Shown one piece after another: positions 1 to 64,000 of a stretch of 64,000 bases of DNA. This DNA is from Phycisphaerae bacterium (GTDB lineage Bacteria; Planctomycetota; Phycisphaerae; UBA1845; Fen-1342), in contig CAXXWX010000023.1 in assembly GCA_963675745.2 (NCBI GenBank), positions 197,761 to 261,760 of the forward strand, given 5' to 3'. A program made the position numbers and the translations under genes. The notes below the pieces were generated by a model. It did not search any database and was not told the DNA's origin. It was given only the letters and a program-made list of their open reading frames with translations. Each line of letters opens with the position of its first letter. Position 1 is the stretch's first letter.

Positions 1-459
1 TGCTGGTCGGTGTCGCCCGGGTCAGTCAGGAGCGTCATTACGTGTCTGACATCACCGCCGGCGCGGGCATTGCGTTGATTACAGTGCATCTTTGCGTGCT
101 ATGGTTGGGGCGCGGCCATTTCCCGCCGTTGCGCTCGGTTGATGTGTCCGGCGAACCTGAGACCGCGGCGCAATCCTCGGTTTTGCCGGAACCGGCCCCA
201 ACGTAGCTCACGTCGGGTGCTGCCTCCACCACCTGGTGTCGCAGGCTTTCGGCCCATTCCCGGGCCGACGCGGCGGCCCGGTGTCCGAGATGGTCGCACA
301 TCCGCTTCGTGTGTTCCGCGCCTTTCCGTCGCGACGCACATGGTCAAGCGGGTTGCTTTCCGATATAAAACCCATGGTTGGCTGGACGTGTCGCGGCGGC
401 TGCCGGTTTCCGCCGGGCGACGTCACGGTGGATTTGCGACGAACACATGTGATCATTCG

Positions 460-1011
460 ATGGCTCTGAAGCTCACAAACCGCCGCGTTATGCTCCTGAC
501 GGCCTCCCTGGCGCTGCTGACCAGCGCGTGCCAACGCAACACCGCCACCGTCAGCTTTGACCATCCCGAAATGGCGGCGTGGATCGAGCTCATGATGCCG
601 CAGCGCATCGAGATCCAGAAATTCACGCAACCGATCAGCCGTACGGGGGACGGCAAGGCCGATGCGCTGGAGGTCATTCTCGGGTGTGTTGATTCGACCG
701 ACGAATTCACGCGGGTGGTCGGGACGTTTCAGTTCGAGCTGTACAAGCGCCAGTTGACGCGCGGTCTCAAGCTGGAAGAGCGGGTGGCCTACTGGCGGCG
801 CGAAGTGCGCACGGCCGAGCAGGCCAACGAATACTGGGAGCGCTACGCACGCTACTACCGCTTCCCGCTGTCACTCACCGACGGCCCCCCACCGGCGGGC
901 GCATACCTGCTCAAGGCCCAGTTCACGACGCCCGTCGGGGAACATCTTTTTGACGAGTTTCTCGTCGAGTTCAGCGATGATCCCGTGCCGCCTCTGGAAG
1001 CGCGATATTAA
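460..1011 (+). CDS. Hypothetical lipoprotein
   Basis: Within ORF 139..1011. ATG at 460 gives a basic N-terminus, a hydrophobic stretch and lipobox LTSAC. Confidence 0.6.
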   Translation: MALKLTNRRVMLLTASLALLTSACQRNTATVSFDHPEMAAWIELMMPQRIEIQKFTQPISRTGDGKADALEVILGCVDSTDEFTRVVGTFQFELYKRQLTRGLKLEERVAYWRREVRTAEQANEYWERYARYYRFPLSLTDGPPPAGAYLLKAQFTTPVGEHLFDEFLVEFSDDPVPPLEARY

Positions 1012-1184
1012 CAGCCCTTGTCAATCCAACCGTGACGCGGGGCCAGAGCGCCTTTTCCGCTCTGAATATGTGAGGGCGGACGCCGACCATCATCGGGCTT
1101 TCCCGTATAAGATCATTGCACGAATCTAAGCGCACGCTTATTCACCGGATTGAGCTTGTGACCGCGTTTGCTGGGATGTCGAGG

Positions 1185-3548
1185 ATGAAACTGAAGCTTT
1201 CGCTGTTGGCCGTGTTGGCCGTCATGCCGCAACTTGCCGCCGCCAAGCCGCCTGCTCTTGCGGCGCGGCTGCTGCTGGATCGTGATGGGATTGCGCCCGG
1301 CACATCCGCCACGCTGGCCGTCCAGATTGACATTCCCGAGAGATGGCACATCTATCACCCGCTGCTGCTCGACACGGGGCTGCCGACCAAAGTCGAGTTC
1401 GAGTTACCCGCGGGCGTCAGTGTTGGCCCCATCCAATACCCCCGCCCGGAATACGGCCAGGCCGAGGATATCGCCTACCTGGCCTACGGGGGTCGCGCGG
1501 TTCTGCTCACGGAAATCGCGGTTGACGCGTCGGTGCGGGCCGGGCAGAGACTCCCTGTGAAAGCCGAAATCAACGCCCTGCTCTGCGAGGATAATGGCCT
1601 GTGCATGCCTGTCACCGCACTGGCGACGACGCTGTTGCCGGTGAGCGCGGCCGACGGCGCGCGCGCCAATGAAGAACTGTTCGAAGAGGCGCGCGCCAAC
1701 ATCCCTCATCCGCTTGCGAAAGCCCCGTATCTGAAAGGAAGCCGCGCGCTTGTTTCGCACAGCCGGCTTCCGATCGGCGCCGCCGGCGAGGTAATCGTTG
1801 CCCTCAACATCGAACCGGGCCATCACATCAACGATCGCGACCCCGGCGGCGAGAGTCTCATTCCCACACGGGTTCTGATCGAATCGGTCGACGGCCTGGA
1901 GCTTGATCTCGAAAACCAGAGGTGGCCGAAGCCGACGGTAACTGAGCAGCGGTTTGTCGGTACGGTGCGGCACCAGCACGGCCTGGCGGTAATCCGCACC
2001 CCGCTTGTGGTCAGCGACCAGGAGTTCACGCCACGACCGGTCGAGCTGCGCGTACTGGTAGAGTATCAGGCGTGTAAGGATGGTGGACAGTGCTTCCTGC
2101 CGGAATGGGCCGAGACCACGGTCAGCTTCACCGTTGTGCCGGCCGACGCTCCGGCAGTGCTGGTCGATGATGATCTGGTCGGGGCGGACGAGACTGAGGA
2201 CGACCCTGACGGCGCTGCGGCGCCGGAGCAGCGATCGGCCGCCGGCATGCTGGTCGTGTTTCTCTTCGCGTTTCTGGGCGGGATCGTGCTGAACGTCATG
2301 CCCTGCGTGTTGCCGGTGATTTCGCTCAAGATCTTTGGCTTCATGCAGCAGGCCGGTGAGTCGCGCGCGCGCATCCTGAACATGGGCCTGGCTTACGCCG
2401 CAGGCATCATGACCAGTTTTCTGGTCGTGGCGCTGGTGATGGTGATCGTCATCCCCGGCGCGACCTGGGGCGCGGTCATCATGCAGAGCCCCACGGCACT
2501 GATCATCATGTGTGCAGTCGTGGTGGCTTTTGGATTGAGCATGTTGGGCGTGTTCGAGTTTCTCCTGCCGGGCGCGGCGATGAACGCCGCCAGCCAGGCG
2601 AGTGAGAAGGAAGGTTACGGCGGCGCGTTCTTTCACGGCGTGCTGGCGACGGTATTGGCCACTCCCTGCACCGGACCGTTCCTGGGGTTCGCGCTGGGCG
2701 CGCTGGCTACGCTCAGCAAGCCGCTCATGTTCCTCGGTATCATGACGGTCGGGCTGGGGCTGGCGTTTCCTTATGTCCTGCTGACGGCCTTCCCGAACTG
2801 GCTGCGCTACATGCCCAAGCCGGGCAACTGGATGGTGACGCTCAAACAGCTCATGGGCTTCATCATGCTCGCGGTTCCCCTGTGGTTGCTGTGGATACTG
2901 CAATTCCATGGCGGCGCCGCGCAGGTCTTGTGGACGCTGACCTTCCTCTTTGCGGTGGCAATCGCCTGCTGGATGCTGGGCAAGATCGACCTGAACGCTT
3001 CAACGGGCAAAACGCTCGGCATCTGGGTCTTGGCGCTGGCGGTTCTGGCGGCAGGCTGGTTCACCGGCAAGTACTTCTTCAAACCCGGCGTCGATCGTTT
3101 CGTCCACACGCTGACGGCAGCGCAGTCAGGTTCGGAAGGCGCCATCGCCGGCGAAGGCATTGAGTGGCGTGCCTGGGAACCGGGCATCGGCCCCCGACTG
3201 GCCCGCGAAGGCCACACCGTGTTCATGGATTACACCGCCGCCTGGTGCCTGACCTGCCAAACCAACAAGCTCGCAGTGATCGAGACGGCAGCGGTGCGGG
3301 CCAAATTCCGCGAGTTGGGCGTAATCGCGGTCAAGGCGGATCTCACGCGTGACAACCCGGAGATCGCCAGGGAAATCCGCACACATGGTCGCAACGGCGT
3401 CCCCGTGAACATTGTTATCCCGGCAAACAAACCGGAGGCGCCGATTCTGCTCCCGGAGCTGCTCACGCGGAGCATGGTTTTCGACGCCCTGGAAAGCGCC
3501 GGTCCATCCAAAACGGCAGATCCTGCCGCCGTGCCTGACGACGATTAG
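1185..3548 (+). CDS. dsbD: Thiol:disulfide interchange protein DsbD/ScsB-like with two N-terminal Ig-like domains
   Basis: Signal peptide; two alpha-domain Cys pairs (LCEDNGLC, ACKDGGQC); TM domain with NVMPCVLP and LATPCTGP; C-terminal thioredoxin WCLTC. Start chosen at ATG 1185 of ORF 1116..3548. Confidence 0.88.
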   Translation: MKLKLSLLAVLAVMPQLAAAKPPALAARLLLDRDGIAPGTSATLAVQIDIPERWHIYHPLLLDTGLPTKVEFELPAGVSVGPIQYPRPEYGQAEDIAYLAYGGRAVLLTEIAVDASVRAGQRLPVKAEINALLCEDNGLCMPVTALATTLLPVSAADGARANEELFEEARANIPHPLAKAPYLKGSRALVSHSRLPIGAAGEVIVALNIEPGHHINDRDPGGESLIPTRVLIESVDGLELDLENQRWPKPTVTEQRFVGTVRHQHGLAVIRTPLVVSDQEFTPRPVELRVLVEYQACKDGGQCFLPEWAETTVSFTVVPADAPAVLVDDDLVGADETEDDPDGAAAPEQRSAAGMLVVFLFAFLGGIVLNVMPCVLPVISLKIFGFMQQAGESRARILNMGLAYAAGIMTSFLVVALVMVIVIPGATWGAVIMQSPTALIIMCAVVVAFGLSMLGVFEFLLPGAAMNAASQASEKEGYGGAFFHGVLATVLATPCTGPFLGFALGALATLSKPLMFLGIMTVGLGLAFPYVLLTAFPNWLRYMPKPGNWMVTLKQLMGFIMLAVPLWLLWILQFHGGAAQVLWTLTFLFAVAIACWMLGKIDLNASTGKTLGIWVLALAVLAAGWFTGKYFFKPGVDRFVHTLTAAQSGSEGAIAGEGIEWRAWEPGIGPRLAREGHTVFMDYTAAWCLTCQTNKLAVIETAAVRAKFRELGVIAVKADLTRDNPEIAREIRTHGRNGVPVNIVIPANKPEAPILLPELLTRSMVFDALESAGPSKTADPAAVPDDD

Positions 3549-3734
3549 CCAGCGCGGCCCATTTCGTCCGATATCTAAAGGAGCACCTTGCAGCGCGCCG
3601 ATAAAACGGGAGCGGGTTCGGTAGCGCGCCGAAGCAGCGCTTTGCCAGACCTCGCGGTGCTACTCGCCTCGTGCCGATAGCAGTTGCTGTCAAGACTGCA
3701 CGTTGGCGGCATAGGAGGCCATCAGGTGTCAAGA

Positions 3735-4856
3735 ATGCGGAAAGAAGGGCTCGTCATTCTGGCTTTGAGTTTAGCGCTGGTCCCGGTGTCGCTGTTTGTC
3801 GGGTGTCAGCACGCAGATCACCGCAGCGCGGACGTCACGATAGACCAGTCGATACCCAGCGCGACAAGGCCTGCTCTTGCAACGCAGCCCGGCACGACAG
3901 CCACGAGAAACCGCACTGTCGCGGGCATGACGCAGCACACCTTCGCCGGCGCCGGGCTCGACTTTGACCCGGATGTCGATTCCGCGGGCAGAGAATTGGT
4001 CTTCGCATCAACGCGCGATTCGGAGCATCCAGACATCTACATCAAACACGAACTCAGCGGCACTGCCACACGACTCACCAGCAACCCGGCCGACGATATC
4101 CAACCGCGCTTCAGCCCGGACGGCACGCGGGTCGTGTTCTGCTCGAATCGGGGAGACAACTGGGATCTCTGGCTGGTCAATCGTGACGGAACCGGGCTGC
4201 GGCGGCTTACGCACGATGTCGGGGACGAAGTCGCGCCCTGCTGGGCCGCGGACGCGAGCAAGATCGCGTTCGCAAAATGGACGCGCCAGACACGCCGCTG
4301 GGAGGTCTGGACGCTGGATGTGGAACAGCCCGGCGTTCGCCGCTTTCTGGCCTGCGGGATGAACCCTGATTGGTCGCCGGACGGATCGCGGCTGGCGTTT
4401 CAGCGGGCTCGCCGGCCGGGTTCGCGCTGGTTCAGCATCTGGACCATGCCGGTGGCTGAAGGTGCGGAAAGCGATCCCACCGAGCTGGCTCAAAGCCCGA
4501 CGGCGGCCTGCATCGCCCCGCGGTGGTCACCCGATGGCAGCCAGATAGTGTATTGCGTCGTGTCGCCACCAGTCGCGACCGGCGTGACGGATAGCCGACA
4601 GATGGTGACCGAATTGTGGGTGGCAGATGCGGAGACGGGCGCGACGAGCCAGCTTGGGATTGGTGGCCACCCGGGGTTCAACCCGACGTGGGCGCGCACG
4701 GGACGCGTGTACTTCGTGTCGACGCAGGCGGGGCGTGAGCATGTCTGGTCGGTCCAGGCTGGCGACAGCAGGCGACTATTATCGGACGCCGGGGGCGTGG
4801 CACCACACTTGCGCGGCAACCGCCGCCAATATAGCATCGAAACCGCTTCCGACTAG
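3735..4856 (+). CDS. TolB-like PD40 beta-propeller lipoprotein
   Basis: Repeated PxFSPDG/PxWSPDG motifs; lipobox FVGC. Confidence 0.85.
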   Translation: MRKEGLVILALSLALVPVSLFVGCQHADHRSADVTIDQSIPSATRPALATQPGTTATRNRTVAGMTQHTFAGAGLDFDPDVDSAGRELVFASTRDSEHPDIYIKHELSGTATRLTSNPADDIQPRFSPDGTRVVFCSNRGDNWDLWLVNRDGTGLRRLTHDVGDEVAPCWAADASKIAFAKWTRQTRRWEVWTLDVEQPGVRRFLACGMNPDWSPDGSRLAFQRARRPGSRWFSIWTMPVAEGAESDPTELAQSPTAACIAPRWSPDGSQIVYCVVSPPVATGVTDSRQMVTELWVADAETGATSQLGIGGHPGFNPTWARTGRVYFVSTQAGREHVWSVQAGDSRRLLSDAGGVAPHLRGNRRQYSIETASD

Positions 4857-4865
4857 GAATCTTGA

Positions 4866-5744
4866 TTGATGAGTACGCTCCGACATTCCTACCTCGCAGC
4901 AGCGCCAGACGCGATGTCCTTGCGCGACAAAACTCGCCGCGACGCACGACACGTGAAAGCGGCCTATAATATAGTGCGAGCCAGCCGGGCTAAGGCGGTG
5001 GCCGTGACATCAGGACAACTCTCACGGCTGGTGGTTCAAGCCGCTTTGATGGTTGCGCTCATTCCGTACGCCGGATGCACGCAGCGCGAGGACCGTATAG
5101 ACACGCAGCGTGCCAACGAGGCCCCCACCGTCATCGTGGTCGCACCGGTCATCAATCTAAGTGATAACGCTGATATCGATACGCTGAAGGTGACGGATTG
5201 GGTCGCGTCTGAACTGCTGGAGTTTCCGGGTTTCGCGGTGATACCGGTCAACATGACGCTGGCCGCCCTGGTAAGGCAGGGCAAGGCGCGCGTCGAGACG
5301 CCCGGTGACGCGCGCTGGTTGGCCAACGAATTCGATGCCGACGCCACGCTGGTGGCCGCGATAACCGAATACGACCCCTATGATCCGCAGCGCGTCGGAC
5401 TGATCTTGCAGTGGTACGGCCAGAAGCGGAGCGTGCGATCATCACCCGGTCTGGAGACCGGCTCGCGTCAGGCCGGATCAGTGACGCCGGCAAGCGGAGG
5501 ATCGGAGGGCGACGCGCCGGCCTACCAGGTACAGCGCAGCTTTAGCGCGGCGGACGAACGCGAGCTGGAGTTGCTGCGAGCATATGCGTCCAGTCGCGGC
5601 GGCGAGAACAGCCCCTACGGGTGGCGAAAATACGCCAAGTCGCAAGAGCTGTTCGTCCGTTACTGTTTATGGTCGATGATTGGGCCGATGGAAGACGTGC
5701 GGAAAGCAGATAACTCACTAGCGACGTCGGACGAGGCGGAGTGA
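4866..5744 (+). CDS. Hypothetical lipoprotein (true start probably ~5000-5050)
   Basis: Long ORF with hydrophobic segment and YAGC lipobox; stop overlaps the next start (GTGA). Confidence 0.6.
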   Translation: MMSTLRHSYLAAAPDAMSLRDKTRRDARHVKAAYNIVRASRAKAVAVTSGQLSRLVVQAALMVALIPYAGCTQREDRIDTQRANEAPTVIVVAPVINLSDNADIDTLKVTDWVASELLEFPGFAVIPVNMTLAALVRQGKARVETPGDARWLANEFDADATLVAAITEYDPYDPQRVGLILQWYGQKRSVRSSPGLETGSRQAGSVTPASGGSEGDAPAYQVQRSFSAADERELELLRAYASSRGGENSPYGWRKYAKSQELFVRYCLWSMIGPMEDVRKADNSLATSDEAE

Positions 5745-5959
5745 TGACGACGGTGACGAGTCGTAGCCTGGTGCTGAAGAAGGGGCGCCACCGTTACGCG
5801 TTCTCGTACCGCGAAGGGCAGGAATCGGCGGTGCTGGCGGCAATGGTGAGCCTGGCCGACGACGAACGTAGTGATTTTGACTGGTTTGACGCGGCGGTCC
5901 TGAGTTACGAGATGGGGCAGCCACGGGGAATGGAACTGGAGCTTGAGCGGGCGCGTTAA
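5741..5959 (+). CDS. Small hypothetical protein
   Basis: Overlaps the upstream stop; globular-looking sequence (FDWFDAAVLS). Confidence 0.65.
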   Translation: MMTTVTSRSLVLKKGRHRYAFSYREGQESAVLAAMVSLADDERSDFDWFDAAVLSYEMGQPRGMELELERAR

Positions 5960-6060
5960 GCGGATGTTAGCGCGACGGATTCGGCAGTAGGCCCATATGT
6001 CACGCGGACGACGATCGGAGTACGTCGCCTGACATGGTATTCGCCGAAGTGTGATAAACG

Positions 6061-7080
6061 ATGAATGAGCAAAACAGCCTTATCGAACGGTTCATCAACT
6101 ACCTGGTTGCCGAGCGTCACTTCTCGCCGCACACCTCGCGGTGTTACGGCGCGGACTTGCAGCAATTCTGCGAGTACTTGTGCGCGCCGCCCGAGGGTGC
6201 CGGCAACGCCACGGGTGCGAATCCGCAGGGCAACGGGCAAGGTGGCAGCGCTCAGTTGGTGCGCAGCCGAGATCGCAAATCGGTGCTCGATGATGTACCG
6301 GTCGAGGAACTCAACCCGAAATTGCTGGCGGTGGATACCGACGCCGTGCGGGTCTTCATGAACCACCTGCGCGAGAAGAACTACTGCAAGAGCACCTCGG
6401 CCCGCAAGCTGGCCACGTTGCGCAGCTTCTACAAGTTTCTGGTGCGACGCGGCTACGCGACTGAGAACCCGGTCGCACCGATTCGCACCCCCAAGCAGGA
6501 CAAGCGTCTGCCCAAGTACCTCGACATCGGCGACGTCGAGAAACTGCTGTCCAATCCGGACACGACCACGCTGCTCGGATCGCGCGACCGCGCCATGCTG
6601 GAGACGCTGTACTCGACCGGCATGCGCGTGAGTGAGCTGGTGGCGCTGGACATCAACGATCTTGATCTACAGACAAACGCCGTGCGGGTGCATGGCAAGG
6701 GCAAGAAGCAGCGTGTAATCCCGATCGGTCCGGGTGCGGTGCAGGCGATTCTGCACTTCCTGGATCTGCGTCGAAACGATGCGCGCGCGGCGGCCTTCCA
6801 CCAGAACGCGCTCTTCATCAACAAGCACGGTCAGCGGCTGAGCACGCGCAGTGTCCGCCGCAAGCTCGACAAGTACCTGCTCGAAGCCGGCCTCGACCTG
6901 TCGATCAGCCCGCACACGTTGCGGCACAGCTTCGCCACGCACATGCTCCAGCGCGGTGCCGATCTGCGCAGCGTTCAGGAAATCCTGGGCCACCAGAGCC
7001 TGAGCACCACGCAGATCTACACGCACCTCACCGGCGAGACGGTGAAGGAAGAATACCTCGAATCGCATCCGCGCGCCTGA
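6061..7080 (+). CDS. xerC: Tyrosine recombinase XerC
   Basis: RKLATLRSFYKFL, RDRAMLETLYSTGMRVSEL, GKGKKQR, HTLRHSFATH, LGHQSLSTTQIYT; catalytic R-K-H-R-H-Y residues all present. Confidence 0.88.
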   Translation: MNEQNSLIERFINYLVAERHFSPHTSRCYGADLQQFCEYLCAPPEGAGNATGANPQGNGQGGSAQLVRSRDRKSVLDDVPVEELNPKLLAVDTDAVRVFMNHLREKNYCKSTSARKLATLRSFYKFLVRRGYATENPVAPIRTPKQDKRLPKYLDIGDVEKLLSNPDTTTLLGSRDRAMLETLYSTGMRVSELVALDINDLDLQTNAVRVHGKGKKQRVIPIGPGAVQAILHFLDLRRNDARAAAFHQNALFINKHGQRLSTRSVRRKLDKYLLEAGLDLSISPHTLRHSFATHMLQRGADLRSVQEILGHQSLSTTQIYTHLTGETVKEEYLESHPRA

Positions 7081-7274
7081 CAGCGCGCCACAGCCATCGC
7101 CGCCCATCTCCCGAGGCCGGCGCCGGAGTCATCCGGCGCCGGCCTCGTTGGTTTTTGGCTCGCTCTTCTTCGCTCGTCTCGCAATTGTGCGTGTCGGCAA
7201 CTGGCGAGGTCGGTGGTTGGCGCGCCATAATGCGTCTCGCCGATGGGCGGGACCATGCGCGAGGAGTGTTAGAG

Positions 7275-7856
7275 ATGGCTGACGAACCAAGACAACCGGC
7301 CGCAGCGCAGAATCCACCGGATGCGGAGATGATGCGCACGCCGACTGACGAAGAACAAGCGCCGCTCGATCCGCGCAGCGAGCGTGATCTGTGGCAGGGC
7401 CGGCAGAGTTGGAAGACGACTTACCCGACGGTGTTTGTGTGGACGGTTGTGACCATCCTGGCCATCATCCTGGTCGCAGTGTGGCAGAAAGAGTGGACGG
7501 GGCCCTTAATCGCCGCCGGTGTCGGCGTGCTGATCATGCTCGCCATGCTGGCGCGTACGGCGTACAGCATCTTCAGCAACTCGTACCGCATCACCACGCA
7601 ACGTCTGTTCATCAGACGGGGCATCCTGACACAGACCGTCAACCAGACTGAGCTGCTCCGCGTTGATGATGTGAAGATGACGCAGACGCTGCTGGAGCGC
7701 GTGCTCGGCATCGGGACCGTCGATGTCCTGTCGAGTGACCGAACAGATGCCAGCATCCGCATCGTCGGTGTGGCGGAGCCGGCGCAGGTGGCCGAGCACA
7801 TTCGCCGCCACACGCGGACGCTTCAGAAGCGCACACTGTTCATGGAGAATCTGTGA
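7275..7856 (+). CDS. Membrane protein with bacterial PH (bPH_2) domain
   Basis: Two TM helices, then YRITTQRL..RGIL..ERVLGIGTV; GAGGAG RBS before ATG 7275. Confidence 0.8.
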   Translation: MADEPRQPAAAQNPPDAEMMRTPTDEEQAPLDPRSERDLWQGRQSWKTTYPTVFVWTVVTILAIILVAVWQKEWTGPLIAAGVGVLIMLAMLARTAYSIFSNSYRITTQRLFIRRGILTQTVNQTELLRVDDVKMTQTLLERVLGIGTVDVLSSDRTDASIRIVGVAEPAQVAEHIRRHTRTLQKRTLFMENL

Positions 7857-8015
7857 TGGGGCATCGGCGACCGCCGAGATGTGCATGACTGGATGGCGGC
7901 CCCTATCATCAGAGGTTGACGAGTCATTGGCAGATCAACCGGGACGCAGGCCGCGTCACGGCGGGCGGACAGCAGTGCTGTGGGCCCGAGCGACGCCGCA
8001 TGGTAGGAATCCAAC

Positions 8016-8522
8016 GTGAAAGGACAAGCAGCGATGTTGATTTCGGATGCAGTTGTTGCGAAGCTGAACGAGCAGATTGTGAACGAGTTTTTCGCATCGA
8101 ACACGTACCTGGCGATGGCCTGCTACTTTAAGCGCCAGGGCCTGCACCTGCTCGCCAAACTGTTCCGCAAGCACGCCGTCGAGGAGCGCGAGCACGCGCT
8201 CAAGATCATCGACTACATCGAAGACCGTGCGGGCAAGGCCGAGCTCGGCGCCATACCTGTCCCCCAAAACGACTTCGCGTCGGTGGTCGAGGCCCTCGAG
8301 GCGGCGTACGAACACGAGAAGATGGTCAGCGAGCAGTTCTACGCACTCTGCGACCTGGCTGACAATCAGAAAGACAAATCCACCAGCAACTTCCTCGGCT
8401 GGTTCATAGACGAGCAGGTGGAGGAGGTGCAGTTGACCTACCAACTGCTGCAAGCCGGAAAGATGGCCGGTCCGGCCCTGCTCAGCGTAGAGGCCTATCT
8501 GGCACACATCGGCGACGATTAG
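8016..8522 (+). CDS. ftnA: Non-heme ferritin
   Basis: LNEQIVNEFFAS..YLAMA, EEREHA, HEKMVS and WFIDEQVEE ferroxidase motifs. Confidence 0.9.
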   Translation: MKGQAAMLISDAVVAKLNEQIVNEFFASNTYLAMACYFKRQGLHLLAKLFRKHAVEEREHALKIIDYIEDRAGKAELGAIPVPQNDFASVVEALEAAYEHEKMVSEQFYALCDLADNQKDKSTSNFLGWFIDEQVEEVQLTYQLLQAGKMAGPALLSVEAYLAHIGDD

Positions 8523-8749
8523 CAGTGTCACTGGCGTATGATTGATGCCTGCTAGCCGCGCGCCGGGACTGTGGCGACGACATATTTGGTCGGCGGATGG
8601 GCCGGGCTCCGCTGGGTTCGCGGCGCGCGGCTGCCGATCCGGCGGATGCAAGTGTAGATATCTGTGGCTGTGAGCCGCGACCAGAGCGTAAGTCTTTGGT
8701 TTTCAAGATGTTACGCAACACAGTGGTCATGGCGTCACTCTAGCTGTTT

Positions 8750-8778
8750 TTGACCCGACCCATAATCTGTCTTATACT
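8750..8778 (+). promoter_or_regulatory. Sigma70-type promoter of dnaG-rpoD
   Basis: TTGACC (8750-55), 17-nt spacer, TATACT (8773-78); about 100 bp upstream of dnaG. Confidence 0.7.
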
Positions 8779-8880
8779 TAGCTCAGGTGCGCTCGGGGGC
8801 GAAGGACGAACGAGCGCAGTGGGTTGGCGTGTTGGCGGGATCTCAACAGCGGAGCCGTAGGCCGCACTCAGCCGGTGCTG

Positions 8881-10710
8881 ATGCATAACTCTTTAAAAGA
8901 CAAAATCTTAGACCTCGTCGACATCGTTGAGGTCATCGGTGAGCGTATACCCCTCAAGCCCAAGGGCCGCGAGATGGTGGGTCTATGCCCATTCCACGAT
9001 GACCACAAGCCATCTTTCAACGTCAGCCCCACCAAGAAAATCTTCAAGTGCTGGTCGTGCGGGGCGGGCGGTGATGTGATCAAGTTCGTGCAGTTGTACG
9101 AACGCGTGAACTTCCGCGAAGCCTTGGGACGACTGGCCGAGCGAGCGGGCATAGACGCCCAAGTCTCCCCCGAGGAACGGCGGCGCTTCGAGGCCCGCGA
9201 TGCGCTGAGGCGGGTAATGGTGTGGGCCCGGGCGTACTTTCACCGCAACCTGTTGGAGACCGATGCCGGCCGAGTGGCGCTCGATTATGCCCACTCGCGT
9301 GGCTTGAGCGATGAGACGATTGAGCGTTTCGGCATTGGGCTGGCGACGGATGCGTGGGATGACCTGCTGCAATCCGCCCGCCGGGCCAGGGTGCCCGCCG
9401 CCCTGCTCGAGCAGGGTGGGCTGGTGACGACTAACGAGAAAGGCCGCACGTACGATCGTTTTCGCAACCGTCTGATATTCCCGATCTGCGATTCACTGGG
9501 ACGGCCGATCGCGTTTGGCGGGCGTACGCTGGGAGACGATCAAGCAAAATACCTGAACTCGCCCGAGTCCGCCCTGTTTCAGAAGTCGCGGGTGCTGTTT
9601 GCTTTCGATGCGGCACGGGACGCCATGCGTAGCGACGCGCGGGCGGTTGTGGTCGAGGGGTATCTCGACGCCGTGTTGCTGCACCAGCACGGCATCAGCA
9701 GCGCGGTGGCCACGTTGGGAACGGCCCTCAGTGACTCACACATCAAGCTCCTGAAGCCCTTGGTCGACAGTGTCGTGCTGTGTTTTGACGGCGATGAAGC
9801 CGGACAGCGCGCGGCCGATCGTGGGTTGGAGACGGCTGTCCAGCACGCGGTGGATGTGCGTATCTGCGTATTGGACGGTGGGCTGGACCCGGCGGACATG
9901 GTCACACAAAAGGGGGCCGCGGCGCTGACTAACGTGTTGTCCGGCGCACAGGACGCGCTACAATTCAAGTGGGATCAAACGGTTAGGTCACTGAAGCAGG
10001 GAGAACGCCGCGCGAGCCGTAGCGGCATTGAGGCTTTCCTGAACGTGGTGGCCAATGCGAGCGTAGCCGGCGGAATCGATCCCATGGAGCAGAGCTTTCT
10101 GGTAGACCGGCTGGCCGGCGTGCTGTCTCTGCCAAGCGACACCGTTTATTCGATGTTGGCACGCGCGCGGGACCAGGTTCGGCGTCAGCGCCAATATTCG
10201 CAAGGCGCGATCGAACAAGACGAGGAAGCCTACCTGGAGATGCTGCGCGAAGTTCCCGCCGGTCTGGTGGGCGCCACGGAGCAGATTTTTGGGCTGCTCT
10301 TGCGTGATTCGGCGTGTTTTGCGTGGCTGGACGAGGTATTTGCCCAGGCGGTGGGCTATTGCGAGGCGTGGCAGCGACTGTACGACATTCTGCGCGAGCT
10401 GGTCGACGATCAGGGGGGCTACGAGCGTCGGGATGTGCTCGCGCGGTGCGACGATTCGGTCGCGCTGGAACTGGCCAGTCGGGCAACGGAGTGTGCGCCG
10501 GTTGGCGCTGATCCCAGGGGGTGTTACGAGGTGGCCCGCGATCGATTGCGGGCGGAACTGAACGTGATTCGCATAGGCGATCTGCAAGATAGCCTGCGAG
10601 AGCCGGATGGCGATCAACGCTTTGCGGCGATGGTTGATGTGGTCAAGGCCCAGTCGGTGCGGGGGAAGCGGCTATTCGCGCCGGGGCATTTGCGCGGCGT
10701 TGGACACTAG
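8881..10710 (+). CDS. dnaG: DNA primase DnaG
   Basis: CHC2 finger CPFHDD..CWSC, DRFRNRLIFPI, KYLNSPE, TOPRIM VEGYLD and FDGD. Confidence 0.96.
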   Translation: MHNSLKDKILDLVDIVEVIGERIPLKPKGREMVGLCPFHDDHKPSFNVSPTKKIFKCWSCGAGGDVIKFVQLYERVNFREALGRLAERAGIDAQVSPEERRRFEARDALRRVMVWARAYFHRNLLETDAGRVALDYAHSRGLSDETIERFGIGLATDAWDDLLQSARRARVPAALLEQGGLVTTNEKGRTYDRFRNRLIFPICDSLGRPIAFGGRTLGDDQAKYLNSPESALFQKSRVLFAFDAARDAMRSDARAVVVEGYLDAVLLHQHGISSAVATLGTALSDSHIKLLKPLVDSVVLCFDGDEAGQRAADRGLETAVQHAVDVRICVLDGGLDPADMVTQKGAAALTNVLSGAQDALQFKWDQTVRSLKQGERRASRSGIEAFLNVVANASVAGGIDPMEQSFLVDRLAGVLSLPSDTVYSMLARARDQVRRQRQYSQGAIEQDEEAYLEMLREVPAGLVGATEQIFGLLLRDSACFAWLDEVFAQAVGYCEAWQRLYDILRELVDDQGGYERRDVLARCDDSVALELASRATECAPVGADPRGCYEVARDRLRAELNVIRIGDLQDSLREPDGDQRFAAMVDVVKAQSVRGKRLFAPGHLRGVGH

Positions 10711-10858
10711 CGCGGGCGATTGCCGCCGGCGGCTGATCGGCCGGGCTTGGCTGTGTTGGGGCGAAGAGTCTCTGATGGGAGCTGGAGAGACTCTGTTGAG
10801 CGGTGTGGCGTGGGAGCGAGCACGGTAGAGCCGTTGTTGGTAGGTGAGGAGAGCATTG

Positions 10859-12574
10859 ATGTCAGTACAACCGGTGGACGTTGATCCCATCGAGCAGTGT
10901 GTGCTTGAGCTGATCGAGCGTGGCAAGCGGCGCCAATATTTGACGTGGGAAGAGTTAAACGAGGCTCTGCCTGACGAGGCGATTACGCCAGACAAGCTCG
11001 AGAGCGTCCTCAACCAGATTGAGCAATCCGGCATCGCGATGATCGACGAGATCGAGGCGGATAAGCTGCGCGGCCAGCAGCGCAAACGGCTGGGCACGCT
11101 GGAAGGCGGCGATACGCTCGATGAGGTCACAGAGGTCGACCTGGCGGACGCAACGGCCCGCCGGATCGATGACCCGGTGCGGATGTACCTGACGCAGATG
11201 GGCGAGATACCGCTGCTGACGCGTGAGGAAGAGATCGCGCTGGCCAAGAAGATCGAGCTGACGCGGATGGCTTTCAGGCGGCGTGTGCTCGAGAACGACT
11301 ACTGCACGCAGCAGGCCGTCGAGACGATTCAGGCGGTGGCCGACGGGCGCATGCCGTTTGACCGCACGATGAAGATCTCCACGACTGAGAGCATGGCCAA
11401 GGCCACGATTCTACGCCGGCTGCCGGCCAACCTGGCCACGGTGCGCCGGCTGCTGGATCTGAACCAGGCTGACTGGCAGTTGGTGCGTGATAATCGCGTG
11501 CCGGCGGCCGAGCACAAGGTCGCGCAGATGCGCATCACGCAGCGCCGGCGTCGCGCGGTAACGCTGCTCGAAGAGCTATCGCTGCGTACCAGCCGCATCA
11601 CACCCATGATGAAGAAGCTGGTGGGGATGATCGGCAAGACCGAAACGCTGGAGCGCGAGCTGAAGACTCGCGGCAAGTCGCTGCCGCCCGATGAGGTTGC
11701 GGCGATGAAAGACGAGTACAACGGGTTGGTGGAGCTCGTGATGGAGCTGCCCACCGATCTGCGCAAGCGCGTGACCGACGGGCGCAAAGTGTTCGGCGAA
11801 TACGAGGAGGCCAAGCGTCGGCTGGCGGGCGGTAATCTGCGGCTGGTTGTTTCGATCGCCAAGAAGTACCGCAATCGCGGCTTGAGCTTTCTGGACATTA
11901 TTCAAGAGGGCAACACGGGCCTGATGCGCGCCGTGGATAAGTATGAGTACCGGCGCGGCTATAAGTTCAGCACCTACGCCACCTGGTGGATTCGCCAGGC
12001 GATTACGCGGGCGATCGCGGATCATGCGCGCACCATCCGTATTCCGGTGCACATGATCGAGACGATGAGCAAGCTGCGCAACATCGGCAAGAAACTGCTC
12101 CAGGATCTGGGCCGCGAGCCCACCATCGAGGAGATTGCCCGCGAGGCGGACATGCCGGTCAGCGAGGCGCGGCGGGTCATGAAGATCAGCCGGCATCCGA
12201 TCTCGCTGGATCGACCGGTCGGCGAAAGCGAAGATTCATACTTCGGCGACTTCATCGAGGACGAAAAGGCGGAGTCGCCGGTATACAGTGCCAGCGACGA
12301 GATGCTGCGCGACCGCATCGAGGCGGTGCTCAAGACCCTGACCTATCGCGAGCGCGAGATCATCAAGCTGCGCTACGGTATCGGTGACGGCTACACATAC
12401 ACGCTCGAAGAAGTCGGCAAGATCTTCAAGGTCACGCGCGAACGCGTGCGGCAGGTAGAGGCCAAGGCGATTCGCAAATTACAGCACCCCGTGCGGGCCC
12501 GCAAATTGCAGGGTTTCCTCGACGGGTCACAACGTCAGGACGTGGACCGCGAGACCGACGACGAAAACGAGTAG
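10859..12574 (+). CDS. rpoD: RNA polymerase primary sigma factor RpoD
   Basis: [50 protein letters not shown]; follows dnaG. Confidence 0.96.
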
Positions 12575-12628
12575 CGCCGCGCCGGATGGTGCTGCGCTGC
12601 GCGTCGGCGCGCGGACCCGCCTCCGCTC

Positions 12629-13591
12629 GTGTGGGTGGCGGACATGACCGAGTCTGGTAACGGCGACGGGCTCCGCAATCACGACCATCCGACCACCCGG
12701 AGAGTGCGAAAGAAGCGTTGGCTTTCAGCCCGGCTGCGCTGGTCGATTCGGCTCGGTGTGATTGCCGTCACGGTTGGGTATCTGGTGACCTTCGGCTGCG
12801 ACAGTCAGTTCTATCACCCGAATCAGAAGCTGTACTACCGAGCGGCCGAGTTTCAGCTCGCACATGAGGATGTCTATTTCCCGACAGCGGACGGGTTGAC
12901 GCTGCACGGCTGGTTTCTGCCAGCGCGCAAGGAGACGCGCGGGACGGTGATCCACTTCCACGGAAACGCCGCGAATGTCACAAACCATGTGGCCCTGATC
13001 GCCTGGCTTCCGCACGCCGGCTATAACGTGCTGATGTTCGACTATCGCGGGTTTGGACAATCGGAGGGGCGACCGACACGGACGGGCACGATCAACGACG
13101 GGCACGCCGTCGTGGATTACATGAAGACGCGTCCCGAGTACGACGCAAAGCGTCTGTTCGCCTATGGCCAATCGCTGGGCGGCGCGGTGGCCGTCGTGAT
13201 CGGTGCCGAACGGGACGAAATCCGCGCGGTTGTTGCCGAAGCGGCGTTCGGGGATTACCGGGGCATAGCGGCGTGGCACGGGCGCAAGCTGGTCTATTTC
13301 GATGTGCTGGCGCGTGGCCTGGCGCGTGTGTTGATTTCAGATGGCCATGATCCGATAGATGTGGTGGCGAAACTGGCCCCGCGGCCGCTATTGGTGATTG
13401 CCGGCGGCGATGATCACATTTGCCCGGCGCAGCTCGGCCGCGAGCTCTTTGAAGCCGCGCGCGAGCCGAAGGAGTACATTCTGGTCGAGGAGGCCGACCA
13501 TTTCGAGGCGCTGGACTACGGCGGCGGCGAGGTTCAACGGCGGATTGTCGACACCTTTGAGCAGGCGGCGCAGATGGACGGGCCGGGTTGA
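12629..13591 (+). CDS. Alpha/beta hydrolase (YfhR/ABHD13-like)
   Basis: FHGNA, DYRGFG and GQSLGG nucleophile motif; N-terminal TM segment. Confidence 0.85.
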   Translation: MWVADMTESGNGDGLRNHDHPTTRRVRKKRWLSARLRWSIRLGVIAVTVGYLVTFGCDSQFYHPNQKLYYRAAEFQLAHEDVYFPTADGLTLHGWFLPARKETRGTVIHFHGNAANVTNHVALIAWLPHAGYNVLMFDYRGFGQSEGRPTRTGTINDGHAVVDYMKTRPEYDAKRLFAYGQSLGGAVAVVIGAERDEIRAVVAEAAFGDYRGIAAWHGRKLVYFDVLARGLARVLISDGHDPIDVVAKLAPRPLLVIAGGDDHICPAQLGRELFEAAREPKEYILVEEADHFEALDYGGGEVQRRIVDTFEQAAQMDGPG

Positions 13592-13656
13592 GTGTCACCT
13601 TGGGGCCGACTAAGCTGATAGCGGGTGCGATTCGTGTCTTTGCTGAGGGAAACGCC

Positions 13657-14523
13657 ATGAGATTTCGCGACGCTTTGCGGGCAACCGGGAAAGAGTGGCT
13701 CATCGCTCTGATGTGCTACTCGCTGGTCATCGCGCCGTTCGGGTGCGAGATCCAATCATCGCTACTGGAAGATCTGGGTGGCCTGTTACCGGATGGCGGG
13801 AGCACGGCAGGCTCCGACGGCGGGCTATTCATTAACGACGACTACTCGAGCCCGCTGGTGGCAGCCGCCCAGGGCGAAGGCGGTAGAGGGTTCTTCGTCT
13901 TCGGCAAGCGCGGCGCCGATGGCTCCCTGCTCGAGGTCGACGCGATCACCGCCCGCGCCGCCGACGGGCGCGACGCTTTCATGTCGTTCGTGCTCGGACG
14001 GCCGGTGCATGTGCAGGGCCTCGACGGCAGCTATGCCCATGTCACGTACACGGAGATTGGCGGCGTGAGGCTGTCAGCGACCGTGGACATCTATGACGCG
14101 GGCAGCGGTGGCCAGGAACAGCACGTCATCGAAGTGGACCTGGCCAAGGCCGCACAGGAGGTGGCCACCCTGATCGAGCGGGAGATCGGCCAGCACGTGC
14201 CCGTGACCGATGCCGATCAGCTTCAACGCGCCAAGCCGACGACGAACGCGGCTCAGATCACGATCTTCAGCCCGCTGTTCGCTCTGTTCGTGCTGCCACT
14301 GGTGGCGTTGGTGAACCTGACGACGGTGATCCTGGGCCAACTGATTACGTCGTTGGTGGCGATCCTGGTCATGACCGCGCAGATCATCGTGGCCTCGATA
14401 TTCTTCCCGTTTTTCCTGGTCGCGGAGTTGCTGAATGCCACCGTGTTCAATGTACACGTGGAGGCACCGGCACTGCGGTTCACCTTTTTGCCCGATCCGC
14501 CCACGTTCGTTTTGAAGCTATAG
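13657..14523 (+). CDS. Hypothetical lipoprotein/membrane protein
   Basis: APFGC lipobox-like motif; two C-terminal TM helices; ORF 13588..14523. Confidence 0.6.
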   Translation: MRFRDALRATGKEWLIALMCYSLVIAPFGCEIQSSLLEDLGGLLPDGGSTAGSDGGLFINDDYSSPLVAAAQGEGGRGFFVFGKRGADGSLLEVDAITARAADGRDAFMSFVLGRPVHVQGLDGSYAHVTYTEIGGVRLSATVDIYDAGSGGQEQHVIEVDLAKAAQEVATLIEREIGQHVPVTDADQLQRAKPTTNAAQITIFSPLFALFVLPLVALVNLTTVILGQLITSLVAILVMTAQIIVASIFFPFFLVAELLNATVFNVHVEAPALRFTFLPDPPTFVLKL

Positions 14524-14553
14524 CGGCACATCCGTTGCGGCCGGGCGATTGGT

Positions 14554-15202
14554 ATGGGCGTTGGCTGGATCGACATTTCCGTCCCGCTGCAAGCCGGCGT
14601 GGTGACCTGGCCTGGCGATGATGCGGTGTGTGTCGAGTCGGTCGCGCGTATCGACTCGGGTGACACCTGCAATCTATCCCGCCTGTCCATGAGCACTCAC
14701 GCCGGCACGCACATCGACGCGCCGCTTCATTATGTGGGCAATGGCGTGGGGATCGACCAGATGCCGATCGATGCCACCGTTGGCGCCGCCCGCGTGTTGC
14801 ACGTCGGTGACGGGCCCACGATCACCGCTGACGCGCTCGAGCCGCTTGAGATCCGTGCCGGGCAGCGCCTGCTGTTTCGCACCCGGAAACTCGTCGCGAC
14901 CGTGGTGGTCACACGCGTTTGACGAGGACTTTGTGTACCTGTCACTTGATGCGGCTGAGTTTCTTGCAGAAAAGCGCGTACGCGCGGTCGGCATCGATTA
15001 CCTGTCTGTGGGCGGCTATTCGGCAGACGCACGCGGCGACGAGGTACACCGCACGCTTTTGCGCGCCGGCATCTGGCTTATCGAGGGATTGAATCTGACT
15101 CAGGTATCGCCGGGGGATTATGAGCTCATGTGTCTGCCACTGGGACTCGTCGGTGCCGAGGGGGCGCCGGCGCGGGCGATTCTGCGCAAGACACATGAAT
15201 AG
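14554..15202 (+). CDS. Cyclase family protein (kynurenine formamidase-like), apparent frameshift ~14888
   Basis: HAGTHIDAPLH in the first frame; VGIDYLS, LIEGLNL and GAEGAPARA in the second frame. Extra A at CGGAAACTCG. Confidence 0.85.
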
Positions 15203-15215
15203 CGGCCGGTCGGGG

Positions 15216-16930
15216 CTATTGGCTGAGCGGCTCCAGCTTGCCGCCTCTGCGGAGTGTGTAGAAGCGGTTGACGCGGACGTTTTCGAAGGCCTGTGTGGAC
15301 AACGCCGCGTCGGGCCAGCGCACCACGACGCGATCAACGCTGTCCGCCTTACCAATGCCAAACCTGCAATCCGAGTCGTCGCGGTGGCCGGCGTGGCCCA
15401 GGCCGCCGTGAACTTCGCGCGTCTGCCGGCGATCATCGATCCAGATCGTGACGCGCGCACCGACAGCCTGTCCGAGCAGACGGATATTGAGGAAGCCATT
15501 GCCGGCGCGGCGTGCCGCGAGATTGCGCAGCAGGCCGACGGCGAGCGGGCGGCTCGCGCGCTGTTCGGCGGTCAGGCGCATGTTGTTCGTGCCAACGAGG
15601 ATGTCCGTAGCGCCGTCGCGGTCAAAGTCGGCAAGAGAAATCTGGCTGGCGTTTATCCAGTGAATACCCAGCCGTGGCGTCCAATCGTCAAACGTGTCAT
15701 CGGGCTCCTGGTGATACAGGCGTAATACCTGGTCGTCGGGATAATCGCTGCACGCGATGAGCAGGTCGAGGCGGCCGTCGTTTTCCAGATCAAGCCAGCC
15801 GGCGTGCAGGTCGCCCTGGTTCCAGCGCGTGCCGGTGCGCGTGCGGGGGATCCGTTCAGTTTCGCGCTGGAAGCGAAAGCCGGCCGGCGCCCCTTGATTG
15901 GTGAGCAGCGTTGAGAGATCCGACGACGGCCCGGCCCAGGCATGGGTAATCTCGGCCAGGAAGCAATCCATGTCGCCATCGTTGTCATAGTCGGCCACGG
16001 CGCAGTCGAAGGTATTGCCGTTGGCCCGAAACGGCGGCTCATCCTCGCGCTCGGCACCGTACTTCTCGAGAAAGAACGCCTTGACGTCGGCGGCGTAGCG
16101 TCCGCTGCGGTCGCTGTCGCCGTCAAATGTGGCTTGCGGGGCGACGTCGGTGAACGTCCCGTCTCCATTGCTGCGCCAAAGGCGGTTCCACTGCCGTCCG
16201 TAGGTCATCACCAGCAGATCCTGCCAGCCGTCGTTGTTCCAATCGGTGTGGGCGACGCCGTACGTGGGGCGGCGGCTGTCAGCCAGGCCGGGTTCAGCGA
16301 CGCCGAGCAGGCCCGCAGGCTGCGTTACATCGGTGAAGGTGCCGTCGCCGTTTCCGCGATAAAGCCGGTCGGGGAAGGCTTCGAGGTCGCCGCCGGCAGG
16401 GTCGTAGGAGTTCCCGACGAAGAGATCGAGGTGCCCGTCGCGGTCGTAGTCGAGGAAACAGGCGGAGATGGTGACGTCGGGGTGCTGTCCGATGCCGCTG
16501 CCTGTGAGTAGCGCAAAGCCGCCCTGCCCATCGCCGATCCAGATTTCGTTGTGACGGCGCGCCGTGGCGGATTCACTCTCCGAGGTATCGACGCTGAACC
16601 CCAGGAACAGGTCGAGGAATCCGTCGCAGTTGACATCGCCGACCTGCACGCACCCGGGTTTGGCGGCGTTGTCGGGCAGCAGGCGGCTCTCAGCGGCGGT
16701 TCGCGTGAAGCGCCGGCCGTGCGTTGGTTCAGGAACACCTCGCCGCAGCCCAGGAGCAGGTCGGGGTAATGATCGTTATTGAGATCGGCGAATGAGACGC
16801 GAGCGGCGCCGACGTCGTTCAGGTCAACCTCGGCGGCGACGTTCTCGAACAGCGGTGTCACTTGAGTCGTCTGCGCGGCGCAGCAGGCGACGATCGCGAG
16901 CAATACCGCGGCATTACCAATAGGGCGCAT
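15216..16930 (-). CDS. CRTAC1 family FG-GAP/VCBS repeat protein with ASPIC/UnbV domain, apparent frameshift ~16660-16700
   Basis: Multiple DxDxDGxxDL repeats; C-terminal GARV..FGIG..VRWP; signal peptide MRPIGNAAVLLAIVACC lies in an upstream frame. Confidence 0.85.
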
Positions 16931-16934
16931 CAGC

Positions 16935-18683
16935 TTACCCCGCATAGAGATCATCCACGGGCCGGGGCTTGCGGCCGATGAGGAGCACGATCGCGACCAG
17001 CACCGCGCTACCGGCCAGCAACCCGCCCCAGGCGGGCACGTCGGCGTAGCGGCACAGGAGGTCGCCACACAGCGTGGATACGACGGCCACAACAACCGCG
17101 TAGGGCATCTGCGTCCAGACGTGCAACTCGTGTCTACAGCCGCTGGCCAGCGATGAAAGTACGGTGGTGTCGCTGATGGGTGAACAGTGGTCGCCGAAAA
17201 CCGCCCCGCTGAGCACGGCGCCGACGGACGCGTAGAAGAGTGGGAGGCCCTGTTCGGCGGGCAGGTCGGCGACCATGCCCGCCGCGATGATCACCGTGGC
17301 CGGGCAGAGTATGCCCATCGTGCCCCACGAAGTGCCCGTGGCAAACGAGACCACGCACGCGGCGGCGAAGATCAGCAACGGCAGCCAACGGATGTCGAAC
17401 GCCGAGTGCTCAAGCAGTGATTTGACGACCTCGCCAAGCTGTAGGGCCTGGATCGACGACGAAAGCGTCCAGGCCAACACCAGCACGACCATCGTGGGAA
17501 ACATGCGCGCCATCGAGGCCAGCGCACTGTCGACGGTTTTGGCGAGGGTCAATGCGCGCGTGCCAAGCGAGATGAAGGTCGCGAGCAGAAGCGCCGCGAA
17601 CGCGCCGTAGAGAATCGAGTCGTACGATTCGGCGTTGGTTATGACCTCCTGGATCAGCTTGGTGCCCTGGGGCACAGCGCCGGCCGCCTGGACTTTGTTC
17701 CAGCCGGTGATCACCAGCATGGCGAGTGTGACCAGCAAGAGTACGAGCACGGGCACGCCCGCGTACCACGCGCGCCCGGTTGCGGCCGCGTCCGGTTCGT
17801 TAGAACTGTCATCGGCGCCGCTCAGGTCGCGTTCGGCCTTGCGCATCGGCCCGAAATCGCGGTCAAACAGGCCGATCAGCAGCACCATCACCAGGGCCAG
17901 GATCGGATAAAACCGGTACGGGATGCTGTTGAGAAAGACGCTGTATGCGACGACATCAGTGAGGCAGCCGGGGCGCTCAACCAGGTCGCGCAGCCCGTCG
18001 TCGATGTATCCGACTTCGGCACCGACCCAGGTTCCGACCAGCGCGATCGACGATACCGGGGCGGCGGTCGAGTCCACGAGATAGGCGAGTTTCGCCCGGC
18101 TGATCTTCAATCGGTCGCACACGGGGCGCATCGCCGGGCCGACGATCATCGCGTTGGCGTAGTCGTCGAAGAACACCAGCAGGCCGGCGATCCATGTTGC
18201 CACCTGGCCGCGACGGCGATTGGACGCCCAGCGGGCGACGGCGCTGACGATCGCCAACGTGCCACCGTTGGCGGCGATGATGCCGATCATACCGCCGATC
18301 ATCAGCGTGAAGACGATCACCTTTGCGTGGCCCAGGTCGCTCAACGCGCCAAGCAGGAAGCGTTCCAGGGCGAGCGATAGGCCGCTGAAAAAGACGCCGA
18401 TGGTCAATCCGCCCGCGGCATGGCCGGCGAGCATGAAAGATGCGATGAGAATGCCGACCGCCAGGGCCGGGATCACCTGTTGCCATAGAATCGCCAGCGC
18501 GATCGTGATCAGCGGCGGCAGCAGCACCCAGGCTCCGAAGAAATCCGCCGGTGCGACGGTGGTAGTGGCGGCCTGCGTGCTTGGCGCTGAGGTGGTTGCC
18601 GGGGCGGCATCCTGGCCGATGGCGTGTTGCACAGCCAGCGCGCTGATGATCAGGAGCACGGCGATGAACAGCCACGAGCGCAT
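16935..18683 (-). CDS. Na+/H+ antiporter NhaC family transporter
   Basis: FFDDYAN, LAYLVDSTAAP, SFATGTSWGT, GAVFGDHCSPISDTT. Confidence 0.9.
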   Translation of the reverse strand: MRSWLFIAVLLIISALAVQHAIGQDAAPATTSAPSTQAATTTVAPADFFGAWVLLPPLITIALAILWQQVIPALAVGILIASFMLAGHAAGGLTIGVFFSGLSLALERFLLGALSDLGHAKVIVFTLMIGGMIGIIAANGGTLAIVSAVARWASNRRRGQVATWIAGLLVFFDDYANAMIVGPAMRPVCDRLKISRAKLAYLVDSTAAPVSSIALVGTWVGAEVGYIDDGLRDLVERPGCLTDVVAYSVFLNSIPYRFYPILALVMVLLIGLFDRDFGPMRKAERDLSGADDSSNEPDAAATGRAWYAGVPVLVLLLVTLAMLVITGWNKVQAAGAVPQGTKLIQEVITNAESYDSILYGAFAALLLATFISLGTRALTLAKTVDSALASMARMFPTMVVLVLAWTLSSSIQALQLGEVVKSLLEHSAFDIRWLPLLIFAAACVVSFATGTSWGTMGILCPATVIIAAGMVADLPAEQGLPLFYASVGAVLSGAVFGDHCSPISDTTVLSSLASGCRHELHVWTQMPYAVVVAVVSTLCGDLLCRYADVPAWGGLLAGSAVLVAIVLLIGRKPRPVDDLYAG

Positions 18684-18847
18684 GCCCGCGCGATGTTCGA
18701 GCGTGCCGGTACCACATGATCGTGCAGAGAGCCGCGCCATGACAGCGGCACCGTAGCGACGACATCCGCGTGCGTCAAACGCGCCGGGTGTGGCGGTGGC
18801 CGCCTGAGCGAATACGATATGCGGGGGCTGGTGCCGCCGACACCGCG

Positions 18848-21505
18848 ATGGGAGCTGCAACCGTGGTCAACTGGCTGCTGCGGATGGTCATGAAGCTGCT
18901 GCTGGCCCTGCGCTATCGCGTTCGCGTGCGGGGACTGGAGCGTGTGGCGCGGCGGGGCCGGCGGGGGATTCTGTTTCTGCCGAACCACCCGGCGCTGATC
19001 GACCCGTTGATCGTCGTGACATACCTGCACGAGTTGTTCGCCCCACGGGCGCTCGCCGACCAGGACCAGATCGACCGCCCGATCATCCGCCGACTGGCAC
19101 GCCGCATCGGCATCATCAAGCTGCCTGACGTCAAGATGTACGGTTCGTCCGCCGTCAGCGAGGTGGAAGCCGCGCGCCGTGCCTTCATCAGCGCCCTGGC
19201 GGCCGGCGAGAACATGTTGCTTTATCCATCGGGGCACATCTACCGCACGCGGCATGAAGATCTGCGCGGCAACAGCGCGGTCGAGGAAATCCTGCGAGCT
19301 GTGCCCGATGTGCGCATCGTGCTGATTCGTACGCGCGGGCTGTGGGGCAGCCGCCTGAGCCTGGCGGCCGGCGAGTATCCGAATATGGGGCGACTGCTGG
19401 GCCCGGCGTTGTTCAACCTGTTGCGCAGCTACATCCTTCTCAGCCCGCGGCGCTCGGTGACGATCGAACTCCATGAGCCGGATGACCTGCCGCGCCAGGC
19501 CGATCGCCATACGCTCAATGCCTGCCTCGAGCGCTTCTATAACGAAGAAGCGCCGCCCGCGCTGCGCGTTTCCGACGTGTTCGGCGAGGCGCCGCGCTGC
19601 CGCGAAATGCCGGAACCCCAGTGGGGGCGGCGCGGCGGGGCCGACGATGTGCCGGAGACCACACGCCGAATCGTGATTGACCATCTGCGCGAGCTGACCG
19701 GCGCCGAGACGATTCGCGACGAAGACCGGCTGGCACAGGATCTGAATCTCGACAGCCTGGCGCGCACCGAGCTGTTGCTGTGGATCGCGAGCGAGTTCGG
19801 TCATGCCGACCAGGACGGTGACGCGATCGCCACCGTTGGTGAGTTGATGCTGGCGGCGCGCGGCGAGGCGATCGTGACGCGCCCGACGGCATTGCGCGCG
19901 CCGCCCGCCGGCTGGTTTCGTGAACGTGGGCGCGAGGTTGCAGGCGTGCCGGACGGGGAGACGATCGCCGAGGTGTTCCTCGCGGCGGCGCGCCGGCACC
20001 CCGGACACGTGATTGTCGCCGACCAGATGCGTGGCGGGCTGACCTATCGCAAGATGATCACGGGCATACTGGCGCTAAAGCCGGCCATCGAGCGTCTGGC
20101 CGGCGAGCACGTCGGGATCATGCTCCCGGCGTCGGTTGGGGCCAGTGTGGTGTACTTCGCCACGGTGTTTGCCGGTAAGACGCCGCTGATGGTCAATTGG
20201 ACCACCGGGGCGCGTAACACGCTGCACACGTTTGAGCTGGCCGGCGTCAGGCACGTGCTGACATCCGCCGCCCTGGTTGCGCGGCTGGAATCACAGGGGA
20301 CTGACCTCAGCGGGATCAAAGACCGGCTGGTCATGCTGGAGGAGGTTGGAGCGCGTCTGCCGGCGTGGCGCAAGCTGGGGGCTCTGCTGCGCTCGTATGT
20401 GAGCTGGGCGCCGCTGGCACGCGCCCGGGTTGCCAGGCACGCGGCCGTGCTGGTGACGAGCGGTTCGGAGAATCTGCCAAAGGCCGTTCCGCTGACGCAC
20501 GCCAACCTGCTCACCAACATCCGCGACACGGTGAGCATCGCCGAACTGCGCGGTGATGATCGGCTGATCGCGTTCTTGCCGCCGTTCCATTCGTTCGGGC
20601 TGACGATGACGGTGATACTGCCGCCATTAATCGGGCTGCGTACGGTCTATCATGCGAACCCGACCGAGGCGTTGATGCTGGCGCGACTGGTCGAGACGTA
20701 TAAGGCGACGCTGCTGCTCGGCACGCCGACATTTCTGAGCGGGATTCTGCGCGCGACTACGGGGCCGGCCGCGCTGGCGTCGCTGCGTCTGGCGGTCACG
20801 GGTGCGGAGAAGTGTCCGGAGCACGTTTATGACGCGTTGGCCGAGCGCTGCCCGCGGGCAACGGTGCTGGAGGGATACGGGATTACCGAGTGTTCGCCGA
20901 TTGTCTCGGTTAACCGGCCGGGCGACGCGCGGCGTGGCACGATCGGGCGCGTGCTGCCGTCGGTGGAGCACGCGATCGTGGACGCCGATAGCGGTTTGCC
21001 GGTGAAGCCCGGCGAGCGCGGGATGTTGCTGGTGCGCGGGCCGAGCGTGTTCTCGGGATATCTCGGCGACGACGTTGCGTCGCCGTTCGTCGAGCACGCC
21101 GGCCGGGAGTGGTATCGCACGGGCGATCTGGTCAGCGCTGATGAAGATGGCGTGCTGACATTCCGCGGGCGGTTGAAGCGTTTTGTCAAGCTCGGCGGCG
21201 AGATGGTCTCGCTGCCGGCGATCGAAAACGCCCTGCTGCCACACTTCGCGAGCTCTGATGACGATGGCCCGTCGATCGCGGTCGAAGCCACACCCAACGA
21301 AGATCGTCCCGAAGTCGTCCTGTTTGCAACCCAATCGGCGGATCGGCGAACTATCAATCAACACATTCGCGAGGCGGGGCTCTCGGCGCTACACAACATA
21401 AGCCGCGTAATCACGGTCCCGGAAATTCCGCTGCTGGGCAACGGCAAGACAGACTATCGCGCACTGCGCGACCAACTCGGCGCCGGCGGTCCGTTGGCGC
21501 ATTGA
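18848..21505 (+). CDS. Aas-like acyltransferase + carrier protein + AMP-dependent acyl ligase
   Basis: NHPALID and YPSG acyltransferase motifs; LNLDSL carrier motif; TSGSENLPKAV, EGYGITE, YRTGD and PLLGNGK adenylation motifs. Confidence 0.88.
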   Translation: MGAATVVNWLLRMVMKLLLALRYRVRVRGLERVARRGRRGILFLPNHPALIDPLIVVTYLHELFAPRALADQDQIDRPIIRRLARRIGIIKLPDVKMYGSSAVSEVEAARRAFISALAAGENMLLYPSGHIYRTRHEDLRGNSAVEEILRAVPDVRIVLIRTRGLWGSRLSLAAGEYPNMGRLLGPALFNLLRSYILLSPRRSVTIELHEPDDLPRQADRHTLNACLERFYNEEAPPALRVSDVFGEAPRCREMPEPQWGRRGGADDVPETTRRIVIDHLRELTGAETIRDEDRLAQDLNLDSLARTELLLWIASEFGHADQDGDAIATVGELMLAARGEAIVTRPTALRAPPAGWFRERGREVAGVPDGETIAEVFLAAARRHPGHVIVADQMRGGLTYRKMITGILALKPAIERLAGEHVGIMLPASVGASVVYFATVFAGKTPLMVNWTTGARNTLHTFELAGVRHVLTSAALVARLESQGTDLSGIKDRLVMLEEVGARLPAWRKLGALLRSYVSWAPLARARVARHAAVLVTSGSENLPKAVPLTHANLLTNIRDTVSIAELRGDDRLIAFLPPFHSFGLTMTVILPPLIGLRTVYHANPTEALMLARLVETYKATLLLGTPTFLSGILRATTGPAALASLRLAVTGAEKCPEHVYDALAERCPRATVLEGYGITECSPIVSVNRPGDARRGTIGRVLPSVEHAIVDADSGLPVKPGERGMLLVRGPSVFSGYLGDDVASPFVEHAGREWYRTGDLVSADEDGVLTFRGRLKRFVKLGGEMVSLPAIENALLPHFASSDDDGPSIAVEATPNEDRPEVVLFATQSADRRTINQHIREAGLSALHNISRVITVPEIPLLGNGKTDYRALRDQLGAGGPLAH

Positions 21506-21590
21506 CGACTGTGAATCCACGGCGGGTGCGGGTTGGCGGTTGGCGGCGGTCTTATCTAAACTGTGTGGTTTCCCCCGTGGAGAAACTTGC

Positions 21591-24293
21591 ATGAGCGTGC
21601 AGAATCTGGATGCCGTATTCAAACCGTCCGCCGTTGCGGTCATCGGAGCGTCAAACGCGCCGCTGAGCCTGGGCGGCGTGATCATGCGCAACCTGCTGAA
21701 GTCGGGGTTCACCGGGCCGATCATGCCGGTGAACCCGAAGTACGACGCGGTTGCCGGCGTGCTCACGTACCCCGACGTGGCCAGCCTGCCGGTGACGCCG
21801 GAACTGGCGGTGATCTGCACGCCGCCACAAACCGTGCCGGGCATCATCGAGCAGTTGGGCGAGCGCGGCGTCAAGGGGGCGGCGGTCATTACGGCGGGGC
21901 TCGCCAGTCTTGATCACGGCGGCGGCAAATCGGTGCAACAGGCGATGCTTGACGCGGCGCGCCCCCACCGGCTGCGCATCCTGGGGCCAAACTGCGTCGG
22001 CCTGCTGGTGCCCGGAATCGGGCTGAACGCCACGTTCGCGCACGCCTCGGCGTCGCACGCCACACTCGAAACCGGATCGATCGCGTTCGTGTCTCAGTCG
22101 GGCGGGTTCTGTACGGCGACGCTGGATTGGGCGCGCGACCGGGGCATCGGCTTTTCGCACTTCATATCGCTGGGCGACAGTGCCGACATCGACTTCGGCG
22201 ACGTGCTGGACTATCTGGGCAGTTCCGCGGAAACGAACGCGATTCTGTTATACATGGAATCGATCGGCGCTGACGAGGCACGCAAATTCATGTCGGCGGC
22301 CCGCGCCGCCGCCCGCAACAAGCCCGTGCTGGCCATCAAGTCCGGGCGAAACCCGGAGGGTGCCCGCGCCGCGGCGTCGCACACGGGGGCCCTGGCCGGA
22401 GCGGATAACGTCTATGCGGCGGCGCTGCGCCGCGCCGGTATGCTGCGGGTGTTCACGCTTGATGAGCTGTTTGACGCGGTCGAGACGTTGGCGCGTTCGC
22501 GGCCGCTGAAAGGCGAGCGCCTGGCGATCCTGACGAACGGCGGCGGACCGGGGGTGATTGCGACCGATGCGTTGATCGCCGACGGCGGCACGCTGGCGGA
22601 GTTTTCCGCCGACACCATGCGCCGGCTTGACGAACTGCTGCCGCCCACCTGGTCGAAGGGCAATCCGGTCGACATGATCGGCGACGCCGACGCGCAGCGC
22701 TACGTGAAGGCGATGCGAATCATCCGCGAAGACCCCGGCGTTGACGCGCTGCTGGTCATGAACGTGCCCAGCGCGATCGCGCCGCCGGTGCTCACGGCGC
22801 AGGGCGTGGTTGATGCGATCAAGGAGACCGATCTGCCGGTGCTCACGAGTTGGATCGGCGGCGAGGAGGCCACGCGCGCGCGGCGCGTGTTCTCCGAGCA
22901 CGAGATTGCGACGTATGACACACCCGAGAGCGCGATCCGGGCGTACATGCACATGGTTCGCTACCGCCGAAATCAGGAGATCCTCACGCAGACGCCGCGG
23001 TCGGCACCGACGGATTTCGCGGTATCGCCCGGCGCCGCGCGCGCGGTCATCGAGCCCATGCTGGCCGATCGGGACTTATTGACCGAGCACGAAGCCAAGC
23101 AGGTGCTGGCCGCGTACGGAATCCCGGTTGTCGAGACGCGTGTCGCGACCGACCCGGGGCAAGCCGCGGAACTGGCCGACGAGATTCAGTATCCGGTCGC
23201 GCTGAAGGTGTTGTCGCCCGATATCACGCACAAGTCCGACGTGGGTGGGGTCGTGCTGGGGTTGAGCACGCCGGAGGAGGTGCGCGACGCCGCCGACAGC
23301 ATGCTCGCCCGAATCCGCACGCGGTTTCCCAAGGCCGATGTGACGGGTTTCACGGTGCAGCGCATGGCGCGGCGGCCGCAGGCGCACGAGCTGATCATCG
23401 GCATGGCGACGGACTCAATATTCGGGCCGGTGATCCTGTTCGGGCGGGGCGGGACGGCGGTCGAAGTGATCGCCGACCGCGAGGTGGCCTTACCGCCGTT
23501 GAACATGAGCCTGGCGCGGCACCTGATTTCGCGCACGCGCGTCTTTCAACTGCTGAAGGGCTATCGTGATCGGCCGCCGGCCGACCTGGATGCGATCTGT
23601 CTGACTCTGATCAAGATCTCGCAGTTGATCATAGACCGCCCCGAGATTATCGAGCTTGATATCAACCCGCTGTTTGCCGACGAAAAGGGCGTGATTGCCG
23701 TTGATGCCCGTGTGCGCGTGGCGCCGATCATGTCGGCGATGGCCCACGGCGCCAAGCGTCTCGCCATCCGTCCGTACCCGCACAATCTGGAAGAGACGCT
23801 GAAGCTGCCGGGAGGCCGCGAGATATTCGTGCGGCCGATCCGCCCCGAAGATCAGCCCTCACATCGGCGGTTCGTGGGCCGACTGACGCCCGAAGACCTG
23901 CGATTCCGTCTGTTGGGCGTGACGCGGGACATCCCCCCATCGGAGATGGCGCGCCTCGTCCAGATCGACTACGATCGTGAGATGGCCTTCATCGCCACGG
24001 GGATCGGTGAGGGCGAGTCCGAGACACTTGCGGTGGTGCGTACGGTGGCGAACCCCGACAACACCCGAGCTGATTTCGCCCTGATGGTGCGCTCGGACCT
24101 CAAGCGTATCGGGCTGGGCACGGCCCTGATGGAGAAGATGATCCGCTACTGTCGCGGCCGGAAGACGCGGGAGATCGTCGGTCAATTGCTGCCCGACAAC
24201 ACCGCAATGTTGCACCTGACCCGAAAGCTGGGCTTCAAACAGAGAGAGCTGCCCGGCTCGGACCGTTATGAAGTTTGTCTGGAACTTGATTGA
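21591..24293 (+). CDS. Bifunctional acetate--CoA ligase-like/GNAT protein lysine acetyltransferase (Pat/Pka family)
   Basis: VAVIGAS, RILGPNCVG, SQSG, ASHTGALAG, ATP-grasp HKSDVGGV, C-terminal GNAT (QIDYDREMAF). Confidence 0.92.
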   Translation: MSVQNLDAVFKPSAVAVIGASNAPLSLGGVIMRNLLKSGFTGPIMPVNPKYDAVAGVLTYPDVASLPVTPELAVICTPPQTVPGIIEQLGERGVKGAAVITAGLASLDHGGGKSVQQAMLDAARPHRLRILGPNCVGLLVPGIGLNATFAHASASHATLETGSIAFVSQSGGFCTATLDWARDRGIGFSHFISLGDSADIDFGDVLDYLGSSAETNAILLYMESIGADEARKFMSAARAAARNKPVLAIKSGRNPEGARAAASHTGALAGADNVYAAALRRAGMLRVFTLDELFDAVETLARSRPLKGERLAILTNGGGPGVIATDALIADGGTLAEFSADTMRRLDELLPPTWSKGNPVDMIGDADAQRYVKAMRIIREDPGVDALLVMNVPSAIAPPVLTAQGVVDAIKETDLPVLTSWIGGEEATRARRVFSEHEIATYDTPESAIRAYMHMVRYRRNQEILTQTPRSAPTDFAVSPGAARAVIEPMLADRDLLTEHEAKQVLAAYGIPVVETRVATDPGQAAELADEIQYPVALKVLSPDITHKSDVGGVVLGLSTPEEVRDAADSMLARIRTRFPKADVTGFTVQRMARRPQAHELIIGMATDSIFGPVILFGRGGTAVEVIADREVALPPLNMSLARHLISRTRVFQLLKGYRDRPPADLDAICLTLIKISQLIIDRPEIIELDINPLFADEKGVIAVDARVRVAPIMSAMAHGAKRLAIRPYPHNLEETLKLPGGREIFVRPIRPEDQPSHRRFVGRLTPEDLRFRLLGVTRDIPPSEMARLVQIDYDREMAFIATGIGEGESETLAVVRTVANPDNTRADFALMVRSDLKRIGLGTALMEKMIRYCRGRKTREIVGQLLPDNTAMLHLTRKLGFKQRELPGSDRYEVCLELD

Positions 24294-24314
24294 CCCCACA
24301 GCAAAGGTGGTTAT

Positions 24315-27299
24315 GTGATGTTCGACTTGTCGCGAAACCCGCTGAGAGCACGAAGCGCGGCGGTGATGGTCCTGGCTCTGTGCATGACGTTGTCGGCAGC
24401 TCTATGCGCCGCATCTGACGATGAGGCACCGGCGGAGGCTGAGGCACGCCTGCTTTCCAACATACGCCAACTCACGTTCGAAGGGCGTCGCGCCGGAGAG
24501 GGCTATTACAGCGCCGACGGCAAACAGATGGTTTTTCAGAGTGAACGTGAGCCCGGCAATCCGTTCTACCAGATATATCTGATGGACCTGGAGACCGGTG
24601 ACATTCAGCGCGTCTCGCCGGGACAAGGCAAAACGACGTGTAGCTGGATTCACCCGAGCGGCAAGCGCGTGCTCTTCGCCTCGACCCACCTCGATCCGCA
24701 GGCAAAGGCCAAACAGGAACAGGAGCTCGAACTGCGCGCCTCCGGCAAGCAGCGCCGCTATTCGTGGAGCTATGACGAAGAATATGAAATCTTCGATTGT
24801 GAGGTGCCCGCGAAGGAGTACCGCAACCTGACCAACGCGCGCGGCTATGATGCCGAGGGCTCCTGGTCACCCGATGGCCGCTACATCGCGTTTGCCTCCA
24901 ACCGCCACGGCTATACCGAGAAACTCGACCCGAAAGACGCCGAGCGTTTTGAGGTCGACCGGTCGCTCATGATGGAGATCTACATCATGGACGCCGACGG
25001 TGGCAATGTGCGGCGTCTGACTCACACCAAGGGCTATGACGGCGGGCCGTTCTTCAGCCCGGATGGGAAGCGCATCTGCTGGCGTCGTTTTTCGGAAGAC
25101 GGCGTGCGCGCCGAGATCTGGACGATGAACATCGACGGGTCCGACCAGCAGCAGTTGACCCACCTGGGAGCCATGTCATGGGCACCGTACTACCACCCCT
25201 CGGGTGAGTACCTGGTCTTCACCACGAACATCCACGGCTTCGCGAACTTCGAGCTGTACCTGGTCGACGCGGCCGGGCAACGCGAGCCGGTGCGCGCAAC
25301 GTTTACCGATGGCTGGGATGGCCTGCCAGTGTTCTCACCTGACGGCAAACAGCTTGCGTGGAGCACGGCGCGCAGTGCGGACAAGTCGGCACAGATATTC
25401 CTGGCCGATTGGAATCACGCCGCCGCGCAGAGACTGTTGTCGAGTGCGGCGAAGCAGGTGATAGCCGACGCTCCAACCGACGAGGACCGGGCCGCCCCAC
25501 CGCCGGTCGAGACCGAAGCCGGGATCAATGCCGCCGACCTGCGCAAGCACATCGAGTATCTCGCCTCTGACGAGCTTGACGGGCGCATGACCGGTACGCG
25601 CGGCGAGACGCTGGCCACCGCGTATGTGGCGTCGCTGTTTCGCAAGTACGGCCTCGAGCCCGCGGGCGACGACGGCACATATTTCCAGGCGTTTGAATTC
25701 ACGTTCGGCCTGTCGTTGGGCGCTGACAACACGCTGTCGATCTATGACCGCGAGGTACACAAGAAGACCGACCTAGAAGTTGATAGCGACTGGCGCCCGC
25801 TGTCATTCTCGAAGACTGGGGAAGTTGAATACGCCGGCGTCATGTTCGCCGGCTACGGCATCATCGCACCGCAGGGCGAGGAGTTTGACGCCTACGACTC
25901 GCTGGCTGACGCCGACGTCAAGGACAAGTGGGTGATGGTCCTCCGATTCATGCCTGAAGACATCACGCCCGAGCAACGCCAGCACCTGTCGCGTCATTCG
26001 AGCCTGCGTTACAAGGCCATGGTGCTGCGTGACCGGGGGGCGCACGGCATGATCGTCGTGTCCGGGCCGAACGCCCAGGTAAAGCAGGAGCTGATCGAGT
26101 TGACCGCCGATGCGTCGCTGGCCGGCACCAGCCTGCCGGCCATCTCGATCAGCAATGCCGCGGCCGATAAGCTGCTCGCCGCCGGCGGTAAGACGCTGAA
26201 GGCCCTGCAAGACGAGCTTGACGACGGGGCGCAAGTGCCGGCGTTTGATCTGGCCAGGGTGATGTTGGGGGCCAATATCGAGATGGAGCAGATGAAACGC
26301 CAGGGGCGCAGCGTGCTCGGGCGTCTGCGCTCGGGTAGCGACAAGCCGGCGGTTGTGCTTGGTGCCCACGTGGATCATCTCGGGCACGGCGGCGCTAACT
26401 CGCGCGCCGGCAAGGACGAGCAGGGGCAGATCCACTACGGCGCCGACGACAACGCCTCGGGTGTGGCCGGCGTGTTGGAAATCGCCGAGTATCTCGCTGA
26501 TGCCAGGAAAAACGGCAAGCTGAACATGCAGCGTGATCTGATCTGCGCGGCGTGGTCGGGAGAGGAGATCGGCTTGCTCGGCTCGTCACACTTCGTGGAT
26601 CAGCTTGACGAGCAGACGCAGGAAGATGGCGACATTCACGGCAAAATCGCGGCGTACCTGAATATGGACATGATCGGCCGCTTGGACGAGAAGCTGGTTA
26701 TAAACGGTGTGAGCTCGAGTTCAGTCTGGCCGCAGGAGATCGAACGTCGTAACGTCCCCGTGGGCCTGAAGCTCGCGATTGTGGCGGACAGCTATCTGCC
26801 GACCGACACAACGCCGTTTTACCTGCACGGCGTGCCGGTGCTGAACATGTTCAGCGGCATTCACACGGACTATCACACGCCACGCGACACGGCGGACAAG
26901 ATCGATTACGAAGGGGCGGCGCGCATCGCGCGGCTGATGGGGCTGATCACGCGCTCGCTCGTGCTGCGCGGAGAGGAACCGGACTATGTCCAAGTGGAGG
27001 CCACCGGGCCGCGCGGTTCGCGCGCCGGCTTGCGTGCCTACCTGGGCACGATCCCCGATTATGCCACGGCCGACATCCCGGGCGTGAAGCTGACCGGCGT
27101 GTCCAAGGGCGGCCCGGCGGAGAAGGCCGGCCTGCGCGGCGGGGACATCATTATCAAGCTGGCGGGTACGACCATCGAGAACATTCACGACTATACCTAT
27201 GCGATTGATGCGCTGAAGATCGGCCAGGAGGTCGAGGTTGTCGTCAAGCGCGACGGAGCCGACGTGACGCTAACGATCACGCCCGCATCGCGGGAGTAG
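24315..27299 (+). CDS. M28 family peptidase with PD40 propeller, PA and PDZ domains
   Basis: PD40 repeats; GAHVDHLG, GADDNASG, GEEIG, NMDMIG, YHTPRD; C-terminal PDZ (LGTIPD..PAEKAGL). Confidence 0.9.
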   Translation: MMFDLSRNPLRARSAAVMVLALCMTLSAALCAASDDEAPAEAEARLLSNIRQLTFEGRRAGEGYYSADGKQMVFQSEREPGNPFYQIYLMDLETGDIQRVSPGQGKTTCSWIHPSGKRVLFASTHLDPQAKAKQEQELELRASGKQRRYSWSYDEEYEIFDCEVPAKEYRNLTNARGYDAEGSWSPDGRYIAFASNRHGYTEKLDPKDAERFEVDRSLMMEIYIMDADGGNVRRLTHTKGYDGGPFFSPDGKRICWRRFSEDGVRAEIWTMNIDGSDQQQLTHLGAMSWAPYYHPSGEYLVFTTNIHGFANFELYLVDAAGQREPVRATFTDGWDGLPVFSPDGKQLAWSTARSADKSAQIFLADWNHAAAQRLLSSAAKQVIADAPTDEDRAAPPPVETEAGINAADLRKHIEYLASDELDGRMTGTRGETLATAYVASLFRKYGLEPAGDDGTYFQAFEFTFGLSLGADNTLSIYDREVHKKTDLEVDSDWRPLSFSKTGEVEYAGVMFAGYGIIAPQGEEFDAYDSLADADVKDKWVMVLRFMPEDITPEQRQHLSRHSSLRYKAMVLRDRGAHGMIVVSGPNAQVKQELIELTADASLAGTSLPAISISNAAADKLLAAGGKTLKALQDELDDGAQVPAFDLARVMLGANIEMEQMKRQGRSVLGRLRSGSDKPAVVLGAHVDHLGHGGANSRAGKDEQGQIHYGADDNASGVAGVLEIAEYLADARKNGKLNMQRDLICAAWSGEEIGLLGSSHFVDQLDEQTQEDGDIHGKIAAYLNMDMIGRLDEKLVINGVSSSSVWPQEIERRNVPVGLKLAIVADSYLPTDTTPFYLHGVPVLNMFSGIHTDYHTPRDTADKIDYEGAARIARLMGLITRSLVLRGEEPDYVQVEATGPRGSRAGLRAYLGTIPDYATADIPGVKLTGVSKGGPAEKAGLRGGDIIIKLAGTTIENIHDYTYAIDALKIGQEVEVVVKRDGADVTLTITPASRE

Positions 27300-27463
27300 C
27301 GCCGTCCGCCCCGGGTGAACCGCACCGCACGCGGACGGCCTGCGAGGCGCGGGCCGCTACGATGGGGGCGCCAGGCGCGAAATTCTGGCGTGCGTTTGCC
27401 GGCGGGGTTGGCGTCCCGTAGCATCGACGTGGAGGGAGCGATGCAGACCCGGAGAGCCCGACG

Positions 27464-30400
27464 ATGACGCCAGCGCCCACGGCTTCCATCCCATTCGTGC
27501 ATTTACACCTGCACAGCGAATATTCGCTGCTGGATGGCGCGTGCCGCTTGAAGGACCTGGTGCGCACCTGCCGCAAGCTGAACATGCCGGCGGTGGCGCT
27601 GACCGACCACGGCAACCTGTTCGGCGCGATCGAATTTTACACCGCCGCCCGTGACGCCGGCGTCAAGCCGATCATCGGTTGCGAACTGTACATGGCCCCT
27701 GGTGCGCGTGGCGACAAAGACGCGCGCGGACTCAAGGAAAGCGCCTATCACATTCTGCTGCTCGCCCAGAATATGACCGGCTATCGGAATCTCGTGAAGT
27801 TGACCACCATCGGCTATACGGAGGGGTTTTACCGCAAACCGCGCATTGACAAGGAGGTGCTGCGCGAGTTCTCAGAAGGGCTGATCTGCACGAGCGCGTG
27901 TCTGGGCGGCGAGATCCCGCAGCAGATTCTCCACTCGGACTTCGCCGCCGCAAAGGCGCTGGCCGAGACGTATCTTGGCATCTTTGGTCCGGACCGGTTT
28001 TGATCGAGTTGCAGGACCATGGCATGTCCGACCAGCGACTATCCAATCCCGAGCTGGTCGAGCTGGCGAAGAAGGTCGGCGTCGCCACCATCGCCACCAA
28101 CGACGTGCACTACCTGGAGCATGATGACGTCGAAGCACACGACGTGCTGTGCTGTATCGCCACGCGCGCGCGAGTGCAGGACGAGAACCGCTTCAAGTTC
28201 CCGACCGACCAGTTCTACTTGAAAACCGCCGAAGAAATGCTGGCCGCCATGCCGGACTATCGCGATGCGATCGAGCACACGGCTGCGGTGGCCGAATCAT
28301 GCAATATCGAATTCGATTTCACCAAGCGTTTTGCCCCGCGCTATGAGCCGCCTGAGAAGAAGGGGGACGCCGAATATCTGGATGAGCTCGTGAACGCCGG
28401 CGCCGGCGGCACTATGGCGAGATCGGCGCGGAGTTGCGTGAGCGGATCGATTACGAGCTGGAGGTCATCGAGTCAAAGGGGTTTTCCAGCTATTTCCTGA
28501 TCGTCTGGGATTTCATCCAGTTCGCTCGCCGCAACAACATCCCGGTAAACACGCGCGGCAGTGGTTGCAGTTCGGTGGTTAGTTACTGCCTGGACATCAG
28601 CAATGTTGAGCCGCTGCGCTACGGCTTGTATTTCGAGCGGTTCATGGACCCGGACCGCGACGAGATGCCCGACATCGACGTCGATATCTGCCAGGATCGC
28701 CGGCACGAAGTGATCGACTATGTGCGCGCCAAGTACGGCCACGTGGCACAGATCATCACGTTTGGGCGGCTCAAGGCGCGGGCGGCGATCCGTGACATCT
28801 GCCGGGCCCTCGATGTGCCGCTCTCCGACGCCGACCGTATCGCCAAGATGGTTCCCGAAGAACTGAAGATGACGATCGACAAGGCCCTGGAGCGCGAAGC
28901 GGAGCTGCGCCGGCTCTACGAGACCGACGAGACGGTCAGAGAAAGTCCTCAACATCGGCCGGCGGCTAGAGGGGTTGGCGCGCCACTCGTCGACGCACGC
29001 GGCCGGCGTCGTCGTTGCCGACATGCCGCTCGATGAGCTGATCCCGCTGGCCAAGCAGGCGGATGCAACCGAGGTCACCACGCAGTTCGAGGGGCCGGTC
29101 GTCGAGAAGGTCGGACTGCTCAAGATGGATTTCCTCGGGCTGCGCACGTTGTCGCAGATTCAACGCGCTTGCGACCTTGTGGCCCAGCACCACGACATCA
29201 CGCTCGACCTCGACAAAGTCGGCCTGGACGATCAGCACGTCTACGCCCTGCTTCAGCGCGGCGAGACGCGCGGTATTTTCCAGTTCGAGTCGGGCGGCAT
29301 GCGCGACGTGCTCATGAAGATGAAGCCCAACCGCATCGAGGATCTCATCGCCGCCAACGCCCTGTTTCGCCCGGGGCCCATGGCCTACATCGACACCTAT
29401 GTCGCCCGCAAGCACGGTCGTGAGCAGTGGCAGATGCCGCACGCGATCATGACCGAGGTGCTCGAAGAGACGCACGGCGTAATGGTCTACCAGGAACAGG
29501 TCTCGCGCATGGTGAACCGCCTGGGCGGCGTGCCACTCCGCCGCGCTTTTCGGCTGGCCAAGGCAATCTCGAAGAAGAAACACGCCATGATCGACCGCGA
29601 GCGCGAGCCCTTCCTGGAGGGCGCGGTCGCCAACGGCGTGGCGCGCAAGACCGCCGAGCAGATTTTTGACGACATTCTCAAGTTCGGCAGCTATGCGTTT
29701 AACAAGGCGCACTCGACCGGCTACGCGCTCGTGGCCTACAAGACCGCCTATTTGAAACACCATTACCCGGTTGAGTTCATGGCCGCGCTGATGACCTATG
29801 AGAGCGGCAACAAGGACAAGATCGCCGAGTATATCGACGAGTGCCGGCGCGTGCGGCAGCGTGACAACTCGGCGGGCATCGATATCAAACCGCCGGACGT
29901 CAACGAGAGCGACGAGGCCTTTACGGTTGTATATCCCGACGGAGTCGGGACGGCCGACGCGCCACGGCGGGGGCAAATTCGCTTTGGGCTGGCGGCGATC
30001 AACGGCGTGGGGCACAAGGCCGTGCAGGCCATCATCGATGCCCGGGCGGAACGCGGCTTTCGGGATCTTTTCGACTTCTGCGAGCGCGTCGACCTTACCG
30101 CGGTCAACAAGGCGGTGGTCGAAACGCTGATCAAGGCCGGTGCGTTCGACAGCACCGGCGCGATGCGCCGCGCGCTGGTCGAAGCGCTCGACGCGGCCAT
30201 CGAGCAGGGCCAGGCCGCGCGCCGCGATCGCCTGGCCGGACAGCTCAGCATGTTTGGCGGCGCGGCCGACGACGCGTCATCTCCCAAGATCGGCACCGAG
30301 GAATGGAGTGATTCGGAGATGCTGGCCCACGAGAAGGCCGCCCTGGGCTTTTACATCACCAAGCATCCGCTGGCGCAGTATGAAGACCTGGTGCGCAAGT

Positions 30401-30981
30401 TCAGCACGCATGAGATCACGATGCTGAAGAACCTCGGCGACGGCCAAACGGTCACTGTCGGTGGCCTGATCACCAGGCTGCGGACGGTGCCAATCCGCAG
30501 CGGGCGCAACGCCGGCAAGAAAATGCTGATCGCTACGTTCGAGGATTTCAGCGGATCGGTTGAGGTGGTCGTGTTCTCCGAGCAACTGCCGGAGTTTCAG
30601 CCGTTGCTCAAGCCGGACGCACTGGTGTTCATCACAGGCACGGTTGATCGCCGGCGCGAAGAGCCCAGCTTGCGCGTCAGTGCAATTGTGCCGTTGGAGC
30701 AGGCCCCGCGCAGGCTGTCGCGTCAGGTTGTGTTGCGCATGCAGAGCACCGGGGGCCCGCTGGATTCACTGGGCCAGGTCGCGACGCTGTGCCGTGAGCA
30801 TCGCGGCCAGTGCGAGGTCTACTTCGAGGTCGGCTCGCCGGAGGGGTGGTTCGCGACGGTGAGGCCCCGGCAGCAGATCGCCGTGGACCCGACTTCGGAT
30901 CTGCTCGCGGGGCTGCGGAGTGTGCCGGGCGTGGACGACGTCCTGTGCGGCGGCGCTCGGGGGACGATCAACGTAGGTTAA
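27464..30981 (+). CDS. dnaE: DNA polymerase III alpha subunit with three apparent frameshifts (~27999, ~28405, ~28940)
   Basis: PHP domain HLHLHSEYSLLDG, TNDVHY, RGSG, PDIDVD, KMDFLGL, FNKAHS and OB fold, spread over four consecutive ORFs. Confidence 0.95.
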
Positions 30982-31123
30982 GCAGAGGCTGGGATCTAGT
31001 CAGCGCGTCGCGGCCATGTCATCCACCCCCGATCGTCCTGTGATTCGCGAACTCGACCATTGCAACTACTCCTGATGCGGGCGCGGCGGGCAACTGCGCG
31101 CCGCGCTGGCGTGTACAAGATGC

Positions 31124-31897
31124 GTGAGGGGTGGTGCTTGCGGGCCGACGAACTCGCAAGTGGACCGACTCTGCCTCGTACGCCGGGACCGGGCCATGGC
31201 CGCGCGATCGAAACGCAAACAGCTAACGCGCGCGTGCGTGGCGCGCTTCATAGCGCTGTCAATCACGGCGGGGCTTGAATTGACGATCGCGTCGTGTCTA
31301 TGGGGAGCCGGGATCGCGGCACGGCCGTACTGGCGAACGCACAACGGGCTTGCGTGTCGGGCAACAGGCCGGGGGATGGTCGTGGCGCGCGCGCGCCTGG
31401 CCGACGGCCACATCCACCAGCGCTGCTGGAGCTTCGAAGACACCGCAGAGGCACGCCGCCTGCTGGACGCCTGCGCCACCGTGTGGGGTAGTCCATGCGC
31501 ATTGCGGCATCACCAATTGGACAGGTTGATCGAGCATCGTCTTGGATATCCGTTTGGCTGTGTCGCGGGCCTGCGCCGCGCCGGGTCTCAGAGGTCTGAC
31601 GACCTCGCCCGCGGAGCCCCGCGTTGGACGTCTGTACGCGTACTGCCGCTGGGTGCAATTGGCGATGTGGTGTTGTGGTCGGCGACGTGTGCCACGCTTG
31701 TTGTCGGCGTGGAGCGCCTCATACGCAAGCTCTGTCGCGTGCGTACACGCACGGGTTACTGTAAGAGATGCGGTTACGACTTGCGCGGGTGCGTGTCAGG
31801 ACGATGCAGTGAGTGCGGCACGCCGTATGAGGAGACGACGCGTTCAACATCGCCCGAAACCGATCAGGCCGGCCGCCGGGACATCACTCGACATTAA
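31124..31897 (+). CDS. Hypothetical membrane protein with C-terminal zinc ribbon (start uncertain)
   Basis: TM segments, then CKRCGYDLRG..CSECG. Confidence 0.55.
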   Translation: MRGGACGPTNSQVDRLCLVRRDRAMAARSKRKQLTRACVARFIALSITAGLELTIASCLWGAGIAARPYWRTHNGLACRATGRGMVVARARLADGHIHQRCWSFEDTAEARRLLDACATVWGSPCALRHHQLDRLIEHRLGYPFGCVAGLRRAGSQRSDDLARGAPRWTSVRVLPLGAIGDVVLWSATCATLVVGVERLIRKLCRVRTRTGYCKRCGYDLRGCVSGRCSECGTPYEETTRSTSPETDQAGRRDITRH

Positions 31898-32806
31898 GTG
31901 TGCCGAACAGCGTGACGGTCTCTTCCAGTTCGGCGGGGTTTTCCGGATCGCAACCGGGTGGGCAGGGCGCTCCTTCGGGACAGGGCGGGCAACCGGATTG
32001 CAAGGCGAGGACCAGCTCGGACGTACACGCCAGACCGTCATCCGTGATTTCCACATTTACACTCTGCCGGCCGTTGCCGACTGTCCAGCCGCCGGGATAG
32101 TTGGCGCGATAGTCGATCGTGAGCGTAATCTGCACGGTATTCTCGGTGATTTCAGCCGGCTGAGACGCGCGCTCTGCCGCTCGGTGATGCCGTGGGCCGA
32201 CGCTTGCACAACGTCTTCATCACCCACCGCGCTGACATGAACGGTTGCGGGCGACCACAAGCCGTTGACCCGTTGGACGAGGCTTACAGCACGAAGCGAA
32301 CCATCATAGTCAAACGTCAGCGCGAAGTGCTGCGCGCGTGTTTCGCTCGTCTCGGCGCCGGAATCAACGCTGCGCAGAAGGTGTCCGGTCGCCTGTCCGC
32401 GCCAGGTTCCGGCGAGCGGGTCGGCGGGCGCGGGGCCGGGATCGACATCCGGCGGAATCGCAGGCGGATCGTCAGCCGCGGCCGGCGGGTCTTCCGTCGT
32501 CGGTGGTGGAATCGGATCCAGCGGCGGATCGATGGGCGGGTCTGATGGGTCTCCGCCGGATGGATCATTGGGCTCGGCGGACGCGTCTCCGCCATCTGAC
32601 GGCGGTATCGACGGTGAATTACCGTCCTGTGGTTCGGCCGCGTTTGGTTCGCTCGGCAATGCGTTGTTGGGATCACCCGCAAGATCGCCGGGCGGTGAGT
32701 TTGCGTCCGCGTCACCGCCCGCCGGAGCGCCGGTCTCACCGGGGCAGCCGGACACGCCGATCAACAGCGTAAGCGCCAAAATCGCTATGCCGTACCGCAA
32801 GATCAC
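31884..32806 (-). CDS. Hypothetical lipoprotein with Pro/Asp-rich linker, apparent frameshift ~32150
   Basis: GTG start with GGAG RBS; lipobox VSGC; joins ORFs 32057..32842 and 31884..32135. Confidence 0.55.
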
Positions 32807-32846
32807 TGTGCATCTCCGCGACGGCGTTCGAGAGCCGCCCATACCA

Positions 32847-33446
32847 TCATAACCATCGGATCAAGTGGCGGGTTGTCCACACGCGATCGGGGAACACCGC
32901 CCAAGGCCCCGGCGGGATGCTCAACGCCGCAGAAAGCCACGAGAGAAGCAGCGCCAGGCCGGGTTTCGGGACGCGTATGTTCTTCATCATTTCGGCTTGA
33001 CCCATCACATCCGCGTGGCGTTGCTGGAACTGGGCCTCGAGCAGCGCCTTGCGTTCGATAACTTCCTGACCCTCCCATTGCTCGGGATGGTCCTGTAAGT
33101 ACTCCCAGTAGACCTGGCACTTCTCCAGCTCGCCGCGGTCGAGCCAGATGCCATCACAGCGCGGGCAGTGGTCGATCTGTATATCGTCCCAATACTTGAA
33201 CTGCTCTTTGACCATCTCGCAGCCGCAGGAATGGCACCAGAGCTTCTGCGTGCTGTTGGACTCATCGGCGATGTCCATCATTTTCTGCTTTACCGCCTCG
33301 GGCATCTCGATCTCGCGCAGCTCGCAAATGCGATCGAGCTTGATCTTGGTGACCCAGTAGCCGCCGCAATTGCCGCAGTGATGGACTGGGACATTCTCGT
33401 ACTTGATCGGCGTACACTTGTCTTTGCAGAGTGGGCAGCGGGGCAT
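32847..33446 (-). CDS. Protein with two TFIIB-type zinc ribbons
   Basis: CPLC..CGNCGGYW and CHSC..CPRCDGIWLDRGEL. Confidence 0.8.
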   Translation of the reverse strand: MPRCPLCKDKCTPIKYENVPVHHCGNCGGYWVTKIKLDRICELREIEMPEAVKQKMMDIADESNSTQKLWCHSCGCEMVKEQFKYWDDIQIDHCPRCDGIWLDRGELEKCQVYWEYLQDHPEQWEGQEVIERKALLEAQFQQRHADVMGQAEMMKNIRVPKPGLALLLSWLSAALSIPPGPWAVFPDRVWTTRHLIRWL

Positions 33447-33552
33447 GGCGCGTCTCCAAACGAACACGTTCGGGTTTGCCGACTGCGCTCATGATCGCAG
33501 CGCGTGGCGGCGCGGGCGATTATAATCTCACCGCCGGTTTGTTTAGCGTGCT

Positions 33553-34431
33553 CTAAAGCAACTCGAAGGCCAGGGTTCCGGCGTTAAACGCGGCGTGAAT
33601 GACAATGGCTATTGTGAGCCAGCCCAACGCCAGACCGAGGCGCGGCGGTCGTCGCTCATCGATGGTGCGCCGCCATACGGCGATCAGCCCGCGCGTGGCC
33701 AGCCATGTGCAGCCGACGTGCAGTGCCGTGCAGGCGATCCAACGCCACAGCAAGAGCAATGGGCCGGCGCTGGGGGCATAGATCGTGAGATAGATGACGT
33801 TTTCGATAACGGCAAATGCGAGTGCCGCGCCGACCGTGGCCACTTGGATTTGCAGAGGCTTGCGAAACAAATAGGGTCGGGTCTCGACGATGCACATGGG
33901 CACCAGGAGCTTGGCGACTTCCTCAATGGTTGGAACGAAGACGACCGTCACAATGATCGCACTGTTGGCGGCGGAGCTGCCCGCGTCCAGACCGAGAAAC
34001 GCGGCGAGAACGCCCAGCGGCCCGCCGACAAGGGCCGCCACTATTGCAAGCGACCAGGCCGTCAGGTCTGACGTGCGCGTGATGCGCTCGCTGAGCCAGG
34101 TGTAATAGCCGCCGGCGCCTCCGGGCGGAGGCCGGTACAACTCGCGGTGGCCGCACTCGGGGCACGGGTGCCCGGTAGACAGCCCGCGCAAGTTGTATCC
34201 GCAGTTGCCGCATGACCAATCCTGATCGATTAAATCGGGTGGTCGGCCGGGCAGGATATCAGGTTCGTCAAACACGCTCTGGGCAACGGGCCGTGATGCG
34301 CCCGCGCGATCGGCTTCGCGCTGTAGTGCGCGCGCGGCGCGCCCTTCGCTGGGGTCGGGCCCGGCGGCTTTGCCGCCCATGTGCGGTTCGTTATGGACGG
34401 AGTCATCTGAGTAAGGCATACGGCGATTCAC
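33553..34431 (-). CDS. PrsW family intramembrane protease with N-terminal zinc ribbon
   Basis: EEVAK, FAVIENVIY and two His motifs (ALH, IHAAFN); CGNCGYNLRG..CPECG. Confidence 0.82.
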   Translation of the reverse strand: MNRRMPYSDDSVHNEPHMGGKAAGPDPSEGRAARALQREADRAGASRPVAQSVFDEPDILPGRPPDLIDQDWSCGNCGYNLRGLSTGHPCPECGHRELYRPPPGGAGGYYTWLSERITRTSDLTAWSLAIVAALVGGPLGVLAAFLGLDAGSSAANSAIIVTVVFVPTIEEVAKLLVPMCIVETRPYLFRKPLQIQVATVGAALAFAVIENVIYLTIYAPSAGPLLLLWRWIACTALHVGCTWLATRGLIAVWRRTIDERRPPRLGLALGWLTIAIVIHAAFNAGTLAFELL

Positions 34432-34889
34432 GCGCGGACGATGGCCGTTCCGTACGCCAGTGCCTCAACGCTGACCGCGACGCGGCGACGCCCGGAGCCG
34501 AAGACATTCGAGGTTTCATAACGGATGTTGCACACCTCGGTGGCGCCGAGCCGTTTGGCTTCGGCAAGCATGCGCAGCAAGGCCTCTTGGCGCGCGCGTT
34601 CCATCAGGCGCTGGTAGACCTTTACTTCGCCGCCAACGATGTTACGCAGGCCGGCGACAAAGCCCTTGAAGTAATCCGTCGCGATAACCGCCTCGCCGAT
34701 GACCAGGTGCGTGTCGGTCACCTGATCCGGCAGCGGCGGGCTTTTGAACGTTGTGGCGACGATATCGCCGTGTTCGTGCGCGCGTTGGGAGAGACTCTCG
34801 AAATGCCGCCGCTCGCGCGCCGAGCCGACGACGAACCCCAGCACGAGCAGCGCGACGAACGGAATGACCTGGAGCCAGAGATCCCACAT
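34428..34889 (-). CDS. YbjQ/UPF0145 family protein with N-terminal TM helix
   Basis: RNIVGGEVKVY..RARQEALLRM..A..LGA..NIRY. Confidence 0.85.
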   Translation of the reverse strand: MWDLWLQVIPFVALLVLGFVVGSARERRHFESLSQRAHEHGDIVATTFKSPPLPDQVTDTHLVIGEAVIATDYFKGFVAGLRNIVGGEVKVYQRLMERARQEALLRMLAEAKRLGATEVCNIRYETSNVFGSGRRRVAVSVEALAYGTAIVRA

Positions 34890-34901
34890 GGCCGCGACTC
34901 G

Positions 34902-35216
34902 CTAGTCGATTACGACGGCGGTGCCGTAGGCGTAGAGTTCGGCCGCACCCTGCGTGACGGCACTCGTCGTGAAACGCACGTTAACAACGGCGTTGGCGCC
35001 GAGTTCATCCGCCTGCGCGATCATGCGCTCAATCGACTGTCGCCGCGCTTCTGTCAACAACTCGGTGTATCCGCGCAGCTCACCGCCAACAAGGTTCTTC
35101 AGCCCGGCGGCGATATCGCGACCGACGTGTTTGGCGCGAATCGTGTTGCCCTGCACGAGGCCTTTGACCTCGCGGATCGGATGACCTGCGATGGTCTCGG
35201 TGTTAACGACAATCAT
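34902..35216 (-). CDS. ybjQ: YbjQ/UPF0145 family protein
   Basis: RDIAAGLKNLVGGELRGYT..LGANAVVNVRF..AYGTAV. Confidence 0.9.
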   Translation of the reverse strand: MIVVNTETIAGHPIREVKGLVQGNTIRAKHVGRDIAAGLKNLVGGELRGYTELLTEARRQSIERMIAQADELGANAVVNVRFTTSAVTQGAAELYAYGTAVVID

Positions 35217-35275
35217 GCGTCTGTACCTTCAACTCGAGGAACGTACACCGTTCTTAGCGGCCGACGCTAGCGCTG

Positions 35276-38375
<3,100 letters not shown>

Positions 38376-38737
38376 GTGTATATCGCCTTTCCACTATTGA
38401 CGGTGCGGTGTGAGACGTACCCGTATAGCAAATAACGTTTGTCCGTCGTCCGACCCCCGAGTCGAACGTTATTGCATACCTGCGTTTTCACGGGGTTACG
38501 GCCGACTCGGGGGGCGACCGCCGCGCTCTCTGGTGAAGCGCTCCAGCGACCGTACCGCTACGGGCGGCCGCCGTCCGGGCATGATAGGCCAATTCGCCCC
38601 CGCGAGCACTGGAGAGCGGAAAAAAGGCGATGCGCGGCCACACACTTCCCGCCGCCCCGTCGCGTGCTGCGGCTGGCGGAGCGCGGCTATCAGAGCCATG
38701 ACCGACGGCAGATTTCACGGAACTGAGGGCCGGAATA

Positions 38738-41239
38738 CTAATCTTCGAACGCGAATTCGCCCGACTCGACGCCCCAGTCGTTGCCGAAGTAGCCGGCCGC
38801 TTTCAGGCTTCCCGGGGCCGCAAGAAGCGCGCCCGGCGTGTAGACCAGACAGTCGGGATATCCGACGCCGGAGACGAAGTATGGAGCCCGATCGGTCAGT
38901 CGCATGCCGACCAGCCCGCTGCCGCCCACGACCCCGATGCACGCAGAATCGCTACCGGCGCGGGGATAGACGAACAGGACGGCCTGGTCGTCACCCGCAA
39001 GCGAACGATCGCCAATGGTGACATTGCCGGCACGCACCGACACGGGGCAATCGCCGAGCAACGATTGCCAGGCGCTATTCGTGTCGGCATTGCCGTAGAT
39101 GATCACGCTGCGGTCGGCCTCCGCCACATCCAAATCGTTATCGCGCACGATATCGACTGAGGCGTTTCCGCGGTACCAGAACATCTCGGCGTCGTAACGG
39201 GCCTTGGCCAGCGCCCAGGCGTTCTCGTCCGGTGTGCCGTGCGTTCCCACCACGAACATGACGTGGTGATTAAAGGCGTGCTTGAAGAGACCACTCCGCC
39301 GCGGGCTTTTCTCGTTCGACGGCGGCGCGGCCGTCACCGACCAGCCCCCCTCGTCGTTACGCAGCCACAAGACCGGCTCGTCGGTGGGCCACGCCACGTC
39401 ATCCAGACGCTGGTCATCCAGCCGCATTTTCACGGGCCTGTCGGGCGGCAGATGTCGCAGGCTGACCCTCAGCACGCGAACGTTGTCGGTTGTACCGGTG
39501 AACCGCCGCTGATGCGGGTCACAGAGCACATTCAACGAACTCACCGTCTGCGGCACTTGCTGCTGCCAGATTGTCGCCCAGTGCGATGTGGCCGAGATTT
39601 CGGGGTTAACTGTGGCGAACTCCACGCGGCGAACCTCGTCATCAAACGGCAACCGCCGGCGCGCGAACATGTCGAACATGGGCGGCCAATCGACGCAAGA
39701 GGTTCCGGGTTCGTCCGAGGCGTCCCACCAGTGACCCGCGTCGGGCTGCTCGTGATAGGCGAAATCCGGGTGGAACTCTGCGAGCTTCTCGCGCATTGCG
39801 CGCGCCTCGCTGGGCGGGACATTGTCGTCCTGGTCGCCGTGCAAGACGTAGATCCCGTGATGCAGGTAGTTGCGCAGAAATGTAAGCGTGTCGCTGGCGA
39901 GGGCGGAACGGCGGATGATGTCCACGATCGGTGGCGCACCTTCGATCTTGCTCGCGCCGGTGTAAGACGTGAAGCTGATCCAGCCGGCACTCGGGCCGAT
40001 CGCGGCGAATTTGTCGGGTAATAGCGCGCCAAGCTGCCAGACGCCGTGGCCACCCATCGAGTGTCCGGTGAGGTAAGTGCGTTGCGGATCGGTGGCCAGC
40101 GTCTCCCCGGCATGGGACAGCACTTCGAGCGCGTCGAGCCGACCCCAATCTTCCCAGTCGAATCCGAACGGTCTTCGATTGGTCGCGGCGACGATGTGCG
40201 CCCATGTCTTGCTGGCATACGCCGCGGCCTGGCCGCGGGCCTCGACACCGGCGCCGTGCAGCGAAAGCACCAGCGCCGGCCTGGCCGCCATGCCTCCCAC
40301 CGGCTGAGCCGGGTTCACCGCGTAATACTGCACGCTGCCGTCGATGTGGCTGCGGAAGGTGACGCGATATGGCGCGGCGGCGTCGACTATGGGCACGTCC
40401 AGTTCTGCGGCATCGAGCGGCTCACCCCCCTGCTCGCCAGACCGGAGCGTCAACGTGACGGCGCACTTGCCCGGGCCCGCCGGCGCCGCTCCGCGCAGTT
40501 CGAACGCCACCTTGCGCGTCGCCATGGGCGGGATATCCGGCACGGACACCCGCCGCGCCTCCAGCCCCTCGCCGCTGGATTCCAGCACGAGTCCGTGCTG
40601 CCATTGACCGGTGGCATTGATGACCACAACGGCGCCGGGCGCGGCGATCCTCTCGCCCACACGCGCGTCGGGCAGCGTGGCGTCAGCGGTGTCAAGCGAG
40701 ACCGGTTTTTCGGCGGGTGATAGCTGTACTCGCAATTGCCCGCGCGAACACGCGAACAGGAGGTGGTTCTGCCCGCGTATCAGTGGGATCGGCAGTCGCA
40801 CGAACCCGGTGCGATACGGGTCACCAGCGCGCAGCACGCCGTTGACGTAGACCAAGCTGTGACCGGAGGCTTCGAGCAACACGATGCGTTTGGTGTCACT
40901 GGGCACGGCGAGGCAGGCATAGCCCCCGCGCAAGCGATCGTCCTTGAACCAGCCATCCTCATCAGCCTGCGCCCGGCCCCATGTCTGGGCGTCGCCGACA
41001 GGCGAAATCACCTCGTCACCCTCGGCCGGCGGTTGCCACTGCCCCAGGACTATCTGGGCCTGGATCGGGTCGATGTGGATGGCGACCCGGCCGGTGCGAC
41101 CGACGCGGCCGATCAACAACGCCTCGTCGAGCACGATCGGCCCGTCGGGGCGATGAATGGGCTTGGCCTGCGCCGACAGTGTGATGACCGTGGCGGCGAA
41201 TAGCGTGAGCACGAATGCGAATGAACGTGTTTTGGTCAT
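38738..41239 (-). CDS. Secreted S9/esterase-type alpha/beta hydrolase
   Basis: Signal peptide from ATG 41239; SLHGAG, GHSMGG, HGDQDDNV, GHWW. Confidence 0.82.
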   Translation of the reverse strand: MTKTRSFAFVLTLFAATVITLSAQAKPIHRPDGPIVLDEALLIGRVGRTGRVAIHIDPIQAQIVLGQWQPPAEGDEVISPVGDAQTWGRAQADEDGWFKDDRLRGGYACLAVPSDTKRIVLLEASGHSLVYVNGVLRAGDPYRTGFVRLPIPLIRGQNHLLFACSRGQLRVQLSPAEKPVSLDTADATLPDARVGERIAAPGAVVVINATGQWQHGLVLESSGEGLEARRVSVPDIPPMATRKVAFELRGAAPAGPGKCAVTLTLRSGEQGGEPLDAAELDVPIVDAAAPYRVTFRSHIDGSVQYYAVNPAQPVGGMAARPALVLSLHGAGVEARGQAAAYASKTWAHIVAATNRRPFGFDWEDWGRLDALEVLSHAGETLATDPQRTYLTGHSMGGHGVWQLGALLPDKFAAIGPSAGWISFTSYTGASKIEGAPPIVDIIRRSALASDTLTFLRNYLHHGIYVLHGDQDDNVPPSEARAMREKLAEFHPDFAYHEQPDAGHWWDASDEPGTSCVDWPPMFDMFARRRLPFDDEVRRVEFATVNPEISATSHWATIWQQQVPQTVSSLNVLCDPHQRRFTGTTDNVRVLRVSLRHLPPDRPVKMRLDDQRLDDVAWPTDEPVLWLRNDEGGWSVTAAPPSNEKSPRRSGLFKHAFNHHVMFVVGTHGTPDENAWALAKARYDAEMFWYRGNASVDIVRDNDLDVAEADRSVIIYGNADTNSAWQSLLGDCPVSVRAGNVTIGDRSLAGDDQAVLFVYPRAGSDSACIGVVGGSGLVGMRLTDRAPYFVSGVGYPDCLVYTPGALLAAPGSLKAAGYFGNDWGVESGEFAFED

Positions 41240-41573
41240 GGTCTTCTGGCTCCCTGCTAGCGGACGGTGTGTAGTGTAGCAGGTCACGCTGTGTGCATCT
41301 TCGATTGAGAGCGGCGAAGGCACGTCGCCGATGACCGTCCGGCTCGCCCCCGAAGCCGCGTGCCATGTCGATGGCTGTTCGCATCGACATGCGACTCGCG
41401 GGGGCGGGTTGGCTACGGGGTGTCCCATCCCATGCGCAGCAGTGGTGGCGGACGGAGTGTCGCCACGGCTCTCGGGAACGGATTTCCAGCGGTGTGGGGG
41501 CAAGATCGGATGCTCAGACCAGCGGCCGCGGCGCCAAGCCATTCAGCGTGAAACGCGCCTGGGCACCTGTCCG

Positions 41574-43316
41574 TCAAGGTTCCCGTCCCTCAGGGTCCCC
41601 AGGGTTCTTGTCCGTCATGGTCTGATTGTCCAGGTCCTCCTTGACCACGTTGAGATAGTATCGCACGGCGTACGGCAGGCTCGAATGGTGGTCGCCACGA
41701 ACAAGGATGACCTTGAGCTTCGAGGGGGGGCGGCGCACGGCGCGGACGGCATCATGGAAGGCGTAATCCGTCTGGCCGATATAAGCCCAGTGGGCGTGAC
41801 GCATGTCCTGTGTATTGCCGGGGAGTACGCGTAACAGACTTTCCCGGGGATCTCTCAAGTCGAAAGGCACGATCTCGCGCCAGGCGTCCAAAGTGTGAAC
41901 ATCGTACAGCCCACCGGAACTACCACCGTGTCGGATGGGCACGTCGTCGTGCAGCGAGAGCAGCGCGGAGATTCCCCCACCGACGCTGTGGCCAAAGCAG
42001 TAGATGTGCTGCGGGTCCACGTATGGCCGCTTTGCGAGCCACTGGACTGCGGCCTTGGCATCGTCCACCTCGCCCCAGAAAAGCTCGAAGTTGCCGGGGT
42101 TACCGTTCTCGCCGCGCAGCGTAGGCGTCATCACGACGAAGCCCTCTTGGATAAACGGTCGGCACACTTCCAAAGCCCCACTCCCGAATGCAAACCCGCC
42201 GTGGAAATAAACCAGCGCTGGGTGCGTACCTTCTGATTCCGTTTGCGGGACATAGACCCAGGCCTTGAGCGCCAGGTCCCCGGATTCGTAGGTTATGGAC
42301 TGCACACCCGGCGGCGGTTGCTCGCGCTGCCACCGCTGTGGCGACGGCCCCCGGTAGATCAACCTCGTCTTGAAAGCGGCGCGTCGCTGAAGGTACTTCG
42401 ATTCCGGCTGCCGAGTCTGTGCCTGTCCCGCCGAGGTTAGCCACCGAGACGACGTCCACTCGGCGGGCCACCAGACGAACAGAAGAGCTATCACAAACGG
42501 AGCTGCGATGACCGACATGAACCGTGAGCTCGTCAAGTCGCGTGCGACACCTTCTGTGAAGATGTCAGAGCGGCTCCTGTGGACGTGGCTCAGAGATGCA
42601 GAGCCGGGTTCCTCTGTCTTTGGCGGCCAATGGACCACGCACGTGCCAGTCAGCCAATCATGTAGCGCGCGCCTGTTTACAATGAACGCCCCCAGTGACA
42701 AATAACCCAGCAGGTACGCGACAAACAGTACCGCAAGATACAACGTCACAAGCGCCGGCCGGGCGACCGGCAATTCCAGCGCCGGCGGCGGCGCAGACAT
42801 ACGGATAATAGCGACGGCAAACGAGACCCAAATGAGCATCAAGGAGTATAAGATGCAAATGGAGACGGACTTCAGTGCGTTTCGCACCAGTGCGCGCCAT
42901 ATTGAGAGACTGACCGTCTTGAAGCGCAGAACCTTGATCGAGAAGAGTCTCTTCCCCAGCGTCGCCTGCCAGGTCGAGCTCTCCATCACGGCGAAGTACG
43001 CCAGGCATCCCAACCCAGCCACCACAAGCCAGACCAAGGAGAGGGTTACAGCTGTTGAGGGGGATAGCTGAGTGCATACCCACCTCACCGCGCGTCCGAG
43101 AAGGAAGGCCCCGGCGATGAGGATATACAGGTCGACCAGGAAAGCCCCAAAGCGACGCCCGTACCACGCCAACTCCAAGGAGATAGTCGAAGAGACTGTT
43201 GCCTCGCGCGTGGACGGCTTCGGTGACGCATCTTCGGCGGTGGTCGTCGCGTCGTTCGGGTCGGACGCGTCGTAGCGCTGCACCTGGCGCAGGCGGTTCC
43301 CCTTGACACGCGGCAT
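41574..43316 (-). CDS. RDD-domain membrane protein fused to an S9-like alpha/beta hydrolase
   Basis: RRFGAFLVD, QATLGK and ALHD RDD motifs; HGG, GHSVGG and GDHH hydrolase motifs. Confidence 0.75.
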   Translation of the reverse strand: MPRVKGNRLRQVQRYDASDPNDATTTAEDASPKPSTREATVSSTISLELAWYGRRFGAFLVDLYILIAGAFLLGRAVRWVCTQLSPSTAVTLSLVWLVVAGLGCLAYFAVMESSTWQATLGKRLFSIKVLRFKTVSLSIWRALVRNALKSVSICILYSLMLIWVSFAVAIIRMSAPPPALELPVARPALVTLYLAVLFVAYLLGYLSLGAFIVNRRALHDWLTGTCVVHWPPKTEEPGSASLSHVHRSRSDIFTEGVARDLTSSRFMSVIAAPFVIALLFVWWPAEWTSSRWLTSAGQAQTRQPESKYLQRRAAFKTRLIYRGPSPQRWQREQPPPGVQSITYESGDLALKAWVYVPQTESEGTHPALVYFHGGFAFGSGALEVCRPFIQEGFVVMTPTLRGENGNPGNFELFWGEVDDAKAAVQWLAKRPYVDPQHIYCFGHSVGGGISALLSLHDDVPIRHGGSSGGLYDVHTLDAWREIVPFDLRDPRESLLRVLPGNTQDMRHAHWAYIGQTDYAFHDAVRAVRRPPSKLKVILVRGDHHSSLPYAVRYYLNVVKEDLDNQTMTDKNPGDPEGREP

Positions 43317-43647
43317 TGGTCGGCCCCTCAGTCAAGTCGACATGCCCGGATGTGCATACATTCTAGCTTGCGCCCACACCAACCGCCACCACAGCGTTTT
43401 CCGCTCTTGTGTAGCGGCTAGCTACAGGTCGGCCGTTGTTCCGCGCGGACTTGTCCCCGCGAAACACGTCCGATTCGGGGTGGTGGTCGCCACATTGTGC
43501 TGAAAAGCGATCGGGAGCAGCACGAATGTCGCAGGGTCTGGGACGTGGATGGCAGAATGGGCCGTCTGCAAAAGCCGCCTTCCGCGTGGCGAACGGCAAT
43601 TGCACACACGGCATTGTGGTGCTTGATGCGCCCCGTTTTCCGCCGCA

Positions 43648-43699
43648 CGCCCCCAACGGGATTCGAACCCGTGTCGCCGGCTTGAAAAGCCGGTGTCCG
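43648..43699 (-). tRNA. 3' fragment of tRNA-Glu(TTC), probable att core
   Basis: Minus strand reads GGACA-CCGGC-TTTTCAA-GCCGG-CGAC-ACGGG-TTCGAAT-CCCGT-TGGGGGC-G. Anticodon arm, T arm and 3' acceptor strand are intact; the 5' acceptor strand and D arm are missing. Confidence 0.85.
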
Positions 43700-43956
43700 G
43701 GGTTCGTAGTGCGTGCAATGACAACAACTTAACGGCGGCACAGGGGCCGGTGACAGACAGGAGTACAAACGCGCCGGACGGCGCGCCCTGGATTGTAGTC
43801 GATTCCGGCCACTGTTCAGCGGATATTGTCGTGATATCCTAGACATAACGGGTAGCGGAGTCGCCCTCCGCGAAGGTTGCCCGGTGTCGCGACCGTCTCC
43901 ATCCTTCGGCCGCGGCCCGGGCGACGGCCCGACAACAACATTAGGATGGACTCGCC

Positions 43957-45183
43957 GTGGCCGCACCCCAACTCGAACGCCTGACGCCCGATGAAACCGA
44001 GGCGCTTCGGGTGTTGTACCGATTCTCGCACGACCCCTTTCGGACGGTGCATAACGCCGGGTTGCGTCCATACGTTGGGGACCTTCTCATAATGTCCGGG
44101 GTTGGACTGGGACCGCCACGTCCGGGGAACCGCCATCCGCGCATTGACCCAGTACCCTCTTACCTTGTGGACGCCGTCCTGCTCGCGCCACCATTCGTTG
44201 AGAGTCTGGGGATCGTGCGGTGCGATGGCGATGCACCCACCCCACCGCCTCGGACCACGTCAGATGATTGCCATCGCTGGGTTGAGACCTTGGCGGATTT
44301 GGGGGTTGTGAGTCGATGCGCGGCGCAGGCCACCTGGCCGACGGGCCGATTCTGGTTGGATGGCGACCTTGTGGCGAGTGTCCGAATCTTCCGCAAGCCG
44401 ATGGCAGTCGGAGGGGGGGGGACGACCGACTCCAGACCTGACACGGACGCGGACGGCCCCGCTATGTTCTCGTTTCTGCATCGCGTTGAGAACATTCGTG
44501 CTGTGAGGCAACAAGAGGCCGACTGCTTCAACATCTACGCCGGCACGCGGAATCAATGGCTCACCGTGCTTCACCGTGTGGCCCAGCACATCGCTGCCCC
44601 CCTGCTCACTAAGACCTTGGCGGCTCCGCTCGCGAACGACAACGACGATGGCAATTGGGTGACGCGCGAAATCAGAGGGACCGGGGCGTCAGACGAACTG
44701 CGCGCAGTTGTCGCCCGGTTTCCGGATGCCACAGAGGTGCTCGCAGAAACGGCGTCTGACTGTCTGCGACTCGTGCTGCAAGAGGATTCGTTTAACACAA
44801 CGAACCCGCTCACGAGCTACCGCTACGACCATCCTGAGGACTGGCCGCGTTGGTATCGAATCAGCGATGACGCCCTGCCGGCGGTGCGCGAACTGATCGG
44901 CGTCAGCAAAGGGCGCGATGAGACATCCGAGACAGTCTCGCGCATCGAGGCTTTCTTGCGTGCAGAACAGACCAGCGGCAGTGAATTGACCAAACCCGCG
45001 CAGGCCCTATTGAACGCGATGCAGAGTTGCCCCAAGCGCGTTCCCACTGAATGCGACCCATCCGGCGTACGGCGGCTGCGCACACGCTTGGTTTCTGCAA
45101 TACCTGAGGCGATGGACTGGTTTGACATCACCAAGGGCGGCAAGCTCGAATCACACATGGTTCGTTTCATCGAGAACGGCTGA
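43957..45183 (+). CDS. Hypothetical protein
   Basis: 408-aa ORF, first gene inside the att site; no motif recognised and no integrase RHRY residues. Confidence 0.55.
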   Translation: MAAPQLERLTPDETEALRVLYRFSHDPFRTVHNAGLRPYVGDLLIMSGVGLGPPRPGNRHPRIDPVPSYLVDAVLLAPPFVESLGIVRCDGDAPTPPPRTTSDDCHRWVETLADLGVVSRCAAQATWPTGRFWLDGDLVASVRIFRKPMAVGGGGTTDSRPDTDADGPAMFSFLHRVENIRAVRQQEADCFNIYAGTRNQWLTVLHRVAQHIAAPLLTKTLAAPLANDNDDGNWVTREIRGTGASDELRAVVARFPDATEVLAETASDCLRLVLQEDSFNTTNPLTSYRYDHPEDWPRWYRISDDALPAVRELIGVSKGRDETSETVSRIEAFLRAEQTSGSELTKPAQALLNAMQSCPKRVPTECDPSGVRRLRTRLVSAIPEAMDWFDITKGGKLESHMVRFIENG

Positions 45184-45195
45184 AGACGCCAAGAA

Positions 45196-45326
45196 TCACA
45201 CTTCCCAGGGGGCAAATCACACTAGCTTGGGCACGCTCCTCGTGGCGAAAACCGGGCGCAATTCTCGCCGCTACATGGGGTTACCGTTTTCTCACACTTT
45301 GATTTGACTCGCCTCACAATCACACT
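45196..45326 (+). repeat. Four direct TCACACT repeats (putative operators)
   Basis: TCACACT at 45196, 45217, 45292 and 45320; three are AATCACACT. Confidence 0.75.
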
Positions 45327-45366
45327 TTGCCTTCAAGACAGTCTAGCACTGCGTTAGGAGCAAACA

Positions 45367-45600
45367 ATGACTGTCTTCTCAATCACTGACATCGCCGCGC
45401 GGCTCACGCGGGTGACGGGTGCTTATGTCACACCGGGCCGCGTCAGCACGGCGCTGACTCGGCTGATTGCGTCCGGCGAAATCCCCGATCGGCGGGCCGG
45501 TGGCTGCCGGGTCGTGCTGGAAGGTGAATTGCCGATCATTGATGGCGAGTTCGGCGTTACTCAAGCAATGGTTACGGCTGCGGGGGGCGTGAATGTGTGA
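45367..45600 (+). CDS. Small putative HTH DNA-binding protein
   Basis: AGGAG RBS; FSITDIAARL..RVSTAL..GEIP excisionase-like pattern; overlaps the next gene. Confidence 0.6.
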   Translation: MTVFSITDIAARLTRVTGAYVTPGRVSTALTRLIASGEIPDRRAGGCRVVLEGELPIIDGEFGVTQAMVTAAGGVNV

Positions 45601-45817
45601 GCCGCTGCTCGTGACCGATAACGACGCGGCGAGGATGTGCGGCCGCGCGCCTCGAAGCTGGCAGCGTGATCGGGCGGCCGGCCGAATCGGCCCCACGCCG
45701 GTACGACTGGGCGGGCGCGTGCTTTGGGCCGTGTCTGATCTTGTGGAGTGGGTCGCGCGGCCGACGCGAGGCGGTGAACTTCTGACCCGAGCTGAGTGGG
45801 TCGCGCTGAAGCGGTAA
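45593..45817 (+). CDS. AlpA/excisionase-family HTH protein
   Basis: AARMCG..RSWQR..AAGRIGPTPVRLGGRVLWAVSDLVEW. Confidence 0.75.
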   Translation: MCEPLLVTDNDAARMCGRAPRSWQRDRAAGRIGPTPVRLGGRVLWAVSDLVEWVARPTRGGELLTRAEWVALKR

Positions 45818-45822
45818 CCATT

Positions 45823-48171
45823 ATGGTCACGGACAACACGTTCCGGGAAGTGACAGCCGCCAAGCGTTGCCCGATATGCGGGAAACCCGACTGGTGCCGA
45901 GTGAATGACACCGGGGCTGTTGAATGTCATCGCGAGTCTGATGCGGCTGTGGGCGCGTGGGTCAACGGATATGAACTGACGGCGCGCACCAAGGGGTGCC
46001 ACTACGGTATGTTCCGCCAGCCCCGGGGCGCAGCAAACTCGCCGCGTCACAATGGCAACGCCACGCCACCGATTCCAGCAACGCCGAACACATCGAGCAA
46101 GACGCGGAAGGCGTACCCCACCGAAGCTGCTGCATTGCGAGGCGCGGCAGCCAGTATCGCCAAGAAAAAGGGCGTGGCGTTCGCTGACGTCCAGCACGTA
46201 CACACGTGGACCTTTCGCAATCGTGACGGCTCTGAGTCGTTCCGCATCGCGCGATTCAACATCCTGGGCTGCAAAGACTACCGCCCGATACACCGCAATG
46301 GAGAAGGTTGGCTCGTCAGCGACCCGGAAGGCAAGTTGCCTCTCTATCGTCTGGATGAACTGGACCTCACGCGGCGCCTACATCTTTGTGAGGGAGAGAA
46401 ATGCGCCGACATCCTGCGCGGCCTCGGGCTGAACGCAACAACGTGGGCACACGGTGCGAGCGCTATCCGGAAAACGGACTGGTCGGTATTGAACGGCTGT
46501 CCCGAGGTCGTGTATCAGCACGACAACGACCCTGCCGGTGCGACCTCTATCGCGAAGCTAACGGAAGCGCTGAGCGGTATCGACACCCCGCCACAGTTGG
46601 CCGTAATCGACTTGAAGACCCTAGTGCCTGATCTACCGGCAAAGGGTGATATCGAACAGGCTGTGAAAGCGCTCGGCACGCAAACGTCAGAAGACATCGC
46701 GGCTGCCCTGGACGCGCTGGCCGATGGCGCTGGCTTTGTAGATGTGACTGCGAGTGAAGCCACATTCGACGCAAGGCCAGAGTCACAGCCGGGACCGATA
46801 CCAGAGTCGCGCAACGCGGCAACGGTTACAGCACCGGCCCCGGACTTCCCGTACACCGATCTCGGCAACGCCGAGCGCCTCGCGCACGAGCACGGCGCCG
46901 ACCTCCGATACACGGCAAGCCACAAATGGCTGGTGTATGATGAGGTCCGGTGGAAGCGCGATAAGACCGGTGAGGTACGGCGGCGCTTCACGGATACGGT
47001 CCGCGGCATGTACAAACAGGCTGCGGCGATTAACGACGCTGACCAGCGCAAGGCACTGGTCAGCCATGCACGTGGCTGTGAGTCCCTGCACCGTGTCAAG
47101 GCCGCCGTCGAACTGTGCCAGAGTCACGCCGATGTTGCCACTACCATCGAGGCGTTCGATGCGGACCCGTGGTTACTCAATACGTTGACCGGCGTCATCG
47201 ACCTGAAGACCGGCTACTTACGGCCGCATCGGCGCGAAGACCTGATGATGAAGCTGGCACCGGTTGAGTACACACCCGATGCCAAGTGCGCACGGTGGGA
47301 TAGGTTCCTTCGTGAGATATTCGATTGTGACGTGACCTTGATCGACTATGCGCAGCGCGCCGTAGGCTACGCTGTGACCGGCGTCGTCCGCGAGAACATA
47401 GCGCATTTCCTGTATGGGGCTGGCGCGAATGGGAAGTCAACGTTTTTAGACGTGCTGTCATTTGCACTCGGCGACTACGCACGAACAGCACCACCGAAAC
47501 TACTGATACAGCGCACCAACGACGCGCACCCAACAGAGTTGGCCACACTACACGGCACCCGTTTTGTCACGTCCGTCGAGACCGGCGAACGTCGCGTACT
47601 CGACGAGGAACGACTGAAGCAGTTGACCGGCAAGGACCGTATCAGTTGCCGATACATGCGCGCCGATTTCTTCGAGTTCGAGCCAACGCACACGCTGTTC
47701 CTGTGTACGAACCACAAGCCAATAATCCAGGGTACCGACCACGCCATCTGGCGGCGCATCGCGCTGTGGCCGTTTACCGTGCAGATTCCCGATAGAGACC
47801 AAGACCCCGACCTGGCGGATAAGTTGAAGCGCGAGGCGCCTGGCATACTCGCATGGGTGGTGCGAGGCTGTCTGGAATGGCGGCGGCGCGGCGAGAAACT
47901 CGAGGCACCCGAGTGTGTATTAGACGCGACAGCCAAATATCGAACAGACTCTGACCTTGTCGGCGACTGGCTGGACACCTGTTGTCTAACTGGTGACGAA
48001 TGGGTCACAGAACGCAAAACCTTGTATCGGTCGTATTCAGCGTGGGCCACCGAGTCCGGCATCACGCCTATGTCGAATATCGCCTTTGGTCGCATGTTGG
48101 GTGAACGCGGGTATCGACAGGAACGACGGGGCGGCACGACGGTTCACCACGGATTGTGGGTGCGACCGTGA
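45823..48171 (+). CDS. Phage/plasmid P4-family primase-helicase
   Basis: Zn finger CPICGKPDWC, TOPRIM CEGEK/DND, D5_N YTDLGNAERL, SF3 Walker A GAGANGKS, TNHKP, IWRRI. Confidence 0.92.
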   Translation: MVTDNTFREVTAAKRCPICGKPDWCRVNDTGAVECHRESDAAVGAWVNGYELTARTKGCHYGMFRQPRGAANSPRHNGNATPPIPATPNTSSKTRKAYPTEAAALRGAAASIAKKKGVAFADVQHVHTWTFRNRDGSESFRIARFNILGCKDYRPIHRNGEGWLVSDPEGKLPLYRLDELDLTRRLHLCEGEKCADILRGLGLNATTWAHGASAIRKTDWSVLNGCPEVVYQHDNDPAGATSIAKLTEALSGIDTPPQLAVIDLKTLVPDLPAKGDIEQAVKALGTQTSEDIAAALDALADGAGFVDVTASEATFDARPESQPGPIPESRNAATVTAPAPDFPYTDLGNAERLAHEHGADLRYTASHKWLVYDEVRWKRDKTGEVRRRFTDTVRGMYKQAAAINDADQRKALVSHARGCESLHRVKAAVELCQSHADVATTIEAFDADPWLLNTLTGVIDLKTGYLRPHRREDLMMKLAPVEYTPDAKCARWDRFLREIFDCDVTLIDYAQRAVGYAVTGVVRENIAHFLYGAGANGKSTFLDVLSFALGDYARTAPPKLLIQRTNDAHPTELATLHGTRFVTSVETGERRVLDEERLKQLTGKDRISCRYMRADFFEFEPTHTLFLCTNHKPIIQGTDHAIWRRIALWPFTVQIPDRDQDPDLADKLKREAPGILAWVVRGCLEWRRRGEKLEAPECVLDATAKYRTDSDLVGDWLDTCCLTGDEWVTERKTLYRSYSAWATESGITPMSNIAFGRMLGERGYRQERRGGTTVHHGLWVRP

Positions 48172-48178
48172 CTCACCG

Positions 48179-48280
48179 TCATGCAGCTTATGCAGGAATG
48201 CAAGATCTCCGTATAAGCCTACATGAGAAGAATCTAGTACGGTTAACCTGGAATTGCCAAAGGCTGCATAACTTGCATGA
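48179..48280. other. Putative replication origin with inverted ATGCA iterons
   Basis: TCATGCAGCTTATGCAG (48179-95) and CTGCATAACTTGCATGA (48264-80) form a 15/17 inverted repeat around an AT-richer core, directly after the primase stop. Confidence 0.65.
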
Positions 48281-48598
48281 CAATCGCCATTCCGGGGCCA
48301 GAAACGCCGATTCTCGGAGATTCTTCGAGCATGCATGATATGCAACCGTGCGCGGGGAGAAGATCAGGCTGCCGCCAATGACGCGGGTGACGGCCGATCT
48401 GCCTGGCCGGGTCTGCGAGTGCAATGCTGATCTCTCGTGGCTCGCCAACCGTGAGTGCGGCTGAGCATTTGCCGCTGATCGCGAAGATTTCATCTGAGAA
48501 CTAATCACTCACCGTCGCCCGTCGACGATCAGCTCGACAAGAATCGATATCGGCGGTGCGACTGTCAGCTCTCGCCCGCAACCGCTGGTGGCCGTGAC

Positions 48599-51583
48599 CT
48601 ACGGCGACTCGATGCGGAAGATGAACAATCCGTTATCGCCGGCAGCGAGGTAAAGGTGGCCATCCGAAATCGTGAAGTTGCTTGTACGTCCCACCGAGTC
48701 CAGACCGCCGACTCGGATCGGGCGGCTCGGATCGCTCAGGTCCAACACCGTCATGGTCGTGCGCAACCCGTTCGGGTCCAGCAAGAAGGCGCGTGATCCC
48801 GAGATTACGACTCTAGAGATGCCGGAATCGTCATCATCGTACTCTGCCGTGCGCATGGGCGTAGCGGGATCTGACACGTCGACGATCTCCAAGCCACCTG
48901 ACCAGATTGCCACGCACAGATGATGCCCCATCAGGTCGAGCCCCATCGCATCCGTATCGGTGTCGTAGCTCGACACCTGGCGCATACTACTGTAATCGGA
49001 TACGTCGATGATCCTGACAGTCTTCCTATCACTGACGTAAGCATAGTCACCGAGTGTTGCCCGTACGGTTCCGTTGACCGACGCCAAGGTGCCGACCTGC
49101 CGCAGGTCATCGGAAATGTCTGGCTCGATGACCATGAGGCCTTCGACGTCGCTGCTCGTAAATACTGTGTCGCCGGCAAGGCTCAGTCCCTCCAACCCAC
49201 CCGCGGCTCTAAACTCTGTCACCGGGATAACAGTTGTCGGCTGATAGATGCGAAACAGACCCAGCCGCCGACCATATCTGACATAGACTCGTGAGTTGCT
49301 GAGGGCAATCTGTTTCGCATATGCGATGCCCGCGTCGATCGTGATGTTTGCCTTGAATTCGGGGCTGGCAGGGTTGCGTACGTCAATCACCTGCAATGCC
49401 TGATCGTCGTAGTCGCCGTCGGCAACGTAGGCATAGCCGTCCTTGATCGCCACGTCGATTGCGTAGCTGCCCGTCACGACGTGTCCAACTTGCTCCAGTC
49501 GGACACGTGGCGGGAGGACGCGCACATGAACACTATCAGATTGCACATGTCCCACGGCGTCGCGCACCTCCAGCGTATAGATCGTCGATGTTGACGGCTG
49601 TACCGGGGGCGATGTCGTGGTGGATGACCAGCCCGATGAATCGGACCACTCGTATCGATAGGGGGGTGTCCCACCGGTGACATCTGGCGTTAATATCGTC
49701 GACTCACCGCAGTGGATTGTGCCCGGCGCCGCAGCTGCCTCGACGGCAAGTTGACCATCTTCAATGCGCAGCACATGCAGGCTCGACCCGGTCAGATAGA
49801 TAGTCCGGTCGACCAGCGCAACGTCTTGGAATTGCGACGGCGGGTCAATTTGGTATACGCCTACGCCGCGCGGATTCGCTGGATCCGAGATATCTATCAC
49901 TTCGGCGCGCGCGTATACGCTGTAGGGATCACTGATCACTGAGCCCAAGTTGCCGGGCCAGTCGATCAGTGTGATCACGGCGTAATCTCCGTCCACCGCG
50001 ACCCCGTCAATGATACCACTAGGACGCCATGCAGACACAAACATCGGCGCCGTCGGATCGGAAACGTCATAGATCTCCAGGCCACGAGCCCACCCATTGG
50101 CGGCGTAGAGATACCGTCCAGAGACGGCGACGTCATGGCACTCGATCTGGTCACCACGTGATTCAATGGTCGCGACTTCCCTTGCCGTGATCGGATTGGA
50201 GATGTCGAGGACACGGATACCCCACACCGCAGCCGCCACATATGCATACGCGCCCTGTGTCACGATTCGCTGCGCCAACTGATTGTCTAATTCGATCGTG
50301 TAAACGTGTATCGGTGAGCATGGATCGCGCAGTTCGATCACATCAACGCCATGGGTGTGCGTGGCATACGCATACGCGCCAGATACCGCTAGATCGTTAC
50401 ACCGACCATCAAGCGTCAGGGTAGTGACGTGCAGGGGGTAGAGCGGACGTCGGATGTCCAGGACCTCAAGGGTGTTGTCATTGATGACGTAGGCATAATA
50501 CCCGCTGATGCAGACATTGCTGAAGGGTCCATAAATCGCTGGATAGTAATGGTGAAGCAGGGCTGGGGATTCCGGACGTGAGACATCGATGGTCTTGATG
50601 CCCATTCCTTGTGTGATGTACGCGTAGCCATTCAAGCCGGGCCAGTCCGGCACGGTGATTCGAGTGGAGCCGTATTCCTCTAGCATCGCCAAGCAGCTGA
50701 CGGGCATCGTGGTTGCGGCGATATCCGCGACCACGTCGACTGCGATGGTAGCGTTTGATGCCATGTCATTGCCGTCGCGTACAGTTAGCTTGATCTCATA
50801 GCGTCCGGCGCTGTGCAGCGTGGCGGATAGCGTGGCCGAGTCGCGGCCCTCATAGAAGGCGACTGGATCGGCCATCTCAGCCTGTGCCCATTTCGGGTCC
50901 CAATCATAAGAGTATGGTAATGTTCCCCCCGTCACAGAAGCCGCGATGGTGACAACGCTCCCGGAACGCACACTGCTGGCGGACGCCGTGAGGGCGACCG
51001 CCAGTTGTTCCGGGCTGCCGTTGGCCAGGACCATCACAGCGTAAGTACCGACGTGGTCAACTAACGCGCTGACGTGGTGGTTCACGGTGTCGACCACGCT
51101 GTTGGCCACTTTGTTCCATGCGCCATCCAGTAGTTCATACATGCTCAACTCGGACTCGGTGGCCTGCTCCGGCAAAGCCGCCGGATCGTAGTGAATCTCA
51201 AGCCGCACTGGTTCGGTGAGCGCCATGTCCGATGGCCCGAGTTCGCATACCGTCCCCGTGACAAGACGAGGATCAGCAGCGTGTTGGACGGTAGGATCTA
51301 GGACGAATGTTGTCGTTGAAGCCGTAGCGTTGGCCGGAATCTCCAGACGTACCATACCGTCGGCTGTGGTGACGACCCGCTCGTTAACTGCGGGCACATC
51401 CGGCGTCGACGGTGTCGGCGTTACCGGTGCCTGAGGCTCGGCTTCATTGGTGTCCGAATTCTCCACCGGGGGAATTGGGGGTTGGGTTGGTAGTGAACAA
51501 GACATTGCAAGTATGGTGGCAACCATGCACCAGGAAACAGGAGCACCGCGCCTGCCATTGAAGTGCCTGGTGATGACTGACAT
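48599..51583 (-). CDS. LVIVD-repeat beta-propeller lipoprotein with ZU5-like and PKD-like domains
   Basis: Lipobox AMSC; many YAYVA..GLxIxDVSDP repeats; two GGTxPYxYxW Ig-like modules. Confidence 0.85.
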   Translation of the reverse strand: MSVITRHFNGRRGAPVSWCMVATILAMSCSLPTQPPIPPVENSDTNEAEPQAPVTPTPSTPDVPAVNERVVTTADGMVRLEIPANATASTTTFVLDPTVQHAADPRLVTGTVCELGPSDMALTEPVRLEIHYDPAALPEQATESELSMYELLDGAWNKVANSVVDTVNHHVSALVDHVGTYAVMVLANGSPEQLAVALTASASSVRSGSVVTIAASVTGGTLPYSYDWDPKWAQAEMADPVAFYEGRDSATLSATLHSAGRYEIKLTVRDGNDMASNATIAVDVVADIAATTMPVSCLAMLEEYGSTRITVPDWPGLNGYAYITQGMGIKTIDVSRPESPALLHHYYPAIYGPFSNVCISGYYAYVINDNTLEVLDIRRPLYPLHVTTLTLDGRCNDLAVSGAYAYATHTHGVDVIELRDPCSPIHVYTIELDNQLAQRIVTQGAYAYVAAAVWGIRVLDISNPITAREVATIESRGDQIECHDVAVSGRYLYAANGWARGLEIYDVSDPTAPMFVSAWRPSGIIDGVAVDGDYAVITLIDWPGNLGSVISDPYSVYARAEVIDISDPANPRGVGVYQIDPPSQFQDVALVDRTIYLTGSSLHVLRIEDGQLAVEAAAAPGTIHCGESTILTPDVTGGTPPYRYEWSDSSGWSSTTTSPPVQPSTSTIYTLEVRDAVGHVQSDSVHVRVLPPRVRLEQVGHVVTGSYAIDVAIKDGYAYVADGDYDDQALQVIDVRNPASPEFKANITIDAGIAYAKQIALSNSRVYVRYGRRLGLFRIYQPTTVIPVTEFRAAGGLEGLSLAGDTVFTSSDVEGLMVIEPDISDDLRQVGTLASVNGTVRATLGDYAYVSDRKTVRIIDVSDYSSMRQVSSYDTDTDAMGLDLMGHHLCVAIWSGGLEIVDVSDPATPMRTAEYDDDDSGISRVVISGSRAFLLDPNGLRTTMTVLDLSDPSRPIRVGGLDSVGRTSNFTISDGHLYLAAGDNGLFIFRIESP

Positions 51584-52014
51584 GGGCGCCTCCTTCTCCG
51601 AGATTATCCAGATAGCGGCCGCTGACCGGCCACACGGAGCAGCCTGAACGCCATCGTAACCGTTTCCAGCAGCCGCATGCAAGACAGACGCGTCCGGTTC
51701 GCATGCTGGCGACGGACAACGACTGTAACTCGCGCGTACCTAAATCGTTATTCACCCACGTGCGACACCGTCAAAGTGATGAGGGCACGCATCGCTGATC
51801 GTGATCACCGTCGAACATTAAGAAACGCAGTGCTGACGATCGCACCATCCGTAAGTGCTGCAAATACAAGGCTATACAAAGCGCCGCGCTGGCGCGAATA
51901 ACGATTTGGCCGGTTGCGAACTGCCGGCCGGTGCCCAGCGCAGACGGCAACCATGGTCTCGATCGCTTAAGCCGGTTCATTAGAGCACTCGGAGCTTCCA
52001 TCCAATACCCGCCA

Positions 52015-52110
52015 GCGGTGGATTGAACCGCAGGCGCTTCATCCGTGCAAGGATGGCCGCGAACAAGTTGCGGGACGCCGCCACCTCGGCCGTCTGGATG
52101 AACACGGACA
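52015..52110 (-). pseudogene. Probable remnant of an IS1380 transposase C-terminus
   Basis: Translates as IQTAEVAASRNLFAAILARMKRLR, resembling the FQxAEVAVPRxLFxxILxRIxxLR end of IS1380 transposases (recalled, not searched). Confidence 0.45.
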
Positions 52111-52735
52111 TAGGTAGCTGCGGTGCCGCTGAAACACCCTTACCACGACAGATAATTCGCGCCTCGATGCGTTTGGCAAGGAAGCGCGCGGCACGTTGGG
52201 ACGCCGAGTGCTGCAGCAACCCACCCAACTCATGCTGCGTATTCTTGCCGTACCGAGAGTCACGGAAATGCCGCCTGCCGTCGCCCTCACTGTCAACTGA
52301 CTATACGCCGTGGTAAGTGCCATCTGGGACATCCTGAATCAACGGTGCAATCCCTTCCAACTCTCAGATCCGAGTGGTCTCACCGTGCGCGTGTTTCCCG
52401 GATCATTCGGGAATCACGTTGCGATTTGCGCTTCCAATTCGCTTCCAATCCTCGTGCCTCAACGCCCATAGGCGAGTCCGATCGGCGCAATAGCAGCCCC
52501 GACAGCTCCTGTCGGGTGTGGCGTGGTGGGGTGCGCGCGGACACTGAGCACTCGGGCGCCCGATTCACGCGCCGCGCGCCACTCCCAGGCCCGTCGTGCA
52601 CTCGTCACTAGCACCCATTGTGCCATACGGCGCCCGTCTCTCATTAGTGCGCCGCGCGCCAATAGTAGTATTGGCCATCTGCCCGATGCGCGCAATAGTA
52701 GTGTGGGGGCGCGCAACAGATAGGAAGGTGAGACA

Positions 52736-52948
52736 ATGGATGATGAGAGCTTGCGATTGTTGAGCATGATGCGCGAGGCGCGGGCGCGCGAGTGGGCGAC
52801 CGCCCTACTAGCGGCGCGACAGGTACCCACTCCTGTGGGCGCAACACTGGACCGCATGCCGGTAGTAGTAGTGCGCATAATCCAAGGAGCAATATTGCTG
52901 GTCAGTGTGGTCAATGCGGTACTGTGCTGGGTGTCTCTCAGCGGATAG
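52736..52948 (+). CDS. Small hypothetical protein with C-terminal TM helix
   Basis: GGAAGG RBS; hydrophobic C-terminus; first gene of a co-directional cassette. Confidence 0.5.
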   Translation: MDDESLRLLSMMREARAREWATALLAARQVPTPVGATLDRMPVVVVRIIQGAILLVSVVNAVLCWVSLSG

Positions 52949-52959
52949 GAGGTATAGCA

Positions 52960-53301
52960 ATGGGCAAGCGCGTTGACGATCGCACCAACGAACAGCGCAG
53001 GACACACACTGTGCTGTATGGCGGGCGCGACACATTTATGAGCGGATGGGGTGAGTGTCGGGATGGCGTGTCCTATGCGTTCTGGGCATGCACGCCCGCG
53101 GATGCGGAGTGCGTGCGCGATTGGGTTCAGTCACGATCGGACATATCACGATTGCGACAAGTACCGCGCACGATCGGCCGCAATGATCATGTGCATATTT
53201 ACTGTGTTGGGCCGGGTCATCCGGCGCTTGGGTGCCGGAAGTGTGGGCACGCGATCGACTCGGCCTCGCACCAGAACGCACGCAAAGGGAAGACGCCATG
53301 A
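52960..53301 (+). CDS. Phage-type hypothetical protein
   Basis: AGGAGGT RBS; DTFMSGWG motif; ATGA overlap with the next gene. Confidence 0.7.
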   Translation: MGKRVDDRTNEQRRTHTVLYGGRDTFMSGWGECRDGVSYAFWACTPADAECVRDWVQSRSDISRLRQVPRTIGRNDHVHIYCVGPGHPALGCRKCGHAIDSASHQNARKGKTP

Positions 53302-54185
53302 CCACGACAGACACCATGACGCAAACAGAGCGCGTGCTTGCTGAGATGCTCACCGAGAATACTGGGCGCCACATGTGCGATAGTGGCGGGACACCACGAT
53401 ATGACGCCGATGGAAGGTACGCCGGATCAGAGCATGGGTATGGGCGCGCCTATGAGCGCAATGCTGGGCGCGAGTTTGCGGCAGAACCAGCCACAACGCT
53501 TTCATTTCGGTATTCGGATATCGAGGTTACGCACAACGTCTATCACTGGTTGCTTGAGCGCGTCGAGTACTGCGAGCGCCTCGATAACCTGTTTCAGCGA
53601 TACAGCGCACGGCAGGAAAACACCTACTACCTCGAAGATATGGAAGTGTTCCCCCAATGGCTGGCGTATCGCACAGGCGCCACGATAGACGGGCTGTACG
53701 GGGACGGTGCGCCGATGACGGTTAACACGTACAACGGTGCGGACCTCTTGTCGCAGGTGTTGCAATACGTGTTCTTTCGGATCGACGGGGAAGCACACAT
53801 TGTCCTGCAAATCCACAATGGCGCCGATGTCCGTGGCGGATATACCCGCCCGCGCGTGTTCTGTCTGTCGCAATGCTGCGACGAAGCCGACATCCTCGAC
53901 AACGCGCGCGCGTCGATCTACTGCAAGCGCAAGCAAACCGACGCACCCGGTCAGCAATTCGTAGACGGATGCGAACCCGATAGGCATCCGCACTACTGGT
54001 CAACCGATGACGCGTATCACTGGTACGCTGAGGGCGCTTGCGGGCTTGGCGCCGGCGCCCAGCTTGAGACATACGAGCGCGTCGAATCCGACAATCCAGA
54101 CGATGGGGATGGCGTACTTCGCGTCGATTCCGATGGCGTAGGCTACTGCCCGATATGCGGTGGGCGCCTCGGCGCGGGAGCATAG
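53298..54185 (+). CDS. Phage-type hypothetical protein with C-terminal CxxC
   Basis: ENTG..DSGG..YGRAYERN, NTYNG, LSQ, IHNGADVRGGYT; CPICG at the end. Confidence 0.75.
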   Translation: MTTTDTMTQTERVLAEMLTENTGRHMCDSGGTPRYDADGRYAGSEHGYGRAYERNAGREFAAEPATTLSFRYSDIEVTHNVYHWLLERVEYCERLDNLFQRYSARQENTYYLEDMEVFPQWLAYRTGATIDGLYGDGAPMTVNTYNGADLLSQVLQYVFFRIDGEAHIVLQIHNGADVRGGYTRPRVFCLSQCCDEADILDNARASIYCKRKQTDAPGQQFVDGCEPDRHPHYWSTDDAYHWYAEGACGLGAGAQLETYERVESDNPDDGDGVLRVDSDGVGYCPICGGRLGAGA

Positions 54186-54189
54186 GGCA

Positions 54190-54621
54190 ATGCTGACAAC
54201 CTCCGAATTGAGAATGTATCAGAGTGCGCGCCGCGCTGGATATCGTCCGTCCGAAGCGCTCGATATTGCGAAGGTTAACGAGGCTTGGGAACGGGCCGAA
54301 TATGCGGATCAGGTTCGTATTGTGTGCGAGCTCGATACGGACCCTGATCTGTCCTGGTTGGATGATGGGGCGTGGTCAACGCACGAGGTAACGCGACAGC
54401 GCGACTTTATCGCGTGTCATGGAATCTGGGTCGTCCGCTCGCAATGGCGTGAAACCGCCGACAGCGAATGGGAAGATGCAGACTGCATCAGCGGATGCAT
54501 CTACGAGCGCCCCGATTGCCCGCTAGAGAATTGCTACGTTACCGATCTTCGCCGCGCCGCGCTGGACGCGCTGGCCAATGGGCATAGCAGATGCGTCACG
54601 TGCGGACACATCCTCGAGTAG
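54190..54621 (+). CDS. Phage-type hypothetical protein with C-terminal CxxC
   Basis: Starts 4 bp after the previous stop; CVTCG at the end. Confidence 0.65.
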   Translation: MLTTSELRMYQSARRAGYRPSEALDIAKVNEAWERAEYADQVRIVCELDTDPDLSWLDDGAWSTHEVTRQRDFIACHGIWVVRSQWRETADSEWEDADCISGCIYERPDCPLENCYVTDLRRAALDALANGHSRCVTCGHILE

Positions 54622-54636
54622 CCAAAGGGGTTTGCG

Positions 54637-54954
54637 ATGAGAATGAAAACACCGGCATTCAGAATTCGCCGCTATCGTGCCTGGAGTTATGACGTATGGG
54701 GAAACGCGCGGGATGGATTCGACGTTAACGATCGCTACGACCATGGACATGTAGACATCCGCTGCAAACGCCAGGTGTACAACGCTGGCACGGCGCACGA
54801 GTTTGCGGCGTATGATCCGACCGATCGGCAATTGTCACGCGCTGTCGGCGCGCGCGGCGTCGAATGGGATGGCGAGTCTGATTACACACTGTACGCCACA
54901 CAGCGTCGAAATGGACGCCCGATTTGCGAGTTGGAGTTTATCGAGTACCGATAG
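54637..54954 (+). CDS. Phage-type hypothetical protein
   Basis: YDVWGNARDGFDVND motif; last gene before a terminator. Confidence 0.7.
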   Translation: MRMKTPAFRIRRYRAWSYDVWGNARDGFDVNDRYDHGHVDIRCKRQVYNAGTAHEFAAYDPTDRQLSRAVGARGVEWDGESDYTLYATQRRNGRPICELEFIEYR

Positions 54955-54983
54955 GCACGACCGACAGAGTACGCCACACAAGG

Positions 54984-55020
54984 CGCCGCGCAGCCTAACA
55001 CGCTGCGCGGCGTTCTCTTC
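54984..55020 (+). terminator. Intrinsic terminator-like hairpin
   Basis: CGCCGCGCAGC-ctaacac-GCTGCGCGGCG followed by TTCTCTTC. Confidence 0.65.
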
Positions 55021-55437
55021 GCGCCTAACGAGCCCTACCCCATATCCCATACGATCATGCCCACCAGTGCGTTGGCGCTCGCTGGCGCCAGCGTAGGGCA
55101 TGCTGGCGCCTACGCTGATCGTGTGGCCACACTGCGTCAATCGTAACCCAATTCATGCAGGCGCTTTGCTTCCAAGATTGCGGGCATCGGTGCCCAGGTG
55201 GCGCCGCGCACGCCGGTGCCACCTAGGCACAACCTGCCACCATGCACGTTATAAAAACAACGTGGCAAAAAACAATTTTGCGCGGCGTGTGCAACAGCAT
55301 GACGGCGCCGCGCGGCGGACTATCGCCCACAAGTCAAGGCGAGACCGCGGCGCGTTGCGACCACTTGCCGCACCTACTACAGGCGAGGTAGTTAGGCCGT
55401 TGTTCATATGATAATTAGCCGACCAGTTAGGTCCAAT

Positions 55438-55480
55438 GGGTCCTTCCAAGGGGCCGCGCGAGGTCTCCGGCAGACCGGCA
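55438..55480 (+). other. Putative cos packaging site (cosQ-like GGGTCCT plus dyad)
   Basis: GGGTCCTTCC at 55438, then the dyad GGTCT-CCGGC-AGACC; about 200 bp upstream of a TerS-like gene. Confidence 0.5.
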
Positions 55481-55643
55481 TCGAAGGTCTGACACCCCCT
55501 CAAGGCCAGAAAATGGGCCAGAATCACCGGTTGCGCGCGCCGCAGGTGGGCGCGGGCGCGGACTCTGTAGATTGCGACTTGCGAGGGATTTGGCAGCAAC
55601 ATTTGGCGCCGGACGTTCGAGATTGTGCTAAAGTAAGGGTGTT

Positions 55644-56147
55644 ATGTCTGAACGCAAGAACAGGAACGGGAAGCCGACCGGGCGGGTGCTCACGACGTTG
55701 AAGCAACTCGCGGCGTACCTGGAGCTGAGCTACTCGCACACGGCGCACCTCGCGAAGCAGTACAACATGCCGGGCCAGAGGGGGCATTACGACCTGAATG
55801 AAATCGACGCGTGGCGGGAGCGGCACAAGCTGCGGCGGAAGCGCAGCGTGGTCGCTAGTCCGGAGGATGATCTGGTCGAGGCAAGGCGCAAACTGGCGGT
55901 CGCGAAGCGTGAAGAGGCGAGAGCGATCCGTGAACAGCACGCGGCGGAACGGGAACAGGGGAAGCTGATTGACCGGGTGGAGGCTCAGAAACGGGAAGAG
56001 CAGATCATTGATTGGGCGGTGTCTGTGATGGAGTTGGCCGAGGCTGAACTGCCGGAGCAGTTGACAGGGAAGACTACGGGGGCGATCCGTGATTGCATGC
56101 GGGAGTGGTTCAGTGAGCAGCGGCGTAAGTCACTGATGAAGCAATAG
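55644..56147 (+). CDS. Nu1-like terminase small subunit
   Basis: N-terminal HTH (TLKQLAAYLELS), GHYDLNEIDAW, coiled coil ending EQGKLIDRVEA, C-terminal LPEQL helix; 167 aa. Confidence 0.68.
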   Translation: MSERKNRNGKPTGRVLTTLKQLAAYLELSYSHTAHLAKQYNMPGQRGHYDLNEIDAWRERHKLRRKRSVVASPEDDLVEARRKLAVAKREEARAIREQHAAEREQGKLIDRVEAQKREEQIIDWAVSVMELAEAELPEQLTGKTTGAIRDCMREWFSEQRRKSLMKQ

Positions 56148-56525
56148 GCGTGGCTTTGTGTATCTAACACATCTTTCTGAGGCCTGCGATTGATAACTCG
56201 GAAATGGGGGGCCTAACAGCTATTGGCACGTGGTCATACTGCGAAGTCCGGTGCTCGTACTGACCAGCTTCGCGCTCTGGCGTCGCCGCTAGCCGACGCA
56301 GCGCATCGCTACGGTCAGGACCTTGTCGCGGGCCACTGCTGCCAGACTTCGAGCGCCGATTCGTAACCGGTGCTCTCACTTGCGAAACCTCCGCTGGCGC
56401 TCTACTGGCGGTTTTAACCGCTCGGCGTCGTCAAACTGACCGCAAGATTCGAGATCTGCCCATTGTCCCAGCGAAGTCTCAAAGTCTCGCGGTTTGGGGA
56501 ATGCCCCCCTCCCTCAAGTGGTCGC

Positions 56526-56819
56526 TCACCGTTCATCCGGCAGCTCGTATAGCCCGTGGCCCGCACGGCACAGTTTCCCCCGCCGCACCAACTCGTCCCA
56601 CACCGGCTGCGGATACCGCGTCGGCGGCCGGATCGCGACGATGCCGGACTTGCCGCCGCTGCTCATCGCACCGTGACCCAGCCTCGATTCCTCATCGAGC
56701 CGCGTGAGCTTGAGCCGTTTCTTGAACGCCTTCAACGCGTTCTTGAGCTGCGCGTGGTCGAAGCCGCCGGGCGATGCAGCCCCCGGTTCACCCGAAGACT
56801 GCGGCGTGTTATTCGTCAT
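56526..56819 (-). CDS. Small basic hypothetical protein
   Basis: ALKAFKKRLKLTRLDEESRLG..PPTRYP..VWDELV..GKL..GLYEL; protein-like sequence with strong GC3 bias. Confidence 0.7.
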   Translation of the reverse strand: MTNNTPQSSGEPGAASPGGFDHAQLKNALKAFKKRLKLTRLDEESRLGHGAMSSGGKSGIVAIRPPTRYPQPVWDELVRRGKLCRAGHGLYELPDER

Positions 56820-56826
56820 TCCGCAC

Positions 56827-58909
56827 TGCCCACACGCGGTGTTGGTGGCCACGCTGACGAGCCAGATTTCGGAGTTTCTCGACGAAGGCGGGGAAAAAGT
56901 CTACCAGTCGCTTGAGAAGGTCTTTGGGCGCATCGAAAAAGTGAAACTCCCCGTGGAAGGGATGGAGATCTACGAGGTCATACGGCGGCGGCTGTTCGAA
57001 AACCTGGGCGATCCGGCGGACCATCAAAAGACGGTCGAGGCGTACTTCGAGAAGTATCGCAGCCTGGGAGATGACGTTTCGCAGGCAGTCAAAGAGCCGT
57101 CGTACAAGCAGACGATGCTGGCAGCGTATCCGTTTCATCCTGAACTGCTGACGGTGCTGTACGAGCGATGGGGTTCCATCACCGAGTTTCAGCGGACACG
57201 CGGAGTGTTGCGGCTGATGGCCTACGTCGTCAGCGATCTTTACAACCGCAAGGACAACGAGTCGCTGATTCAGTCGTGTGACATAAACCTCGGGCTGGCC
57301 GAAATTCGCGGCGAGTTGGTGAAGTATGCGGGCAACGCGTTCCATGGCGTGATCGACAGCGACATTGCGGGGCCGGATGCCAAGTCGCCGCAAATCGACC
57401 GCGAACTCGGCAGCGAGTACGCCAAGGAATCGGTCTCGGAGAAGCTGGCGAGGGCCACGTTCATGTACTCCTTCGGTGGTGGCCAGCAGAAGGGCGCGAC
57501 AGTGCCGCAACTGCGACTGGCCGTCTTGAATCCCGAGATGAACCCGCCCTTCATCACCGATGCGCTTGACCGCATGTCGAAGCGGCTGTGGTTCATGTAC
57601 GCCGACAGCGGGCTGTATCGCTTCGAGCAGAAGCAGAATCTCAACCGCACCATTCTCGACCGCGAAGAGATGGTACGGTCGGACCACGAGAAGGTGCTGG
57701 AGTTCGCCCGCAGCAAGCTCAACGACATGATCGGCGAAGCGCATTTCCGCGTCTTCCGCTATCCGCATGAGAGCCGGGACGTGGCGGACGACCCGAAGCT
57801 GAGCCTGGTCGTGCTCGATCTGCACCAGGTCGCTGCCGAGGGACGGCTGCCTGCGGCCACCGAGAAATTCGTCGGCGAAATCGTAAAGCAGCATGGTCAG
57901 AGCTTCCGCAAACATGCCAACACGCTGATATTCATCGCGCCGGACGAAGAGCGCGCGGCGGAAGTCGTCGAAGCCGCAACGCGTCTGATTGCGCTGCGAG
58001 CGATTGACTCGGACAAGGCCACGAAGAAGCGATTGACCGACGAGCAGCTTGCAGACCTTGCGGGCCGGTTGAAGGATGCCGAGGCGAGGTTGCCCGCTGT
58101 GCTCTCGCAGGTTTATCGGCACGTAATTGTCCCGACCGAGAAGAAGGCGCTGCGGTCATTCGACATGGGCGTTCAGACCTACGATGGCCGGACGACCGTC
58201 AGCGACCGTGTGTATGGCACGCTCAAGGAGAACGACCAGCTTCTGGAGCGGCTCGATCCGGCGTTGCTGATCGGCAAGCGCTGGAGCCTCTGGCCGGATG
58301 AAGAGGCGGTGGTCAACGGCAAGACGCTCGCGGGCTACTTCACGCAGTTGACGCACCTGCCGATGCTGGCCGGAGTGGGCGTCCTGCGCGAGACTGTGGC
58401 GCGGGGCGTCGAGCGCGGCGTATTTGCCTATGCTCTGGGCGACGGCGAGGCCAAGCAGTTCGACACTATCCGGTTCAAGGTGTCGCTGGCGGCGGACGAC
58501 TGCGAGTTGATTGACTCATCGTGGCTGCTTCGTCCTGCTCTGGCGCAGGAACTCATGCCGAAGCCGGAGACGCCTGCTGTTGGCGGCGTAACCACGTCAC
58601 ACGCGACCACCACCACTGGCGGTGACATTGGTGGCGACGAACTGCCACCCCCCGACCGACAAACCCAAGATCATTGAAGGCGAGCGCAGGCTTGACCTGG
58701 TTCGAATCCGCATGGCGGTCCCGTGGGAGCACTGGATGGACATTTACAACGAAGTCATCGAGCCGCTGGCCAACGAAGGCGCAGAAATCCTGGTCAACGT
58801 CAACATCGTGGCCAAAGCGGAAGGGGCCATCCGCGAGAACACGGTCGAATTCGGCATCAAGGAGAGCCTGTCGCAGCGCGGGATCGAGGCTGAAGTGGAC
58901 ACAAGGTGA
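56827..58909 (+). pseudogene. N-terminally truncated DUF499 (AAA+ ATPase-associated) gene, apparent frameshift ~58650
   Basis: EIYEVIRRRLF, AYPFHPEL and FQRTRGVLRL are typical of DUF499. No start codon or Walker A region: the homologous frame begins abruptly at CPHAVLVATL. Confidence 0.75.
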
Positions 58910-59291
58910 CTCCGCAGCCCACGGTGATTCGCGTCAAGCAGACGCGCTCCGGGCTTCAGAGCCAGGTGGCCGGCCTGCATTACGCCTGAGGCTGTCGCCA
59001 TCGGCCTTGATACTGGGAACGACCAATCAGCATTGAAGGGGGCGATGGAGATGGCATTTGCTGCCCGCTTTGGTTTATGATGGTGCTTTGAGGAGTGATG
59101 GGGAGGACTGGGGACCGACAACCAGCCACTTCCCCCTGACAAACACGCGAAGGGTCTAGCCATGGTGCGAGATAGATCGGGTATGCGCGGCTTCAACTGA
59201 GCGTGGCGGCGAGCTGCGGGCCTGCTCGTATGGCGACGGCGGAAAACGGTATAGCGGAGCGTGAGTCATCGGGCGTCCTGTCGGCTCAGGG

Positions 59292-59489
59292 TGTCAGCGG
59301 GCGGGCAAAACGTACCACTGATGGGCGGGTTTGGCCCGGCCGCTCGTCGTCGCGGTGCGGATCAACGCTTTTCGCCCCCAGCACCCTCAGAGCACGGGTG
59401 GCAGGGCACTGGGGGCGAAAAGCTGTTAGGGGGATGTTGGATGGTTCCAACCTGCCCGATAGTGGCCGGTTTGAACCTGCCCGGTGACA
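59292..59489. mobile_element. ~198-bp non-autonomous IS21-type element (MITE)
   Basis: TGTCA...TGACA ends, each with two tandem GGGC(G/A)GG..CCACT-like repeats; flanks CTCAGGG / CTCAAGG (6/7 match); internal perfect 15-bp inverted repeat. Confidence 0.7.
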
Positions 59490-59518
59490 CTCAAGGCATT
59501 CCGGCGGAGGAAAGGACA

Positions 59519-61458
59519 ATGAAACCGAGCCCCTGGATCATTGTGTTAGTCAGCCTTACTTCGTTTCCCACCGCTGGCCGAGCAGATACGTCATTCTATT
59601 CGTTGGATCGCACCACCCATCCAGCTCCCCCGGATCTCGTCAGCTTTACCTCGGATCTTTCCGATCCAACGGTGGAAGTGATCGGGGAGTCAGGTGGGCT
59701 TGGGACCGTCCATTCAACTGTGATGGACTTGTCACCTGAAGGTCGCCTTTTCGCTGCACCACATGGTGGGGTAATATACGAAATTGACCCTGTCACGGGG
59801 AGCGTGACTGGCTCTGTTGTGCTGACGGGTCAACCCATTGTAGGTCTTGCCGTCGGCGACAACGGTCTGCTCTACGCCGCTGTGGATGGTGAGGAACTTA
59901 TCTATGCGGTCGATTTCGATGCCCAAACAAGTCAAGTCCTGGCTAGCAAGCCTGGCCGCCTCAACGGCTTGGATTTTGACTTGGATGGGAGTTTAATCGG
60001 CATTGACATCAATCAAACTGGACAGGTCTTTCGCGTACCTCTGGATGGTTCCCCTGTTCAAGTAATTGCAACTGTGCCCATCATACCGGCTGGCGGTTAC
60101 CAGACGTTCAGTTCGCAGGACGATGCGTTCTATTTCGGCACGCAAGAGCTTGCCCCAACTGGCCGTCAGTTGTGGCGGCTGTCGTGGTCTGGTGGATTGC
60201 CTGTCGGAGTGCCGGAATACGTCAAAAGTATCGGGGACGGTGAGTATGTCGGCCTTGCGGCGAGAAGTGAGCCTCTCTTCAGCATGCCGATGAATCCAGT
60301 CCCGTATGATTCGGGCGATCCTGCAACGCACCAGCCCTCCGGCCCCGAATACACGTTCAGCATGGGGCGCTTCGAGGTCACGGTCAGCCAGTTCATGGCG
60401 TTCCTCAACGACGCCGAGGCAAATCAGGGAAACGAACGCGGGGCAAATCTCGCCTTCCGGTCGGGGGGTGATGTCGGGTTACCCGATGAGTCGGCGGATA
60501 ATAAGTTCATCTTTGTCATGAGCCACAACAGCGACGAACCCGGTTACGGGATAGCATATAACGCCAGCGGCCTCGTAGGCTCCCGCTACAGCTTTGACCC
60601 CGCCTATGGTCAGCACCCGATTGTCGGCGTCAGCTGGTTTGGGGCCTTGAAGTTCTGCAACTGGCTGACCATCGATCAGGGGCTTGCGCTCGGCGAACGG
60701 GTCTATCACGAAGGGCCTGGCGAGGGCGACTGGTATCCGGTTGCGAGCGGACCTGGAGCGTGGCCGCTAACGGGTGCCGCACGGCAGGCGCTGGTAGATG
60801 AGTACGAGGGCTATCGGCTTCCCATGGACATGAACGGTAGTAGCACCGCAGGGCCCATACAACGAATGGTACAAGGCGGCCTCCTGGGACGGCGATGCCG
60901 CTGTGAATCACGTGTACGGCTTCGGGCGCGATGTGCTCACCGCTGCAGACGCCAACTCTAGGGACAGTGGTGATCCCTGGGAGCTGGGCAAGACGCCCGT
61001 TGGCTACTATGACGGCGTCAATCCTGGCACCCAGCGCCGACGAAAACTACTACGGCATTTTCGACCTATCGGGCAACACGATGGAGTGGATGCAGGATTG
61101 TGACGTTGACGGTCGTCGCACGCAGCGGAGTGGAACCTATCTCGATTCCGACCCGGCCCTTCAACTACGGACCGACGAGCCGCGCAACAGCTGGCCACGT
61201 AGTAGCGACAAAGCCCAGGGATTCCGGGTTGTTCGGGTTCCTGATTCATCGCCGACACTTTTTCTCGGCGACCTCAATTGTGACGGGCTCATCAACAACG
61301 GTGACATCGATCCATTCGTGCTCGCCCTTACCGACACCGCAGCTTACGTCCTGATATTTCCAGATTGCGATCCGTATCTCGCCGACTGCAACGATGATGG
61401 GTGGATCAATAACGCGGACATCGACCCATTCGTTGAACTGCTGACCGTGATTGAGTGA
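59519..61458 (+). CDS. Secreted protein: beta-propeller + FGE-sulfatase (SUMF1) domain + dockerin-like C-terminus, apparent frameshifts ~60853 and ~61030
   Basis: Signal peptide; FEVTVSQF, PIVGVSWFGA..FCNW, YRLP, EWYKAA, FDLSGN..EW, GFRVVR; GDLNCDG..DIDPFV / ADCNDDG..DIDPFV. Confidence 0.8.
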
Positions 61459-61505
61459 CGCGATCGCCAGCGAGACTTGCGGCTCACGCGACAAGGGGGA
61501 GAACG

Positions 61506-62721
61506 ATGTGCATGCGATTCGCACGAGGCATCCTGGCGCTGGTTGCCATCATCGGATTGAGCGCCCAGTTACACGCGACGGAACGGCATGTGCCCAGCCA
61601 GTATCCGACGATTCAGGCGGCAGTGGACGCCTGCGTAGACGGCGACGTCGTGGTGCTCGCACCGGGCGTGTACACCGGAGACGGCAATACCGATGTCAGT
61701 GTTCCGCCGTTGGCAATCGCCATCCGGTCGCTCCTCGGCGACCCCAATACGTGCATAATCGACGGCGAGGGGCTTCGGCGAGGATTTGTCGTCGAAGGCG
61801 ACGATGTCCGCGTTGCGTCGATACACGGCCTCGCCTTCGCGAACTGCGCCGGGACTGACGGTGGTACGGCGTTAACTGTCGAAACGAGCTACGCGGAACA
61901 GCCACGCTGCGTAGTGTCGAGCTGTGTTTTCACGAACAATCATGAGACCGGGAATGGCGATGGCGGCGCGATTCGCGCTGTTGGAACTGTCGAGATTAAC
62001 GGCTGTTCCTTTGTCGGCAACAGCGCTGGCAGAGGCGGGCGCTGTGAGCATCTATGGCAGTCGCGCCGTGATTGCCAACAGCAGCTTCACGCTCAATTCC
62101 GCTATTTCAAGCGGCGGCGCTATTATTGTGACGGCTGAGTTGGTCATTCACTGCACCTTTGCAGACAACACAGTTACGACGCCGAGTTCCGATGGTGGAG
62201 GGGCATTGTACGGTGCGGCGCGGGTGCTGTTTTGCGAGTTTACTGGGAATTCCGCGTGGGTCGGCGGAGCACTTAGTGGCGGGCATGAGGTTGGCGGATG
62301 CGCGTTTGTCGGCAACTCGGCTGACATATACGGCGGCGCTGTCAAGGGCGAGGGAATACGGATCGCGAACTCGCTCTTTGCGCGCAACACTGCTGGGCAC
62401 TATGGCGGTGCAATCTGTTCGATCGATGCTCCAGGCACGGGCGTCACGCTGTCGTGTGTAACGGCTGTTGAGAACACCGCGGGCGATTGCGGCGGCGCGA
62501 TCTACGTGTACGGCGGGCTGTGGGCTTCTCCCATCGACAACAGCATCATACGCGATAACGTTGCCCCGTGCGGCGCGGACGTCGCGCTTGACGCGCTAAC
62601 CGACCCGGCCGCGTACAGGGGCGAGTATCCCGAGTGCGTGCGTGGGTACGCGGACATGAATGCGGATGGGCTCGTAAACAATGGTGACATTGACGCGTTT
62701 GTCGCGCTTCTCGGTGCGTAG
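61506..62721 (+). CDS. Secreted right-handed beta-helix (GGA/FxxN repeat) protein with a partial dockerin, apparent frameshift ~62040
   Basis: VPSQYPTIQAAVD..LAPGVYTG; repeated FxxNxA..GGA; ADMNADGLVNNGDIDAFV. Confidence 0.78.
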
Positions 62722-62761
62722 TCAGCAGGGGGTGCACGTCGCGAGTCGAGGAGGATGGGAC

Positions 62762-64000
62762 ATGTGCAAGATCGTTGTATTGGCGGGGCTAGTGGGCTTG
62801 ATTCTCGTTCCACCGCTCCCAGCTGAGATCATCTATGTCGATGATGACGCTCCATTCGGAGGAGATGGTCAGACCTGGATCACGGCGTACCGCTACCTCC
62901 AGGACGCCCTGTACGCAGCGGAGGCGGACCCGAATCTCACCGAGATACGCATTGCCGGGGGACAATATACGCCGGACTTCGATGAAGCCGGTTTGGTCAC
63001 ACCCCTCGACCCCAATGCCGCCTTTCGTGCAAGTGCGGCACTCGTTCTAGCCGGCGCATACGCGGGCATCGGCGCGGGTGACCCCAATGCTGTCGATTCC
63101 ACACTCCATCCTACGTCGCTATCTGGTGATATTGACCCCCAATGACCCGGAACACGGCTCCCACATGGTCTTTTCCTTCGACGGTTCGTCGGTGCCGTTT
63201 TCCGCCCGTGACGTTTCCTTCGCATCCGGCGGGGCCTCCGAGTTCTTACCGAGTCCCGTGATACACATGTCGGCGACTTCGCTGGATATTGACAACTGTC
63301 GTTTTCATCATATGTCCATCTGGGATGACACCGTAGTGTACTTGGCAAGTCCGTCACTTGCCATCGCAGACTGTACATTCAGTGACCTATCGAGCCTAGG
63401 CGGTTTCTGTGTGTACTTGTGGAGCCCGTTGCTCACTGTTGTAAACTGTGAGTTTGATACCATCGGCGGTATTGAGGCCAGGGCAGTGGGTCTAGGCGGA
63501 ACAGGCACCGTCTCTGACTCTACATTCACTGGCTGCTCAAGGCTCTATCTCTGCGGCTCCCTAAACTTATTCAACAGCGAGATAACCAATTGTAATCCAA
63601 GCTTGGGCTATCCCATAGTCGAGATCGTAGCTCCCGCTGATGTGTGCGTCACAGATTGCTACTTCGCCGACAATGGTAATGGTGATGGTTATGGTGATCT
63701 CATATCGCAATCCGGCGGCAGTGTCACTTGCCTGAACTCTCGGTTTGAGCACAACCACTGTAAGTGGGCAGGGGCCCTTAATGCGACCAATACGACGGTG
63801 TGCTTTGACAACACTAGCTTCACTGACAATAGTGGTACGGCTGCTGTAGTGTGGAACGAGTACGGCACCGGTGTAATGCGCCTTGTGGACTGTAATACGA
63901 CGATTGCCAACTGCACCTTCGCTGAGAACAGAGGGGCACACGGCGGTGTCATCTACGTCGATGGCGGCACCATCAGAATCAGTGACTCGTCATTTCTGTG
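62762..64000 (+). CDS. Secreted beta-helix protein, partial (runs off the window), apparent frameshift ~63137
   Basis: IIYVDDDA..GDGQTW..AY..LQDAL..IRIAGGQYTP; continues in another frame with CxFxxN and GG repeats. Confidence 0.7.

Follow-up and report, generated by a model that had tools for sequence, protein, structure and literature searches.

The 64,000-nt stretch of Phycisphaerae DNA analysed here (the window) carries an element which we interpret, with a probability of about 0.68, as a PICI-like phage satellite of Phycisphaerae, or a recently damaged copy of one, integrated at tRNA-Glu(TTC). The element extends over 12.5 kb, from the single att copy found to the stop codon of a small terminase (TerS) gene, and the cos satellite lineage that it represents probably provides a TerS of its own in place of an Rpp. 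Related elements of other planctomycetes point to a group of virus parasites that has not been described before and that, judging from its genes, would replicate its own DNA and be packaged by a borrowed virus motor. The content of the element, complete relatives, motif conservation, a second TerS without TerL and an allele swap were counted in favour of the satellite; the missing integrase and second att, the lack of a helper in the host assembly (G000), a mixed TerS tree, loci that lack the motif or have TerS in settings suggestive of prophage stumps, and an unshared cassette were counted against it.

Left boundary and left arm of the element

The gene order between positions 43648 and 56147, from the tRNA remnant through TerS, is mostly that given by an earlier, sequence-only reading. 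Its placement in a planctomycete also holds, as the flanking PPDK gene finds its best matches in MAGs of Phycisphaerae/Planctomycetales (71–76%); the host assembly is 91% complete and 6% contaminated. The left arm comprises the following features:

43648–43698, minus strand: 3′ remnant of tRNA-Glu(TTC), distal att copy and left island boundary (Rfam, 31.1 bits; tRNA ends of relatives)
43957–45183, plus strand: 408-aa ORF without assigned function or family match, at the att-to-AlpA position
45149–45327, plus strand: four AATCACACWW direct repeats 5′ of the regulatory genes (0.22 expected)
45367–45600, plus strand: 77-aa ORF, probably a small DNA-binding protein; no family match
45593–45817, plus strand: AlpA/excisionase-like HTH_17 protein of 74 aa (PF12728, E 7e-6; phrog_66, E 1.5e-4)
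45823–48171, plus strand: P4/D5-type primase-helicase (D5_N, E 4e-33; TIGR01613, 303.7 bits; phrog_6088, E 4e-128)
48178–48347, no strand: candidate origin with an 18-bp inverted repeat (arms at 48178–48195 and 48264–48281) and TGCA-rich motifs

The tRNA att proposed earlier is an att remnant and not a whole tRNA: only the 3′ 51 nt of tRNA-Glu(TTC) are present, with up to 100% identity to the 3′ ends of the corresponding tRNAs of relatives, and ARAGORN called no tRNA in the window. The contig of the element in sequencing run X1 begins within this remnant. The adjacent 408-aa ORF has no match in Pfam, PHROGs, NCBIfam or Atlas, and its N-terminus weakly resembles a 326-aa ORF at the same position in another island of the host genome (C24; pairwise E 8e-4). 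None of 100 shuffles reached the count of the AATCACACWW repeats, which bears out the repeats of the sequence-only reading as putative operators. The 77-aa ORF had been called an HTH protein, which finds no family match in Pfam, PHROGs or NCBIfam; its one homolog lies upstream of a serine recombinase in genome G134 (E 3.6e-15). The next call, AlpA, agrees with phrog_66 and with an HTH_17 score of 26.6 bits, just below the cut-off of 27, and homologs occupy the same position in loci L104, L025, L139 and L147. PF12728 counts as AlpA in the PICMI model (PMC10803314). The primase-helicase was likewise correctly named, D5_N, DUF5906 and TIGR01613 all exceeding their cut-offs. Finally, the site read as an iteron origin retains its inverted repeat and TGCA-rich motifs (8 ATGCA/TGCAT in 180 nt, against a window mean of 1.14 per kb; fold z −1.64) and contains no iteron-type direct repeats.

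Cargo, phage-type cassette and absence of virion genes

Three features separate the candidate origin from the cos region:

48599–51583, minus strand: cargo, a secreted-type LVIVD beta-propeller/PKD protein of about 994 aa (domain matches)
52736–54954, plus strand: phage-type cassette of five genes (70, 113, 295, 143 and 105 aa; PHROG and phage-record matches)
54981–55330, no strand: hairpin-rich spacer (z −2.27 and −2.81)

The cargo gene was identified, and its product has paralogs elsewhere in the host genome. The phage character of the cassette, also noted earlier, is carried by the 295-aa protein (53298–54185; phrog_11344, E 2.5e-34), the only member with clear homologs: it matches 32 phage records, where its homologs lie in early or terminal regions, and the 113-, 143- and 105-aa ORFs match none. 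No member of this family turned up in 300 other genomes of the class or in 300 genomes of the phylum. Given that the predicted structure (pLDDT 93) has a best VIA Z of 3.7, that there is no PDB sequence match and that the phage matches are all uncharacterised, neither a new fold nor a function is demonstrated for this protein. The first spacer hairpin may terminate cassette transcription; of the terminator proposed here, the hairpin stands (z −2.27), and the terminator scan did not call it (9 sites against 10.3 expected). For promoters as well as terminators, the scans gave results at chance level.

The absence of TerL, portal, capsid, tail and lysis genes was borne out by PHROG searches of 17 + 77 ORFs from 43.6 to 64 kb, which returned none of these and no integrase; general Pfam/NCBIfam scans of the main ORFs gave no relaxase. 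Genome-wide, G000 contains no match to gpA TerL, TerL_ATPase, Terminase_6N or portal_2. The satellite reading therefore survives the search for TerL and structural genes, found neither in the element nor, with these four models, in the genome. Among the PICI core components of SatelliteFinder, the AlpA/MerR/Stl regulator (via HTH_17 and phrog_66), the primase-replicase and the small terminase homolog are present; tail, holin and TerL genes are absent up to the contig end, and so is the capsid-morphogenesis gene (no capsid PHROG). The element lacks the capsid, portal, TerL and head-tail genes of its own that characterise cf-PICIs. It also lacks the TerL, portal and head genes past TerS of an intact lambda-type prophage, in contrast to locus L143 of genome G607. 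The gpA ATPase is missing from all five satellite-bearing genomes and from G000, against its presence in 5/5 genomes with TerS-TerL loci. The helper with gpA-like TerL that had been anticipated was hence not found in the G000 assembly (91% complete), and prophages with TerS and gpA TerL do occur in the same family and order.

The predicted cos site and the small terminase

Two features make up the putative packaging module:

55438–55444, plus strand: cosQ-like GGGTCCT, conserved 5′ of TerS among TerL-less loci
55644–56147, plus strand: full-length Nu1-type small terminase with winged HTH and long helices (PHROG, Atlas, profile comparison)

GGGTCCT, which we take to be identical to lambda cosQ, occurs only once in the window, and the cos cut is predicted about 20 nt downstream. 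The cosQ-like site of the sequence-only reading is confirmed by its retention before TerS in 8 of 14 TerL-less loci (0.21 expected). Among TerL-linked loci the same motif precedes TerS in 2 of 16 (0.15 expected) and a broader cosQ motif in 6 of 16 (1.08 expected); the broad motif is absent from 5 of the 14 TerL-less loci.

The Nu1-like nature of TerS is also confirmed (phrog_57, E 5.5e-7; Atlas DUF1441/Phage_Nu1, 0.94–0.95), and its profile matches lambda TerS with an E of 5e-7. The match to RppC is weaker (E 4.7e-4) and confined to the HTH. Homology to TerL-linked TerS covers columns 4–149 of the 162 in the profile, and the C-terminal half alone scores 21.2 bits, a value reached by 0 of 200 shuffles. 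This full-length likeness does not indicate the Rpp-like role proposed earlier, and at the sequence level favours a true TerS. Searches with the single protein revealed no close relatives in genome contigs or phage records, and a word-based search returned only the protein itself. Foldseek gave nothing at E ≤ 0.001 for the TerS model, only weak rows of MerR/Xis-type HTHs. A viral scan reported two related stretches, from which no locus was obtained. A 19-nt cos pattern matched six metagenome stretches, none with TerS, and was dismissed as chance. Locus scans based on the distant TerS alignment were precluded by its variability.

Relatives of the element

Three complete, att-bounded, TerL-less relatives of 8.3–11.8 kb were found in genomes of the same class, so that elements with this layout do exist outside the window. 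All three hold cosQ, a Nu1-type TerS, an HTH gene and an integrase converging on a tRNA:

G079: 11.2 kb, 68-bp att, gene order as in the window
G513: 11.8 kb, 57-bp att
G462: 8.3 kb, 55-bp att

TerS, cargo, integrase and tRNA lie on one strand in 6 of the 14 TerL-less loci. An integrase-first order is seen in L121, L140 and L150 and not in the window, where the 408-aa ORF adjoins att. Some relatives carry head-protease genes. In the TerS tree, TerL-less and TerL-linked proteins are mixed (10 changes against 11.6 when shuffled, with weak support); as the tree does not support a single satellite clade, the new family suggested by the sequence-only reading is not established. In a further 17 loci, the setting of TerS is ParB/methylase or unresolved, and these may be prophage stumps.

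The element itself could be such a stump, a cos-spanning piece of a lambda-type prophage (early cassette, cos and TerS) left by a deletion from TerL onward or captured by a primase island, and performing no hijacking. The intermixed tree agrees with this, as do a cassette gene lying near the right genome end in cultured phages, the junction and truncated gene that come after TerS, and loci such as L117, L118 and L132, which end at TerS past a ParB/methylase gene. We nevertheless consider it unlikely, because the three relatives combine both att copies, integrase and TerS without TerL, the left arm holds only the ORF, HTH, AlpA and primase genes, and TerS and motif are intact. Moreover, TerS without TerL recurs in G000 (87% identity over 68 aa), in a different island, one that terminates at a tRNA-Val remnant.

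The right end and the assembly

To the right of TerS the window continues with genes of another kind:

56529–56819, minus strand: 97-aa host-type conserved protein, outside the satellite core (in 11 of 26 genomes)
56825–58677, plus strand: 5′-truncated, anti-phage-associated DUF499 gene (domain match)

DNA likeness of the 97-aa gene stops at 56819, its upstream DNA being cut by the next junction; the join at 56820–56824 is a deletion or a misjoin, and a run-X1 contig goes on for 2269 letters left of 56825, unlike the window. Neither an integrase nor a second att occurs from 43.6 kb to the contig end at 64000, an absence that the sequence-only reading had overlooked, and an intact tRNA-Glu(TTC) is absent from the assembly. 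The copy is therefore broken, misjoined or unfinished, and its mobility only putative. None of the integrases at G000 contig ends could be linked to the tRNA-Glu, and the cut integrase on contig C18 is part of a tRNA-Pro element. Mapping of the empty site failed, as the relatives checked show no conserved gene order around tRNA-Glu. The element contig has about half the depth of its flank in X1 (4.0 against 8.0), and one X2 contig departs from the window at 43698, by 20 letters; these two observations hint only weakly at an element-free allele and were not counted as evidence.

The 6% contamination, the several alleles in the runs and the thin X1 cover at 56008–56674 could also mean that the observed order arose during assembly, as a mosaic of islands from several strains. 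This is very improbable, since single X1 contigs cover 43669–52675 (9 differences) and 52748–55465 (17 differences), so that doubt is confined to the joins near 52.7 kb and to the right of TerS.

Joint exchange of the putative cosB side and the TerS HTH

One further segment was defined by the population data, runs X1 and X2 being one sample of one study:

55466–55741, plus strand: allele-replaced segment, putative cosB and the first 33 TerS codons (238 other letters in the population allele)

In run X1, the swap starts 21 nt past GGGTCCT and stops within the TerS HTH, so that in the allele of this run the DNA-binding part of TerS is exchanged jointly with the sequence on the right side of the predicted cos cut. 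A TerS variant on an 11.7-kb contig, P0026, matches the window TerS from residue 33/34 on and has no close relatives in JGI metagenomes. The swap-allele contig extends 2067 letters unlike the window, a stretch which, compared by length, has the size of an HTH-integrase end.

This exchange bears on whether TerS is a mere passenger of a tycheposon-like cargo island of more than 20 kb, with its integrase past the contig end and spread by general transduction or vesicles. Such an island would fit the lack of a second att before 64000, the other tRNA islands of G000 (20–50 kb, rich in dockerin/PMP-type cargo) and the C24 island, which has the same ORF-AlpA-primase-integrase backbone and no Nu1-type TerS. 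Both the joint exchange and the fixed place of the cosQ-like motif before TerS across families speak against it, and we regard it as quite improbable.

Proposed packaging and relation to known satellites

For the PICI-like satellite that we prefer, a helper phage would turn on the AlpA/Xis-like gene via the repeat operators, and the integrase, which in relatives follows TerS and reads into the tRNA, would excise the element. The primase-helicase would replicate it from the candidate site directly downstream of its gene. Its own Nu1-type TerS would then bind cosB and recruit the helper gpA TerL, which would cut about 20 nt after GGGTCCT, and helper heads would be filled with element DNA. The five-gene cassette left of cos would be the last-packed and first-injected end, presumably following lambda polarity, and might act as an early anti-defence block. 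The HTH-integrase-tRNA end is lost or unassembled here, so that this copy would either depend on an integrase supplied in trans or only seed cos-initiated packaging in place.

The element resembles Gram-negative cos PICIs such as EcCICFT073 (PMC6092414, PMC6739421) in its AlpA-type regulator and primase-helicase, its size (theirs is about 10–15 kb), its lack of virion and lysis genes, a putative cos of its own with a lambda-like cosQ and a presumed lambda-type helper motor. It differs in its host phylum, in the lack of a capsid-morphogenesis gene in this copy and in having a full-length Nu1-type TerS in place of Rpp, which works solely as a complex with phage TerS (PMC6092414, PMC6739421); in addition, 6 of the 14 relatives have their integrase after TerS and converging on the tRNA, whereas theirs leads the element. 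In pac SaPIs and TerS-encoding PICIs (SatelliteFinder type B; bioRxiv 2022.09.14.508007), an own TerS redirects the helper TerL, as proposed for the present element. The complete relative G079 has 4 of the 5 type B core components and this copy 3, the capsid-morphogenesis gene being optional (bioRxiv 2022.09.14.508007). Unlike in pac SaPIs, the TerS here belongs to the lambda cos type and is accompanied by a cosQ-like site instead of being headful, and no Stl/Ppi was seen. PICI-like tycheposons and VEIMEs (10.1101/2020.12.28.424599; PMC9618062) share a tRNA-targeted tyrosine integrase, a partial-tRNA att, a primase/helicase, a TerS or capsid gene, a TerS near that of co-occurring phages and islands growing by repeated insertion. 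They were described from marine cyanobacteria, Alphaproteobacteria and Verrucomicrobia, and the passages considered here mention no cos site; "Planctomyc" is absent from both main texts. PICMI (PMC10803314) shares integrase, AlpA (PF05930 or PF12728) and primase (DUF5906), and differs in inserting at fis, in a paper without the word terminase, while the elements described here lie at tRNAs and encode TerS and cos.

Phage satellites have so far come mostly from Proteobacteria, Firmicutes, Actinobacteria and marine plankton, and our literature searches turned up none for Planctomycetota. The present elements provide att sites, predicted cos sites and candidate gpA-type helpers in a phylum whose phages are little studied. 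Tentatively, and with less than even odds, Phycisphaerae may harbour widespread, undescribed cos satellites that repeatedly capture a helper cos-plus-Nu1 module instead of evolving Rpp, change packaging specificity by joint cosB-side/TerS-HTH swaps and, in this element, position an anti-defence cassette of phage origin at the first-injected end. The swapped allele offers a natural experiment for asking how the match between TerS and its binding site is maintained. A route of gene flow in these hosts is suggested by the cargo, which consists of secreted beta-propeller proteins and defence genes, and the pairing of a complete TerS of the element's own with a corresponding cos suggests a third route to redirect a lambda-type packaging motor.

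Gene content and boundaries of the element

The window is the terminal 64 kb of contig C23 in a 5.2-Mb genome of 28 contigs (completeness 91%, contamination 6%), and the PPDK gene flanking the element has its best matches in Phycisphaerae/Planctomycetales MAGs. From left to right, the element contains:

43648-43698: tRNA-Glu(TTC) remnant
Next: 408-aa ORF, assigned to no family in Pfam, PHROGs, NCBIfam or Atlas
Next: AATCACACWW repeats, four copies (0.22 expected)
Next: 77-aa ORF
Next: HTH_17/phrog_66 protein
Next: P4-type primase-helicase
Next, opposite strand: LVIVD cargo gene
Next: cassette of five small phage-type ORFs
55438: GGGTCCT, the sequence of lambda cosQ
55644-56147, plus strand: Nu1-type small terminase (TerS)

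The operator-like repeats, AlpA-like gene, primase-helicase, cargo and cosQ-like site proposed in the sequence-only reading are present. The tRNA att was right as to the tRNA, of which just the 3′ 51 nt exist rather than a whole gene. Where an iteron origin was proposed, TGCA-rich motifs accompany an inverted repeat of 18 bp, and at the supposed terminator a hairpin is present, yet the terminator scan makes no call. No intact tRNA-Glu(TTC) was found among the 47 tRNAs of the assembly, from which Pro(TGG) and Val(GAC) are also absent; genome-wide, integration hot spots are recognisable from at least 10 incomplete tRNA or tmRNA copies. Further left, the PPDK frame (36852-38375) stops early near 36.9 kb, probably through a frameshift, and adjoins a 934-aa ORF (38738-41542), secreted peptidase-like by eye. 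The minus strand at 35286-35630 encodes Lys/Ala-rich repeats, presumably of the type seen in histone H1-like protein.

From 43.6 kb to the end of the contig, PHROG scans of 17 main ORFs plus 77 more detected, as had been claimed, no TerL (large terminase), portal, major capsid or lysis gene, and no integrase either; in the structural class, the sole rows came from Ig-type similarity between the cargo protein and Hoc and tail families. Across the genome, gpA ATPase, TerL_ATPase, Terminase_6N and portal_2 gave 0 matches, and none of the 12 tyrosine-integrase matches lies within the element. To the right of TerS follow a host-type 97-aa gene (11/26 genomes) and a DUF499 gene without its start. 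A contig of sequencing run X1 matches the window from 56825 rightward, its left side being 2269 letters unlike the window; the join at 56820-56824 between these two genes is a deletion or misjoin. The assembled copy therefore carries a single att and lacks an integrase. An assembly mosaic is highly improbable; another single X1 contig covers 43669-52675 with 9 differences.

The truncated, anti-phage-associated DUF499 gene and a 95-aa ORF after it occupy 56825-58909, and X1 holds an allele with another upstream part. At 59261-64000, FGE-sulfatase-like and PMP-repeat genes are split into short frames; single letters missing in X1 at 59400, 60854, 61030 and 61495 point to assembly indels.

The small terminase and its alleles

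The claimed Nu1-like TerS held up, matching phrog_57 and Atlas clusters bearing DUF1441/Phage_Nu1; its predicted structure is an HTH with long helices (pLDDT 90). A 20-row profile made from its distant homologs matched lambda TerS (E 5e-7) and, within the HTH alone, RppC, a TerS-like Rpp protein of Gram-negative PICIs (E 4.7e-4). A profile of 22 TerL-linked TerS spans residues 4-154, and the C-terminal half by itself scores 21.2 bits against it, exceeding 200/200 shuffles, although these scores are biased upward because the loci were collected with a profile that includes the query. Lambda TerS is described as binding TerL by its C-terminal part, and Rpp as functioning only together with phage TerS (PMC6739421). 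In light of this C-terminal match, we read the protein as a probably complete TerS.

The element is present in two runs, both of one sample. In X1, a second contig covers 52748-55465, after which 238 different letters replace 276 before it rejoins at 55742-56062. The replacement begins 21 nt downstream of GGGTCCT, about where cosN comes after cosQ in lambda. A protein from an 11.7-kb contig (P0026) is 92% identical to the window TerS from residue 33/34 onward and differs in its 63 N-terminal residues, scored as HTH; the length of its start agrees with the 238 letters. The swapped segment carries the putative cosB and TerS recognition region together. Beyond 56062 the X1 contig extends for 2067 letters unlike the window which, known by length alone, would fit an HTH-integrase-tRNA end (1.6-2.5 kb in loci L113 and L141).

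Relatives and helper-type prophages

The TerS profile detected loci in 39/401 class genomes (including one unpublished genome, G283, of which the other results are independent) and 31/279 order genomes, both counts including the source genome. Sorting 49 loci by hand from gene maps and PHROG scans gave the window itself, 14 TerL-less loci close to an integrase, tRNA or primase, 17 loci linked to TerL, and a remainder of 17 that were either associated with ParB/methylase or of undecided setting. The homologous TerL-less layout sought in Planctomycetota was found in three complete elements with both att copies: G079 (tRNA-Ser, att 68 bp, 11.2 kb), G513 (tRNA-Gly, 57 bp, 11.8 kb) and G462 (tRNA-Arg, 55 bp, 8.3 kb). 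G079 matches the window in order (remnant, unknown ORF, small ORF, AlpA-like gene, helicase, GGGTCCT, TerS) and then runs through cargo and an HTH gene to an integrase that overlaps the end of the tRNA. This TerS-integrase-tRNA arrangement recurs in 6/14 TerL-less loci; the integrase leads in L121, L140 and L150.

GGGTCCT lies upstream of TerS in 8/14 TerL-less loci (0.21 expected), 2/16 TerL-linked (0.15 expected; one locus with too short upstream DNA left out) and 0/17 others. A broader motif occurs in 9/14, 6/16 and 11/17, respectively (expected 0.93, 1.08 and 1.19). Helper-type loci (TerS, gpA TerL and portal) also exist, the G607 example having the same GGGTCCTTCC. Candidate helper prophages with gpA-like TerL were located in relatives' genomes, with none in the source genome; gpA ATPase occurs in 5/5 genomes with helper-type loci versus 0/5 satellite-bearing genomes.

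In the TerS tree (38 rows; 7/35 branches well supported), TerL-less and TerL-linked proteins are mixed (10 changes versus a shuffled mean of 11.6), which counts against one family. The mixing would agree with TerS having been captured from phages more than once, as has been reported for VEIMEs (PMC9618062), and would also agree with decay. A prophage stump, for which such decay would speak, is unlikely beside the complete TerL-less elements.

Four TerL-less loci (L140, L147, L141, L142) have a head-protease-like gene beside TerS (phrog_94, phrog_53 or likeness to an ORF of contig C18) and no capsid match; they are possible capsid-remodelling variants. A second recurrent layout (recombinase, primase, ParB/methylase, Nu1-type TerS) comprises L109, L116-L118, L129-L132, L148 and L152-L154, with GGTTCCT or GGTACT and the adjoining gpA TerL often missing; G134 has four copies.

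The cassette and other islands

The 295-aa cassette protein has 815 homologs and matches in 32 phage records. Among the matches listed, Gordonia and Mycobacterium phages carry it 3-4 kb from the right end, and in phage Saintus it adjoins an annotated anti-restriction gene; from position only, an anti-defence role may be suggested. It was found in 0/300 other class genomes, 0/300 phylum genomes and three planctomycete MAG loci, where the rest of the cassette is missing. The cassette is cargo of the window element, not a family trait. A cargo island with TerS as passenger is distinctly unlikely next to the recurrence of the motif upstream of TerS.

Three further islands were seen in the source genome. 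At the cut end of contig C17 (101914-122096) lies a second Nu1-type TerS, 87% identical to the window TerS over 68 aa and again with no TerL. Some 20 kb of cargo (ECF sigma factors, kinases, PMP/dockerin-type genes, nuclease) separates it from a tRNA-Val remnant. A separate element on C18 (1-9000, L124) holds a tRNA-Pro remnant, HTH, primase-helicase, phrog_83 TerS, a protease-like ORF and a major capsid gene (phrog_10, E 5e-35), and its integrase is truncated where the contig starts; with TerL and portal not seen there, it is a candidate capsid-encoding satellite. The tRNA-Gly island on C24 (20751-36441) has an ORF, AlpA-like gene, primase, helicase, genes that look like type I restriction and an integrase sharing 47-50% identity with the G513 and G462 integrases, and no Nu1-type TerS.

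A probable PICI-like satellite

In SatelliteFinder, a PICI is recognised by five components (integrase, AlpA/MerR/Stl, primase, capsid morphogenesis, TerS), 4/5 being type B (bioRxiv 2022.09.14.508007); the window copy has 3/5 and G079 4/5, so the element is regarded as a PICI in its working and is not filed as one. Titles and abstract starts yielded no phage satellite reported for Planctomycetota or Phycisphaerae, and "Planctomyc" is absent from the main texts on SatelliteFinder (whose supplement may list planctomycete elements), VEIME and tycheposons (10.1101/2020.12.28.424599). In the tycheposon model, older elements are pushed from the tRNA and decay, a course of events that would explain the missing integrase.

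A PICI-like satellite is the most likely reading (probability about 0.7). Accounts used for comparison were PMC6092414 for Gram-negative PICIs, PMC6739421 for Rpp and PMC10803314 for PICMI. What was observed directly is the gene content, the conserved motif, the complete relatives and the prophages of helper type. Induction would begin with AlpA/Xis switched on by the helper; excision would proceed through an integrase at the tRNA end and replication would be driven by the primase. For cutting and packaging, the element's own TerS and cos would recruit the helper's gpA TerL.
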